DNA from: a virus
Strand: one strand, 5' to 3'
Length of the DNA stretch: 38,947 nucleotides
IMG/VR virus record: IMGVR_UViG_3300017598_000261
Coordinates: 1-38,947 of that record
Both the position numbers and the translations under genes were made by a program. Below are positions 1 through 38,947 of the stretch, in pieces. The notes under the pieces were generated by a model. It was not told the origin of the DNA. It saw nothing but the letters and a program-made list of their open reading frames with translations, and searched no databases. Each line of letters begins with the position of its first letter. The first letter of the stretch is position 1.

Positions 1-121
1 TAGACCAACAGACGGAGGAACTCAGATTCAAGTTTACTATGGAGAAGACACAAGTAATCTCTATATATGGAACACTGTTAATAAGACATGGGAAACAGTC
101 TAGACTTGTGATATAATACCA
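1..121. repeat. Terminal direct overlap, copy 1 (identical to 38827-38947). Indicates a circular assembly or terminally redundant genome of 38,826 unique bp.
   Basis: The string tagaccaacagacgg...cttgtgatataatacca is present at both window ends, 121/121 identical by eye. Confidence 0.95.
2..103 (+). CDS. 3' fragment (duplicate copy) of the 87-aa gene annotated at 38666-38929.
   Basis: Translates RPTDGGTQIQVYYGEDTSNLYIWNTVNKTWETV*, identical to the C-terminus of ORF 38666-38929. It lies inside the terminal overlap. Confidence 0.9.
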   Translation, partial: RPTDGGTQIQVYYGEDTSNLYIWNTVNKTWETV

Positions 122-162
122 ATAGGATAAAGTACATCCACTCTTTTAGGGGTGGTTTTTTT
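107..162 (+). promoter_or_regulatory. Late cassette copy 1: extended -10 promoter, -10-like TAGGAT, hairpin, T7 tract.
   Basis: TGTGATATAAT 107-117 with no -35 match. TAGGAT 123-128. Stem CCACTCT 138-144 / GGGGTGG 149-155. T7 156-162. ATG at 163 follows directly. Confidence 0.7.
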
Positions 163-1080
163 ATGGCAGTTAATCAAAACATGGAATTTCCAGTACATGC
201 AGAGAGCGGAACAGCTCGACCAGGCGACAATACTAATATATATGATCGTGGTGCTTGGGGTTCTTCTACACCTGGTTCAACAGCACAACCAACCCCACAA
301 ACATCGAAGTATGCACCAACAGGAGCTCAATCAGCTAGTGCTCAACAATCTGGATATAATAACCCAACAGCAGTAAATCAAAGTGATAAATCTTTTGGCA
401 CAGATGCAGAACAGTTCATGATTGAACCATTTATGCAACCATTTGATTATGGACAACAGAGAGCAGAGGGAGCAGATTTTAGAGATAGATTTACAGGTTT
501 TCTAGAGGGTCAAGAAACAGCACAGCAAGTTAGAGATAGATTCGCAAACCGCTATGGTTATGATGATCAACAAGAAAACTACTTAAGAACTAAAGAGAGC
601 GCAGAAGATGTTATGTCTTCTATTCGTGGATTACCAGATCAAATACAAAGTCGTGCAAGCGATACTGTAATGACAGCGGGTCAGGTAGCTAATATTCAAA
701 ATCAAGAAGTCGGTGATTTAATGAAAACCTATACTCAATTAGGTGAGCTTAATGAGAGACAAGGCAGACGCTTGGCTATGACTGAGCAAAACATGAATCA
801 AGCCGCTCAACTAGAAATGGCACAACAACAGAAGATGATGACACCTTGGTTGCAGGAATACCAAGATAAAAACATTATGCAAGCTCGTGAATATAGTGGG
901 TGGACATTCGCATCTCAATTAGAATTAAATAGACTAGTAGCTAATCAGCAAGCAGGTTTTAACTGGACAAACGCAGAGTCAAATAGAGCTCATGATTTAG
1001 CAATGCAAGAGAATGCATTTCAAAACTCTTTAGAATACATGGATAAACAAAACGAATTAGCAGACCAATTCTGGGGATAA
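163..1080 (+). CDS. Hypothetical Q/N-rich protein, first gene of a putative internal-virion/ejection-protein operon.
   Basis: 305-aa ORF starting immediately after the cassette. Tightly packed with the next gene (stop 1080, next ATG 1082). No recognisable motif. Confidence 0.7.
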   Translation: MAVNQNMEFPVHAESGTARPGDNTNIYDRGAWGSSTPGSTAQPTPQTSKYAPTGAQSASAQQSGYNNPTAVNQSDKSFGTDAEQFMIEPFMQPFDYGQQRAEGADFRDRFTGFLEGQETAQQVRDRFANRYGYDDQQENYLRTKESAEDVMSSIRGLPDQIQSRASDTVMTAGQVANIQNQEVGDLMKTYTQLGELNERQGRRLAMTEQNMNQAAQLEMAQQQKMMTPWLQEYQDKNIMQAREYSGWTFASQLELNRLVANQQAGFNWTNAESNRAHDLAMQENAFQNSLEYMDKQNELADQFWG

Positions 1081-1081
1081 A

Positions 1082-2098
1082 ATGCCATATCAAGACCCAT
1101 TCCTACAGCAACAAGAGCAGATAGCAGGTGCAACACCTGGTAGTACTGATATGGTGTCACTAAACATGCCCTCAATGCAAACAGAAACATCAAGTAGAGC
1201 TAAGCAGTTTATAGATACACCAAAACCAGGGCTAGACATAATGGATATGGCTAGATCAAAGGCTCAAAGTAGACAAGGCGGAGAACAGCAGGAATCAAAG
1301 CCATATGATGCTACTGGTAAAACACAAGATCAAATAATGGCAGAGACTGGTCAACAAAGTGAATTAGATAGATCTGGTGGAGAGGTAAAGCCACCCCCTC
1401 AGATGTTTTCACAACCAGCACCACAAGTAAATACTCAGCCAGTCGTTGAGAACATACAACAACCAGTTGAAACACAACAACAAACAAGACAGGGTCTTGT
1501 AAAAGAAGCCCTAGATAATGAAATATCTCAGGAACAGCCATTGCCAGATATGGGGGAAATACCAAAGGCAACACAAAATATTGTTGAAACAGCACTACAG
1601 GAAGAAATAAAACAACCAATGCCACAAGCAGAAACACAAGATGCGGTATTTGGAGGTGATGTAACTGTAACAGCTAAAGCTAATCAGCCATATCTAAACG
1701 GCAGAATAAACAGGGGTACAGACTTTGCAGGTCCAGCAGGTACAAAAGTATCTCTTCCAAAGGGTCAAGAATGGGAAGTTGTAAAATCAAGAAATGATGT
1801 TAAGGCAAGAAGACCAGAGGATTTCAGTGAAGCTCAGAATCAAGGGTGGGGAAACTCACTTGAGGTTAAAAACAAGAAAACAGGTGAAATATTGAAATAC
1901 TCACACATGCAACATGGATCAATGGCAGACTACAAACCAGGCGATACTATTAAGGGTGGTCAGGTTGTAGGTGCTATAGGAAACACGGGAAACACACACG
2001 GTAAAACAGGAAATCACTTAGATGTAGAATATTACGACTCAAGGGGAGCAAGACATGATGTTCTTAAGAGTCAATACGGAAAAGGAATGTTTCAATAA
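1082..2098 (+). CDS. Virion-associated peptidase M23 (LytM-like) domain protein.
   Basis: C-terminal 130 aa reads RGTDFAGPAGTKV...GWGNSLEVKN...YSHMQHGS...GDTIKGGQVVGAIGNTGNTHGKTGNHLDVEY, the M23 layout. The N-terminal half is a Q/P-rich low-complexity linker. Confidence 0.75.
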   Translation: MPYQDPFLQQQEQIAGATPGSTDMVSLNMPSMQTETSSRAKQFIDTPKPGLDIMDMARSKAQSRQGGEQQESKPYDATGKTQDQIMAETGQQSELDRSGGEVKPPPQMFSQPAPQVNTQPVVENIQQPVETQQQTRQGLVKEALDNEISQEQPLPDMGEIPKATQNIVETALQEEIKQPMPQAETQDAVFGGDVTVTAKANQPYLNGRINRGTDFAGPAGTKVSLPKGQEWEVVKSRNDVKARRPEDFSEAQNQGWGNSLEVKNKKTGEILKYSHMQHGSMADYKPGDTIKGGQVVGAIGNTGNTHGKTGNHLDVEYYDSRGARHDVLKSQYGKGMFQ

Positions 2099-2110
2099 AT
2101 AAAGGATATT

Positions 2111-2869
2111 ATGGCAGAACCAACAACAGCAAGTAACCTAGATGAATTCAACGCACAAGCTAGATCTTTTGTGACTAAGGCTAAAGCTGGTGGTGCATCT
2201 AATACAGCTATAATGAATACAATTCGCATGAAGTATGATGGGTTTAAAACAGATCAAGCAAGAAAAATAACACCATATCAACAAGCAATACTAGATAGAC
2301 AGGATAGACAAGACGCTAAGCAAGATGAAAAAGATGCTCAAGATAATTGGACGCTAGTAGATATAAATGGTGATGGAACTATGGAATGGGTAAATAAAAA
2401 AACCCAAGAGGTTAAAGGAAGTGAGTATGGAGCAGGTGATTGGGGAGAACTAGATGAGGCTGGAATGCCAACAGCAGATGGCACTGAAGCACCAACAACT
2501 GAAGAGGGATTTGATAGAGCAGATATGCTTAAAACAGCAGAAGAACAAGCAACAAGAGAGCAATGGATGTCTTTACCAGAAGATGAAAGATTCTTGAAAG
2601 AAGGCGAGGCAGATGTAACTGGTAGAATGTGGCACTCAGGAAATCAACAACCAACACCAGAACCAGATAAAAAAGAGTTTTCTGGAATACTGCCATCAAT
2701 ATGGAGTGGTATAAAAGGAATACCAGGTGCTTTGGGAGAGGCTGGAAATAAAGCAGTAGCATTAAATAAGAGGGATAAGATAAGTAAAAAAGCACTAATG
2801 TTAGGTGAAAGTAGCTTATCAGATGAAGAGAAGAAGTTATACGAAAGTTACAACAATGTCAGCATATAA
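2111..2869 (+). CDS. Hypothetical acidic protein.
   Basis: 252-aa ORF with AAGGA upstream of the ATG. No motif recognised. Confidence 0.65.
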   Translation: MAEPTTASNLDEFNAQARSFVTKAKAGGASNTAIMNTIRMKYDGFKTDQARKITPYQQAILDRQDRQDAKQDEKDAQDNWTLVDINGDGTMEWVNKKTQEVKGSEYGAGDWGELDEAGMPTADGTEAPTTEEGFDRADMLKTAEEQATREQWMSLPEDERFLKEGEADVTGRMWHSGNQQPTPEPDKKEFSGILPSIWSGIKGIPGALGEAGNKAVALNKRDKISKKALMLGESSLSDEEKKLYESYNNVSI

Positions 2870-5057
2870 TTTTTTAGACCCCAACCAAGTAAACGAGTTT
2901 AAGGTTAAAGCTAAAGCCTCAGGTAGATCCTATGGCGAAACACAAGCATATATAAACAATAAACAACGTGAGCAAATGTCTCAGCAGAAGATGGGTCTTG
3001 ATATTCAAAAGCAACAAGTTGAGGGTATGAAAGTACAGCGAGATTTATTAAATTTACAAAGTGGATCAGTTGGGTCAAGAGATCTTCCAGCAGCTAAAGC
3101 AACTGAATTGTCAGATATTAAAAACTCAATTGAATTACTAGATAACTTAAGTGAAACAGTATCTACTAGTGGAGAGTTTGGACAAATTAGGGGTAGAATC
3201 GGAATGATAAACCCTCTAGACACGGGAGCTAAAACAGTTCAAGCACAAACACTTCAAGCAGCCCAAATCATAGGTAGAGCTTTAGAGGGTGGTAAACTAG
3301 CAGAAGGCGATATTGCAAGATATCAAAAGATGTTACCGCAGACAACAGATAGCTCAAAAGTAGCACAAAACAAAATAGATTTATTAAAAAGCACTTTAGA
3401 GGCTCAATACAAAGGAAAGCAAGAGGGATTATCCTCAGCTGGATTTGATGTAGGAGAACAACTAGGAGTGGAATCAGAACAAGAACCAGAAACACCACAA
3501 GCATTTAATATGCTGGGTGAGGTAGCAAAAAAAGGCGACTTAATCAGAAATAACGAAACAGGAGATCTTAGTCATTATGGAATGGTAGATCAAAGACCAG
3601 CAGTATTTAAAACTACCAGTGATGGTGGTGACGTAGATGGTGGATTAGTGCAGTGGCTTAGTGATTCGGAGTTTCTCCCTATTGCAGGCAGTGTAGTTGG
3701 TAGTATTCTCGGTGGTACTGGAAGCGGTATAGCATCGCTAGGACTTGGAACTGCAGCAGGCGGCATAGCTGGTGGAGTAGCTGGTGCTACTATTGGTAAA
3801 AGCATGCAACAAGGCTTAAGGGAGTTATTAAATCCAGAAGAACAAGATTTAAGCGATATGGCTCAAGCGGTTGTGATTGAGGGTGTTACAGACGGAATAC
3901 TAGGTGGGGCAATGTTTGGTGTTGGTGCAGTAGCTAAGCCAGCAATAAAAGGTGTGGCTGGTAAAGTTGGACTTAAAATACTACTTGGAGAAGGTGCAGA
4001 AACAGCTGTTAAACAGATGGGTAAAGAAGCCGTATCTGAAACAGCAGAGGCTGGAGTAAAAACAACTGTTAAAGAGGGAGTAGAAGAAGGATTTAATAAA
4101 AAAACCAGAGATTTGGTTGCTAGAGGATTAGAAATAAACCCCAAAGCAGAACAAAAAGCATATGCTAATAAAACTGGTGGTAGAGACATAGTTGCCGATA
4201 TAATGGAGAGGTATGGAATACCAAAGCCAGGTGGCAAGGAGTTACAAGAAGTAGCTCAGAAAGACTTAAAAGCATCTTCTGCAAAACTAACAAATATACT
4301 TAAAGGAAAAACAGCAAAAACAGCAGATGTAATAGCTGATTTGGAAAAAATACAGTATAAAACAATGACTGAAGGGGCGGAGTTCAAAGCAGGATTAGAA
4401 CCAGCTAGTAACCTTTTAGATAAATATATAACAGAAATTAGAAGTGCTGGCGATGAAATACCATTGCAAGAATTAAACAGCATTAAACTAAGACTACAAA
4501 AAGCATTCCCAGTGGGAAGTGGTGTAACAAAATCATCAACAAAACTAGTAGAGCAAGAATCAGCCACAGTTGTTAAAGAGTTTATAGAAAAATTCCATCC
4601 AGAAATTGAAGGAACAAATAGAGCAAAACAATTATCATACATGGCTATGGAGATTGGTGAAAAACTAAATCAAAAGAAAGCAAAGTCATTCTGGCAATTT
4701 GGAGACCTTCCACTAGGAGTTATTAACCCACCTCTGTTGATAGGTAAAAAAGCATTTGACGCATTTGGTACAGCATTTAGCGAACCACTAACACAAGCAA
4801 AAATGCTAAATAGTGCCTTACAGATGGCTTCAGCTAATGGCAATAAACAGGGTGTAAGAAATACTCTAAGATTTGCAAGTAAACTAGGTATAAGCTTTGG
4901 AGTATCTCCCAATGCAGTCAGCAAGGGTGTACAAGGTGCAGTATCTGGAGCAGGTGCTAGTGCGGTGTCAAATAGTATGGCAGAACCACAACCAGGGTTA
5001 GATTTAGAACAACCAGAACAACCTCAGGATGTACAACCAGGGTTTATGTACCGCTAG
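2856..5057 (+). CDS. Large virion protein with Gly/Ala-rich hydrophobic (glycine-zipper-like) segments. Either tape-measure-like or an internal ejection protein.
   Basis: The track ORF starts at 2805. I prefer ATG 2856 (MSAYNF...), which gives only a 14-nt overlap with the previous gene. Segments GSVVGSILGGTGSGIASLGLGTAAGGIAGGVAGATIG and GILGGAMFGVGAVA look membrane-inserting. Confidence 0.6.
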   Translation: MSAYNFLDPNQVNEFKVKAKASGRSYGETQAYINNKQREQMSQQKMGLDIQKQQVEGMKVQRDLLNLQSGSVGSRDLPAAKATELSDIKNSIELLDNLSETVSTSGEFGQIRGRIGMINPLDTGAKTVQAQTLQAAQIIGRALEGGKLAEGDIARYQKMLPQTTDSSKVAQNKIDLLKSTLEAQYKGKQEGLSSAGFDVGEQLGVESEQEPETPQAFNMLGEVAKKGDLIRNNETGDLSHYGMVDQRPAVFKTTSDGGDVDGGLVQWLSDSEFLPIAGSVVGSILGGTGSGIASLGLGTAAGGIAGGVAGATIGKSMQQGLRELLNPEEQDLSDMAQAVVIEGVTDGILGGAMFGVGAVAKPAIKGVAGKVGLKILLGEGAETAVKQMGKEAVSETAEAGVKTTVKEGVEEGFNKKTRDLVARGLEINPKAEQKAYANKTGGRDIVADIMERYGIPKPGGKELQEVAQKDLKASSAKLTNILKGKTAKTADVIADLEKIQYKTMTEGAEFKAGLEPASNLLDKYITEIRSAGDEIPLQELNSIKLRLQKAFPVGSGVTKSSTKLVEQESATVVKEFIEKFHPEIEGTNRAKQLSYMAMEIGEKLNQKKAKSFWQFGDLPLGVINPPLLIGKKAFDAFGTAFSEPLTQAKMLNSALQMASANGNKQGVRNTLRFASKLGISFGVSPNAVSKGVQGAVSGAGASAVSNSMAEPQPGLDLEQPEQPQDVQPGFMYR

Positions 5058-5184
5058 TCTTTTAAGGCTTCTTCAAAGAAAATAGCAATTCCCATAATTA
5101 GAGCGTAGAAAACGTATCTAAATTTATATAGTGCGTATGCTAGAACGAGTAAAAATATTATCATATAATCAGCATACACTAATT

Positions 5185-5245
5185 TGTGATATAATGGCAA
5201 GTATAGGATCAAACACACATCCACCTCTAACAGGGTGGTTTTTTT
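5185..5245 (+). promoter_or_regulatory. Late cassette copy 2: extended -10 promoter, TAGGAT, hairpin, T7.
   Basis: TGTGATATAAT 5185-5195. TAGGAT 5204-5209. Stem CCACC 5221-5225 / GGTGG 5234-5238. T7 5239-5245. Here an AAAGGAA Shine-Dalgarno and ATG 5262 follow. Confidence 0.7.
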
Positions 5246-5261
5246 ATACATAAAGGAATAT

Positions 5262-5723
5262 ATGCCAAATCCAATGTCACCCGAAATAATGCAAGCAATG
5301 AAAAGAAGGGATGGTGGACAAACACCACCCCCAGATGCGCCTATTTCACAACCAGTGCAACCAATGCCACAGGGCGAGATGACTCAAGCTAGTGGACCAG
5401 CTGGAGCAGCTACACCACAAGCACCAAAGATGCCGAAGTTTGAACCACAAGATCGTCAAGACCTCATTACCGTTGCTTTAATAGAACAGCTCAAGAATGA
5501 TGGTAAATTAGTCAAAGAACAGGGAAAAGCACCAGTTGGAGCACCACAAACTCCACCAGCACCACAACAACCAGCACCAGCACCACAGGGACAAGCTATG
5601 GGTGGTGGAAGCTTTAGCATGTCATCAGGTTTTGAACAGCCTATGCCAGTCAATCAAATGCAGTCTAATTATGGAAATGGAATGGGTAAGGATTATAGCG
5701 GTTTATCAGGTTATGGGAGATAA
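5262..5723 (+). CDS. Hypothetical P/Q/G-rich low-complexity protein.
   Basis: The track ORF begins at GTG 5235 inside the hairpin. ATG 5262 is preceded by AAAGGAA at proper spacing. Confidence 0.65.
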   Translation: MPNPMSPEIMQAMKRRDGGQTPPPDAPISQPVQPMPQGEMTQASGPAGAATPQAPKMPKFEPQDRQDLITVALIEQLKNDGKLVKEQGKAPVGAPQTPPAPQQPAPAPQGQAMGGGSFSMSSGFEQPMPVNQMQSNYGNGMGKDYSGLSGYGR

Positions 5724-5726
5724 AAC

Positions 5727-5852
5727 ATGGAAGCTACAAGAGATGATAACTACATCACTGTATTACTAGCAGTTTCAATGTTAGATTTAGCTACTCCAGT
5801 TAGAATAGCAGTAAATCCAGTTAATAATGCAATTATTGTGGAGCTAGGATAA
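5727..5852 (+). CDS. 41-aa mini-ORF paralogous to the N-terminus of the downstream tail fibre.
   Basis: MEATRDDNYITVLLAVSMLDLATPVRIAVNPVNNAIIVELG*. GGGAGA lies 6 nt upstream. The stop TAA overlaps ATG 5852. About 17 of 36 positions are identical to fibre residues 5-41. Confidence 0.5.
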   Translation: MEATRDDNYITVLLAVSMLDLATPVRIAVNPVNNAIIVELG

Positions 5853-8590
5853 TGGCACAAGCACCAAGAGATCAAAACTATATCCCAACTATTCTAGGTG
5901 TTTCTTCTATAGATAATGAAACTCCAACTCGTATTGCCGCCAATCCCACTACAGGAGCTCTTTTAATAGACTCAGACTCACTACAATCTGGATTAAACCC
6001 AATATACGCCCGTCTAGACCTAGCTAACCAACCTTTCATAGCAACAACAGACACAACAACAGCCTTTCAAATACAAGCCAATGACACTACTCCTGTCTTT
6101 AATGTAGATACTCTTAATCAGAGAGTTGGTATTGGTACTGATAGTCCAGAAGATCTATTACATATTCAGGGAACAACTTTACAAGGTATTCTTATAGAAA
6201 ACACAAACTCAGGCTCTTTGCCTAGATTATCTTTAAGAACAGATACTAATGAATGGAGATTCCAAGTACAAGGTAATTCTGGAGATTATTTCACTTTCAA
6301 AGACGTAACTAATAACACCGATATATTTAAGATTTACCCTGGAAGTCAAACAGACACACTCACTTTAAGAAATGACAAAGTGGGTCTAAACATAAACAAT
6401 CCAACTGCCAAGTTACATATAGTTGGTAGTGCAGATGAAATCCAACAAATAATCCAAGCCAACGCTACTCAAACATCAGACATATTCCAAATACAAAACT
6501 CATCGGGAACTGCTCAAATAGTTGTTGATGATGAATATAACGTGGGTATTGGTACTACTAGTCCAAGAGGTATTCTTGATATTGTATCTAGTGGAGGATC
6601 AACTGGCACACCACATGTATCAGCTGATGACTTTATTCTAGATATACAAACCACAGGAGGTTTTACTTTCTTAACCCCAGATGCTTCTTCATCTAATTTT
6701 TATATGGGAACACCAACCGAACCTAGGGGTGGGGCAATAAGGTGGAGCTACACAAATAGACTTCTAACAATTGGTACAAGGGTTAGTGATGCTGAGCTTA
6801 GCCTTGGTTCTGCTAATGCACAAGAGGCTATAAGAATAGATAAAAACGGTAATGTAGGTATTGGTACTGATAGTCCAGGAGGTGTGTTAGAGGTACACCC
6901 TGGAGGATCACAAACAGCTGGTGATATATTGGTGGATGGTGAAAATAAGACTGTATATATAGGTAGACAGTCAAGCACCTTTGGTGATGGGACTATTATA
7001 AACATGAGAAATAGAGTCGGGACTTCCATGTTTTATATAGATACAAATGGGGTGGGGTTATTAGGGATTGGAACAGCGAACCCTCAAACACTTCTACACC
7101 TATCGGGTCAAAACACAAAGGGTACAAGATCATATCTAACGCTTGGACATGAAGACGATGACACAGTTAACGACATCAGTAGGGTTGATACATACTCAAG
7201 TGCTAATAGAGTTGTAGCTAGGATAGCTGTTAAAACAAGTGGTATTGAGGATCGTGGTGGAAACATGAGTTTTTATACAGCCAATTCTGCAGGCGCTGCA
7301 CTCACCGAGCATATGAAGTTAGACAAAAGCGGCAGACTAGGCATAGGAACTAGCACACCAGCAGGGAAACTCCACGTTCAAGGATCAGCAGACGAAACCC
7401 AATCAATAATCCAAGCAAACGCAACTCAGACAAACAACTTAACAGAATGGCAAAATAGTAGTGGTGCTATTCTAGCCAGAGTTACTAGTGATGGATTTAT
7501 CGGATCTAATATAACCCCACCAGCCCCAATAAGTGCAAACTTAGTTGGTTCAGGTTTTCAAACATTAGCTTATTTTAGAAATACCCAAGCAGCTGCAACA
7601 GATGTTGGAGTTAGGATGCAATTTGCTGGTGTGGGAGGGGCAGTATTAGGATCATTTTACAGTGCTTGGGAGGGTGCAGCTTCTACTGACTCATTTTTTG
7701 GTATAGATACTAGGGGTAGTAATGTTGTTACTACAAAACTAAGGATTTCTTCATCAGGTAATGTTTTAATCAATGGCTTCACAGCCCCAACAATAGGCTT
7801 AACAGTTAAAGCAGCAGCATCCCAAACAGCCAACCTAACTGAATGGCAAAATAGTAGTGGGACATTGCAATCAGGAGTTAATGGCACTGGATACTTTGGA
7901 ATAGGTACAGCACCAGATAGTCAAACAGCTTTAAAGATTTATGAAACATTTGGATCAGGGTCAAGCACTCATGCCTTAATGGATTTAGAAGCTCAGTTTG
8001 GGTATTCAACAGGATCTACGCAAACAGGTATTAGAGTAGAAGCTAGAAGTAACACAGGTTCTACTACTGTTGCAGGTGCTTCTTTCACTGCTAGAAACCA
8101 GTCAAGTGCTACCCTAAAAAACGCAATAGGATTTAGTACAAGAACTAGAAATGGACTAGCTGGTGGAACCATAACAACCTCAAGAGGTTTCTTGGTTCAA
8201 ACACCAATCAACGCTGGAACTATAACAACTAACTATGGTCTTTACATTGAAGATCAAAACACAGCAACTACAGACTACTCAATCTATACTAACTCAGGTG
8301 ATGTAAGACTAGGGGATACATTAGAAACAGCTGGTGACAGAATCAAATCAACAGAAACAAGCACAACTACAGCTACCATGAGTGATGATGTGGAAATACA
8401 CATTTGTAACGGTACTAGTGATTACATACTTACATTACCAACAACAGTAACGGGGAAAGAAATCAAGATTATAAATAAGAACACCTCAACCGTAACGCTG
8501 TCAGGATCAATTAGTAGTATATCGGCAACAAGTATATTATATTCAGGAGAATCAATCGTACTGATATATGATGGTAGTGAGTGGATTTAA
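5852..8590 (+). CDS. Tail fibre protein with internal repeats.
   Basis: 912 aa. Recurrent (V/L)GIGT..P...LH(I/V) motifs (at least 6 copies) and three copies of a longer GSADE.Q.IIQANATQT...QNSSG module. Thr/Ser/Gly-rich. Confidence 0.8.
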   Translation: MAQAPRDQNYIPTILGVSSIDNETPTRIAANPTTGALLIDSDSLQSGLNPIYARLDLANQPFIATTDTTTAFQIQANDTTPVFNVDTLNQRVGIGTDSPEDLLHIQGTTLQGILIENTNSGSLPRLSLRTDTNEWRFQVQGNSGDYFTFKDVTNNTDIFKIYPGSQTDTLTLRNDKVGLNINNPTAKLHIVGSADEIQQIIQANATQTSDIFQIQNSSGTAQIVVDDEYNVGIGTTSPRGILDIVSSGGSTGTPHVSADDFILDIQTTGGFTFLTPDASSSNFYMGTPTEPRGGAIRWSYTNRLLTIGTRVSDAELSLGSANAQEAIRIDKNGNVGIGTDSPGGVLEVHPGGSQTAGDILVDGENKTVYIGRQSSTFGDGTIINMRNRVGTSMFYIDTNGVGLLGIGTANPQTLLHLSGQNTKGTRSYLTLGHEDDDTVNDISRVDTYSSANRVVARIAVKTSGIEDRGGNMSFYTANSAGAALTEHMKLDKSGRLGIGTSTPAGKLHVQGSADETQSIIQANATQTNNLTEWQNSSGAILARVTSDGFIGSNITPPAPISANLVGSGFQTLAYFRNTQAAATDVGVRMQFAGVGGAVLGSFYSAWEGAASTDSFFGIDTRGSNVVTTKLRISSSGNVLINGFTAPTIGLTVKAAASQTANLTEWQNSSGTLQSGVNGTGYFGIGTAPDSQTALKIYETFGSGSSTHALMDLEAQFGYSTGSTQTGIRVEARSNTGSTTVAGASFTARNQSSATLKNAIGFSTRTRNGLAGGTITTSRGFLVQTPINAGTITTNYGLYIEDQNTATTDYSIYTNSGDVRLGDTLETAGDRIKSTETSTTTATMSDDVEIHICNGTSDYILTLPTTVTGKEIKIINKNTSTVTLSGSISSISATSILYSGESIVLIYDGSEWI

Positions 8591-8607
8591 TTTTAAAGGA
8601 ATAAACT

Positions 8608-9387
8608 ATGTCAGAATCAACAATAAGGCAAACACCAGAATGGAGACTGGAAGTAGCTAGGGGAAATGTTCCTAGAGTCTCTATATTCGAAAAATTTGGT
8701 AAGAATAATGATATTGATACAGGATCAGCACCAGAGGATATATGGAATGGTGGGGGTGATTATACTGGGTTTCCAACGGGATCAGCTGAGACTATGGAGA
8801 TTAGATCAAGCCGTGGAGATGACACATCTGGTGGTACAGGTGCTAGAACAGTAAAGATTTTCAACTTACTAGACGGTACAGGGGCGGAAATGCCAGACGT
8901 AGAAGTAACTCTGAACGGTACTAGTTGGGTATCACTTGGTGTTAGCACATACTATCGGGGGGGTAGTAGAATAAAGGTGACTAGTGCTGGGTCTGGTGGG
9001 ACAAATGCAGGAGAAATAACGCTAAGACATACAACTACCACATCGAATATATTTGCAGTTATGCCTAGTGGTTTAAACCAAACCGCTATGGCAGCTTATA
9101 CAGTACCTCTGGGTAAGACCTTATACATAAGTAGAGCTAATGCGCAAATGGTTAGAGCTAACGGGTCACCTGGTTCTGCTACAGTCTCGATAAGAAATAG
9201 GGAGTATGGCGGTGTTTTCAATACAACCGTCGTGCCAGCAATTTCGCACAGCAATTCTTATACATTCGAGAATAATGGCTGGTTTGTATATCCAGCTCGT
9301 ACAGATATAAAGTGGAGATGTGAAGATGTTTCAGACAATAACACCATCATAACTGGAGAATTTGGTGGGGTTTTAATAGATGACTAA
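8608..9387 (+). CDS. Hypothetical protein, putative tail-associated/structural.
   Basis: 259-aa ORF with AAAGGAA upstream. Its position directly after the fibre gene is the only functional evidence. Confidence 0.6.
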   Translation: MSESTIRQTPEWRLEVARGNVPRVSIFEKFGKNNDIDTGSAPEDIWNGGGDYTGFPTGSAETMEIRSSRGDDTSGGTGARTVKIFNLLDGTGAEMPDVEVTLNGTSWVSLGVSTYYRGGSRIKVTSAGSGGTNAGEITLRHTTTTSNIFAVMPSGLNQTAMAAYTVPLGKTLYISRANAQMVRANGSPGSATVSIRNREYGGVFNTTVVPAISHSNSYTFENNGWFVYPARTDIKWRCEDVSDNNTIITGEFGGVLIDD

Positions 9388-9450
9388 TTTAATTTTTCAT
9401 TTAGAACAAAGGCAAGAAAAGTAACAGTATAGTAATTAACGAAAGGAATC

Positions 9451-9822
9451 ATGGGACTTAAACTAAAAGAGGGTAAAACCTTCAACAACCCCTATAACGG
9501 TGAAATAACCACCGCATATCTAAATATTAAACAAATCAACGGGAATGATTCTCGTAAGGATAAAGTCTTTACAATAGAGATCTACACAAGTGAAGATTAT
9601 AAAGAAACTGGAGCAAGACCAATTCATTCAGAATCAGTAACAGTTACTGGTGATGAGTGGGCTACATGGTTTCACCCAGAAGTATTAGCAAGTGCTGATT
9701 GCAACCAAAACAAGCAGTCTTATGCTTACACCCTCCAACTAGAGCACAACACTGGAACTGAAGAAGAGCCAGTAATGGAACTAGTTTGGGGTGATTGGGA
9801 AAATACTGAAGATGAGGTATAA
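9451..9822 (+). CDS. Hypothetical protein.
   Basis: 123-aa ORF with an AAAGGAA SD. Confidence 0.6.
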   Translation: MGLKLKEGKTFNNPYNGEITTAYLNIKQINGNDSRKDKVFTIEIYTSEDYKETGARPIHSESVTVTGDEWATWFHPEVLASADCNQNKQSYAYTLQLEHNTGTEEEPVMELVWGDWENTEDEV

Positions 9823-9852
9823 TAAATTGTAATCTATATTACAAAGGAAACT

Positions 9853-10020
9853 ATGAAAATTGATGAAGCAATAAATCTAGTAAAACAAGTAATAAGTGCT
9901 TACAAGGGAAACCTTCAGGAGCATCAAGCACTACAAACAGCAATGGGAGTAATTGAGAATGAAATTAAAAAAACCAAAACTAAAACTGAAGAAAAAAAAG
10001 TTGAAGCTAAGAAAGCCTAA
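9853..10020 (+). CDS. Hypothetical 55-aa protein (not in the ORF track, below its size cut-off).
   Basis: AAAGGAAACT precedes the ATG. Translates MKIDEAINLVKQVISAYKGNLQEHQALQTAMGVIENEIKKTKTKTEEKKVEAKKA*. Fills an otherwise empty gap. Confidence 0.5.
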   Translation: MKIDEAINLVKQVISAYKGNLQEHQALQTAMGVIENEIKKTKTKTEEKKVEAKKA

Positions 10021-10044
10021 ACTCTTTAAAAGAAAGACAAAAAA

Positions 10045-10272
10045 ATGACAGATGAGGATATCTTATTGAAAATCGATGAACTCGAACAAACAATAGATAA
10101 CCTCGCCAATAACCCAAGTGCGTATTCAGTAAGTATCTTAAAAGAGGTACTGGAAAAAACACTAAACAATAAGGGTAGAGATAACAAAATGAATACAATC
10201 ATAATACTACTATCAGTTCTTGTATCACTAGGTGTTTTTAACCTAATTAGTTTATGGGGACTTGCAGAATGA
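10045..10272 (+). CDS. Small membrane protein of the lysis cassette (holin/spanin-like, C-terminal TM).
   Basis: The C-terminus NTIIILLSVLVSLGVFNLISLWGL is a hydrophobic helix. ATGA overlap with the next gene. Confidence 0.5.
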   Translation: MTDEDILLKIDELEQTIDNLANNPSAYSVSILKEVLEKTLNNKGRDNKMNTIIILLSVLVSLGVFNLISLWGLAE

Positions 10273-10565
10273 AAGGTGCACCTTTGATAACTGAAAAAGA
10301 GTGGTTAACTAATCAATTTGATGATGTTAAGAAGTCTATAAAAGAACTTCGGGAAATATTACTGGGTCGACATGGTGAGGATGGTATAGCACATAGAGTG
10401 CATGATATAGAGTTAGATCTAGTTAAGATGAAAGCAAAGAGTAAATATAACACATTGAAGATGTACAGAATTATGGCTATAATGTTTGTTGTAGGTGCAC
10501 TTTTATTTATAAAAGAATCAAGAGATGTATTAACTAAAATATTTTTAGGATATATCCTACCTTAG
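10269..10565 (+). CDS. Small membrane protein of the lysis cassette (C-terminal TM).
   Basis: I prefer ATG 10269 (ATGA overlap) over the track's 10254 start. MYRIMAIMFVVGALLFI is a TM helix. Confidence 0.5.
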   Translation: MKGAPLITEKEWLTNQFDDVKKSIKELREILLGRHGEDGIAHRVHDIELDLVKMKAKSKYNTLKMYRIMAIMFVVGALLFIKESRDVLTKIFLGYILP

Positions 10566-10581
10566 AAAGTACCAGGGGTTT

Positions 10582-11625
10582 ATGACAACAAAACAATTTA
10601 TTGATAAATATAACGGTAAAAAGGTTGACTGGGATGGAGCTTACGGGGCTCAATGTGTAGATTTATTTAGGTTTTTCAATAATGAGGTTTTGGAGATATC
10701 ACAACCTAAGGGTGTAAATGGAGCAAAAGACTTCTGGTCTAACTACGCATCAGATCCCAACCTTTACAACAACTTTGACAAGATTTCAAACACCGCAGAT
10801 TTTATCCCTAAAGAAGGTGATGTAATGATATGGACTGGTCACTATGGTCCTTATGGTCACATAGCTATAGTTTCTGACAACAAAGCCGATCTTAACAGGT
10901 TTAGAACCCTCTCACAGAATGATCCAAGTGGTAGAGAATCACACATAAAGGAATACTCATATAAAAGTGTGTATGGTGTATTGAGACCAAAGAACTTACC
11001 AACAGATAACCCTGAACCCATTCCCGATGAACCCAGTGATGACATACTTGATTTCTTAAACGCTGGCAACTCAGACGAAGCGAAAAAAAAACTTATTGAA
11101 CACCTCGGACAAAAAGACAACAAATGTCACTGGGGAGCAGATAGAGGAGCAGGTTATCTCGGACAAGCCAGAGAGGATGTTAAAAGACTCACAGAAGAAA
11201 ATGCAAAACTTAAAGAAGAGAATAGTGATCTTAGAGGAGAAAAAACAAGTTTTGAAACTAGGGCGAAAGACTCTGAAAAGAAGCATAACGATTTTGTATC
11301 TCAACTTGCTCAAAAACTTGGTAGTGAAGGCACTGAATCTGTTATCCTTGGTGAAGTAGAAAGACTAATTACAAGCGAGTCAGATACCCAAAAACAGGTT
11401 AAGACACTCCAATCAGCTATGGAAGATCAGAGGCGTAAGTATGAGGATGAAATCAGTAGTTTAAAGAAATCCTTTGAAACACAAAACAGCAAGCTTGAAG
11501 AGATGATAGTACAAAACAAACGTCTTATTGGAAGAGTTGAGGAACTGGAAGAGCAGAAGGAAACAACAAAGCGTATCAATCAAATCATAGCTAATTTTAT
11601 AAACCTATTCAAGAAAGGGAAGTAA
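10582..11625 (+). CDS. Endolysin: N-terminal CHAP domain plus a long C-terminal coiled coil.
   Basis: CHAP catalytic Cys context YGAQCVDLFRFF and His context GPYGHIAIVSDN. The C-terminal ~170 aa is heptad-like and charged (LTEENAKLKEENSDLRGEK...). Confidence 0.8.
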   Translation: MTTKQFIDKYNGKKVDWDGAYGAQCVDLFRFFNNEVLEISQPKGVNGAKDFWSNYASDPNLYNNFDKISNTADFIPKEGDVMIWTGHYGPYGHIAIVSDNKADLNRFRTLSQNDPSGRESHIKEYSYKSVYGVLRPKNLPTDNPEPIPDEPSDDILDFLNAGNSDEAKKKLIEHLGQKDNKCHWGADRGAGYLGQAREDVKRLTEENAKLKEENSDLRGEKTSFETRAKDSEKKHNDFVSQLAQKLGSEGTESVILGEVERLITSESDTQKQVKTLQSAMEDQRRKYEDEISSLKKSFETQNSKLEEMIVQNKRLIGRVEELEEQKETTKRINQIIANFINLFKKGK

Positions 11626-11843
11626 TGGCAAAAAAACAAATATCACCACGAGGTGAATTACTCAAACAAGATCTTATGAAGGTCGGTAAGGGTGCAATGA
11701 TTGCTGGGGGTGGTGCATTTGCAACCTACCTACTCCAAGGGCTCACACAAGTAGACTATGGTGATTGGACTCCAGTCGTAGTAGCACTACTCAGTGTAAT
11801 TATCAACTTTGTACGTAAATACATCACAGAGAATAAATATTAA
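11625..11843 (+). CDS. Holin-like protein (two predicted TM helices).
   Basis: 72 aa. Hydrophobic segments GAMIAGGGAFATYLLQGL and WTPVVVALLSVIINFV with a charged C-terminus. Located directly after the endolysin. Confidence 0.6.
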   Translation: MAKKQISPRGELLKQDLMKVGKGAMIAGGGAFATYLLQGLTQVDYGDWTPVVVALLSVIINFVRKYITENKY

Positions 11844-12128
11844 GTGAGTAGACGGGGTTATGAATTTCCCGACTCAATAAAAGAATCCGCAAGAACAGAG
11901 TGGCATAAGAAAAATCCAGGACATGAAGATGCAAATATAGAAGTACATCATATCTTGAATATACACTATGCAATACTCCATGATGTTCCAAAAGAGGCGG
12001 TAAAATCAGGTTTAAATGCGGTTGCAGTTAGAAGAAAGTTTCATAAAGAAATACATAGAGAGCAGGTAGACGAAGATCAAGAAGAGTTTGCTAATTGGTT
12101 TAAGAGTATATGGGCTAAATTATTTTAA
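11844..12128 (+). CDS. Small HNH-motif nuclease-like protein.
   Basis: GTG start directly after the preceding stop. IEVHHIL...NAVAVRRKFHKEIH resembles the H-N-H core. Confidence 0.45.
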   Translation: MSRRGYEFPDSIKESARTEWHKKNPGHEDANIEVHHILNIHYAILHDVPKEAVKSGLNAVAVRRKFHKEIHREQVDEDQEEFANWFKSIWAKLF

Positions 12129-12523
12129 TGGATAAAAGGATTTTTATGAAACCAGACATCTTCACAATGTTACACAACTTCACAGAAGATAGACCCGTAA
12201 TGAAAGAAGATAATGCAGACATAAACGCATACCTCACAATGATGATGCGTGAGTTTATAGAGCTAACTGATGCTATAGAGCTAGAGCAAGGTGTTGATGC
12301 AATAGCCGAAGAAGCCTCTGATTTAGTCATAATGGCGATTGGTTTAATAGAATTGATAGGTAGAGACCCAGAAACCCAAATAAGGGAAAAAATACTATTC
12401 AACATCCTCAGATACTGGGCTGTATTATTTAATGGCGATTATGACTATCCAGAAGCCAGAGCCATAGCAAAAACTAAATTTACTCAGGAAGATAAAGATG
12501 AAATATATGAAGAGGGGTTATGA
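12128..12523 (+). CDS. MazG-like all-alpha NTP pyrophosphohydrolase.
   Basis: MMMREFIELTDAIE...AEEASDLVIMAIGLIELIG...IREKI matches the E..E / E..D helix pattern of MazG-type enzymes. Confidence 0.55.
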   Translation: MDKRIFMKPDIFTMLHNFTEDRPVMKEDNADINAYLTMMMREFIELTDAIELEQGVDAIAEEASDLVIMAIGLIELIGRDPETQIREKILFNILRYWAVLFNGDYDYPEARAIAKTKFTQEDKDEIYEEGL

Positions 12524-12579
12524 AATATATAGATTTATTTGCTATTGATAAAGCCATATAAACAATGTATTATTAGTTA

Positions 12580-13188
12580 ATGAAAAGAAATAAAAAAGGT
12601 CAATTCATCAAAGGTACAAACGGAAGCACTTATGAAGGATTTGGTATTTGGTACAGTTCAAAAGGTTATCCAATTATATGGATTGATGGAAAATCTATAA
12701 AACTACATATTTATGTTTGGGAAAAAGAAAATGGAAGTAAACCAAAAGGTTATCAAATTCATCATATAGATAACAATAAGAAGAATTACTTATTAGAAAA
12801 CTTACAGTTAGTTACTCAATCAGATCACTTTAGAATACATGCTGGTTGGGTTAGTGAAGATGGTGAGTGGACAAAGAAGCCGTGTTCTACTTGTAAGAGA
12901 AAGTTATCATTAGATAGATTTTATCAAAGAAAAGGACATACACCATCAAATCACTGTATTGAATGTAGTAAATCTAATTGGTTAAAAGAAGCAAGAAAAA
13001 AAGGAATAAAACAAAAAAGATATATTGTTCCAAATTCAGATGGTAATTATGAATGTGCTGATTGTGGAAACTATAAGGCAATCTCAGAGTTCAAACTTGG
13101 AGCTTCTGGAAAACCTCAAAGTTATTGTAAAAAGTGTTTTAATATAAGGCAAAAAATATGCAGAAAAAAAAGAAACTCTCAATCCTGA
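12580..13188 (+). CDS. HNH homing endonuclease with C-terminal Cys-rich zinc fingers.
   Basis: YQIHHIDNNKKNYLLENLQLVTQSDHFRIH is a classic HNH_3 core. Followed by CSTCKR...CIECSK and CADCGN...CKKCFN. Confidence 0.8.
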   Translation: MKRNKKGQFIKGTNGSTYEGFGIWYSSKGYPIIWIDGKSIKLHIYVWEKENGSKPKGYQIHHIDNNKKNYLLENLQLVTQSDHFRIHAGWVSEDGEWTKKPCSTCKRKLSLDRFYQRKGHTPSNHCIECSKSNWLKEARKKGIKQKRYIVPNSDGNYECADCGNYKAISEFKLGASGKPQSYCKKCFNIRQKICRKKRNSQS

Positions 13189-13766
13189 ATTTATACTCTG
13201 GAATTGGTGGCAACAGAAAGCTTTGGAGTGATGAACACGAAGTAACATCTGTAGAATATAACGAACAGATAGCGGTTATATATAAAGACTTATTCCCCAA
13301 AGACACCCTTGTTATCGGTGATGCTCATGAATACTTATTAAACCACTTTAGTGAGTATGATTTCATATGGTCAAGCCCCCCATGTCAGACTCACTCTAGT
13401 TTTAGGCAGAATATAGGAGTCAGGTATAGGGGAGTTAAGCCATTATATCCAGATATGAGACTCTATCAAGAGATATTGTTTTTACAGACAAACTTTAAAG
13501 GTAAATGGATAGTAGAAAATGTTAAGCCCTATTACAAGCCACTCATAGAGCCTACAGCAGTATTACAGCGTCACTACTTCTGGTCTAACTTTGACATACC
13601 AGAGGCTAAGTTTGAACATGACAAGATAAGATCAGCACAGATACCAGACCTACAGAAGTTACATGGTGTAGATCTATCAGGATATAAGATCAAAAACAAA
13701 CGACAGGTGCTAAGAAATTGTGTGTACTCTCCTATAGGAAAACATATTTTAGATTTGATACAGTAA
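13158..13766 (+). CDS. Very short DNA (cytosine-5) methyltransferase.
   Basis: Motif I LYSGIGG, motif IV SPPCQ, motif VI ENV, QRHYFW (VIII-like), RNCVYSP (X-like). Only 202 aa, so almost no room for a target-recognition domain. Confidence 0.7.
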   Translation: MQKKKKLSILNLYSGIGGNRKLWSDEHEVTSVEYNEQIAVIYKDLFPKDTLVIGDAHEYLLNHFSEYDFIWSSPPCQTHSSFRQNIGVRYRGVKPLYPDMRLYQEILFLQTNFKGKWIVENVKPYYKPLIEPTAVLQRHYFWSNFDIPEAKFEHDKIRSAQIPDLQKLHGVDLSGYKIKNKRQVLRNCVYSPIGKHILDLIQ

Positions 13767-13773
13767 GTGGTAC

Positions 13774-13802
13774 TTGCAATCTTCAATCAAATGATTCATA
13801 TT
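13774..13802 (+). promoter_or_regulatory. Sigma70-type promoter candidate (TTGCAA-N17-CATATT).
   Basis: TTGCAA 13774-13779, 17-nt spacer, CATATT 13797-13802. Shares the upstream string TACTTGCA with the promoter at 14054. Confidence 0.45.
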
Positions 13803-13810
13803 ACTAATAC

Positions 13811-13940
13811 CTAACTTTGTCCTTACCCATCAGTAAATCGAAGTTAGACTTTTCCACCTTGTGCTACCCTCCGATGTACAGGGTGGAGAAAACGAATATT
13901 ATCTTGTGCAAAAACCCATGCTCGCCCGTGGGTTTCTTGT
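13811..13940 (+). ncRNA. Candidate structured small RNA (three stem-loops, the last terminator-like).
   Basis: Stem 1: CTAACTT 13811-13817 / AAGTTAG 13841-13847. Stem 2: about 15 bp, 13850-13864 / 13876-13892. Stem 3: AAACCCATG 13912-13920 / CGTGGGTTT 13927-13935, followed by CTTGTT. No ORF. Confidence 0.35.
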
Positions 13941-13948
13941 TATATAAT
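13938..13948 (+). promoter_or_regulatory. Extended -10 promoter driving the tRNA.
   Basis: TGTTATATAAT. The TATAAT ends 8 nt before tRNA position 1. Confidence 0.5.
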
Positions 13949-13956
13949 ACCCACAC

Positions 13957-14029
13957 GCCTCTATAGCTCAGCTGGAAGAGCAACAATTTTGTAAATTGTA
14001 GGTCAAAGGTTCGATTCCTTTTAGAGGCT
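13957..14029 (+). tRNA. tRNA-Thr (anticodon UGU).
   Basis: Hand-folded cloverleaf. Acceptor GCCTCTA/TAGAGGC (7 bp), D stem GCTC/GAGC, anticodon stem ACAAT/ATTGT with loop TTTGTAA, variable AGGTC, T stem AAAGG/CCTTT with loop TTCGATT, discriminator T. No encoded CCA. Confidence 0.9.
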
Positions 14030-14053
14030 CATGTTCGTATCAGAAAGATCTAC

Positions 14054-14082
14054 TTGCACCACATATATTTTAGGTATATATT
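14054..14082 (+). promoter_or_regulatory. Sigma70-type promoter candidate for the replication operon (TTGCAC-N17-TATATT).
   Basis: TTGCAC 14054-14059, 17-nt spacer, TATATT 14077-14082. Same TACTTGCA context as at 13771. Confidence 0.45.
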
Positions 14083-14142
14083 TATAAGTAATGAAAAAAG
14101 TAACGACGAACTTCAAAATAAAAATAAATTGAATTTTTAAAC

Positions 14143-14172
14143 CAGCAGGTGTTCTTCGTCGTTCGCCTGCTG
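14143..14172 (+). promoter_or_regulatory. 5' UTR hairpin just upstream of the SD of the replication initiator gene.
   Basis: CAGCAGG 14143-14149 / CCTGCTG 14166-14172. Its loop contains TTCGTCGTT (14155-14163), complementary to AACGACGAA (14102-14110). Confidence 0.4.
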
Positions 14173-14185
14173 ATTTAAGGAACGT

Positions 14186-14827
14186 ATGAATAACGGATGG
14201 ATAAAGCTTCATAGACAACTAAGAGGTCACGACATAATGACCGATCAAACAGCTCTTCAAATTTTTATTTGGATTTTAATTAGTGTAGATTATAAAACTG
14301 GCAAGATGATTAGTGGTAGGTTTTGGGCTTCAAAAGAGCTTCAAATTAAGCCACGAACTTTCCATAAAGCACTAACGGAGCGGTTACAGGACAGGTACAA
14401 ATTAGTGACACTGTCTAGTGACAACAAAAACACCACTATTTTAGTCAATAACTGGCATAAATTTCAACAAGCTAGTGACACCTCCAGTGACAGCTCAGTG
14501 ACAACAAAGGGACAACAAAGTGACACTAAACAAGAATATAAAGAAATAAAAGAAGTAAAGAATAGGTCTCTCACCGATAATTTAGATATCCCTAAAATAG
14601 AGAGAGTGGCAAAATCACAGAAAATATCCGTTAAGGAAGTTTTATATTACAAGGAAAACTACATTGGTTGGATTAAAGAAAAACCATCTGATAAAAAAAG
14701 ACAAGGTAGAAACATGAGTGCAACTGTGCAAAACTGGATACGTAGAGATATAAGAAATGGAGAACTTAAACAAATAAAATCATTCGTTGAATTAGCGGAA
14801 GAAGAAACAGGAGTTAAAATACTATGA
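14186..14827 (+). CDS. Replication initiator / replisome-organizer-like protein (N-terminal winged-helix type).
   Basis: The N-terminus WIKLHRQLRGHDIM...FIWILISVDYKTGKMISGRFWASKELQIKPRTFHKAL...NNWHKFQ resembles phage replication-organizer N-domains. Contains iterons and precedes the helicase. Confidence 0.55.
   Translation: MNNGWIKLHRQLRGHDIMTDQTALQIFIWILISVDYKTGKMISGRFWASKELQIKPRTFHKALTERLQDRYKLVTLSSDNKNTTILVNNWHKFQQASDTSSDSSVTTKGQQSDTKQEYKEIKEVKNRSLTDNLDIPKIERVAKSQKISVKEVLYYKENYIGWIKEKPSDKKRQGRNMSATVQNWIRRDIRNGELKQIKSFVELAEEETGVKIL
14404..14525 (+). repeat. Six direct AGTGACA iterons inside the initiator gene (candidate origin of replication).
   Basis: AGTGACA at 14404, 14417, 14474, 14486, 14497 and 14519. 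Local spacings are 11-13 nt and 22 nt. Confidence 0.6.
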
Positions 14828-15675
14828 CAAACATATCAACCAAGCTATATTCAAACAGACCTGATAGATATCTGACTAAATTTAATAAAAGAGAATCACT
14901 ACTTACAGGAATTGAAAAGATAGATGTAAACTTCAACTTTCCATATGGGTATTATGTAATACTTGGACAACCAGGTACAGGAAAATCATGGTTTGCTCTT
15001 TGGCTTACTAGGGTTTTCTACATGTACAACCAAGTTAATAGTGTTTACTTCTCACTAGAAATGCCAGAACAGGCTATTAGAGCTAGAATACTCCAACAGT
15101 GGAGTGACCTAAACAAACACCAATTTGAGGGAGGTGGCAACACTGAGGAATCACTCAAGATGCTTCGCAATGATGTAATTGTAGTAGATACATTCTTTGA
15201 AGATGACACCTCAAAACAAACACCTGAAAGATTTGAAATAATGATTGATGAATATTATAAATATGGATATAGAGTTTTTCACTTTGACCATCTACATGAA
15301 CTATCTGGAGCAAGTGATAACCAAAAGAATCAAGGAGTTACAGAAGTATGGGCTAAAGTATTCCAAAAGATATCTAAAAAATATTCAGATATTTGGCTAT
15401 TTATATTTGCTCAGCCAAATGGGGCTTCAATGAAGAAAAATATATTACAAAAAGATGATATCTTAGGGAGTAAGTCAATAACCCACAAATGTGATTATGT
15501 ATTATCACTGAACAGAAAACAAAATCTTGATGAGGATGGGATGGTCCTAATTGATCAAGAGGATAGAAACATAATTTTATATATAGCAAAAACCAGATAT
15601 ACAGAAAAAGCCAGTATAGGATTTAAACTACTCTTTGATTATACTGGAAACTTTAAGGAGATAAGACATGATTAA
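14824..15675 (+). CDS. DnaB-like replicative helicase / RecA-fold ATPase (C-terminal domain only).
   Basis: Walker A GQPGTGKS, the DnaB-family signature FSLEM, Walker B-like RVFHFDHLHEL. ATGA overlap with the initiator gene. Confidence 0.7.
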   Translation: MTNISTKLYSNRPDRYLTKFNKRESLLTGIEKIDVNFNFPYGYYVILGQPGTGKSWFALWLTRVFYMYNQVNSVYFSLEMPEQAIRARILQQWSDLNKHQFEGGGNTEESLKMLRNDVIVVDTFFEDDTSKQTPERFEIMIDEYYKYGYRVFHFDHLHELSGASDNQKNQGVTEVWAKVFQKISKKYSDIWLFIFAQPNGASMKKNILQKDDILGSKSITHKCDYVLSLNRKQNLDEDGMVLIDQEDRNIILYIAKTRYTEKASIGFKLLFDYTGNFKEIRHD

Positions 15676-15820
15676 AGACTATTTAAATGCATTAACAGAG
15701 TTAAAGAAAAAATTGATGAAAATATCAAGTAACTCGAACAACTCAAAACACATAAGGAATCTAGCTATGGAGGCTTTAGATGTCACAAAAAGATCAATCT
15801 ACAGTGAACTTAATAAATAA
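15668..15820 (+). CDS. Hypothetical 50-aa protein (not in track).
   Basis: AAGGAG lies 7 nt upstream of the ATG. Overlaps the next ORF by 41 nt in another frame, so only one of the two may be real. Confidence 0.3.
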   Translation: MIKDYLNALTELKKKLMKISSNSNNSKHIRNLAMEALDVTKRSIYSELNK

Positions 15821-16019
15821 CATTTACCAATCAACCTACAGATTGGGTTTACTTAGAAATCAATATAAAAAAACAGTGGGAACATTTGGAAACAAAGCAA
15901 TTGAATTAAGGGGAATACAAGAAAGTAACAAACTGAAAGGTTTAAGACATGAATACAAAAAACAATTGGCAGAAAGTGGGTCAAAAGACTCGCAAGCCAT
16001 CATTGAAGAATTATTTTAA
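15780..16019 (+). CDS. Hypothetical 79-aa protein.
   Basis: GGAGG lies 6 nt upstream of the ATG. Confidence 0.4.
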   Translation: MSQKDQSTVNLINNIYQSTYRLGLLRNQYKKTVGTFGNKAIELRGIQESNKLKGLRHEYKKQLAESGSKDSQAIIEELF

Positions 16020-16101
16020 AGCAGTTGACTTTGTTAAAAGATTTAAAGATAAGCACGAGCATGAAACAGTTGAAGAGTTTGAAAAGTGGTTATATCGCTA
16101 A
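15949..16101 (+). CDS. Hypothetical 50-aa protein (not in track).
   Basis: AAAGG upstream. Overlaps 15780-16019 by 71 nt in another frame. Uncertain. Confidence 0.25.
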   Translation: MNTKNNWQKVGQKTRKPSLKNYFKAVDFVKRFKDKHEHETVEEFEKWLYR

Positions 16102-16108
16102 CTAGTAG

Positions 16109-16137
16109 TTGACACCAGGGTAATATAGATATATGAT
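16109..16137 (+). promoter_or_regulatory. Early-class promoter copy 1 (TTGACA-N17-TATGAT) with conserved leader.
   Basis: TTGACA 16109-16114 and TATGAT 16132-16137. Seven nt later comes GTAAATAACAAGGAAGGTAACATG (ATG 16166). Confidence 0.7.
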
Positions 16138-16165
16138 ATAGAGAGTAAATAACAAGGAAGGTAAC

Positions 16166-16777
16166 ATGTCAAACAAGAAATTGTCATTACAAGAAAAATT
16201 ATATAATATTCAACAAGAGCTGAATGTTCCTAAGAATTTAAGGAATGAATTTAGTAATTATAATTACAGATCAGCAGAATCAATCTTAACCGCTGTGAAA
16301 CCCCTCTTAGATGGTGCAATCATAAACCTAAGCGATGAGATGGTAATGCTCGGTAATAGATTTTATGTTAAATCAATTGTATCAATAGAAAAAGGCGAAG
16401 AAGTTATACACTCCATTGGTTATGCTAGAGAATCAGAGATAAAAAAGGGGATGGACTCATCACAAATAACTGGTGCATCTTCTAGCTACGCTCGTAAATA
16501 TGCTTTAAACGGTCTATTTGCAATAGATGAGGGCAATGATGCAGATACTATGAATAATACCGAAAATAGAGCTACTAAAAAGCCACAAGCATATATTAAC
16601 AAGCCACGTCTAAGCACAGAAGAACAAAGAAAGAAGATAATGGATTTAATGAGAGATAAGAAGGTAACAATAGAAGCAGTTAGGGTAGAATTAAACATGA
16701 AAAAAGGTGATAAGATGACACTTGATCAAGCAGGAAAAGCTATTTATTGGTTAAAATCTCATGGAGAGGTACTATGA
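16166..16777 (+). CDS. erf: ERF-family single-strand annealing recombinase.
   Basis: NYNYRSAESILTAVKPLL... and QITGASSSYARKYALNGLFAIDEGNDAD match the Erf-family core pattern. Confidence 0.7.
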   Translation: MSNKKLSLQEKLYNIQQELNVPKNLRNEFSNYNYRSAESILTAVKPLLDGAIINLSDEMVMLGNRFYVKSIVSIEKGEEVIHSIGYARESEIKKGMDSSQITGASSSYARKYALNGLFAIDEGNDADTMNNTENRATKKPQAYINKPRLSTEEQRKKIMDLMRDKKVTIEAVRVELNMKKGDKMTLDQAGKAIYWLKSHGEVL

Positions 16778-17196
16778 CAGACAAAAAGATATGTGAATGT
16801 TGTGGACAAACAATATCACCGAGAAGGGAACGAATAAGTAAGGGAATAGTAAGATCATTATATAAAATGGCTATCTATGTAAAAGCTTTAAAACTAAATA
16901 AAGTACATCCCAGAAATGATTTAGAACTTACAAAGAGTGAATATAACAACTTTCAAAAGTTAAGATATCGTGGTTTAATTGCTAAGTATAAGTCTAATGG
17001 TGAAATATTACCTGGATATTGGCTCATAACTCATAAGGGCTATTCATTCTTAAACAATGAGTCACCGACGGCAAACTATGTATCTGTTTTAAATAATAGA
17101 ATAATTGGATATGGTGATGATATGTTAACATTTTCAGATATATCAAAAATAGACGCAAGTGAGTTCATGGAAATAAGCACAATAGAATATAATTAG
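16774..17196 (+). CDS. Hypothetical protein (N-terminal CxCC motif).
   Basis: ATG 16774 forms an ATGA overlap with the erf stop. The track's 16747 start is an upstream extension. Confidence 0.55.
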   Translation: MTDKKICECCGQTISPRRERISKGIVRSLYKMAIYVKALKLNKVHPRNDLELTKSEYNNFQKLRYRGLIAKYKSNGEILPGYWLITHKGYSFLNNESPTANYVSVLNNRIIGYGDDMLTFSDISKIDASEFMEISTIEYN

Positions 17197-17217
17197 TAAA
17201 ATAAATAAAGGAAACAC

Positions 17218-17484
17218 ATGCCAGAATATAAAGACACAATCGTATGTTGGTTAAATAAAAGTAAAAATGGAGATGGACTCTATTTGACAATCAACGACGT
17301 AGAAAAAGAAACTAAAACATTTGTAAACATGCATAAGTTTTGGACAGATGCAATTAGAGACGCTCAGGAAAAAGGGGTTAAATTCCCTAAAGTACCTATA
17401 TTTGCTAAAAGCGTTAAAATAGAGGGTAGTACAGATATTACAGACTCACAAGATAGTGACATATCAAATGACGTCCCATTTTAA
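17218..17484 (+). CDS. Hypothetical protein.
   Basis: 88-aa ORF with an AAAGGAAAC SD. Confidence 0.55.
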   Translation: MPEYKDTIVCWLNKSKNGDGLYLTINDVEKETKTFVNMHKFWTDAIRDAQEKGVKFPKVPIFAKSVKIEGSTDITDSQDSDISNDVPF

Positions 17485-17485
17485 T

Positions 17486-17818
17486 ATGAGGGAATCAAAA
17501 CCACGCACCAACACTCAAAACTCTGCCCTACACCTATTTTTCTCACAACTAGCTGATGTTTTGAATGAGCAAGGCATGTATATATCAAAGACAATAAAAG
17601 TAGATGCTGAGTGGTCAGGTGAGAGAATCAAGGAACTTATATGGCGTGAGGTACAAATACAAGCCACAGGTAAGAAGTCCACAACACAACTTACAACAAA
17701 AGAGATAAATAAAATACTAGAATCAATACACCTAGCATTTGCTAATAAGGGTATAGAAATACCAATGTTTCCAAGTATAGAAGCTATGGCTATGGGGGAG
17801 AGGATGAATGATAATTGA
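17486..17818 (+). CDS. ninB: NinB/Orf-like recombination mediator.
   Basis: RTNTQNSALHLFFSQLADVL...WSGERIKELIW...KKSTTQLTTKEINKILESIHLAFANKGIEIP parallels the lambda NinB layout (DQN...W...STS...F..L). Start moved to ATG 17486, just after the previous stop. Confidence 0.5.
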   Translation: MRESKPRTNTQNSALHLFFSQLADVLNEQGMYISKTIKVDAEWSGERIKELIWREVQIQATGKKSTTQLTTKEINKILESIHLAFANKGIEIPMFPSIEAMAMGERMNDN

Positions 17819-18149
17819 AATACCAAACTACAAGCTCCCATCATGGAATAAAATATATTCTAGTGGTCACTGGAGAACACGCCATAAGATAGCCAAAGAA
17901 GTACATGAATTTATAAAAGCATCTACACCTAATAAAATGATAAAAGGTATAGTAGACATAACCATCCACCAACACTACAAACATAAGAGACGCCATGATA
18001 GTGACAATATCACTCATAAATTAGTTATCGATTCTCTATGCGGTCGAGTAATAAAAGATGATGACACAAGATATGTAAGGGATGTAACAACAAGAGCTAT
18101 CATAGGATGTGATGAGGACAAACTAATCATCACAATAACAAATGTATAG
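17808..18149 (+). CDS. rusA: RusA-family Holliday junction resolvase.
   Basis: LPSWNKIYSSGHWRTRHKIAKE... and DSDNITHKLVIDSLCGRVIKDDDTRYV match the RusA catalytic Asp cluster pattern. Confidence 0.75.
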   Translation: MIIEIPNYKLPSWNKIYSSGHWRTRHKIAKEVHEFIKASTPNKMIKGIVDITIHQHYKHKRRHDSDNITHKLVIDSLCGRVIKDDDTRYVRDVTTRAIIGCDEDKLIITITNV

Positions 18150-18450
18150 TAAAATACAACAAATAGGTAAGAAGAAACAAACACGAGCCTCTATAAACAA
18201 GTCAGTTAATAAAAAACTAAGACAACTCCAAATAGACAAAGATATCAGACACTGCGAGCTATGCTCAACACAAGCTATCTCAAATGCTCATAGATACCCA
18301 AGAAGATGGTATTACGGAAATGAAGAGCTACTGAGTGACTACACCCAAGTATTATTTATTTGCCTCCAAGATCATGCCCGTCTAGATGACCGTAGTCAAA
18401 CTACTGAAGAGGAAAAGGAAAAAATATTTGTAAGATTGAGAGGTAAGTGA
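18142..18450 (+). CDS. YbcO/DUF1364-like putative zinc nuclease.
   Basis: HCELCSTQAISNAHRYPRR...FICLQDHARLD resembles the C..C...AH.R / C...H..D pattern. The genomic neighbour is rusA, as in lambdoid nin regions. Confidence 0.4.
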   Translation: MYSKIQQIGKKKQTRASINKSVNKKLRQLQIDKDIRHCELCSTQAISNAHRYPRRWYYGNEELLSDYTQVLFICLQDHARLDDRSQTTEEEKEKIFVRLRGK

Positions 18451-18522
18451 TAGAATAAAGTATAGTCAGTTCGACTATTCCACGCTTCGGCGTTTAATAC
18501 CGATCTTGCTTATTTACGCAAT

Positions 18523-18552
18523 ACACTGAAGCCTCACCGCCTCAGTGTTTTT
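18523..18552 (+). terminator. Intrinsic terminator ending the recombination operon.
   Basis: ACACTGA 18523-18529 / TCAGTGT 18542-18548, followed by TTTTTG. Confidence 0.55.
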
Positions 18553-18559
18553 GTTTATT

Positions 18560-18595
18560 CTAGTGGTTGACACTAGGTACAATTAGACATATACT
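18560..18595 (+). promoter_or_regulatory. Early-class promoter copy 2 (TTGACA-N17-TATACT) with a perfect palindrome over the -35.
   Basis: CTAGTG 18560-18565 / CACTAG 18571-18576 flank and overlap TTGACA 18567-18572. TATACT 18590-18595. Leader GTAAATAACAAGAAAGGGCAACATG. Confidence 0.7.
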
Positions 18596-18624
18596 AAACT
18601 AAGTAAATAACAAGAAAGGGCAAC

Positions 18625-18831
18625 ATGTCACAAGATAGATACGGATGCGAAATGGAAGACTTCATGACAGAAGAATCTTACACAAAAGAAGAATGGGATA
18701 AAATAGTAGATGAAATACAAGAGGAAAACACTATGTTTGAGCAGGGTGGTGGAGAATATTACACTAACATACAATCCCCACACTCACTTTCAAGCGAGTT
18801 ATCATCAATAGCAATTAGTGAAACCACATAA
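18625..18831 (+). CDS. Highly acidic 68-aa early protein.
   Basis: About 17 Asp/Glu versus 3 Lys/Arg. First gene after early promoter copy 2. Confidence 0.6.
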   Translation: MSQDRYGCEMEDFMTEESYTKEEWDKIVDEIQEENTMFEQGGGEYYTNIQSPHSLSSELSSIAISETT

Positions 18832-18833
18832 TC

Positions 18834-18968
18834 ATGACAATAAAAAACTACGAAAACACATTAGATCTATATATGAGCCAATGGGACACAATGACCCCTA
18901 AAGCAAAGAAACAAGCTAGAGACTCACTACTAGAAATGGTAAAAGTATTACTAAAGGAGAAGAAATGA
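18834..18968 (+). CDS. Hypothetical 44-aa protein (not in track).
   Basis: MTIKNYENTLDLYMSQWDTMTPKAKKQARDSLLEMVKVLLKEKK*. ATGA overlap with the next gene. No clear SD. Confidence 0.35.
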   Translation: MTIKNYENTLDLYMSQWDTMTPKAKKQARDSLLEMVKVLLKEKK

Positions 18969-19180
18969 AAGGAATATACTCGCCACTAATAGTAGCCACC
19001 CTGTATTTAATCATATGTACAGCCGCTATAACTATATACATGGGCAAAGATGCACAGATAAGACAAACAGCCGTTATTGATAGGGCTAAGCAGGTGGAAG
19101 ACCTATCTACACTCTGTGGAGGGTCGCTGTTAGAATTTACAATAGAAGATAATAAGATAACTGCAACATGCGGGGAATAA
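18965..19180 (+). CDS. Small membrane protein (N-terminal TM).
   Basis: IYSPLIVATLYLIICTAAITIYM is a hydrophobic helix. Confidence 0.5.
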   Translation: MKGIYSPLIVATLYLIICTAAITIYMGKDAQIRQTAVIDRAKQVEDLSTLCGGSLLEFTIEDNKITATCGE

Positions 19181-19181
19181 T

Positions 19182-19367
19182 ATGAACTCACACAACAAAT
19201 CAATACTAAAAGAAAAACGCAACAAAGAAATCTACAAGAACTTTTTAGCAGGTAATGGATACTCTACCATTGCTAGAGAATATGGCATATCTAAACAAAG
19301 AATTATGTTTATTGTTAAGAGAGAAGAAAAGCATAATCTAGTGGTTGACGCTAAGCTAAAAGAGTAG
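19182..19367 (+). CDS. Small helix-turn-helix DNA-binding protein.
   Basis: GYSTIAREYGISKQRIMFIVKR is a typical HTH (sigma region 4 / resolvase-type). 61 aa. Last gene of the small early operon. Confidence 0.6.
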   Translation: MNSHNKSILKEKRNKEIYKNFLAGNGYSTIAREYGISKQRIMFIVKREEKHNLVVDAKLKE

Positions 19368-19373
19368 TACACT
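19345..19373 (+). promoter_or_regulatory. Early-class promoter copy 3 (TTGACG-N17-TACACT).
   Basis: TTGACG 19345-19350 and TACACT 19368-19373. Seven nt later comes GTAAATAACAAGAAAGGGTCACATG (ATG 19403). Overlaps the 3' end of the HTH gene. Confidence 0.6.
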
Positions 19374-19402
19374 GAGTATAGTAAATAACAAGAAAGGGTC
19401 AC

Positions 19403-19681
19403 ATGAAAGTCACAAAACAGGTCTACATAGAAACAGTATTGTTCATAGAACATAATCCATTACTCTCACAGCGAGAGTTGGGTAAAATTGCAGGATTATC
19501 ACCATCAACAGTAAGCTACATTAAAAAATCTAAGAGTTACCTTGATTATAAAAGAATATTAAATCGCAATAGAATGAAGCCTCAAGAAAATAGACATTGC
19601 ACAATCATACTAACTTGGAAAGATAAGGTTAAGATGATGTTTGCAAAGTCAATAACATTTAGTGTAGAGGATATGAGATGA
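19403..19681 (+). CDS. Helix-turn-helix transcriptional regulator.
   Basis: LSQRELGKIAGLSPSTVSYIKK is a canonical HTH. Confidence 0.6.
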   Translation: MKVTKQVYIETVLFIEHNPLLSQRELGKIAGLSPSTVSYIKKSKSYLDYKRILNRNRMKPQENRHCTIILTWKDKVKMMFAKSITFSVEDMR

Positions 19682-19800
19682 CACCACAAAATGAGAAGAA
19701 GCTAGTTGCTATAATTAGCTTCACTATAACAGCAATTATAACAATGTATTTATATATAGAGTATCAGAATGTGCGGGGATTGAGAGAATTATTATATTAA
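19678..19800 (+). CDS. Hypothetical 40-aa membrane peptide (not in track).
   Basis: ATGA overlap with the previous gene and GAGGA 6 nt upstream. KLVAIISFTITAIITMYLYI is hydrophobic. Confidence 0.4.
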   Translation: MTPQNEKKLVAIISFTITAIITMYLYIEYQNVRGLRELLY

Positions 19801-19808
19801 AGGAACAT

Positions 19809-20009
19809 ATGACAGAACAAAACAATACTAAAGAATGGATGGTATCAGATGGTAAGGTTTTATATACAATTAGTGAAGAGATGAATGAAAAGCTAATTAA
19901 ACACGGATCTGTTACTAAGTTGATTGAACATGAGATAGCACGTAGAGACAAACAATGGGTAATGGATGTGATGCTGAGACAAGAAACGAACTACGTAAAG
20001 AAATTTTAG
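19809..20009 (+). CDS. Hypothetical protein.
   Basis: 66-aa ORF with an AAAGGAAC SD. Confidence 0.5.
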   Translation: MTEQNNTKEWMVSDGKVLYTISEEMNEKLIKHGSVTKLIEHEIARRDKQWVMDVMLRQETNYVKKF

Positions 20010-20028
20010 ATAAGATGAGGGTAAAATT

Positions 20029-20685
20029 ATGAGAAGAAACAGATTAGAGTTAATAAATAAAAATTTTGGAAGATTGGTAGTAGTCTCTTTTTCACATGTA
20101 GACAGTGGTAAAAATAGTCATTGGGATTGTGTTTGCGATTGTGGTAAATTAACGACTGTGAGAGGTAGCCATTTGAAAAATGGAGCTACAAAGTCTTGTG
20201 GTTGTTTAAGATCTGAGGTGGTATCTAGCTATCAAAAAACACATGGAAAAAGCTTTACAAAAACATATATATCATGGTCTTCAATGAAAAGAAGATGCAA
20301 TAATAAAAATTCAATAGGATATAAAAACTGGGGTGGTCGTGGGATTAAATATTGCAAAGAATGGAATGTGTTTGAGAACTTCCATAAAGATATGGGAGAC
20401 AAGCCAGGTAAAAATTACTCGCTAGATAGAATAGATAACAACAAAGGATATTCAAAAGATAACTGTAGGTGGGCTACTAGAAAAGAACAAAACAGAAATA
20501 GAAGAGATAATATCTTACATAAATATAATGGGAAAAGTAGAACTTTAACAGAAATATCTGAATTAACTGGAATAAAAAGAGCTACTATCTGGTCTAGAAT
20601 AAACATTCTTGGTTGGACTTTGGAAGAAGCACTTAACACTTTAGTAAGAGGATTAAATAAAAACAAAATGGAGGTGGAGGGATGA
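20029..20685 (+). CDS. HNH/homing-endonuclease-like DNA-binding protein.
   Basis: GRLVVVSF...WDCVCDCGK...SCGC and YSLDRIDNNKGYSKDNCRWATRKEQNRN follow the pattern of free-standing phage HNH-type endonucleases. Confidence 0.55.
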   Translation: MRRNRLELINKNFGRLVVVSFSHVDSGKNSHWDCVCDCGKLTTVRGSHLKNGATKSCGCLRSEVVSSYQKTHGKSFTKTYISWSSMKRRCNNKNSIGYKNWGGRGIKYCKEWNVFENFHKDMGDKPGKNYSLDRIDNNKGYSKDNCRWATRKEQNRNRRDNILHKYNGKSRTLTEISELTGIKRATIWSRINILGWTLEEALNTLVRGLNKNKMEVEG

Positions 20686-20960
20686 AAGTTAAAAACTTTA
20701 AGGAAACAAAAAGCTTATGGGTAAAAATAGAAAACCACTGGTATCAAACACTGGACGTATTTTTTAGAATAAGCCCTAGTTTTGATAGAGAAGATTCAGA
20801 TATTGCCACAGAGAATGAGGTTGATGATGTTTCTACAACATATCGCACCAATGATGAAAAGTGTCATCATGAGCATTTAAGCTGTCCAGGTGATATAACA
20901 ACATTAAAATGTGCTTATTGTAGTAAGTCTATGTACCAAACACTAAAGAAAGATATATGA
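20682..20960 (+). CDS. Hypothetical protein (C-terminal Cys/His cluster).
   Basis: 92-aa ORF with ATGA overlaps on both sides. Contains CHHEHLSCPG...CAYC. Confidence 0.5.
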   Translation: MKVKNFKETKSLWVKIENHWYQTLDVFFRISPSFDREDSDIATENEVDDVSTTYRTNDEKCHHEHLSCPGDITTLKCAYCSKSMYQTLKKDI

Positions 20961-21244
20961 AAACACCAGAAAACGAACAAGGGTTAGCACTAGTAGAAAT
21001 AGCAATAGGTCTATTCATTCTAGGAGTAATCGCAATAGGGGTGGTATATATCATAGCAGATATAGGGGATTGGCTTAATCAAAATCATGAACAAGTAGAG
21101 GCAGTACTTGAGGTAACACGAGCTTATGAGGCACTCATTGCTACACCAGTACCAGAAACACCTACTCCGATGACTACACCAACACCAACAAATATAGAGT
21201 TACAAGCTACAATAACAAGTTTAGTAAACCAAATACAACCATAA
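20957..21244 (+). CDS. Type IV pilin-like (prepilin-type N-terminus) small protein.
   Basis: MKTPENEQG/LALVEIAIGLFILGVIAIGVVYI: short polar leader, Gly, then a hydrophobic helix with Glu at +5. Followed by a Thr/Pro-rich stretch TPVPETPTPMTTPTPT. Confidence 0.5.
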   Translation: MKTPENEQGLALVEIAIGLFILGVIAIGVVYIIADIGDWLNQNHEQVEAVLEVTRAYEALIATPVPETPTPMTTPTPTNIELQATITSLVNQIQP

Positions 21245-21283
21245 CCACACGAATTCGTGGGGTTTAGAAATAAGAAAGGATAT

Positions 21284-21427
21284 ATGGAAGTAGAAACAGA
21301 CAATGGAATCATGGAAGTACACTTAAAGGGTGAGCACTTAACACCCAATGATATAGAGATTTTAAAGCAGATGTGGTTACAAATATCAAATAATATTGAA
21401 TTAGATGAGAAAGAAAGGGACGCATGA
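21284..21427 (+). CDS. Hypothetical 47-aa protein (not in track).
   Basis: AAAGGA SD. MEVETDNGIMEVHLKGEHLTPNDIEILKQMWLQISNNIELDEKERDA*. Confidence 0.4.
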   Translation: MEVETDNGIMEVHLKGEHLTPNDIEILKQMWLQISNNIELDEKERDA

Positions 21428-21539
21428 GTATGAGAGGATACATAAGAAATATGTTGGAAGAAGTATAAGAAAATCTAGTACATCTAGATGATGAAAAACT
21501 TAAAAAAATAATTAAGATGTTTGAGTTAGAGTTAGAAAG

Positions 21540-21701
21540 ATGGAAAAAAGAATAAGTGAAAAAGAACTACAAGAAATTAGAGACTGGGTTGTTGAGAACA
21601 CACTCGACCTAGATTATGGTCAGTTCTTACAGTTTGTAGTCGAGTTAGCATTGATACATGAGCATAATAATAGTATAATAGAGGGTATAGATGACAAATA
21701 A
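21540..21701 (+). CDS. Hypothetical 53-aa protein (not in track).
   Basis: Open frame MEKRISEKELQEIRDWVVENTLDLDYGQFLQFVVELALIHEHNNSIIEGIDDK*. Confidence 0.4.
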   Translation: MEKRISEKELQEIRDWVVENTLDLDYGQFLQFVVELALIHEHNNSIIEGIDDK

Positions 21702-21867
21702 AACAATCGAAGAAGTAGTACAAAATCACTATGACCAGATCTTTAATGAGTGCATGAAAATTATAGGTGACGACATGTTTGATATAGTCGTTGAGGTTAA
21801 GGATTTTTCAGGTAAGACAATCAGAGTTTCATGGGAAGATAGAAACAAAGCATTAAAGGAGCAATGA
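21691..21867 (+). CDS. Hypothetical 58-aa protein (not in track).
   Basis: GAGGG lies 5 nt upstream. The stop forms an ATGA overlap with the next gene. Confidence 0.45.
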   Translation: MTNKTIEEVVQNHYDQIFNECMKIIGDDMFDIVVEVKDFSGKTIRVSWEDRNKALKEQ

Positions 21868-22226
21868 CAAAAAATAACATAGACATAGCAAAACTATATG
21901 GAGTGACTACAGCACTGGGTAAACGCTGGATAGTATCTCTTAAATTTCAAGACGTCGGCAGAGATCACAACAATAGATTACTCTATGACTCAAAGGATTA
22001 TAACAAGATTGAAAAGTACTTAAAGGTATCTCCCACAGGTAGAACACAACTGCGTGTACCTAAAAAGATAAGAGATATGAAACCACCCAATGTAACACCT
22101 AAGAATGCAATACGTAAAGGGACTTGCGAATTCTGTAAAAAAGAAAAGAAACACTGGAGTAGATCAACCTGTGGATCTAAAGAGTGTATAACTAAGGTTT
22201 ATAAGAGAAGAGGATTAAACTCGTGA
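21864..22226 (+). CDS. Putative DNA-binding protein (N-terminal HTH-like segment, C-terminal CxxC...CxxxxC).
   Basis: IDIAKLYGVTTALGKRWI is HTH-like. CEFCKKEKKHWSRSTCGSKEC is zinc-finger-like. Confidence 0.45.
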   Translation: MTKNNIDIAKLYGVTTALGKRWIVSLKFQDVGRDHNNRLLYDSKDYNKIEKYLKVSPTGRTQLRVPKKIRDMKPPNVTPKNAIRKGTCEFCKKEKKHWSRSTCGSKECITKVYKRRGLNS

Positions 22227-22456
22227 TTGGCACACTCATAACAGCAATAGTATTTTATTTTATAGGCAGATACTCCCACACTAATGAGATAGAGCAGAAA
22301 GTGATCGAGATGAAGCACAAGTTAAAGAAAAAACCAAAAGCTGGAGTAATACCATTCAAAACACAAGAAGATTTTGAGTATGAAAAGAGTGGTGATAAAG
22401 CTCTAGATGATGAGTGGAATAGACCAGGTGGTATAGGGGACTTAGTAAAATCATGA
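22223..22456 (+). CDS. Small membrane-anchored protein.
   Basis: GTG start overlapping the previous stop. N-terminal hydrophobic stretch IGTLITAIVFYFIG. Confidence 0.45.
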   Translation: MIGTLITAIVFYFIGRYSHTNEIEQKVIEMKHKLKKKPKAGVIPFKTQEDFEYEKSGDKALDDEWNRPGGIGDLVKS

Positions 22457-22779
22457 ACATAACTAACAAATGCCCTAAGTGTGATGAGATTACAGATAAA
22501 TACATGACTATAGGTGGTATAAAAATGGCTTGTGATTGTAGTAATTGCTTTAAAAGTAGAAAGCCAATGGGTAAGCCATATGAGTTTACATCAGATATGA
22601 TAAGAGAAGGTAGAAAACAATTTAAAAACGAACTATACCAACCATATAGGGAAGGAAACTTTAGTAAAGAATATAGAGATGCTAACCCAGAGATATCAAG
22701 AGGTATGGTAAAAGCAGGTGTAATAACACAACAACAACACAAGAACGCTAAGAACGTATGGAAAGGTGATGTGGGTTAG
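22453..22779 (+). CDS. Zinc-ribbon protein, last gene before the first late-type promoter.
   Basis: CPKC-N16-CDCSNC at the N-terminus. 108 aa. Ends 4 nt before TGTGATATAAT at 22783. Confidence 0.55.
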   Translation: MNITNKCPKCDEITDKYMTIGGIKMACDCSNCFKSRKPMGKPYEFTSDMIREGRKQFKNELYQPYREGNFSKEYRDANPEISRGMVKAGVITQQQHKNAKNVWKGDVG

Positions 22780-22782
22780 AAG

Positions 22783-22793
22783 TGTGATATAAT
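22783..22793 (+). promoter_or_regulatory. Late-type extended -10 promoter, leaderless configuration.
   Basis: TGTGATATAAT, with ATG 22800 lying 6 nt after the TATAAT. No SD possible. Confidence 0.6.
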
Positions 22794-22799
22794 ATACCT

Positions 22800-23036
22800 A
22801 TGAATAAACCACAAACCCCCCCTAAATATTCATTACAACAACTCCAGGAATATATAGCCCTGACAAAACATTTCACAGAAAACATCGAACAGGTATATGT
22901 AACCAAAGAGGTTATAGAATGGTTCGACGAACAACGCACTCAAGTAGCTAAAAACTTAAACATCCCAACAACAAAGAATTACAAAGCACCTGTATATATG
23001 GGTGTAGAGTTAGTTGTAAAGGTAGATGTTAAATGA
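22800..23036 (+). CDS. Hypothetical protein (predicted leaderless mRNA).
   Basis: 78-aa ORF whose ATG sits at the predicted transcription start. Confidence 0.55.
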   Translation: MNKPQTPPKYSLQQLQEYIALTKHFTENIEQVYVTKEVIEWFDEQRTQVAKNLNIPTTKNYKAPVYMGVELVVKVDVK

Positions 23037-23269
23037 TGTCAAGTATTACCCTCGGAGAATTAGCAGAACTTCACAAGAACGTTAAAACATTATCACAACA
23101 ACCAATGACTATTAACGATTTTTGGTCAATGGAAACAAATAAAATATGGCTCAATTCTTCTTTATGGGAAAAATTAAAGATAAATATAAGTAGGATGTTA
23201 CGAGGTAATAAGCCTTACAATATAGAGTTTAAAGAAGAGCTAGATAAACTTAGGAAAGAATCAAAATGA
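23033..23269 (+). CDS. Hypothetical protein.
   Basis: 78-aa ORF with ATGA overlaps on both sides. Confidence 0.55.
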   Translation: MMSSITLGELAELHKNVKTLSQQPMTINDFWSMETNKIWLNSSLWEKLKINISRMLRGNKPYNIEFKEELDKLRKESK

Positions 23270-23517
23270 AAGCATTAAACGACTACTTACTCTTAAGGGT
23301 TAAAGAACCAAAAGATAAAACAGTTTCAGGCATCATAGTTAAACAAGACCCAGTCAATTACTTTAAGGGTAAAGTATTGTCAGTAGGTGAGAAGCTTAAC
23401 AAAGACATGCTAGGTAAATCAGTGTACTTCAATTCAAACGCTACAAGAATATCAATAAGAGAAGAAGAAGATGTATTAGTAGTTATTAAAGCAGAACACG
23501 CACTGCTTGAGGAATAA
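23266..23517 (+). CDS. GroES-like co-chaperonin (Hsp10 fold).
   Basis: LNDYLLLRVKEPKDKTVSGIIVKQ...FKGKVLSVGEKL...LGKSVYFN...EEDVLVVIKAEHALLE parallels GroES (L.DRV.V...E...K..GGI......G.V.AVG....GD.V.F......E..L....DILA). Confidence 0.55.
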   Translation: MKALNDYLLLRVKEPKDKTVSGIIVKQDPVNYFKGKVLSVGEKLNKDMLGKSVYFNSNATRISIREEEDVLVVIKAEHALLEE

Positions 23518-23816
23518 TGGCAAAAAAGAGCAACCTACCAGAGAAGAAAGTAGTATCAAAGGCAACTAAGCCTATTAGTAAGAATAGAGCTTATCAAAAA
23601 GCATCAGCACACTTTCAAGAGGCACTAGATATTTGTGTAGATGTGATGAGAACTAGTAATAACGATAACGCAAGATTGGGAGCAGCTAAAACAATAATCA
23701 ATAAGGTTTTACCAGATCTTAAATCTCAAGAAGTTGATGGTAATTTGAAAGTGAATTTACAGTATGTCATTGGACTCCCAGCAGAAAACAAATTAGAAAT
23801 TGATAAAAAACAATAG
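23517..23816 (+). CDS. Hypothetical basic protein. Possible small terminase subunit by position only.
   Basis: 99 aa, upstream of the HNH and TerL genes. No motif recognised. Confidence 0.3.
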   Translation: MAKKSNLPEKKVVSKATKPISKNRAYQKASAHFQEALDICVDVMRTSNNDNARLGAAKTIINKVLPDLKSQEVDGNLKVNLQYVIGLPAENKLEIDKKQ

Positions 23817-23858
23817 TTCTTATATACAGACACAGCAGGTGGTGGTAAAATAGTATTT

Positions 23859-24320
23859 ATGTCAATAAAAAAAACATGTTATTGTGGTAAAGACTTCCAA
23901 ACATATCAAAGCAAGATAAAGATTGGTAGGGGAAAATATTGCTCCAGGAAGTGTAGTGATAAAAAAACACTAATTAAGCCAGGACAAAGATTATCACCAG
24001 AAACTGAGATTAAAAAAGGTAGTAAGCCATGGAACATAAAGGGATGGAGGTATACAAAATCAAGAGCTGGTGGAAGTAGATATAAACTAATTCACTTACC
24101 AAATCATCCAAATTCAACAAAAGCAGGATATATTAGAGAACATAGACTTGTTATGGAAAAACATATTGGGAGACTTTTAGATAGAAGTGAGATTGTTCAT
24201 CATATTGATGGGAATACACTCAACAACAATATTAAGAACTTAGAGTTAATGAATAAAAAAGACCACGACAGAATGAATGTAAACCTAAATATTCATAAGC
24301 GCTGGCTCGAAAGGAGGTAA
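23859..24320 (+). CDS. HNH endonuclease adjacent to the terminase.
   Basis: An N-terminal CYCGK...CSRKC zinc motif. The HNH core is EIVHHIDGNTLNNNIKNLELMNKKDHDRMN. Confidence 0.8.
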   Translation: MSIKKTCYCGKDFQTYQSKIKIGRGKYCSRKCSDKKTLIKPGQRLSPETEIKKGSKPWNIKGWRYTKSRAGGSRYKLIHLPNHPNSTKAGYIREHRLVMEKHIGRLLDRSEIVHHIDGNTLNNNIKNLELMNKKDHDRMNVNLNIHKRWLERR

Positions 24321-24332
24321 ATATAAATCCCC

Positions 24333-25816
24333 ATGCAAGATCAAACAAAAATAATCTGGACACCACACGAAGGACCACAGACTAACTCTCTTAAAAGAAC
24401 AGAGTTTGAGACGTTGTATGGGGGATAGGTGCTAGAGGCGGTGGTAAAACAGACGCTGGTCTTGCCTGGCTTATGCGTGAGGTACACAACCCCAACTTAA
24501 GAGCTTTAGTACTAAGACGTAATAGCGAAGATCTAAAGGATTGGATAGATAGAGCAACACTACTATACACCAAGCTAGGAGCAATCAAACGCGGTAACCC
24601 ACCAGAGTTTATATTTCCATCAGGTGCAATATTTAGAACAGGACATCTCAAAGACGACCAAGCATACACTAAATATCAAGGTCATGAGTATCACAGAGTC
24701 TTAATTGAAGAGCTAACTCAAATAGCAGAGGAGAGACAGTATCTTAGGTTGTTATCATCATGTAGGTCAACAGTTCCAGGTTTAGAACCAAGGGTTTTCC
24801 TAACAACTAATCCAGGTGGGAGAGGTCATCAATGGGTTAAGAAGAGATACATAGACCCACAAGAACCAGGTACTACTATCTGGCATCACACCGATCTACC
24901 AGATGGCTCAAGAGTATCTAAGTCTAGAGTGTTTATACAAGCCACAATGGATGATAATCCCACTCTTATGACTAATGACCCTTCATATGTAGCTAATATT
25001 GAATCATTAAAGGAAAACGACTATGAAACTTACATGGCATGGAGGTTTGGTGATTGGGATAGATTCGCAGGTCAGGTATTTAGTGAGTTTAGTAGAGCTA
25101 AACATGTTATATCTCCAGTAGTACCAAAGAAGGGAACACATTATCTTTGGATGGATTGGGGCTATAGTGATCATCATGAGTCAGCATTTAGTGCTTATCT
25201 ATCAACAGTGGTAAAGAGCAAGACACCAGATGGACAATCATTTCATCAAGTAATAACATATCAAGAGTTTTGTGGTAATCGTAAAGATCCAGAGGAATGG
25301 GCTAGAATAATCTATAGAAGTTGTAGCGAGATGGGTATAAAACCTAAACTATGTATAGCAGACCCAGCTATGGTTGGATCTAAAGCAGAAACATCACAAC
25401 TACCTGGCAACTTAATGGTTAATGAGTGGAAGCGTCTTAATGATGGAGAAAACTGGCTTAACATGATTAAAGGTAATAACGCTAGAACTGGTAGAGTAGG
25501 TGGTGTAGCAGTAGTACACAAGTGGCTTAGTAACCCACACACAATACCATACTGGCAAATAACCAGCACCTGTAAACACTTGATAAGAACACTTCCTATG
25601 CTAGTATATGATGAGCACAATGTGGAAGATGTAGACACTGGAATGGAAGATCACCCCTACGATGCCTGTAGATATGGACTTATGCACGTCAAGTTTGTAG
25701 CAGTTAAACCAGGATCATATTCTGCTAGGAATGAAGATAAGGTAAAATACCTTAGCAGAGATGAAAGAGGACTGCCAACAATAAATCCGAGTGAATTCTT
25801 TGGTAGTATTAGTTAG
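24333..25816 (+). CDS. terL: Terminase large subunit, interrupted by a -1 frame change at a G5 run (24420-24424).
   Basis: Walker A GARGGGKT (24428-24451) lies upstream of the first ATG (24473) of the long ORF, and no start codon exists in that frame after TGA 24407. A 31-codon ORF from ATG 24333 (MQDQTKIIWTPHEGPQTNSLKRTEFETLYGG*) ends at TAG 24426-24428. The frames join through the GGGGG run. Walker B-like VLIEEL. Positioned before the portal. Confidence 0.75.
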
Positions 25817-25856
25817 TCAAGTAGAGACAACATGTGTCATCGCAAAGTACAGAATT

Positions 25857-26111
25857 ATGAGTATAAAAACACAATCAATCAAAAGTGTATTAAAGAAGGA
25901 TGGGATAATACCCAATGAGATATCCATATTATTTGTGTCTAGTGATGAGAGTAGAGCAGTCCATTGTTTGAACTGTGGAAAGTTTCTTTTATATAGTCAA
26001 CATAGAATACTAGCTGTGGTGGAAGATGATTTATCACAAGTCATGAACACATCTCCATTTACTATTCAATGTCAAAAGTGTGGTAATATCTATAAGTTGA
26101 ATGTGATATAA
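25857..26111 (+). CDS. Zinc-ribbon protein (CxxC...CxxC), loosely Com-like.
   Basis: HCLNCGKFLLYS...TIQCQKCGNIYKL. ATG 25857 is preferred over the GTG 25791 extension, which overlaps terL. The stop codon lies inside the -10 of the next cassette. Confidence 0.45.
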   Translation: MSIKTQSIKSVLKKDGIIPNEISILFVSSDESRAVHCLNCGKFLLYSQHRILAVVEDDLSQVMNTSPFTIQCQKCGNIYKLNVI

Positions 26112-26158
26112 TGACGATAAGGATAAACTACATCCAGTCTTTTAGGGCTGGTTTTTTT
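26102..26158 (+). promoter_or_regulatory. Late cassette copy 3: extended -10 promoter, AAGGAT, hairpin (compensatory variant), T7.
   Basis: TGTGATATAAT 26102-26112. TAAGGAT 26118-26124. Stem CCAGTCT 26134-26140 / GGGCTGG 26145-26151. T7 26152-26158. ATG 26161. Confidence 0.7.
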
Positions 26159-26160
26159 AT

Positions 26161-28053
26161 ATGATAAACGATATACCATCACCAAGCGAAGAAGTAGTTC
26201 AGCCTAATGAAATCATAGACCCACTACATCTTGATCTTGACGAGCAAGACATGGTGAGGACTCTTAAAAGTAATATTAGAGCTTCAATAGACTTTTACAC
26301 AGAGAAAGATTTATACGCTAAACAGCAGAAGAACAAAGATTATTATTTGGGTAGACAAAAACAATACAACGCTTCAAACAAATCAGCTAACTATAAAGAG
26401 AATATTGTCTATGAAGGTATTTCAAGACAAAAACCTATAGAGCTATCAAGACTACCAGATCTAACAGTGCAGGCTGGCAATGAAACACAAGAGAGTAAGG
26501 AAACAGCGGAACTACTATCAAAGGTTATCAACTCAGACACTAAGAAGAGATCTAATCGTAAATTACTTGGCTTAGCTATTAAGCAAGAACCACTCTATTA
26601 TTATTCAGTAGTAAAAACTCGTTGGAATCCTGAGAAGGGAATGTTTGGAGATTATGAATTTGTAAACGTTCACCCAGACAACATAGTTTGGGATCACAAC
26701 TGTCCAACTAGTGAAGCTAATGACATGAGATTTATAGCAGAGACATCAAAGATGACTCTAAAAGAATGTATTATGATGTTCCCAGATAAAGAACTAGAGA
26801 TCTTAGAGGAGTATGGATGGATTAAAGACTCAGATGATAATACAGAAGAACGCATGGCGTCCCCTATTAAGATTCAAGAGGTTTGGTTTCACTGGTATGA
26901 GCGTAAGGGTCAAGAGAGTGAAAGAATTGATGGTGTAATATGGATGTATGGACACACTCTTTTACAAAAGATGAAGAACCCATACTTTGACTATCAAGGT
27001 AGAAAGAAAACATTCAATAAAACAATGAAAGAGAAAGAGAGTGCCACAATAGATGACATACTCATGTCCTTTGATATTCAGAATGGTGAAGACCCATCAG
27101 ATAACTCAGTTATATACAATAACTACTTCCAAGACCCACAAAAACCATACTTCTTTATGGTATATGAGAACATGGGAGAGCATCCAGTTGGTGAGACAAG
27201 TAGAATTGAACAGGTGTTGGATTTTCAAGACTCAATCAATCAAAATGGTGCAATTATTCAGGATATGAATATGAGAAGTAGAGGCAAGGATATCTTTGAT
27301 ACAAACTCTATATCACAAAATACTCTAGATTCAGTAAACATATATGACATTGATCAAGTATTAGGTATAAACGTTCCACAGGGTCAATCAATCAATAATG
27401 TTCACTCACGCATAGAGCAGAAACCAGCAACACAACAACAGTATAGGAGTATGGATACAGATAGACAAAAAGGTTTTGAGATTATCGGAGTCGGTGCAAC
27501 AAGTAGAGGTCTATCAGAACCAGACAGTACACTGGGTGAGTCACAGATGGCAAGGGAAGCTGATTTTGGAATAATTGATGATATTGTAGAGGACACTATT
27601 AACGCTTGTGCAGAGTGGCAAGCTAAGTGGTCACTACAGTTTGTTAAACTATTCTACACAAAACCACACATGAGACACATCATGGGTAAGGATGGTGATG
27701 TACTACACGCCAAACTAACTCAAGATATGGTAGATGATGGAATGGAAGTTGTGGTGTCAGCATCAGGTGTAGACAAGATGATGCGTAAGCGTATGGCTAT
27801 GGAGAACATGAAAATGGGTATTGGAGACCCTCTCACTTACTACGAGGACACAGAGCAGAGTAACCCTAAAGAGAGAGCATTGAGAGCAATGATGGCACAA
27901 GGTAGCCCACAGATGTATATGCAACAGTACTTAATGGATAAACCAACACCAGAAGAAGCAGGTCCAGCAACACAACAAGCAATGGTAGCATCACCAGGTG
28001 GACAGCCACCAGCACCAGGTCAAGCACCACCACCACCTCCCCCACAAGTTTAG
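26161..28053 (+). CDS. Portal protein (by size and position).
   Basis: 630 aa, directly downstream of terL and upstream of scaffold and capsid. Pro-rich C-terminal tail. No specific motif recognised by eye. Confidence 0.6.
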   Translation: MINDIPSPSEEVVQPNEIIDPLHLDLDEQDMVRTLKSNIRASIDFYTEKDLYAKQQKNKDYYLGRQKQYNASNKSANYKENIVYEGISRQKPIELSRLPDLTVQAGNETQESKETAELLSKVINSDTKKRSNRKLLGLAIKQEPLYYYSVVKTRWNPEKGMFGDYEFVNVHPDNIVWDHNCPTSEANDMRFIAETSKMTLKECIMMFPDKELEILEEYGWIKDSDDNTEERMASPIKIQEVWFHWYERKGQESERIDGVIWMYGHTLLQKMKNPYFDYQGRKKTFNKTMKEKESATIDDILMSFDIQNGEDPSDNSVIYNNYFQDPQKPYFFMVYENMGEHPVGETSRIEQVLDFQDSINQNGAIIQDMNMRSRGKDIFDTNSISQNTLDSVNIYDIDQVLGINVPQGQSINNVHSRIEQKPATQQQYRSMDTDRQKGFEIIGVGATSRGLSEPDSTLGESQMAREADFGIIDDIVEDTINACAEWQAKWSLQFVKLFYTKPHMRHIMGKDGDVLHAKLTQDMVDDGMEVVVSASGVDKMMRKRMAMENMKMGIGDPLTYYEDTEQSNPKERALRAMMAQGSPQMYMQQYLMDKPTPEEAGPATQQAMVASPGGQPPAPGQAPPPPPPQV

Positions 28054-28064
28054 TGTGATATAAT
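28054..28064 (+). promoter_or_regulatory. Late-type extended -10 promoter, leaderless or near-leaderless configuration.
   Basis: TGTGATATAAT starts one nt after the portal stop. ATG 28073 is 8 nt after the TATAAT. Confidence 0.55.
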
Positions 28065-28072
28065 AACCACAT

Positions 28073-28750
28073 ATGACAAACCAAAACGCCTCCGACGCCT
28101 TTGACAAGCTCGACAACGATAAAAGAGAAGCATATAAGCAGGAGGTTAAACAAGAAGCTATTCAAGAAGCAAAGAACGCTCTAGTTTCTAGCCTCACAGA
28201 TGATAAAGAGAAATTCTCATGGGAAAGTAGGGGTAAAAAACAACCTGATAATTATAGTGAAATGTTCGCAGAGAGTGATAGACGTGCAGATGCTAAGATT
28301 GAAGCATATAAAAAAGAAGTTGAAAATAGCAGAGTAGCAGAACAAGAAGCAAGAACTAAGCGTGAAGAAGACAAGAGACAACAGGATCTAAAATCAATGG
28401 AGGATAGACGTAAGAGTTTTGATAGCGACTGGTATAGTTTAATGGAACAAGGCAAGATGCCAAAGATGGCTGATGATATTAAAGAGATGGTAAACAAGGG
28501 TCAAAAACTCACACAAGAACAGATAGATAATGATGAAGGCTTAGTGGCTCGTAAGAAACTAATGAATACTGTACAACAATCAGGCAAGAGCACTAAGGTT
28601 GCATTTTATGAAGACTATGAAAAGTTACCAGCAGGAGCAAAAGCACCCGTATTAGGTGGCAGGCCTTCAACACCAGCATCTAAAAAGAGTAAAGATGATT
28701 ACACATACGATGAGATAAAAGCCAAGAGACGAGAGATGTTTGGTTTTTAG
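28073..28750 (+). CDS. Scaffolding protein (by composition and position).
   Basis: 225 aa, highly charged K/E/D-rich helical sequence between portal and capsid genes. Confidence 0.55.
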   Translation: MTNQNASDAFDKLDNDKREAYKQEVKQEAIQEAKNALVSSLTDDKEKFSWESRGKKQPDNYSEMFAESDRRADAKIEAYKKEVENSRVAEQEARTKREEDKRQQDLKSMEDRRKSFDSDWYSLMEQGKMPKMADDIKEMVNKGQKLTQEQIDNDEGLVARKKLMNTVQQSGKSTKVAFYEDYEKLPAGAKAPVLGGRPSTPASKKSKDDYTYDEIKAKRREMFGF

Positions 28751-28755
28751 GAAAG

Positions 28756-28812
28756 TATGATATAATACAAATTAGGATTAAAGACATCCACCCTTTACGG
28801 GGTGGTTTTTTT
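28756..28812 (+). promoter_or_regulatory. Late cassette copy 4: extended -10 promoter, TAGGAT, hairpin, T7.
   Basis: TATGATATAAT 28756-28766. TAGGAT 28773-28778. Stem CCACCC 28788-28793 / GGGTGG 28800-28805. T7 28806-28812. An out-of-frame ATG at 28813 opens a 28-codon uORF. Confidence 0.7.
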
Positions 28813-28843
28813 ATGTCCAAATACAAATTATTTGAAAGGAAAT

Positions 28844-29962
28844 ATGGCAGATGGATCATTAACACCTTCCCGCACAGCGGTAGGTTCCAACGTTTATAAT
28901 TTTTCTACAGCAAGAGCAGCCGCTACTGTTGTCGATGGAATTTTGAACTATCCAATGTTGGCTTCTCGTTTACTTTATAACGGTAAACAATTTAGTGGTG
29001 ATGGACGTGGTGAACAACCAACCATCATAAAAGATATTAAGATTTCTGGAAGATCACAATTCCAATGGTTTGAAGGTTTAGATACCCTCAATTCCAGTGC
29101 AGAGAATGTAGTGATACAGCTTCAGTTTAATGACGCTCACGCTTCTATGCCTATGGTAGAAATCATGACTGACTCATTCGCAAGAGAAGGCGATGGAGAA
29201 GATGTCGATTACCCAGCATTCGAATACGAAGATGCCCTTAACGAGACTGTAGAAGGTCTTTCATTGGCACTTTTTGATGCTACTCCAGGAAGTGACCAAC
29301 CTCTTTCCTTGGAAGAAATAGTTGATGATGGTACTAACCTCGCAACTTATGGTGGTCAAACAAGAGCAAGCTATGACAGCTTAGATGCAACAGTAACCGC
29401 TTCTGGTGGTGCCATGACTCTAGCTAAACTAGCAACTCTAAAATCTACAATTAGCGACAGTGGTCCAAAAGAGAACCCAACACTCATTTGTACTAATGAC
29501 ACAATTGCAGACCTCTATGAACAATTCCTAACACCAGTTGTTAGATACAATCAACAATCACTATCTATTAGTGGTATGTATCCAACCGCATCTGATGCTT
29601 CAGGAGTCGACATGGGATTTGGTGGAGTAAACACTTACAGTGGTATTCCAATCATTAGAGATAAACGCTCAACAGCAGGTGTTCTTTACATGTTGAATGA
29701 AAACTACATCCACTGGGCAGGTAGAACAAGAGTTCCTAAATCATTTAAGGAATTCATCTCACCTGTTAAGCTAGGTAAGGGTAAAGTAGTAGAAGGTCAA
29801 GCCTCACAAGGTCCAACCAAATACCACGGATTCTTCTATCAAGCAAAAGACATAATGCCAACTAAAGCAGGTATTATCTCTAGATTCTACTTATTTGGTC
29901 AGCTATGGTCAGATCAGCCAAGAAGAAACGGTAAACTAACAGGAATTACTTCTATAGCTTAA
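28844..29962 (+). CDS. Major capsid protein (by position and expression signals).
   Basis: ATG 28844 is preceded by GAAAGGAAAT. The track start GTG 28802 lies inside the hairpin. 372 aa, follows the scaffold gene. Own promoter cassette and a strong terminator downstream of the operon. Confidence 0.6.
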   Translation: MADGSLTPSRTAVGSNVYNFSTARAAATVVDGILNYPMLASRLLYNGKQFSGDGRGEQPTIIKDIKISGRSQFQWFEGLDTLNSSAENVVIQLQFNDAHASMPMVEIMTDSFAREGDGEDVDYPAFEYEDALNETVEGLSLALFDATPGSDQPLSLEEIVDDGTNLATYGGQTRASYDSLDATVTASGGAMTLAKLATLKSTISDSGPKENPTLICTNDTIADLYEQFLTPVVRYNQQSLSISGMYPTASDASGVDMGFGGVNTYSGIPIIRDKRSTAGVLYMLNENYIHWAGRTRVPKSFKEFISPVKLGKGKVVEGQASQGPTKYHGFFYQAKDIMPTKAGIISRFYLFGQLWSDQPRRNGKLTGITSIA

Positions 29963-29983
29963 AAACTATAGTGAAAGGAAACT

Positions 29984-30298
29984 ATGACAATTTCACCACT
30001 ACAGACAGTAGCTTTGACAGCAGGTGCAACACCAGCAGTTGATGCTTCCGCAGGTAATGTTTTCACACTCACCCCAGGTGAGACAGAAACATTGTCAGTT
30101 ACAGGTGCAGTAAAAGATCAAGAGATCACTTTACTCGTCTTAACTTCTGGAACAACCAGTTATACACTAACTTTCGGTACAGGATTTAAATCCACTGGAA
30201 CGTTGGCAACTGGTACTGCAGATGCTAAATACTTCGTAGTTAAGTTCTGGTCAGACGGAACTAACATGTATGAAGTTAGTAGAACTACAGCACTATAG
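29984..30298 (+). CDS. Small beta-rich T/G/A-rich protein, possibly a capsid decoration protein.
   Basis: 104 aa with an AAAGGAAACT SD. Co-transcribed with the capsid gene and followed by the strongest terminator in the genome. Confidence 0.4.
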   Translation: MTISPLQTVALTAGATPAVDASAGNVFTLTPGETETLSVTGAVKDQEITLLVLTSGTTSYTLTFGTGFKSTGTLATGTADAKYFVVKFWSDGTNMYEVSRTTAL

Positions 30299-30315
30299 AG
30301 CTTAAACTATAACTA

Positions 30316-30342
30316 AGCCCCTTCTAACGAGGGGGCTTTTTT
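30316..30342 (+). terminator. Intrinsic terminator after the capsid operon (normal order: terminator, then promoter).
   Basis: AGCCCC 30316-30321 / GGGGCT 30332-30337, followed by a T-run to 30342. Confidence 0.8.
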
Positions 30343-30344
30343 AG

Positions 30345-30353
30345 TGGTATAAT
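30345..30353 (+). promoter_or_regulatory. Late-type extended -10 promoter, leaderless configuration.
   Basis: TGGTATAAT. ATG 30360 is 6 nt after the TATAAT. Confidence 0.6.
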
Positions 30354-30359
30354 ACATAC

Positions 30360-30611
30360 ATGGATATAATAGACATCAATAAAGAAATAGAGCGTGATAA
30401 TAAAAAAGACGTTCTAATATTCAATCCACTAAACAAAGACTTTATTTGGAAGTATGATGGTAAACCATACACCATACCCTCAAAAGAGAATAAAAAGTAT
30501 CCAACATACCTAGCTAATCATTTAGGGAAGCATTTAATAGATGCCTACATGGATACTAAGGGTGAGAACTATGAAATGTCTAAAGCACGAAGGATAATCT
30601 TCAATGATTGA
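30360..30611 (+). CDS. Hypothetical protein (predicted leaderless). Shares a motif with 31401-31928.
   Basis: 83 aa. FNPLNKDFIWKYDGKPYTIP...YPTYLANHLGKHLIDAYM. Confidence 0.55.
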   Translation: MDIIDINKEIERDNKKDVLIFNPLNKDFIWKYDGKPYTIPSKENKKYPTYLANHLGKHLIDAYMDTKGENYEMSKARRIIFND

Positions 30612-31113
30612 CCTTAAACAAACCATCTCCAGCCTTAAACAAATTGTAGAACAGCTAGATTTACGTGAAAATAACGTTAGTAAAGATGAATTAACACTAG
30701 AAGCTAAGAAAAAGCAGTTAGTACTCGAGAGAGAGAAGCTTACAGCCCGAGAATCGGCTTTTCTTGACAAGAGTAGTATGTATGGCAAGGAAGTTGATAG
30801 AGTTGAGAAGATGTTAAAGCTCGCAAAGAGTATTAAAGCGCAATCTGATGATGATAGAGATGAAATGAAGATACAACAGAAGGCTTTAGATAGTCGTGAG
30901 GATAAAATAGAGGATTTAGAGAAGAAACAGAAACAATTAAAGGCTAAAGAAAAACTAATTGAGGTTAGAGAGAGTGATATAGAGGAAAGAGAGATTATCG
31001 TGGAGAAGGACAAACAGAATGCTAGGGATAAACAAAGAGATTTAGATATAAGATCAAAATCACTTAAAAAGAAACAGGATAGATTACAGGCACAAATAAA
31101 TGCACAGAATTAG
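30604..31113 (+). CDS. Coiled-coil protein.
   Basis: 169 aa, K/E/D/R-rich heptad-like sequence. Confidence 0.55.
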   Translation: MIDLKQTISSLKQIVEQLDLRENNVSKDELTLEAKKKQLVLEREKLTARESAFLDKSSMYGKEVDRVEKMLKLAKSIKAQSDDDRDEMKIQQKALDSREDKIEDLEKKQKQLKAKEKLIEVRESDIEEREIIVEKDKQNARDKQRDLDIRSKSLKKKQDRLQAQINAQN

Positions 31114-31115
31114 GC

Positions 31116-31126
31116 TGTGGTATAAT
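31116..31126 (+). promoter_or_regulatory. Late-type extended -10 promoter, leaderless configuration.
   Basis: TGTGGTATAAT. ATG 31133 is 6 nt after the TATAAT. Confidence 0.55.
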
Positions 31127-31132
31127 ACATAT

Positions 31133-31408
31133 ATGCGTACAAACAAAGACGGTTCCCCAGATAAAAGATATAAGAAAAACAAACAGGTAAAGGTAGATGA
31201 AGAACTCAAGGAAGAGTTTGAAGAAACTATAATTGATGAACCAGTTGTATATAGCACAGAACTAGACGCTAACGAACTCCACACAAAACTACTCAAAGAC
31301 AACAACCTCAAACTAGATTTTGATGTGTTAGAGGGTACGATTACAACTAAACACGGAATTATTAAGTTGGAGAAACCAACACTAGTTATAAAGGCTTCAT
31401 ATGTCTAA
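31133..31408 (+). CDS. Hypothetical protein (predicted leaderless).
   Basis: The track start 31100 would put the promoter inside the ORF and overlap the previous gene. ATG 31133 (MRTNKDGSPD...) matches the leaderless geometry of the other copies. Confidence 0.5.
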   Translation: MRTNKDGSPDKRYKKNKQVKVDEELKEEFEETIIDEPVVYSTELDANELHTKLLKDNNLKLDFDVLEGTITTKHGIIKLEKPTLVIKASYV

Positions 31409-31928
31409 GAATAGATCAATGGATAAGAGAGAACGTAGAATGAGATCTCTTGACATAATCAAAGTACATAACCCCACATCAGAGGATTTTGTATTTTGGG
31501 ATGATAAATATGGTCCAGCTAGACAACGTGTAATAGTACCAAAGATACAAAAAGACCTAGGTAAAGGTAAAGGAAACAATGATGTTCCTAGATATCTTGC
31601 ACAACGTTATGTTAAGAAGATGATAGAACAGATGATAAATAAGATGGCTCAAAAGCAATGGGATAAGAGAAAACCAGAAATTAGAATGCTACCTAAAGCA
31701 GAACAACTACACATACAAGAAACAGAATTAGTTAGAACAAACGACAAAAAGACTTGGGGTGAACTATTCCCTAAGCTATGGCTCGGTGTTGTTCAAAAAT
31801 ATGGTGGTGAATCAATTGCAGATCCAGGCGATGATATTCCAGTAATGACAGGTAATTCAATGAGTGACATACTAGAAAACTCAGGATTAGCAGATAAACC
31901 ATATGAGGAGTCCAATGACAAAGCTTAG
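31401..31928 (+). CDS. Hypothetical protein, paralogous motif to 30360-30611.
   Basis: 175 aa. HNPTSEDFVFWDDKYGPARQRVIVP...VPRYLAQRYVKKMIEQMI. Confidence 0.55.
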   Translation: MSKNRSMDKRERRMRSLDIIKVHNPTSEDFVFWDDKYGPARQRVIVPKIQKDLGKGKGNNDVPRYLAQRYVKKMIEQMINKMAQKQWDKRKPEIRMLPKAEQLHIQETELVRTNDKKTWGELFPKLWLGVVQKYGGESIADPGDDIPVMTGNSMSDILENSGLADKPYEESNDKA

Positions 31929-32130
31929 AGACAAAATACTTCAAATATTTGACGTTATTTATAGTGATGGTGACTCAACAAAGGCTATAGTTAGAGATTT
32001 AGACCGCAGAGGTAAGTTCGATAATAAGAAGGTAATGGAAGTTATGTTCTTATTTATGGATGAGATAGAAGAACTAAAGAAGCCAGTTATTAAGCCCGTA
32101 ACCAAAACATCTACTAAAAAAAGTAAATAA
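31915..32130 (+). CDS. Hypothetical protein.
   Basis: ATG 31915 is preceded by GAGGAG. The track start 31903 is an alternative. Confidence 0.5.
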   Translation: MTKLRDKILQIFDVIYSDGDSTKAIVRDLDRRGKFDNKKVMEVMFLFMDEIEELKKPVIKPVTKTSTKKSK

Positions 32131-32186
32131 GTGATATAATAACCATAGGATTAAATAACATCCACTCCTTCGGGGGTGGTTTTTTT
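32131..32186 (+). promoter_or_regulatory. Late cassette copy 5: extended -10 promoter, TAGGAT, hairpin (UUCG loop), T7.
   Basis: GTGATATAAT 32131-32140. TAGGAT 32146-32151. Stem CCACTCC 32162-32168, loop TTCG, GGGGTGG 32173-32179. T7 32180-32186. ATG 32187. Confidence 0.7.
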
Positions 32187-32360
32187 ATGTCAATAAATAG
32201 CACCGACTACAACAACCACTTAATACAAGCCGATAGCTCCACAGTACTGGCTAACAGCACAATAGTACTAGCTAACGGTTTTGACTCAACACAAGGTGAT
32301 TATATTAGTGGTAAGCTATCAATCAAAACAACAACATTTACAGAACAGGAAGCATCATGA
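32187..32360 (+). CDS. Hypothetical 57-aa protein (not in track).
   Basis: The ATG directly abuts the T7 tract, as in copies 1 and 3. MSINSTDYNNHLIQADSSTVLANSTIVLANGFDSTQGDYISGKLSIKTTTFTEQEAS*. ATGA overlap with the next gene. Confidence 0.5.
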   Translation: MSINSTDYNNHLIQADSSTVLANSTIVLANGFDSTQGDYISGKLSIKTTTFTEQEAS

Positions 32361-33916
32361 GTGTAATTACAGCACCAGTAGTACCAACAGACCCACTAGG
32401 AACTATGGGTGGAGGCGATGGTCTAGCAGCTATCTTAAACGCTCTAGATACAGCTATAGATACTAGTGAACCAGAGATAACCCCAGATAAAATAACAATT
32501 ACAGAAGGTACAACAGTAACCAACTCACTTAATTTTGGTGATGATGTGGCTATCTGGAGAACAGATGTGGCTAAGTTTCAAACAGATTCAGAACTAACTA
32601 TAGACCAACTACTCATCATAAATGGTGATGGTGGAACCTCAACTAACCTAAGATTCTTTAATGGACTCTATAAAATGGAATGGGGCGATAGTGCAGGAAC
32701 TTACGACACAAACCTATACAGAGAGAGCGCTAACGTACTCAAAACAGATGATGACTTTAGAGTTGGCACAGCAGGCACAGATGACGAAAGCGTAGCAACA
32801 CTAGTAGGAACTCAAACACTTACAAATAAAACACTAACAAGTCCAGTTATTAACTCCCCAACTGGTGATGTGGTTACACTAACTGGTACTCAAACACTTA
32901 CCAATAAAACATTCGGAGCTGGTAATGTTGGTATAAACACATCTGGAATGTATAGAAACCCACTGCTAAACAGCAATTTTGACATATGGCAGAGAGGCAC
33001 ATCACAAGTATTTGCATCAAGTGGGTCAAGTCAAGTTGCATATTTAGCTGATAATAATAAAGATTTTGTAATACCAGATGGTGGAACATCAGCAATTGTT
33101 AATATTTCCAGAGAAGCTCATACTCCAGGACAGGAAGATGGATCAACATATTATCATTCCGTAGAATTAACTGGAGCAATGACATCTCCAGGAGTTAACG
33201 CCACTATTCTCACTAGGAGATACATTGAGGATGGTGTGAGAAAATTATGTGGTGATGGTAAGTCTATTACTGTTAAATTCAGATTAAGAGCAAGTGTTAA
33301 TGGAACTGTAGTTGGTATTAACGCAGGTCAAAACTATGGAACTGGTGGCAGTCCTAGTTCCGCAGAAGTATTAACTGGAACAACTTTTACATTAACTACG
33401 TCTTTTGCAGAATATGAACATACATTTACGACTAACACATTGTCTGGTAAAACATTTGGAACAGATGAGAATTCCAGCATATTTCAATTAGATTTAAGAT
33501 ATATGTGGGGTGCAACCGCAGGAGTTGCAGTCGGAGATGCAAATCTACATAATCCAGGAGCAGTCACGATTGATACAGATTGGATACAGGTGAATACGGG
33601 TGTTACATCACTGCCATATAATCCACCACTAGTTGCAGATGAACAAGCCAGATGTGAAAGATACTATCAGTTAATTACATATGGGCATAGATCACATATG
33701 GCTGGGGGGTCTCAAATACATGGAAGTAGTATGGGATATAAGACACACATGAGAAAAGCACCATCAGCTACAATAATTTCTGCTGGGTCTTCAAGTAATG
33801 CTTCTGTATCTATAGATAGTGTAAGAGCTGATGGGTTTAGATTATCAGTAACATCATCTAGCTCTGGTGATTCTTATGTAATAAATGGAACTCTAGGATT
33901 AAGTGCAGAATATTAA
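32357..33916 (+). CDS. Tail fibre / tail-associated protein.
   Basis: 519 aa. Tandem GTQTLTNKT(L/F) motifs typical of fibre shafts. T/S/G-rich. Confidence 0.6.
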   Translation: MSVITAPVVPTDPLGTMGGGDGLAAILNALDTAIDTSEPEITPDKITITEGTTVTNSLNFGDDVAIWRTDVAKFQTDSELTIDQLLIINGDGGTSTNLRFFNGLYKMEWGDSAGTYDTNLYRESANVLKTDDDFRVGTAGTDDESVATLVGTQTLTNKTLTSPVINSPTGDVVTLTGTQTLTNKTFGAGNVGINTSGMYRNPLLNSNFDIWQRGTSQVFASSGSSQVAYLADNNKDFVIPDGGTSAIVNISREAHTPGQEDGSTYYHSVELTGAMTSPGVNATILTRRYIEDGVRKLCGDGKSITVKFRLRASVNGTVVGINAGQNYGTGGSPSSAEVLTGTTFTLTTSFAEYEHTFTTNTLSGKTFGTDENSSIFQLDLRYMWGATAGVAVGDANLHNPGAVTIDTDWIQVNTGVTSLPYNPPLVADEQARCERYYQLITYGHRSHMAGGSQIHGSSMGYKTHMRKAPSATIISAGSSSNASVSIDSVRADGFRLSVTSSSSGDSYVINGTLGLSAEY

Positions 33917-33942
33917 ACAATGGCAATAAACAGAAACTAAAC

Positions 33943-34911
33943 ATGAGAGAAACATCTACAACACTACTACAAACTACACAAGATCTATGTATAGATGACA
34001 GTACAACTAGTGCTACAAATCTATCAGATAGTAGATCTTTCATTAACGGTCAAATAAACAACACTGTTCAATACCTATTCTCACTAATACAAAACTATAA
34101 AACACAACCCATCCCCAGTACGTTTAGCACGGTAATAGATCAAGTTTATTATCACAAGCCACCAGGATTACTTACTGTAGAATCAATAACTGTCGCAGTG
34201 GGTGACATAAACTATCCACTAAAACCAATCAACTCACAGGCTTTATGGGATAGATTTCAACAGCTAGATATAACTTCTAGTGACATACCACAATACTACT
34301 TCATGAGACAGTCCGACTTTGGAATATATCCTAAGCCAAGTGGGGTTCAAGTTGGAACTATCACAGGTAACTACTTACCAAGAAGATTAACAGTAACTGA
34401 TTATGTTGATGGAACCATAGCAATAGCTAATAACTCAACAACAGTTACAGGAACTAGCACAGAGTTCACATCAGATATGGTTGGAAGATGGCTTAGAGCT
34501 GGAGCTAATGGAAGGTGGTATAAAATAGCCACATATAACAGCACCACATCACTTACACTCGAGACATCATTTCAACAACCATCTGTATCTGGGTCAACAT
34601 TCACTATAGGAGAATCTCCAGAGATACCAGAGGAAATGCACGAATATATACCATTTAGAGCAGCCGCTAATTACTATGCAACTGTGAGGCGTGATGGACA
34701 ACAAGCACAAACACTACTCAACTACTTTTACACAGGTGATTACAACAACACACGTAGGGGTGGTGGAATACAGGGTGGAGTACTCGGGATAATCAACAGA
34801 TATAAGAATACAGGTAGATCAAACACTCAATTAAACACACTTCATAAATCAAACATAGTAAATAACTGGAGGGATGAAGTTTGGGCTACTACCTTGAGTC
34901 CAGCATCTTAA
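33943..34911 (+). CDS. Virion structural protein (adaptor or tail-associated, function unassigned).
   Basis: 322-aa ORF between two tail genes. No diagnostic motif recognised. Confidence 0.55.
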   Translation: MRETSTTLLQTTQDLCIDDSTTSATNLSDSRSFINGQINNTVQYLFSLIQNYKTQPIPSTFSTVIDQVYYHKPPGLLTVESITVAVGDINYPLKPINSQALWDRFQQLDITSSDIPQYYFMRQSDFGIYPKPSGVQVGTITGNYLPRRLTVTDYVDGTIAIANNSTTVTGTSTEFTSDMVGRWLRAGANGRWYKIATYNSTTSLTLETSFQQPSVSGSTFTIGESPEIPEEMHEYIPFRAAANYYATVRRDGQQAQTLLNYFYTGDYNNTRRGGGIQGGVLGIINRYKNTGRSNTQLNTLHKSNIVNNWRDEVWATTLSPAS

Positions 34912-34914
34912 ATT

Positions 34915-37900
34915 ATGCCTAAACAAATTGGTTCACAAACTAGCTTTGCTTCTGGGATATCATTCTCAACTAAAGAAGGACTTCAAAACTCTTATGCTTT
35001 CGGTCGTGCTATAGATCATAGGTCAGACCCAAAGAAAGTTGTATTAAATCCACGAGCAGAAATAGACTCAGGCACAATAGTTAAAGACCTTCCAATGTGG
35101 GGAGCTAGGGCTTGTAGTAGAACATTCTCTTATGGAAATACTGGAAATATTTATCAAAAAGAAATAGATTGGGAGTTAGTTCATACGGCTCCAGATTCTA
35201 CTGGTAATGGAATGGCTTACTTTACAGGAGACAGAGCCTTGTATTATGCTCAAGATACTACCCTAGGTCGTATGCTTGATGCTTGCACAGAAGCAAAATT
35301 CTATGACGATTTTATGGGATCAGACTCAGGAGAGCCATTAAACACTAAATCACTCAACCTAGAGCTAAGTAGCTCGCAATATGCATATGTAACAGATACT
35401 TCTAGTTTGTCAATAACAAGTGATCTAACTATAGAGGCTTATACTAAGTTTGAGAGCTTGCCAGATGCAACGCTAAATGAAGAATATGTAATAGTATCAA
35501 AATGGACAGAACAATCAGATCAGAGAAGCTATAAGATGGATGTAATAGGATCAGTAGATTTCTTCGGAGATGGTAGAGATGGAGCTTTATCTATTACAGG
35601 TAACACCACAGAAGACCCAATTGATGCTAATTGTACAGGTACTAAGGGATCAACTATTCTAACTGTAAGCAACGAACACGCATCTTTCAGTAGTATTCAG
35701 CCAGGTGATAAGGTGGGCATATATCAGACTCGTGGTACTGGAGCAGGTCAAAGGCAACTAGTAGATGTAGTCAGTTATTCATCGGGCACACTCAATCTTC
35801 TAGAACCCCTTACATTCTCACCTGTTCATAGTGCAACAGTGAGTGATGCCAATAAAGCTCAAGTAAGAGTAATCAAACAACACACAACAGTAGTAATAGG
35901 AGCAGGATTTTCATACTATTCAAAAGCATGGGATGGATTAAAGGGTGGATATCTAAGATGGTATGCAAACGCTGGTTCTACAATCAACGGCTCAGTCAAC
36001 GGCTCAGGTCGTGGTTTTAGAGGTGGTAGATTTTATGATGATAGTTATGAAGGAGCAGATGATAAGGTGACTGGTGAGTCAGGTGAATCACAAGCAGGAT
36101 ACTTCTTACCATTTGGACACACCTTCGGCGATGACACATCATTAACACAATCTCCAGCTGGAGTAGTTAATGGCGGTGGTGGAGCTGGTGGTAATGGTAG
36201 TAGAGAACACGATGGTGGAAGTGGCACTGGCGGTGGTGGTGGATCATATGGATCAGCTGGCACCAACGGTGGCTTCACAAATACTCAATATAGAACTGGT
36301 CTTGTAGCTGGAGGAACAGGAGTGGTTTATGGAGATAACTTACTCTCATCAATACACCTGGGATCTGGTGGTGGTGGTGGTGGTAAGGTGAAAGATAATG
36401 ATGTCACTGGTGTTAAGCGTGGAGGATATGGTGGTGCCAGCTTGGGTATATTCTCAACAACTGTATCATTTGGAGCAGGTGGATATGTAGTATCAGAAGG
36501 AACAGATGGAGATGTCAACACAATACTAGAGGGACAAGCATTACTCACATCTGGTGGACAAGGTGGTGGCTCAGGTGGATCAATACTATACTTATTACAA
36601 ACAGGAAATATAGGAACATCAAGGACACTCGCAAGGGGCGGGTATGGATCAATACCACTAGCAGGAGATGCGGTTGGTGGTAATGGTGGCAACGGTAGAA
36701 TAGCAGTAGGATATCTAACATCAGTTACAGGAACTAGTTTACCAGGATACTCAAAATATCAAGATAACAATCTAGGAGCTGGAGATGGTTATACGCTAAG
36801 ATTACACATATCAAGCACTGGAGCTAATAGCGATATATATGCATGGGATATTACAGGAAAGATAAACACATCTACTTGGAGAAGATATCAAATAAAATGG
36901 AACGACTTACTATCAACAGCAGAAGCCTTTATTGGTGGTAATACATTGGGAACTAAAAAAGGATCACTAACATCTATTTATAATTCTACATCAAGCACAG
37001 CCATAGGAGCAGACTTTGATGGTTCAGGTAACCCTCAAAACTATTATGATGGCTTAATTGATGACGTTCGTATCTGGAATGACCAAAGAACTACATCAGA
37101 GCTAGTAAATCACAATAACAAACCAATGATTGGAACTGAGGCAAACTTAGTAGCTTACTATGAGTTTGAAGATGATCTAACTGACTCACAAACCAATGTA
37201 ACAGCTAATAATATGACTGGTGTAAACACACCAACTTATAGTGTGGATGTACCATTTAGTGGTCTTAGCTCAAGACGAGATCAAGACCAAATCTATGATG
37301 GTTCAGGACAACTATATACACTACCAGTATCCATAGATGAAACAGCAACAGCTAGACAAACATTTGTACCAGATAAAGACCCTCAAACAAGTGTGATGGT
37401 AGAGATAGACACAATAGGAACTGGTGACTGGACTGTAACGGTTCATGATTCACTTAATAGAGCAGTAGCAACACAAACAGTAGTTAATGGCGACCTAAAC
37501 ACTGGGTTCTATGAGTTCATTTTTGATGATGTGTGGAGACCAATATTAGGAGCTTCGTATCATTTCCACTTAACAAGTACTGTGGCAGATGGTAAAGTTG
37601 TAACTAGCACCGTATCAGACCTAGAGACAGCAAGATTTAGAACTCACTATCAATTTTTAGTAAGTGATAAATATCATCCAATAACACCGCATCTAGACTT
37701 TATGGTAATTGGTAATGAAAGATATTTAGCTAAGTTCCAGGCTGGTGATGTATATGAACCACATAAATTAGTATTCCCATCTGAGTACAGGGTTAGATCC
37801 CTAGCATATTGGAGGGAGTTTGTAGCTATTGGTTGCTGGAAGGGTGATGAGATAACTGATTTTGATGATGGAAGAGTATTCTTTTGGGATGGCATCAATA

Positions 37901-38682
37901 AAACATATAATCACTCAATTGTAGTTCCCGAAGGTGGTGTAAATGCTATGTTTGGCACACAAGATGTATTGTTTATCGTAGCAGGCTATACAGGCGAAAT
38001 ACTAGTTTACTCTGGAGGAGGAGCTGCACAAAAGTTCCATAAAGTACCAAAGGTTACCAGAGATAAGTTTGTAGAGATAGCACCTGGTGGAATGGCTATG
38101 TGGAGAACCAATATACATCTTAGTATGAGTCTTGGCACTGATTCAGAAGAAATACAAAAAGGTGTTTACTCAATAGGCACAGCACAAAGAAACTACCCAA
38201 TATCACTGGGGTTTGATTATCCTACATCACTAGGAGAACAGACATCTAGTGAAGTAAAAACAAGTATGGTATTCCCATCAGGACAAGATCTATATGTGGG
38301 ATGGCAAAACCAAAACTCATACGGTATAGACAAAATATCAGTCACAAACGACCCATACGAAGATGGCACTGTAGAAATGCTTATTAGTGACCTTGGAGAG
38401 ATTAGTGATGATGATTATCCACTCATATTAAGAGCAGATTTTGAAGCCCTTAAAGATGGTGAGAGTGTAAGAGTTAAGTACAAAGCAGATAGAGAAGATG
38501 ACTGGCACACTGGAGAATATGAAGATACGGTCGGAGCTAAAGAAGTTAGATATGTTATATCCCAAAGAATGAAAGAGATTCAAGCATCGTGTGATTTAAA
38601 AACAACCAGTAGCACATCACCTACACTACTAGGAATTACTCTTGAGGTAGAGAAGGAGCAAAGCAGTGGTAGGAGAACGTGA
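34915..38682 (+). CDS. Large tail structural protein with a LamG/concanavalin-like domain and a glycine-rich region.
   Basis: 1255 aa. LamG-type C-terminal strands ...AIGADFDGSGNPQNYYDGLIDDVRIWNDQRTTSEL. Gly-rich GGGGAGGNGS...GGSGTGGGGGSYGSAG...GSGGGGGGK...GGQGGGSGGS. Confidence 0.7.
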   Translation: MPKQIGSQTSFASGISFSTKEGLQNSYAFGRAIDHRSDPKKVVLNPRAEIDSGTIVKDLPMWGARACSRTFSYGNTGNIYQKEIDWELVHTAPDSTGNGMAYFTGDRALYYAQDTTLGRMLDACTEAKFYDDFMGSDSGEPLNTKSLNLELSSSQYAYVTDTSSLSITSDLTIEAYTKFESLPDATLNEEYVIVSKWTEQSDQRSYKMDVIGSVDFFGDGRDGALSITGNTTEDPIDANCTGTKGSTILTVSNEHASFSSIQPGDKVGIYQTRGTGAGQRQLVDVVSYSSGTLNLLEPLTFSPVHSATVSDANKAQVRVIKQHTTVVIGAGFSYYSKAWDGLKGGYLRWYANAGSTINGSVNGSGRGFRGGRFYDDSYEGADDKVTGESGESQAGYFLPFGHTFGDDTSLTQSPAGVVNGGGGAGGNGSREHDGGSGTGGGGGSYGSAGTNGGFTNTQYRTGLVAGGTGVVYGDNLLSSIHLGSGGGGGGKVKDNDVTGVKRGGYGGASLGIFSTTVSFGAGGYVVSEGTDGDVNTILEGQALLTSGGQGGGSGGSILYLLQTGNIGTSRTLARGGYGSIPLAGDAVGGNGGNGRIAVGYLTSVTGTSLPGYSKYQDNNLGAGDGYTLRLHISSTGANSDIYAWDITGKINTSTWRRYQIKWNDLLSTAEAFIGGNTLGTKKGSLTSIYNSTSSTAIGADFDGSGNPQNYYDGLIDDVRIWNDQRTTSELVNHNNKPMIGTEANLVAYYEFEDDLTDSQTNVTANNMTGVNTPTYSVDVPFSGLSSRRDQDQIYDGSGQLYTLPVSIDETATARQTFVPDKDPQTSVMVEIDTIGTGDWTVTVHDSLNRAVATQTVVNGDLNTGFYEFIFDDVWRPILGASYHFHLTSTVADGKVVTSTVSDLETARFRTHYQFLVSDKYHPITPHLDFMVIGNERYLAKFQAGDVYEPHKLVFPSEYRVRSLAYWREFVAIGCWKGDEITDFDDGRVFFWDGINKTYNHSIVVPEGGVNAMFGTQDVLFIVAGYTGEILVYSGGGAAQKFHKVPKVTRDKFVEIAPGGMAMWRTNIHLSMSLGTDSEEIQKGVYSIGTAQRNYPISLGFDYPTSLGEQTSSEVKTSMVFPSGQDLYVGWQNQNSYGIDKISVTNDPYEDGTVEMLISDLGEISDDDYPLILRADFEALKDGESVRVKYKADREDDWHTGEYEDTVGAKEVRYVISQRMKEIQASCDLKTTSSTSPTLLGITLEVEKEQSSGRRT

Positions 38683-38929
38683 TAACACCAATATATTTGA
38701 GAAGAAGTTAGAAGAACAAGCACCTACTACCATAAGGACGCTTCATTCTAGTGATTTGTTGCCTGATATCATTAAACAACGTAATATTGCAGAGGGACAC
38801 ATAATATTTAGGGGTCTATTATCAGATAGACCAACAGACGGAGGAACTCAGATTCAAGTTTACTATGGAGAAGACACAAGTAATCTCTATATATGGAACA
38901 CTGTTAATAAGACATGGGAAACAGTCTAG
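38666..38929 (+). CDS. Small tail-fibre-associated protein.
   Basis: GTG start overlapping the previous gene's end. The C-terminus GTQIQVYYGEDTSNLYIWNTVNKTWETV resembles the common fibre-tip motif (..Y.A.DT..LY.W.G..W..V). Confidence 0.5.
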   Translation: MVGERDNTNIFEKKLEEQAPTTIRTLHSSDLLPDIIKQRNIAEGHIIFRGLLSDRPTDGGTQIQVYYGEDTSNLYIWNTVNKTWETV

Positions 38930-38947
38930 ACTTGTGATATAATACCA
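38827..38947. repeat. Terminal direct overlap, copy 2 (identical to 1-121).
   Basis: Same 121-nt string as the window start. Confidence 0.95.
38933..38943 (+). promoter_or_regulatory. Duplicate copy (terminal overlap) of the cassette-1 promoter.
   Basis: TGTGATATAAT, identical to 107-117. Confidence 0.7.

Follow-up and report, generated by a model that had tools for sequence, protein, structure and literature searches.

The window, by which we mean the whole 38,947-nt stretch analysed here, is a circularly closed contig in which bases 38827-38947 duplicate bases 1-121; the phage genome is ~38.8 kb and is not T4-like. Five copies of a compact cassette, described in the original prediction and all recovered where it had placed them, punctuate the + strand, and a pattern search for ACATCCA-hairpin-TGG-T7 returned five matches on that strand only, against 0 expected from 100 shuffles. 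The five cassettes and their parts are as follows.

107-117, + strand: cassette 1, promoter TGTGATATAAT, extended -10 with hexamer 112-117 and no -35
125-139, + strand: cassette 1, predicted helix P1, made up of box GGAU (125-128), loop AAAGUAC and AUCC (136-139)
138-162, + strand: cassette 1, intrinsic terminator, with stem-loop 138-155 and U7 156-162
5185-5245, + strand: cassette 2, promoter 5185-5195, box GGAU 5206-5209, AUCC 5219-5222
5221-5245, + strand: cassette 2, terminator, with stem-loop 5221-5238 and U7 5239-5245
26102-26158, + strand: cassette 3, 5' of the portal gene, promoter 26102-26112, box GGAU 26121-26124, AUCC 26132-26135
26134-26158, + strand: cassette 3, terminator, with stem-loop 26134-26151 and U7 26152-26158
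28756-28812, + strand: cassette 4, 5' of the major capsid gene, promoter 28756-28766, box GGAU 28775-28778, AUCC 28786-28789
28788-28812, + strand: cassette 4, terminator, with stem-loop 28788-28805 and U7 28806-28812
32131-32186, + strand: cassette 5, 5' of the tail-fibre operon, promoter 32131-32140, box GGAU 32148-32151, AUCC 32160-32163
32162-32186, + strand: cassette 5, terminator, with stem-loop 32162-32179 and U7 32180-32186

The genes on either side adjoin the cassettes closely. Because of the circular closure, the gene 5' of copy 1 is the one at 38666-38929, with its stop at 101-103, while a 305-codon gene begins with the ATG at 163, directly after the U7. The gene after cassette 2 begins at 5262 and has the Shine-Dalgarno sequence AAAGGAA ahead of it. 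At cassette 3 the preceding ORF ends at a TAA within TATAAT, and the portal ATG lies at 26161. The ATG at 32187, behind cassette 5, begins a 57-codon ORF, which shares ATGA with the start of a 519-codon tail-fibre gene. The distance from T-run to ATG, predicted as 0-2 nt for copies 1, 3 and 5, measures 0, 2 and 0 nt. For copy 4 an upstream ORF had been proposed; the ATG at 28813 does open one of 28 codons, but this ORF is not conserved in relatives, and the capsid gene itself starts at 28844 behind the Shine-Dalgarno sequence GAAAGGAAAT.

Promoters and terminators of the late module

The exact string TGATATAAT is confined to the + strand, where it marks the five cassettes, two further promoters (22785 and 28056) and position 38935, the last being the duplicate of copy 1. 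Extended -10 promoters of this kind are predicted to be of a constitutive type, served by host RNA polymerase with its primary sigma factor, and their transcription starts are likewise predicted positions. A second promoter class, for which leaderless mRNA is predicted, was found at four places, and a sixth strong terminator lies next to one of them.

22783-22802, + strand: second-class promoter, TGTGATATAAT, then 6 nt, then ATG
28054-28075: further leaderless-type promoter, scaffold gene
30345-30362: further leaderless-type promoter
31118-31135: further leaderless-type promoter
30300-30344, + strand: sixth terminator, with no promoter of its own, stem 30315-30338, followed by the leaderless-type promoter at 30345-30353

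The six strong + strand terminators of the window thus comprise the five in the cassettes and one that also has a box, GCUUA at 30300-30304, which forms a 5-bp P1 helix with UAAGC (30314-30318) at the stem foot (shuffle p ~0.002). Here, at 30315-30353, the genome uses the normal order of terminator and then promoter, as the original prediction had pointed out; the order in the cassettes, gene stop, promoter, hairpin and next gene, which it had singled out as unusual, is real and conserved.

In each cassette the terminator, termed P2, consists of a 6-7 bp stem rich in G+C and a U7 tract after it, set in the leader between promoter and first gene. The stem-loop lies entirely 19-25 nt 3' of the -10 hexamer, and is hence transcribed from the cassette's own promoter. 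The T-run is exactly seven T in every copy, as had been noted, and the TAGGAT reported 5-8 nt past TATAAT (AAGGAT in copy 3) is likewise present in the window copies. The claim that the hairpin is conserved as a structure holds well beyond the compensatory swap in copy 3 (CCAC/GTGG to CCAG/CTGG), which is real: across the aligned copies 97% of cells pair, against only 21-50% in controls in which the partner strand was slid, and 31 cells carry changes on both sides, a number reached in 0 of 500 shuffles. We also considered, and discarded, a Shine-Dalgarno sequence sequestered within the stem's 3' strand, since the relevant position flips freely between G-C and C-G.

Distribution of the cassette among related phages

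A covariance-model search of relatives, which the original prediction had called for, was carried out with covariance model R1 and gave 46 copies, each on the coding strand, from the window together with ~30 related contigs of metagenomic phages. Cassette positions are kept in these relatives, 5' of portal, major capsid and tail genes, and the cassettes are confined to the late module. A terminator lies at most 80 nt upstream in 43/52 capsid genes and 36/71 portal genes, and in none of 27 scaffold genes or 44 terminase genes. Leaderless-type promoters are found in relatives upstream of 16/27 scaffold genes and 14/71 portal genes, and 5' of the portal gene of distant relatives the cassette and the leaderless promoter alternate at a single site. 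In distant relatives the box and terminator are also found behind ordinary -35/-10 promoters. A scan with the 750-residue protein returned no relatives, so that cassettes 1 and 2 could not be traced in other genomes.

Wider searches returned little. Megablast of 10 kb against GenBank phages gave no match, a portal-based scan of GTDB genomes gave no prophage, and no Rfam family matches the cassette. A loose scan of viral contigs for TATAAT..AGGAT..ATCCA yielded ~120 matches, of which one (L111, the same contig as L002) had the hairpin and U-run, and the rest were set aside as chance. The matches of a GTDB pattern scan were also mostly chance, with one convincing full copy carried by a mobile element in a Woesebacteria genome bin. 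The nearest GenBank portal is that of a TM7 phage; this copy and the portal are two weak hints that the hosts are possibly among the CPR bacteria (Patescibacteria).

The relatives also separate two arrangements of translation start. Early genes and the capsid gene use Shine-Dalgarno sequences of the AAAGGAG type; in portal-type and tail-type cassettes no Shine-Dalgarno sequence is present, and 0-17 nt separate the U-run from the ATG. This closeness, together with the replacement of the cassette by a leaderless promoter 5' of the portal gene in distant relatives, which points to unusual translation initiation, would suit a hairpin that serves as a 5' mRNA stabiliser and a U-tract that acts as a translation enhancer in place of a Shine-Dalgarno sequence (through S1, for example), with termination secondary. 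We regard this as distinctly unlikely, because capsid-type cassettes, whose own Shine-Dalgarno sequence lies 22-40 nt further on, still keep box, hairpin and U-run, because a 5' stabiliser must sit within a few nucleotides of the 5' end and 13-20 nt precede the hairpin here, and because neither a competing box nor a U-run of 6-9 nt would be required for stabilisation; the covariation described below is also left unexplained. A related idea, in which the hairpin brings AGGA close to the ATG as a split Shine-Dalgarno sequence, was rejected: the spacing would still be ~17 nt, several lineages have a box unlike a Shine-Dalgarno sequence, and the capsid copies have a Shine-Dalgarno sequence of their own.

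Covariation between box and terminator foot

The pairing of GGAT with ATCC, mentioned in the original prediction as a weak alternative helix, proved to be the key conserved feature of the cassette. In every case a box of 3-5 nt is complementary to the terminator stem at its 5' foot, the helix sharing 2-4 nt with that stem, and box and foot covary. In the close family GGAU/AUCC has been replaced by the compensatory GGUU/AACC, and the wider clade has GGAC/GUCC, GGC/GCC, AGGU/ACCU, GAGU/ACUC, AGGA/UCCU, AGCG/CGCU, GCC/GGC and GAGC/GCUC; in one contig (L225) three different box/foot pairs occur within one phage, all with the loop AUUUUA. For 112 distinct terminators of the clade, pairing between the upstream region and its own foot averages 3.21 bp, compared with 2.40 +/- 0.10 bp when the feet are permuted (p <= 2e-4), an effect absent from 31 terminators of unrelated viral contigs, a control set drawn from the chance matches of the loose viral-contig scan. 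In a gap-free alignment anchored on the loop motif alone, 93.8% of cells are paired, versus 63.5% in shuffles, with both-side changes in all 4 pairs (17 cells), which 0 of 500 shuffles reach. Judged from these alignments, the covariation of the box, with its conserved core GGA(U), and the foot is a base-pairing signature and not a sigma-2 recognition signature. A palindromic DNA operator, GGAT...ATCC, was rejected as well, since a single genome can contain different pairs and the spacing varies between 4 and 12 nt.

The box starts at least 6 nt past the -10 hexamer in 41 of the 42 cassettes scored, which places it within the promoter's own RNA. The helix formed by box and foot, P1, is the fold predicted for the nascent leader, with a probability of 0.62-0.99; in cassette 1, where the CC of AUCC is common to P1 and the terminator stem, the nascent RNA is predicted to adopt it as its minimum-free-energy fold, at a probability of 0.97. 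For the complete leader the terminator fold is predicted to be favoured by 2.9-3.8 kcal/mol.

These results bear directly on the interpretation originally offered for the cassettes, a switch like that of lambda Q, in which TAGGAT, at +1 to +6, would be a sigma-dependent pause element at which a Q-like protein loads and renders the polymerase terminator-resistant. The order of promoter, -10-like hexamer and terminator does match PR'-qut-tR', nAnnnT is kept at the place of the box in 34/45 cassettes, and small zinc-ribbon proteins with no assigned function are encoded at 22453-22779 and 25791-26111. Against it, TAnnnT fits only 19 of 45 distinct cassettes, the essential A being T or C in 9, and in the wider clade the box reads AGCG, GCC, GAG or GGG and covaries with the terminator foot. 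The distance from box to -10 hexamer varies widely in relatives, from 6 to >20 nt, whereas that from box to terminator is always 4-12 nt, and one terminator without a promoter has a box too. Nothing conserved that might be a Q-binding element was found upstream of TGnTATAAT among the nine late promoters of the window, no Q-family domain was present among the 25 of 28 matched families listed in a Pfam scan of 49 ORFs, and scans of individual small ORFs gave no Q or antitermination family. A switch of this type is, in our view, very unlikely.

The same drift bears on the possibility that the cassettes are mainly recombination sites for module shuffling, a role proposed for the promoter-early stem-loops of T4-like phages; this would be compatible with other readings. 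As five repeats of ~55 bp, ~75% identical and placed at module borders, with the cassette and leaderless promoter alternating at one site in relatives, they have the outward form of such sites. Their sequence drifts while structure and pairing are kept, however, which points to RNA function, and not DNA identity, as the target of selection, and no cassette-bounded rearrangement was seen among the loci compared, which are partial contigs, leaving shuffling as a main role scarcely probable.

A candidate leader attenuator ahead of the late operons

Since transcripts from these promoters must cross a terminator ~40 nt downstream, some form of attenuation or antitermination is implied. We put the chances as about even that every copy combines a promoter and a leader attenuator in compact form, with an antiterminator helix set against an intrinsic terminator. 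In such a scheme the extended -10 promoter would start an RNA that has the box, (A)GGAU in this phage, among its first nucleotides; AUCC would follow ~7 nt past the box, and its CC would also be the first two bases of the terminator stem, so that the leader has two mutually exclusive folds. P1 would form first, during RNA synthesis, leaving a shortened stem that stands two bases off the U-run and from which termination is not expected. P2, the full terminator, would be favoured thermodynamically by ~3 kcal/mol and would stop transcripts arriving from the upstream operon, thereby acting as an insulator and supplying them with a 3' hairpin. P1 would compete for exactly those base pairs whose closing releases the RNA, and a set fraction of polymerases would pass into the portal, capsid and tail operons, a fraction that a factor may raise. 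Start sites, 3' ends and read-through are all model predictions at this stage.

That P1 lowers termination we infer from the hairpin-invasion model of intrinsic termination; it may do so alone, or with a phage or host protein that stabilises P1 to time late expression. At 3-5 bp P1 is less stable than the terminator. Read-through transcripts from upstream contain the box as well, and the model alone does not separate the two kinds of transcript; moreover, a terminator could be leaky without a box, and the model does not give a selective reason for the competitor. A doubtful but more specific proposal is that box, loop and foot make up a self-contained terminator gate of a new kind, working either through protein-free escape of freshly started polymerases or through a hairpin that serves a new family of phage antiterminators. 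In the protein-free version, new polymerases that still hold sigma and lack Nus factors would escape, and those arriving from upstream would be stopped. Under both versions the gate would serve a large clade of uncultured phages, possibly with Patescibacteria as hosts, in timing and balancing the expression of capsid genes. A ribosome halted at the upstream stop and shielding the box was rejected as a general explanation, the stop being close enough in only ~10/42 cases, where it lies inside TATAAT.

The attenuator resembles several known systems in part. Classical attenuators with an antiterminator or preemptor helix include the trp and pyrBI leaders, the RAT elements of BglG-SacY and the pT181 repC leader, and there, as here, the 5' strand of the terminator can pair with an upstream segment in mutually exclusive helices. 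The cassette differs from these in its leader of ~40 nt and its competing helix of 3-5 bp, in being repeated ahead of each late operon of one phage, and in having no evident leader peptide (no leader ORF lies within the cassette leader), ligand-binding domain, tRNA site or antisense RNA. The put RNAs of the HK022 type are two-hairpin structures of ~70 nt that modify polymerase to pass distant terminators; in both cases a structured RNA just 3' of a phage promoter affects, or here would affect, termination without a phage protein, but the cassette RNA would compete locally with its own terminator. With the lambdoid PR'-qut-tR' region the cassettes share a late promoter followed by a terminator that has to be crossed for structural-gene expression, and the short terminated RNA predicted from them recalls lambda 6S RNA; unlike that region, they come in five copies and not one, have their terminator at ~+15 to +40 rather than ~+190, and show neither a Q homologue, a Q-binding element nor a conserved -10-like hexamer.

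Such ~40-nt RNAs could themselves be the product, as abundant small RNAs, each with a hairpin flanked by an A/U-rich stretch and a U-tail like an Hfq-type module, that act as decoys or regulators. Five strong promoters, each ~40 nt ahead of an efficient-looking terminator, and an A/U-rich stretch ahead of the hairpin would fit this function. The conserved single-stranded part is, however, just 3-5 nt long and varies between lineages and inside one phage, no conserved target-recognition seed is present, and the elements always lie directly 5' of structural genes that need expression, all of which makes this role highly improbable.

The promoter-early stem-loops (PeSLs) of T4-like phages (Arbiol et al. 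2010, PMC2839356; Comeau et al. 2014, PMC4122927) similarly recur between genes and combine a strong sigma-70-type promoter with a terminator stem-loop. A PeSL has its stem-loop upstream of the promoter, within it or immediately ahead of its start site (PMC2839356), so that the RNA made from a PeSL promoter does not contain the terminator, whereas the stem-loop of the cassette lies wholly within the promoter's own RNA. PeSLs are, in addition, early elements of the hyperplastic regions of T4-like myoviruses, where they are associated with insertions, deletions and exchanges, and no competing box has been described for them.

An unlikely variant of the gate, for which a precedent exists, has the P1 hairpin as the site of a specific phage or host RNA-binding antiterminator, in the manner of RAT/BglG-SacY or boxB/N, with cassettes shut early and opened late. 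Hairpins recognised by proteins typically have covarying stems and a conserved A/U-rich loop, and AUUUUA or AAUUUA loops recur across lineages with different stems; the restriction of cassettes to the late module agrees with it, and promoters of constitutive type without an activator site would need another layer for timing. The precedent is the Thermus phage P23-45, whose late promoters are of the extended -10 class, without -35 and read by host polymerase as here, and whose late expression is aided by read-through of intrinsic terminators with the antiterminator gp39 (PMC3351154). Gp39, however, acts on polymerase without an RNA site, no cis competitor helix is known there, and no gp39 homologue was identified in this phage. 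The five window copies resemble one another only loosely in their loops, no gate of this sort stands before late genes with leaderless promoters, the scaffold gene among them, and no RNA-binding or trans-acting protein for the cassettes was identified among the phage candidates checked. The zinc-ribbon ORF at 22453-22779 is kept in 36 loci, but has no Pfam or PHROG match, with the PDB giving weak VgrG-like matches only (E = 0.02), and its AlphaFold model is unreliable at a pLDDT of 45.7.

Returning to the attenuator itself, the cassettes would insulate and gate the late operons. Several late operons could in this way be controlled at ~55 bp each, with no sigma factor of the phage's own, no recognisable activator site and no Q-like protein: a constitutive promoter would be held in check by a terminator whose competitor is built in. 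Covariation this clean suffices to define a new cis-regulatory RNA motif, suitable for metagenome searches, and one that could also find use in synthetic biology as a minimal tunable terminator. To our knowledge, almost nothing is known of gene regulation in phages of CPR bacteria. Throughout a deep clade of uncultured phages the element is kept ahead of the gene for the major capsid protein.

Cassettes in the window and its relatives

All five proposed copies of the cassette, in which an extended -10 promoter is followed by a short box (TAGGAT), a hairpin and a run of T, were confirmed in the window sequence, where they precede the structural operons:

107-162, + strand: cassette 1, upstream of a 305-codon gene and a peptidase-domain gene
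5185-5245, + strand: cassette 2, upstream of a tail-fibre operon
26102-26158, + strand: cassette 3, upstream of the portal gene
28756-28812, + strand: cassette 4, upstream of the major capsid gene
32131-32186, + strand: cassette 5, upstream of more tail-fibre genes

The pattern ACATCCA, variable hairpin, TGG and T7 yields five matches against none expected, the exact string TGATATAAT occurs on the + strand only, and the T-run is exactly seven long in every copy. Further details of the original prediction also hold, namely the variants of copy 3 (AAGGAT and the CCAG/CTGG change), the ATG 0-2 nt past the T-run in copies 1, 3 and 5, and the conventional order of terminator, then promoter, at 30315-30353. 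The uORF proposed for copy 4 is present (28813-28899; 28 codons, starting right after the U-run and overlapping the capsid start) but is not conserved, its equivalents in relatives of cassette 4 having 1-14 codons or being absent.

Since the first 121 bases of the window (1-121) are identical to the last 121 (38827-38947), the contig either closes into a circle or is terminally redundant, its unit length being ~38.8 kb (about 38,826 bp); its G+C content is 33-40% and its + strand carries all genes. Cassettes account for five of the six convincing intrinsic terminators on this strand. No cassette lies at 9.4-24 kb, a region of replication and recombination genes (ERF, DnaB-like helicase, RusA, methylase, HNH endonucleases) with ordinary Shine-Dalgarno sequences and promoter-like sites of the -35/-10 type. 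A tRNA-Thr gene (anticodon TGT) at 13957-14030, in the early or middle region, has a hairpin (13912-13935) and a TTATATAAT motif on its 5' side, and a Cpn10/GroES-like gene is found at 23266-23517.

No GenBank phage is a close relative at the DNA level, the nearest by portal protein being a TM7 phage (24.6% identity). Searching IMG/VR and JGI metagenomes by portal protein recovered over 100 related contigs, whose portal identities range from 76% to ~23%, and a covariance model built from 14 copies (cut-off E <= 0.05) matched 46 cassettes, every one on the coding strand, across the window and some 30 contigs. The element is absent from the TM7 phage and from another distant GenBank phage. Because most relatives are partial contigs, cassettes 1 and 2 could be followed only within the window.

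Three weak hints point to Patescibacteria (CPR bacteria) as hosts: the TM7 phage has the nearest GenBank portal; GroES/GroEL-type genes are common to it and the window phage, with GroEL-type chaperonins encoded by TM7 phage MG269973 and by MW202566, which have the closest portals in GenBank; and a Woesebacteria genome bin holds a complete cassette:

L332 (MAG contig JASFHL010000007.1), 4513-4574, - strand: cassette scoring 47.6 bits with the covariance model

Its parts are TGTTATAAT, AGGAT, an ATCC that overlaps with the stem ACGC..GCGTGG, and a U-run; downstream of it come an ORF of 88 codons, another that is weakly Rep-like, and a large serine recombinase.

Pairing of the box with the foot of the terminator

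The hairpin (P2) is conserved as a structure, as had been proposed: in an alignment of 45 distinct copies, 97% of cells pair, with both-sided changes at 4 of 6 pairs (31 cells), values that none of 500 shuffles reaches, and with 21-50% pairing in slid-partner controls. Being fitted to the structure of the model, the alignment is biased towards pairing; the effect is so large, however, and stem variants are so numerous in the raw sequences, that sequence comparison leaves no doubt that the predicted hairpin is real. Its stem, loop and U-run of 6-9 nt are, by prediction, those of a strong intrinsic terminator.

The box was originally read as a -10-like element, yet TAnnnT fits only 19 of the 45 close-family copies, and the A of TAGGAT is replaced by T or C in nine. 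Invariant in the close family are GGA(U) and an (A)UCC just 5' of the stem. Two related contigs, L134 and L142, have GGUU/AACC in place of GGAU/AUCC, the former in one cassette beside two that have GGAU/AUCC. In more distant relatives the pair becomes GGAC/GUCC, GGC/GCC, AGGU/ACCU, GAGU/ACUC, AGGA/UCCU, AGCG/CGCU, GCC/GGC, GAGC/GCUC or GGG/CCC, and the three cassettes of a further contig, L225, each have a different pair but share one loop, AUUUUA.

Among 112 distinct clade terminators, pairing of the upstream region with its own foot averaged 3.21 bp against 2.40 +/- 0.10 bp with permuted feet (p <= 2e-4), and for non-canonical feet to 2.95 against 2.07 +/- 0.13, while 31 terminators of unrelated viral contigs showed no effect (1.10 vs 1.44 +/- 0.22). 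A gap-free alignment of 12 elements, chosen solely for a loop motif A[AT]TTTA abutting a terminator, had 93.8% of cells paired against 63.5% in shuffles and 33-48% in slid controls, with both-sided changes at 4/4 pairs (17 cells; 0/500 shuffles as high). Shuffles and permutations remove shared ancestry only in part; the many independent pair types and the differing pairs in single genomes, as read from the sequences, do not depend on it. On comparative grounds, then, the TAGGAT box makes up one side of a predicted helix (P1) and is not a -10-like element. That it might be a sequence-specific DNA half-site is excluded by the differing pairs inside one genome, and the P1 loop length of 4-12 nt argues against a rigid dimeric operator.

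The first 2-4 nt of the P2 stem also belong to the 3' strand of P1, so that the two helices cannot coexist. The box lies 4-12 nt from the terminator and 6 to >20 nt from the -10 hexamer, and since it starts at least 6 nt past that hexamer in 41 of 42 cassettes scored, it is predicted to fall within the promoter's own RNA. Distant relatives have box and terminator behind ordinary TTGACA-17-TATAAT promoters, and the promoterless terminator at 30315-30338 of the window has a 5-bp box, GCUUA/UAAGC.

L142 carries two cassettes in tandem (4324-4379 and 4390-4434), spaced by 66 nt and sharing the variant pair GGUU/AACC. In another contig, L136, a stretch of about 90 bp is tandemly duplicated (983-1060 and 1073-1150); each unit has a promoter-like site, TGTTAGAGT, and a CGGTC/GACCG terminator at which no box can be recognised. 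Gastranaerophilales / Melainabacteria MAGs contain a strongly conserved element, ...AAACACTAAAAGACCATTAGGATGCAGAAAACAATCCACTC..GAGTGGTTTTTTT, with the GGAU...AUCC-terminator layout of the cassettes (L257, L260, L274-L276, L279, L280 and about 15 more loci). Found repeatedly in many Gastranaerophilales genomes, this element resembles the 3' terminus of a conserved RNA or leader.

Promoters, translation starts and gene association

A second class of promoter in the window, in which ATG follows TGnTATAAT after 6-8 nt, should by prediction give leaderless mRNAs:

22783-22802: TGnTATAAT, then ATG
28054-28075: TGnTATAAT, then ATG
30345-30362: TGnTATAAT, then ATG
31118-31135: TGnTATAAT, then ATG

No conserved sequence was found upstream of the TG across the nine late promoters of the window. 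Portal- and tail-type cassettes place the ATG 0-17 nt past the U-run without a Shine-Dalgarno sequence; in capsid-type cassettes it lies 22-40 nt past the U-run, behind AAAGGAG-like sequences.

Elements upstream of four genes, counted over distinct upstream regions (terminator hairpin and U-run sought within 80 nt)
Major capsid: 52 regions; terminator hairpin and U-run in 43; leaderless-type promoter in 0
Portal: 71 regions; terminator hairpin and U-run in 36; leaderless-type promoter in 14
Scaffold: 27 regions; terminator hairpin and U-run in 0; leaderless-type promoter in 16
Terminase: 44 regions; terminator hairpin and U-run in 0; leaderless-type promoter in 2

These uneven counts indicate that the element is tied to particular genes, and old. 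Before the portal gene of some distant relatives a leaderless promoter stands in place of the cassette, which suggests that the cassette arose when a terminator was inserted between a leaderless-type promoter and its ATG, and makes Shine-Dalgarno-independent initiation a normal feature of these phages. In most copies the stop codon of the upstream gene is found within TATAAT or <=10 nt before the TG, so the terminator could not precede the promoter without lengthening the genome.

A predicted attenuator and its possible partners

When the nascent leader is folded up to the 3' strand of the terminator (ViennaRNA), P1 is the predicted structure, with energies of -2.0 to -2.9 kcal/mol in the window copies and probabilities of 0.62-0.99 across the eight tested; in the complete leader the full terminator is favoured by 2.9-3.8 kcal/mol. 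At 10 C this gap falls to as little as 1.0 kcal/mol for copies 1, 2 and 5 and is 3.3-3.6 kcal/mol for copies 3 and 4. Formation of P1 leaves a stem of 4-5 bp and two unpaired bases before the U-run. In the established hairpin-invasion picture, release of the transcript requires the lowest pairs of the stem to close in competition with the RNA-DNA hybrid; as a competitor for just these bases, P1 should reduce termination by more than so small a free energy implies.

Lambda PR'-qut-tR', the model for the original prediction of a Q-like switch, has the same order of promoter and terminator, but the cassette departs from it in the pause element, in the Q-binding element and in the Q protein, for which the Pfam families listed for 49 ORFs gave no match. 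The PeSLs of T4-like phages are likewise composites of promoter and terminator, although in them the stem-loop is placed inside the promoter or upstream of it (PMC2839356), and Thermus phage P23-45 has late promoters of the extended -10 class together with the antiterminator gp39 (PMC3351154), but no known cis element. Nearest in logic are classical attenuators, whose recognisable sensor has no identified counterpart in the cassette; Rfam holds no family matching the element. With all transcription predicted, the cassette is best read as a promoter joined to a minimal attenuator.

The conserved A/U-rich loop and covarying stems hint at a binding partner, for which any candidate in the window is speculative:

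19182-19367: 61-codon ORF, Mor/C-like HTH
22453-22779: zinc-ribbon protein
25791-26111: zinc-ribbon protein

The first resembles the C-terminal HTH found in late activators of the Mor/C family of phage Mu (Pfam Mor 1.9e-7; PHROG "late transcriptional activator"); upstream of the late promoters no matching dyad site was seen. The second, of 108 residues, combines a CxxC...CxC zinc ribbon at its N-terminus with a conserved QPYRxGxFSKE...SRGMVK motif; encoded upstream of the terminase gene and conserved in 36 related loci, it matches no family, and its AlphaFold model is unreliable (pLDDT 45.7).

In the mechanism that we propose, P2 would end transcripts arriving from the preceding operon, while the box would act as an antagonist built into the terminator, weakening it so that transcription could run on into genes that need high expression, the capsid gene above all. 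P1 may serve as a tuner by itself, or may be stabilised by a protein to time late expression.
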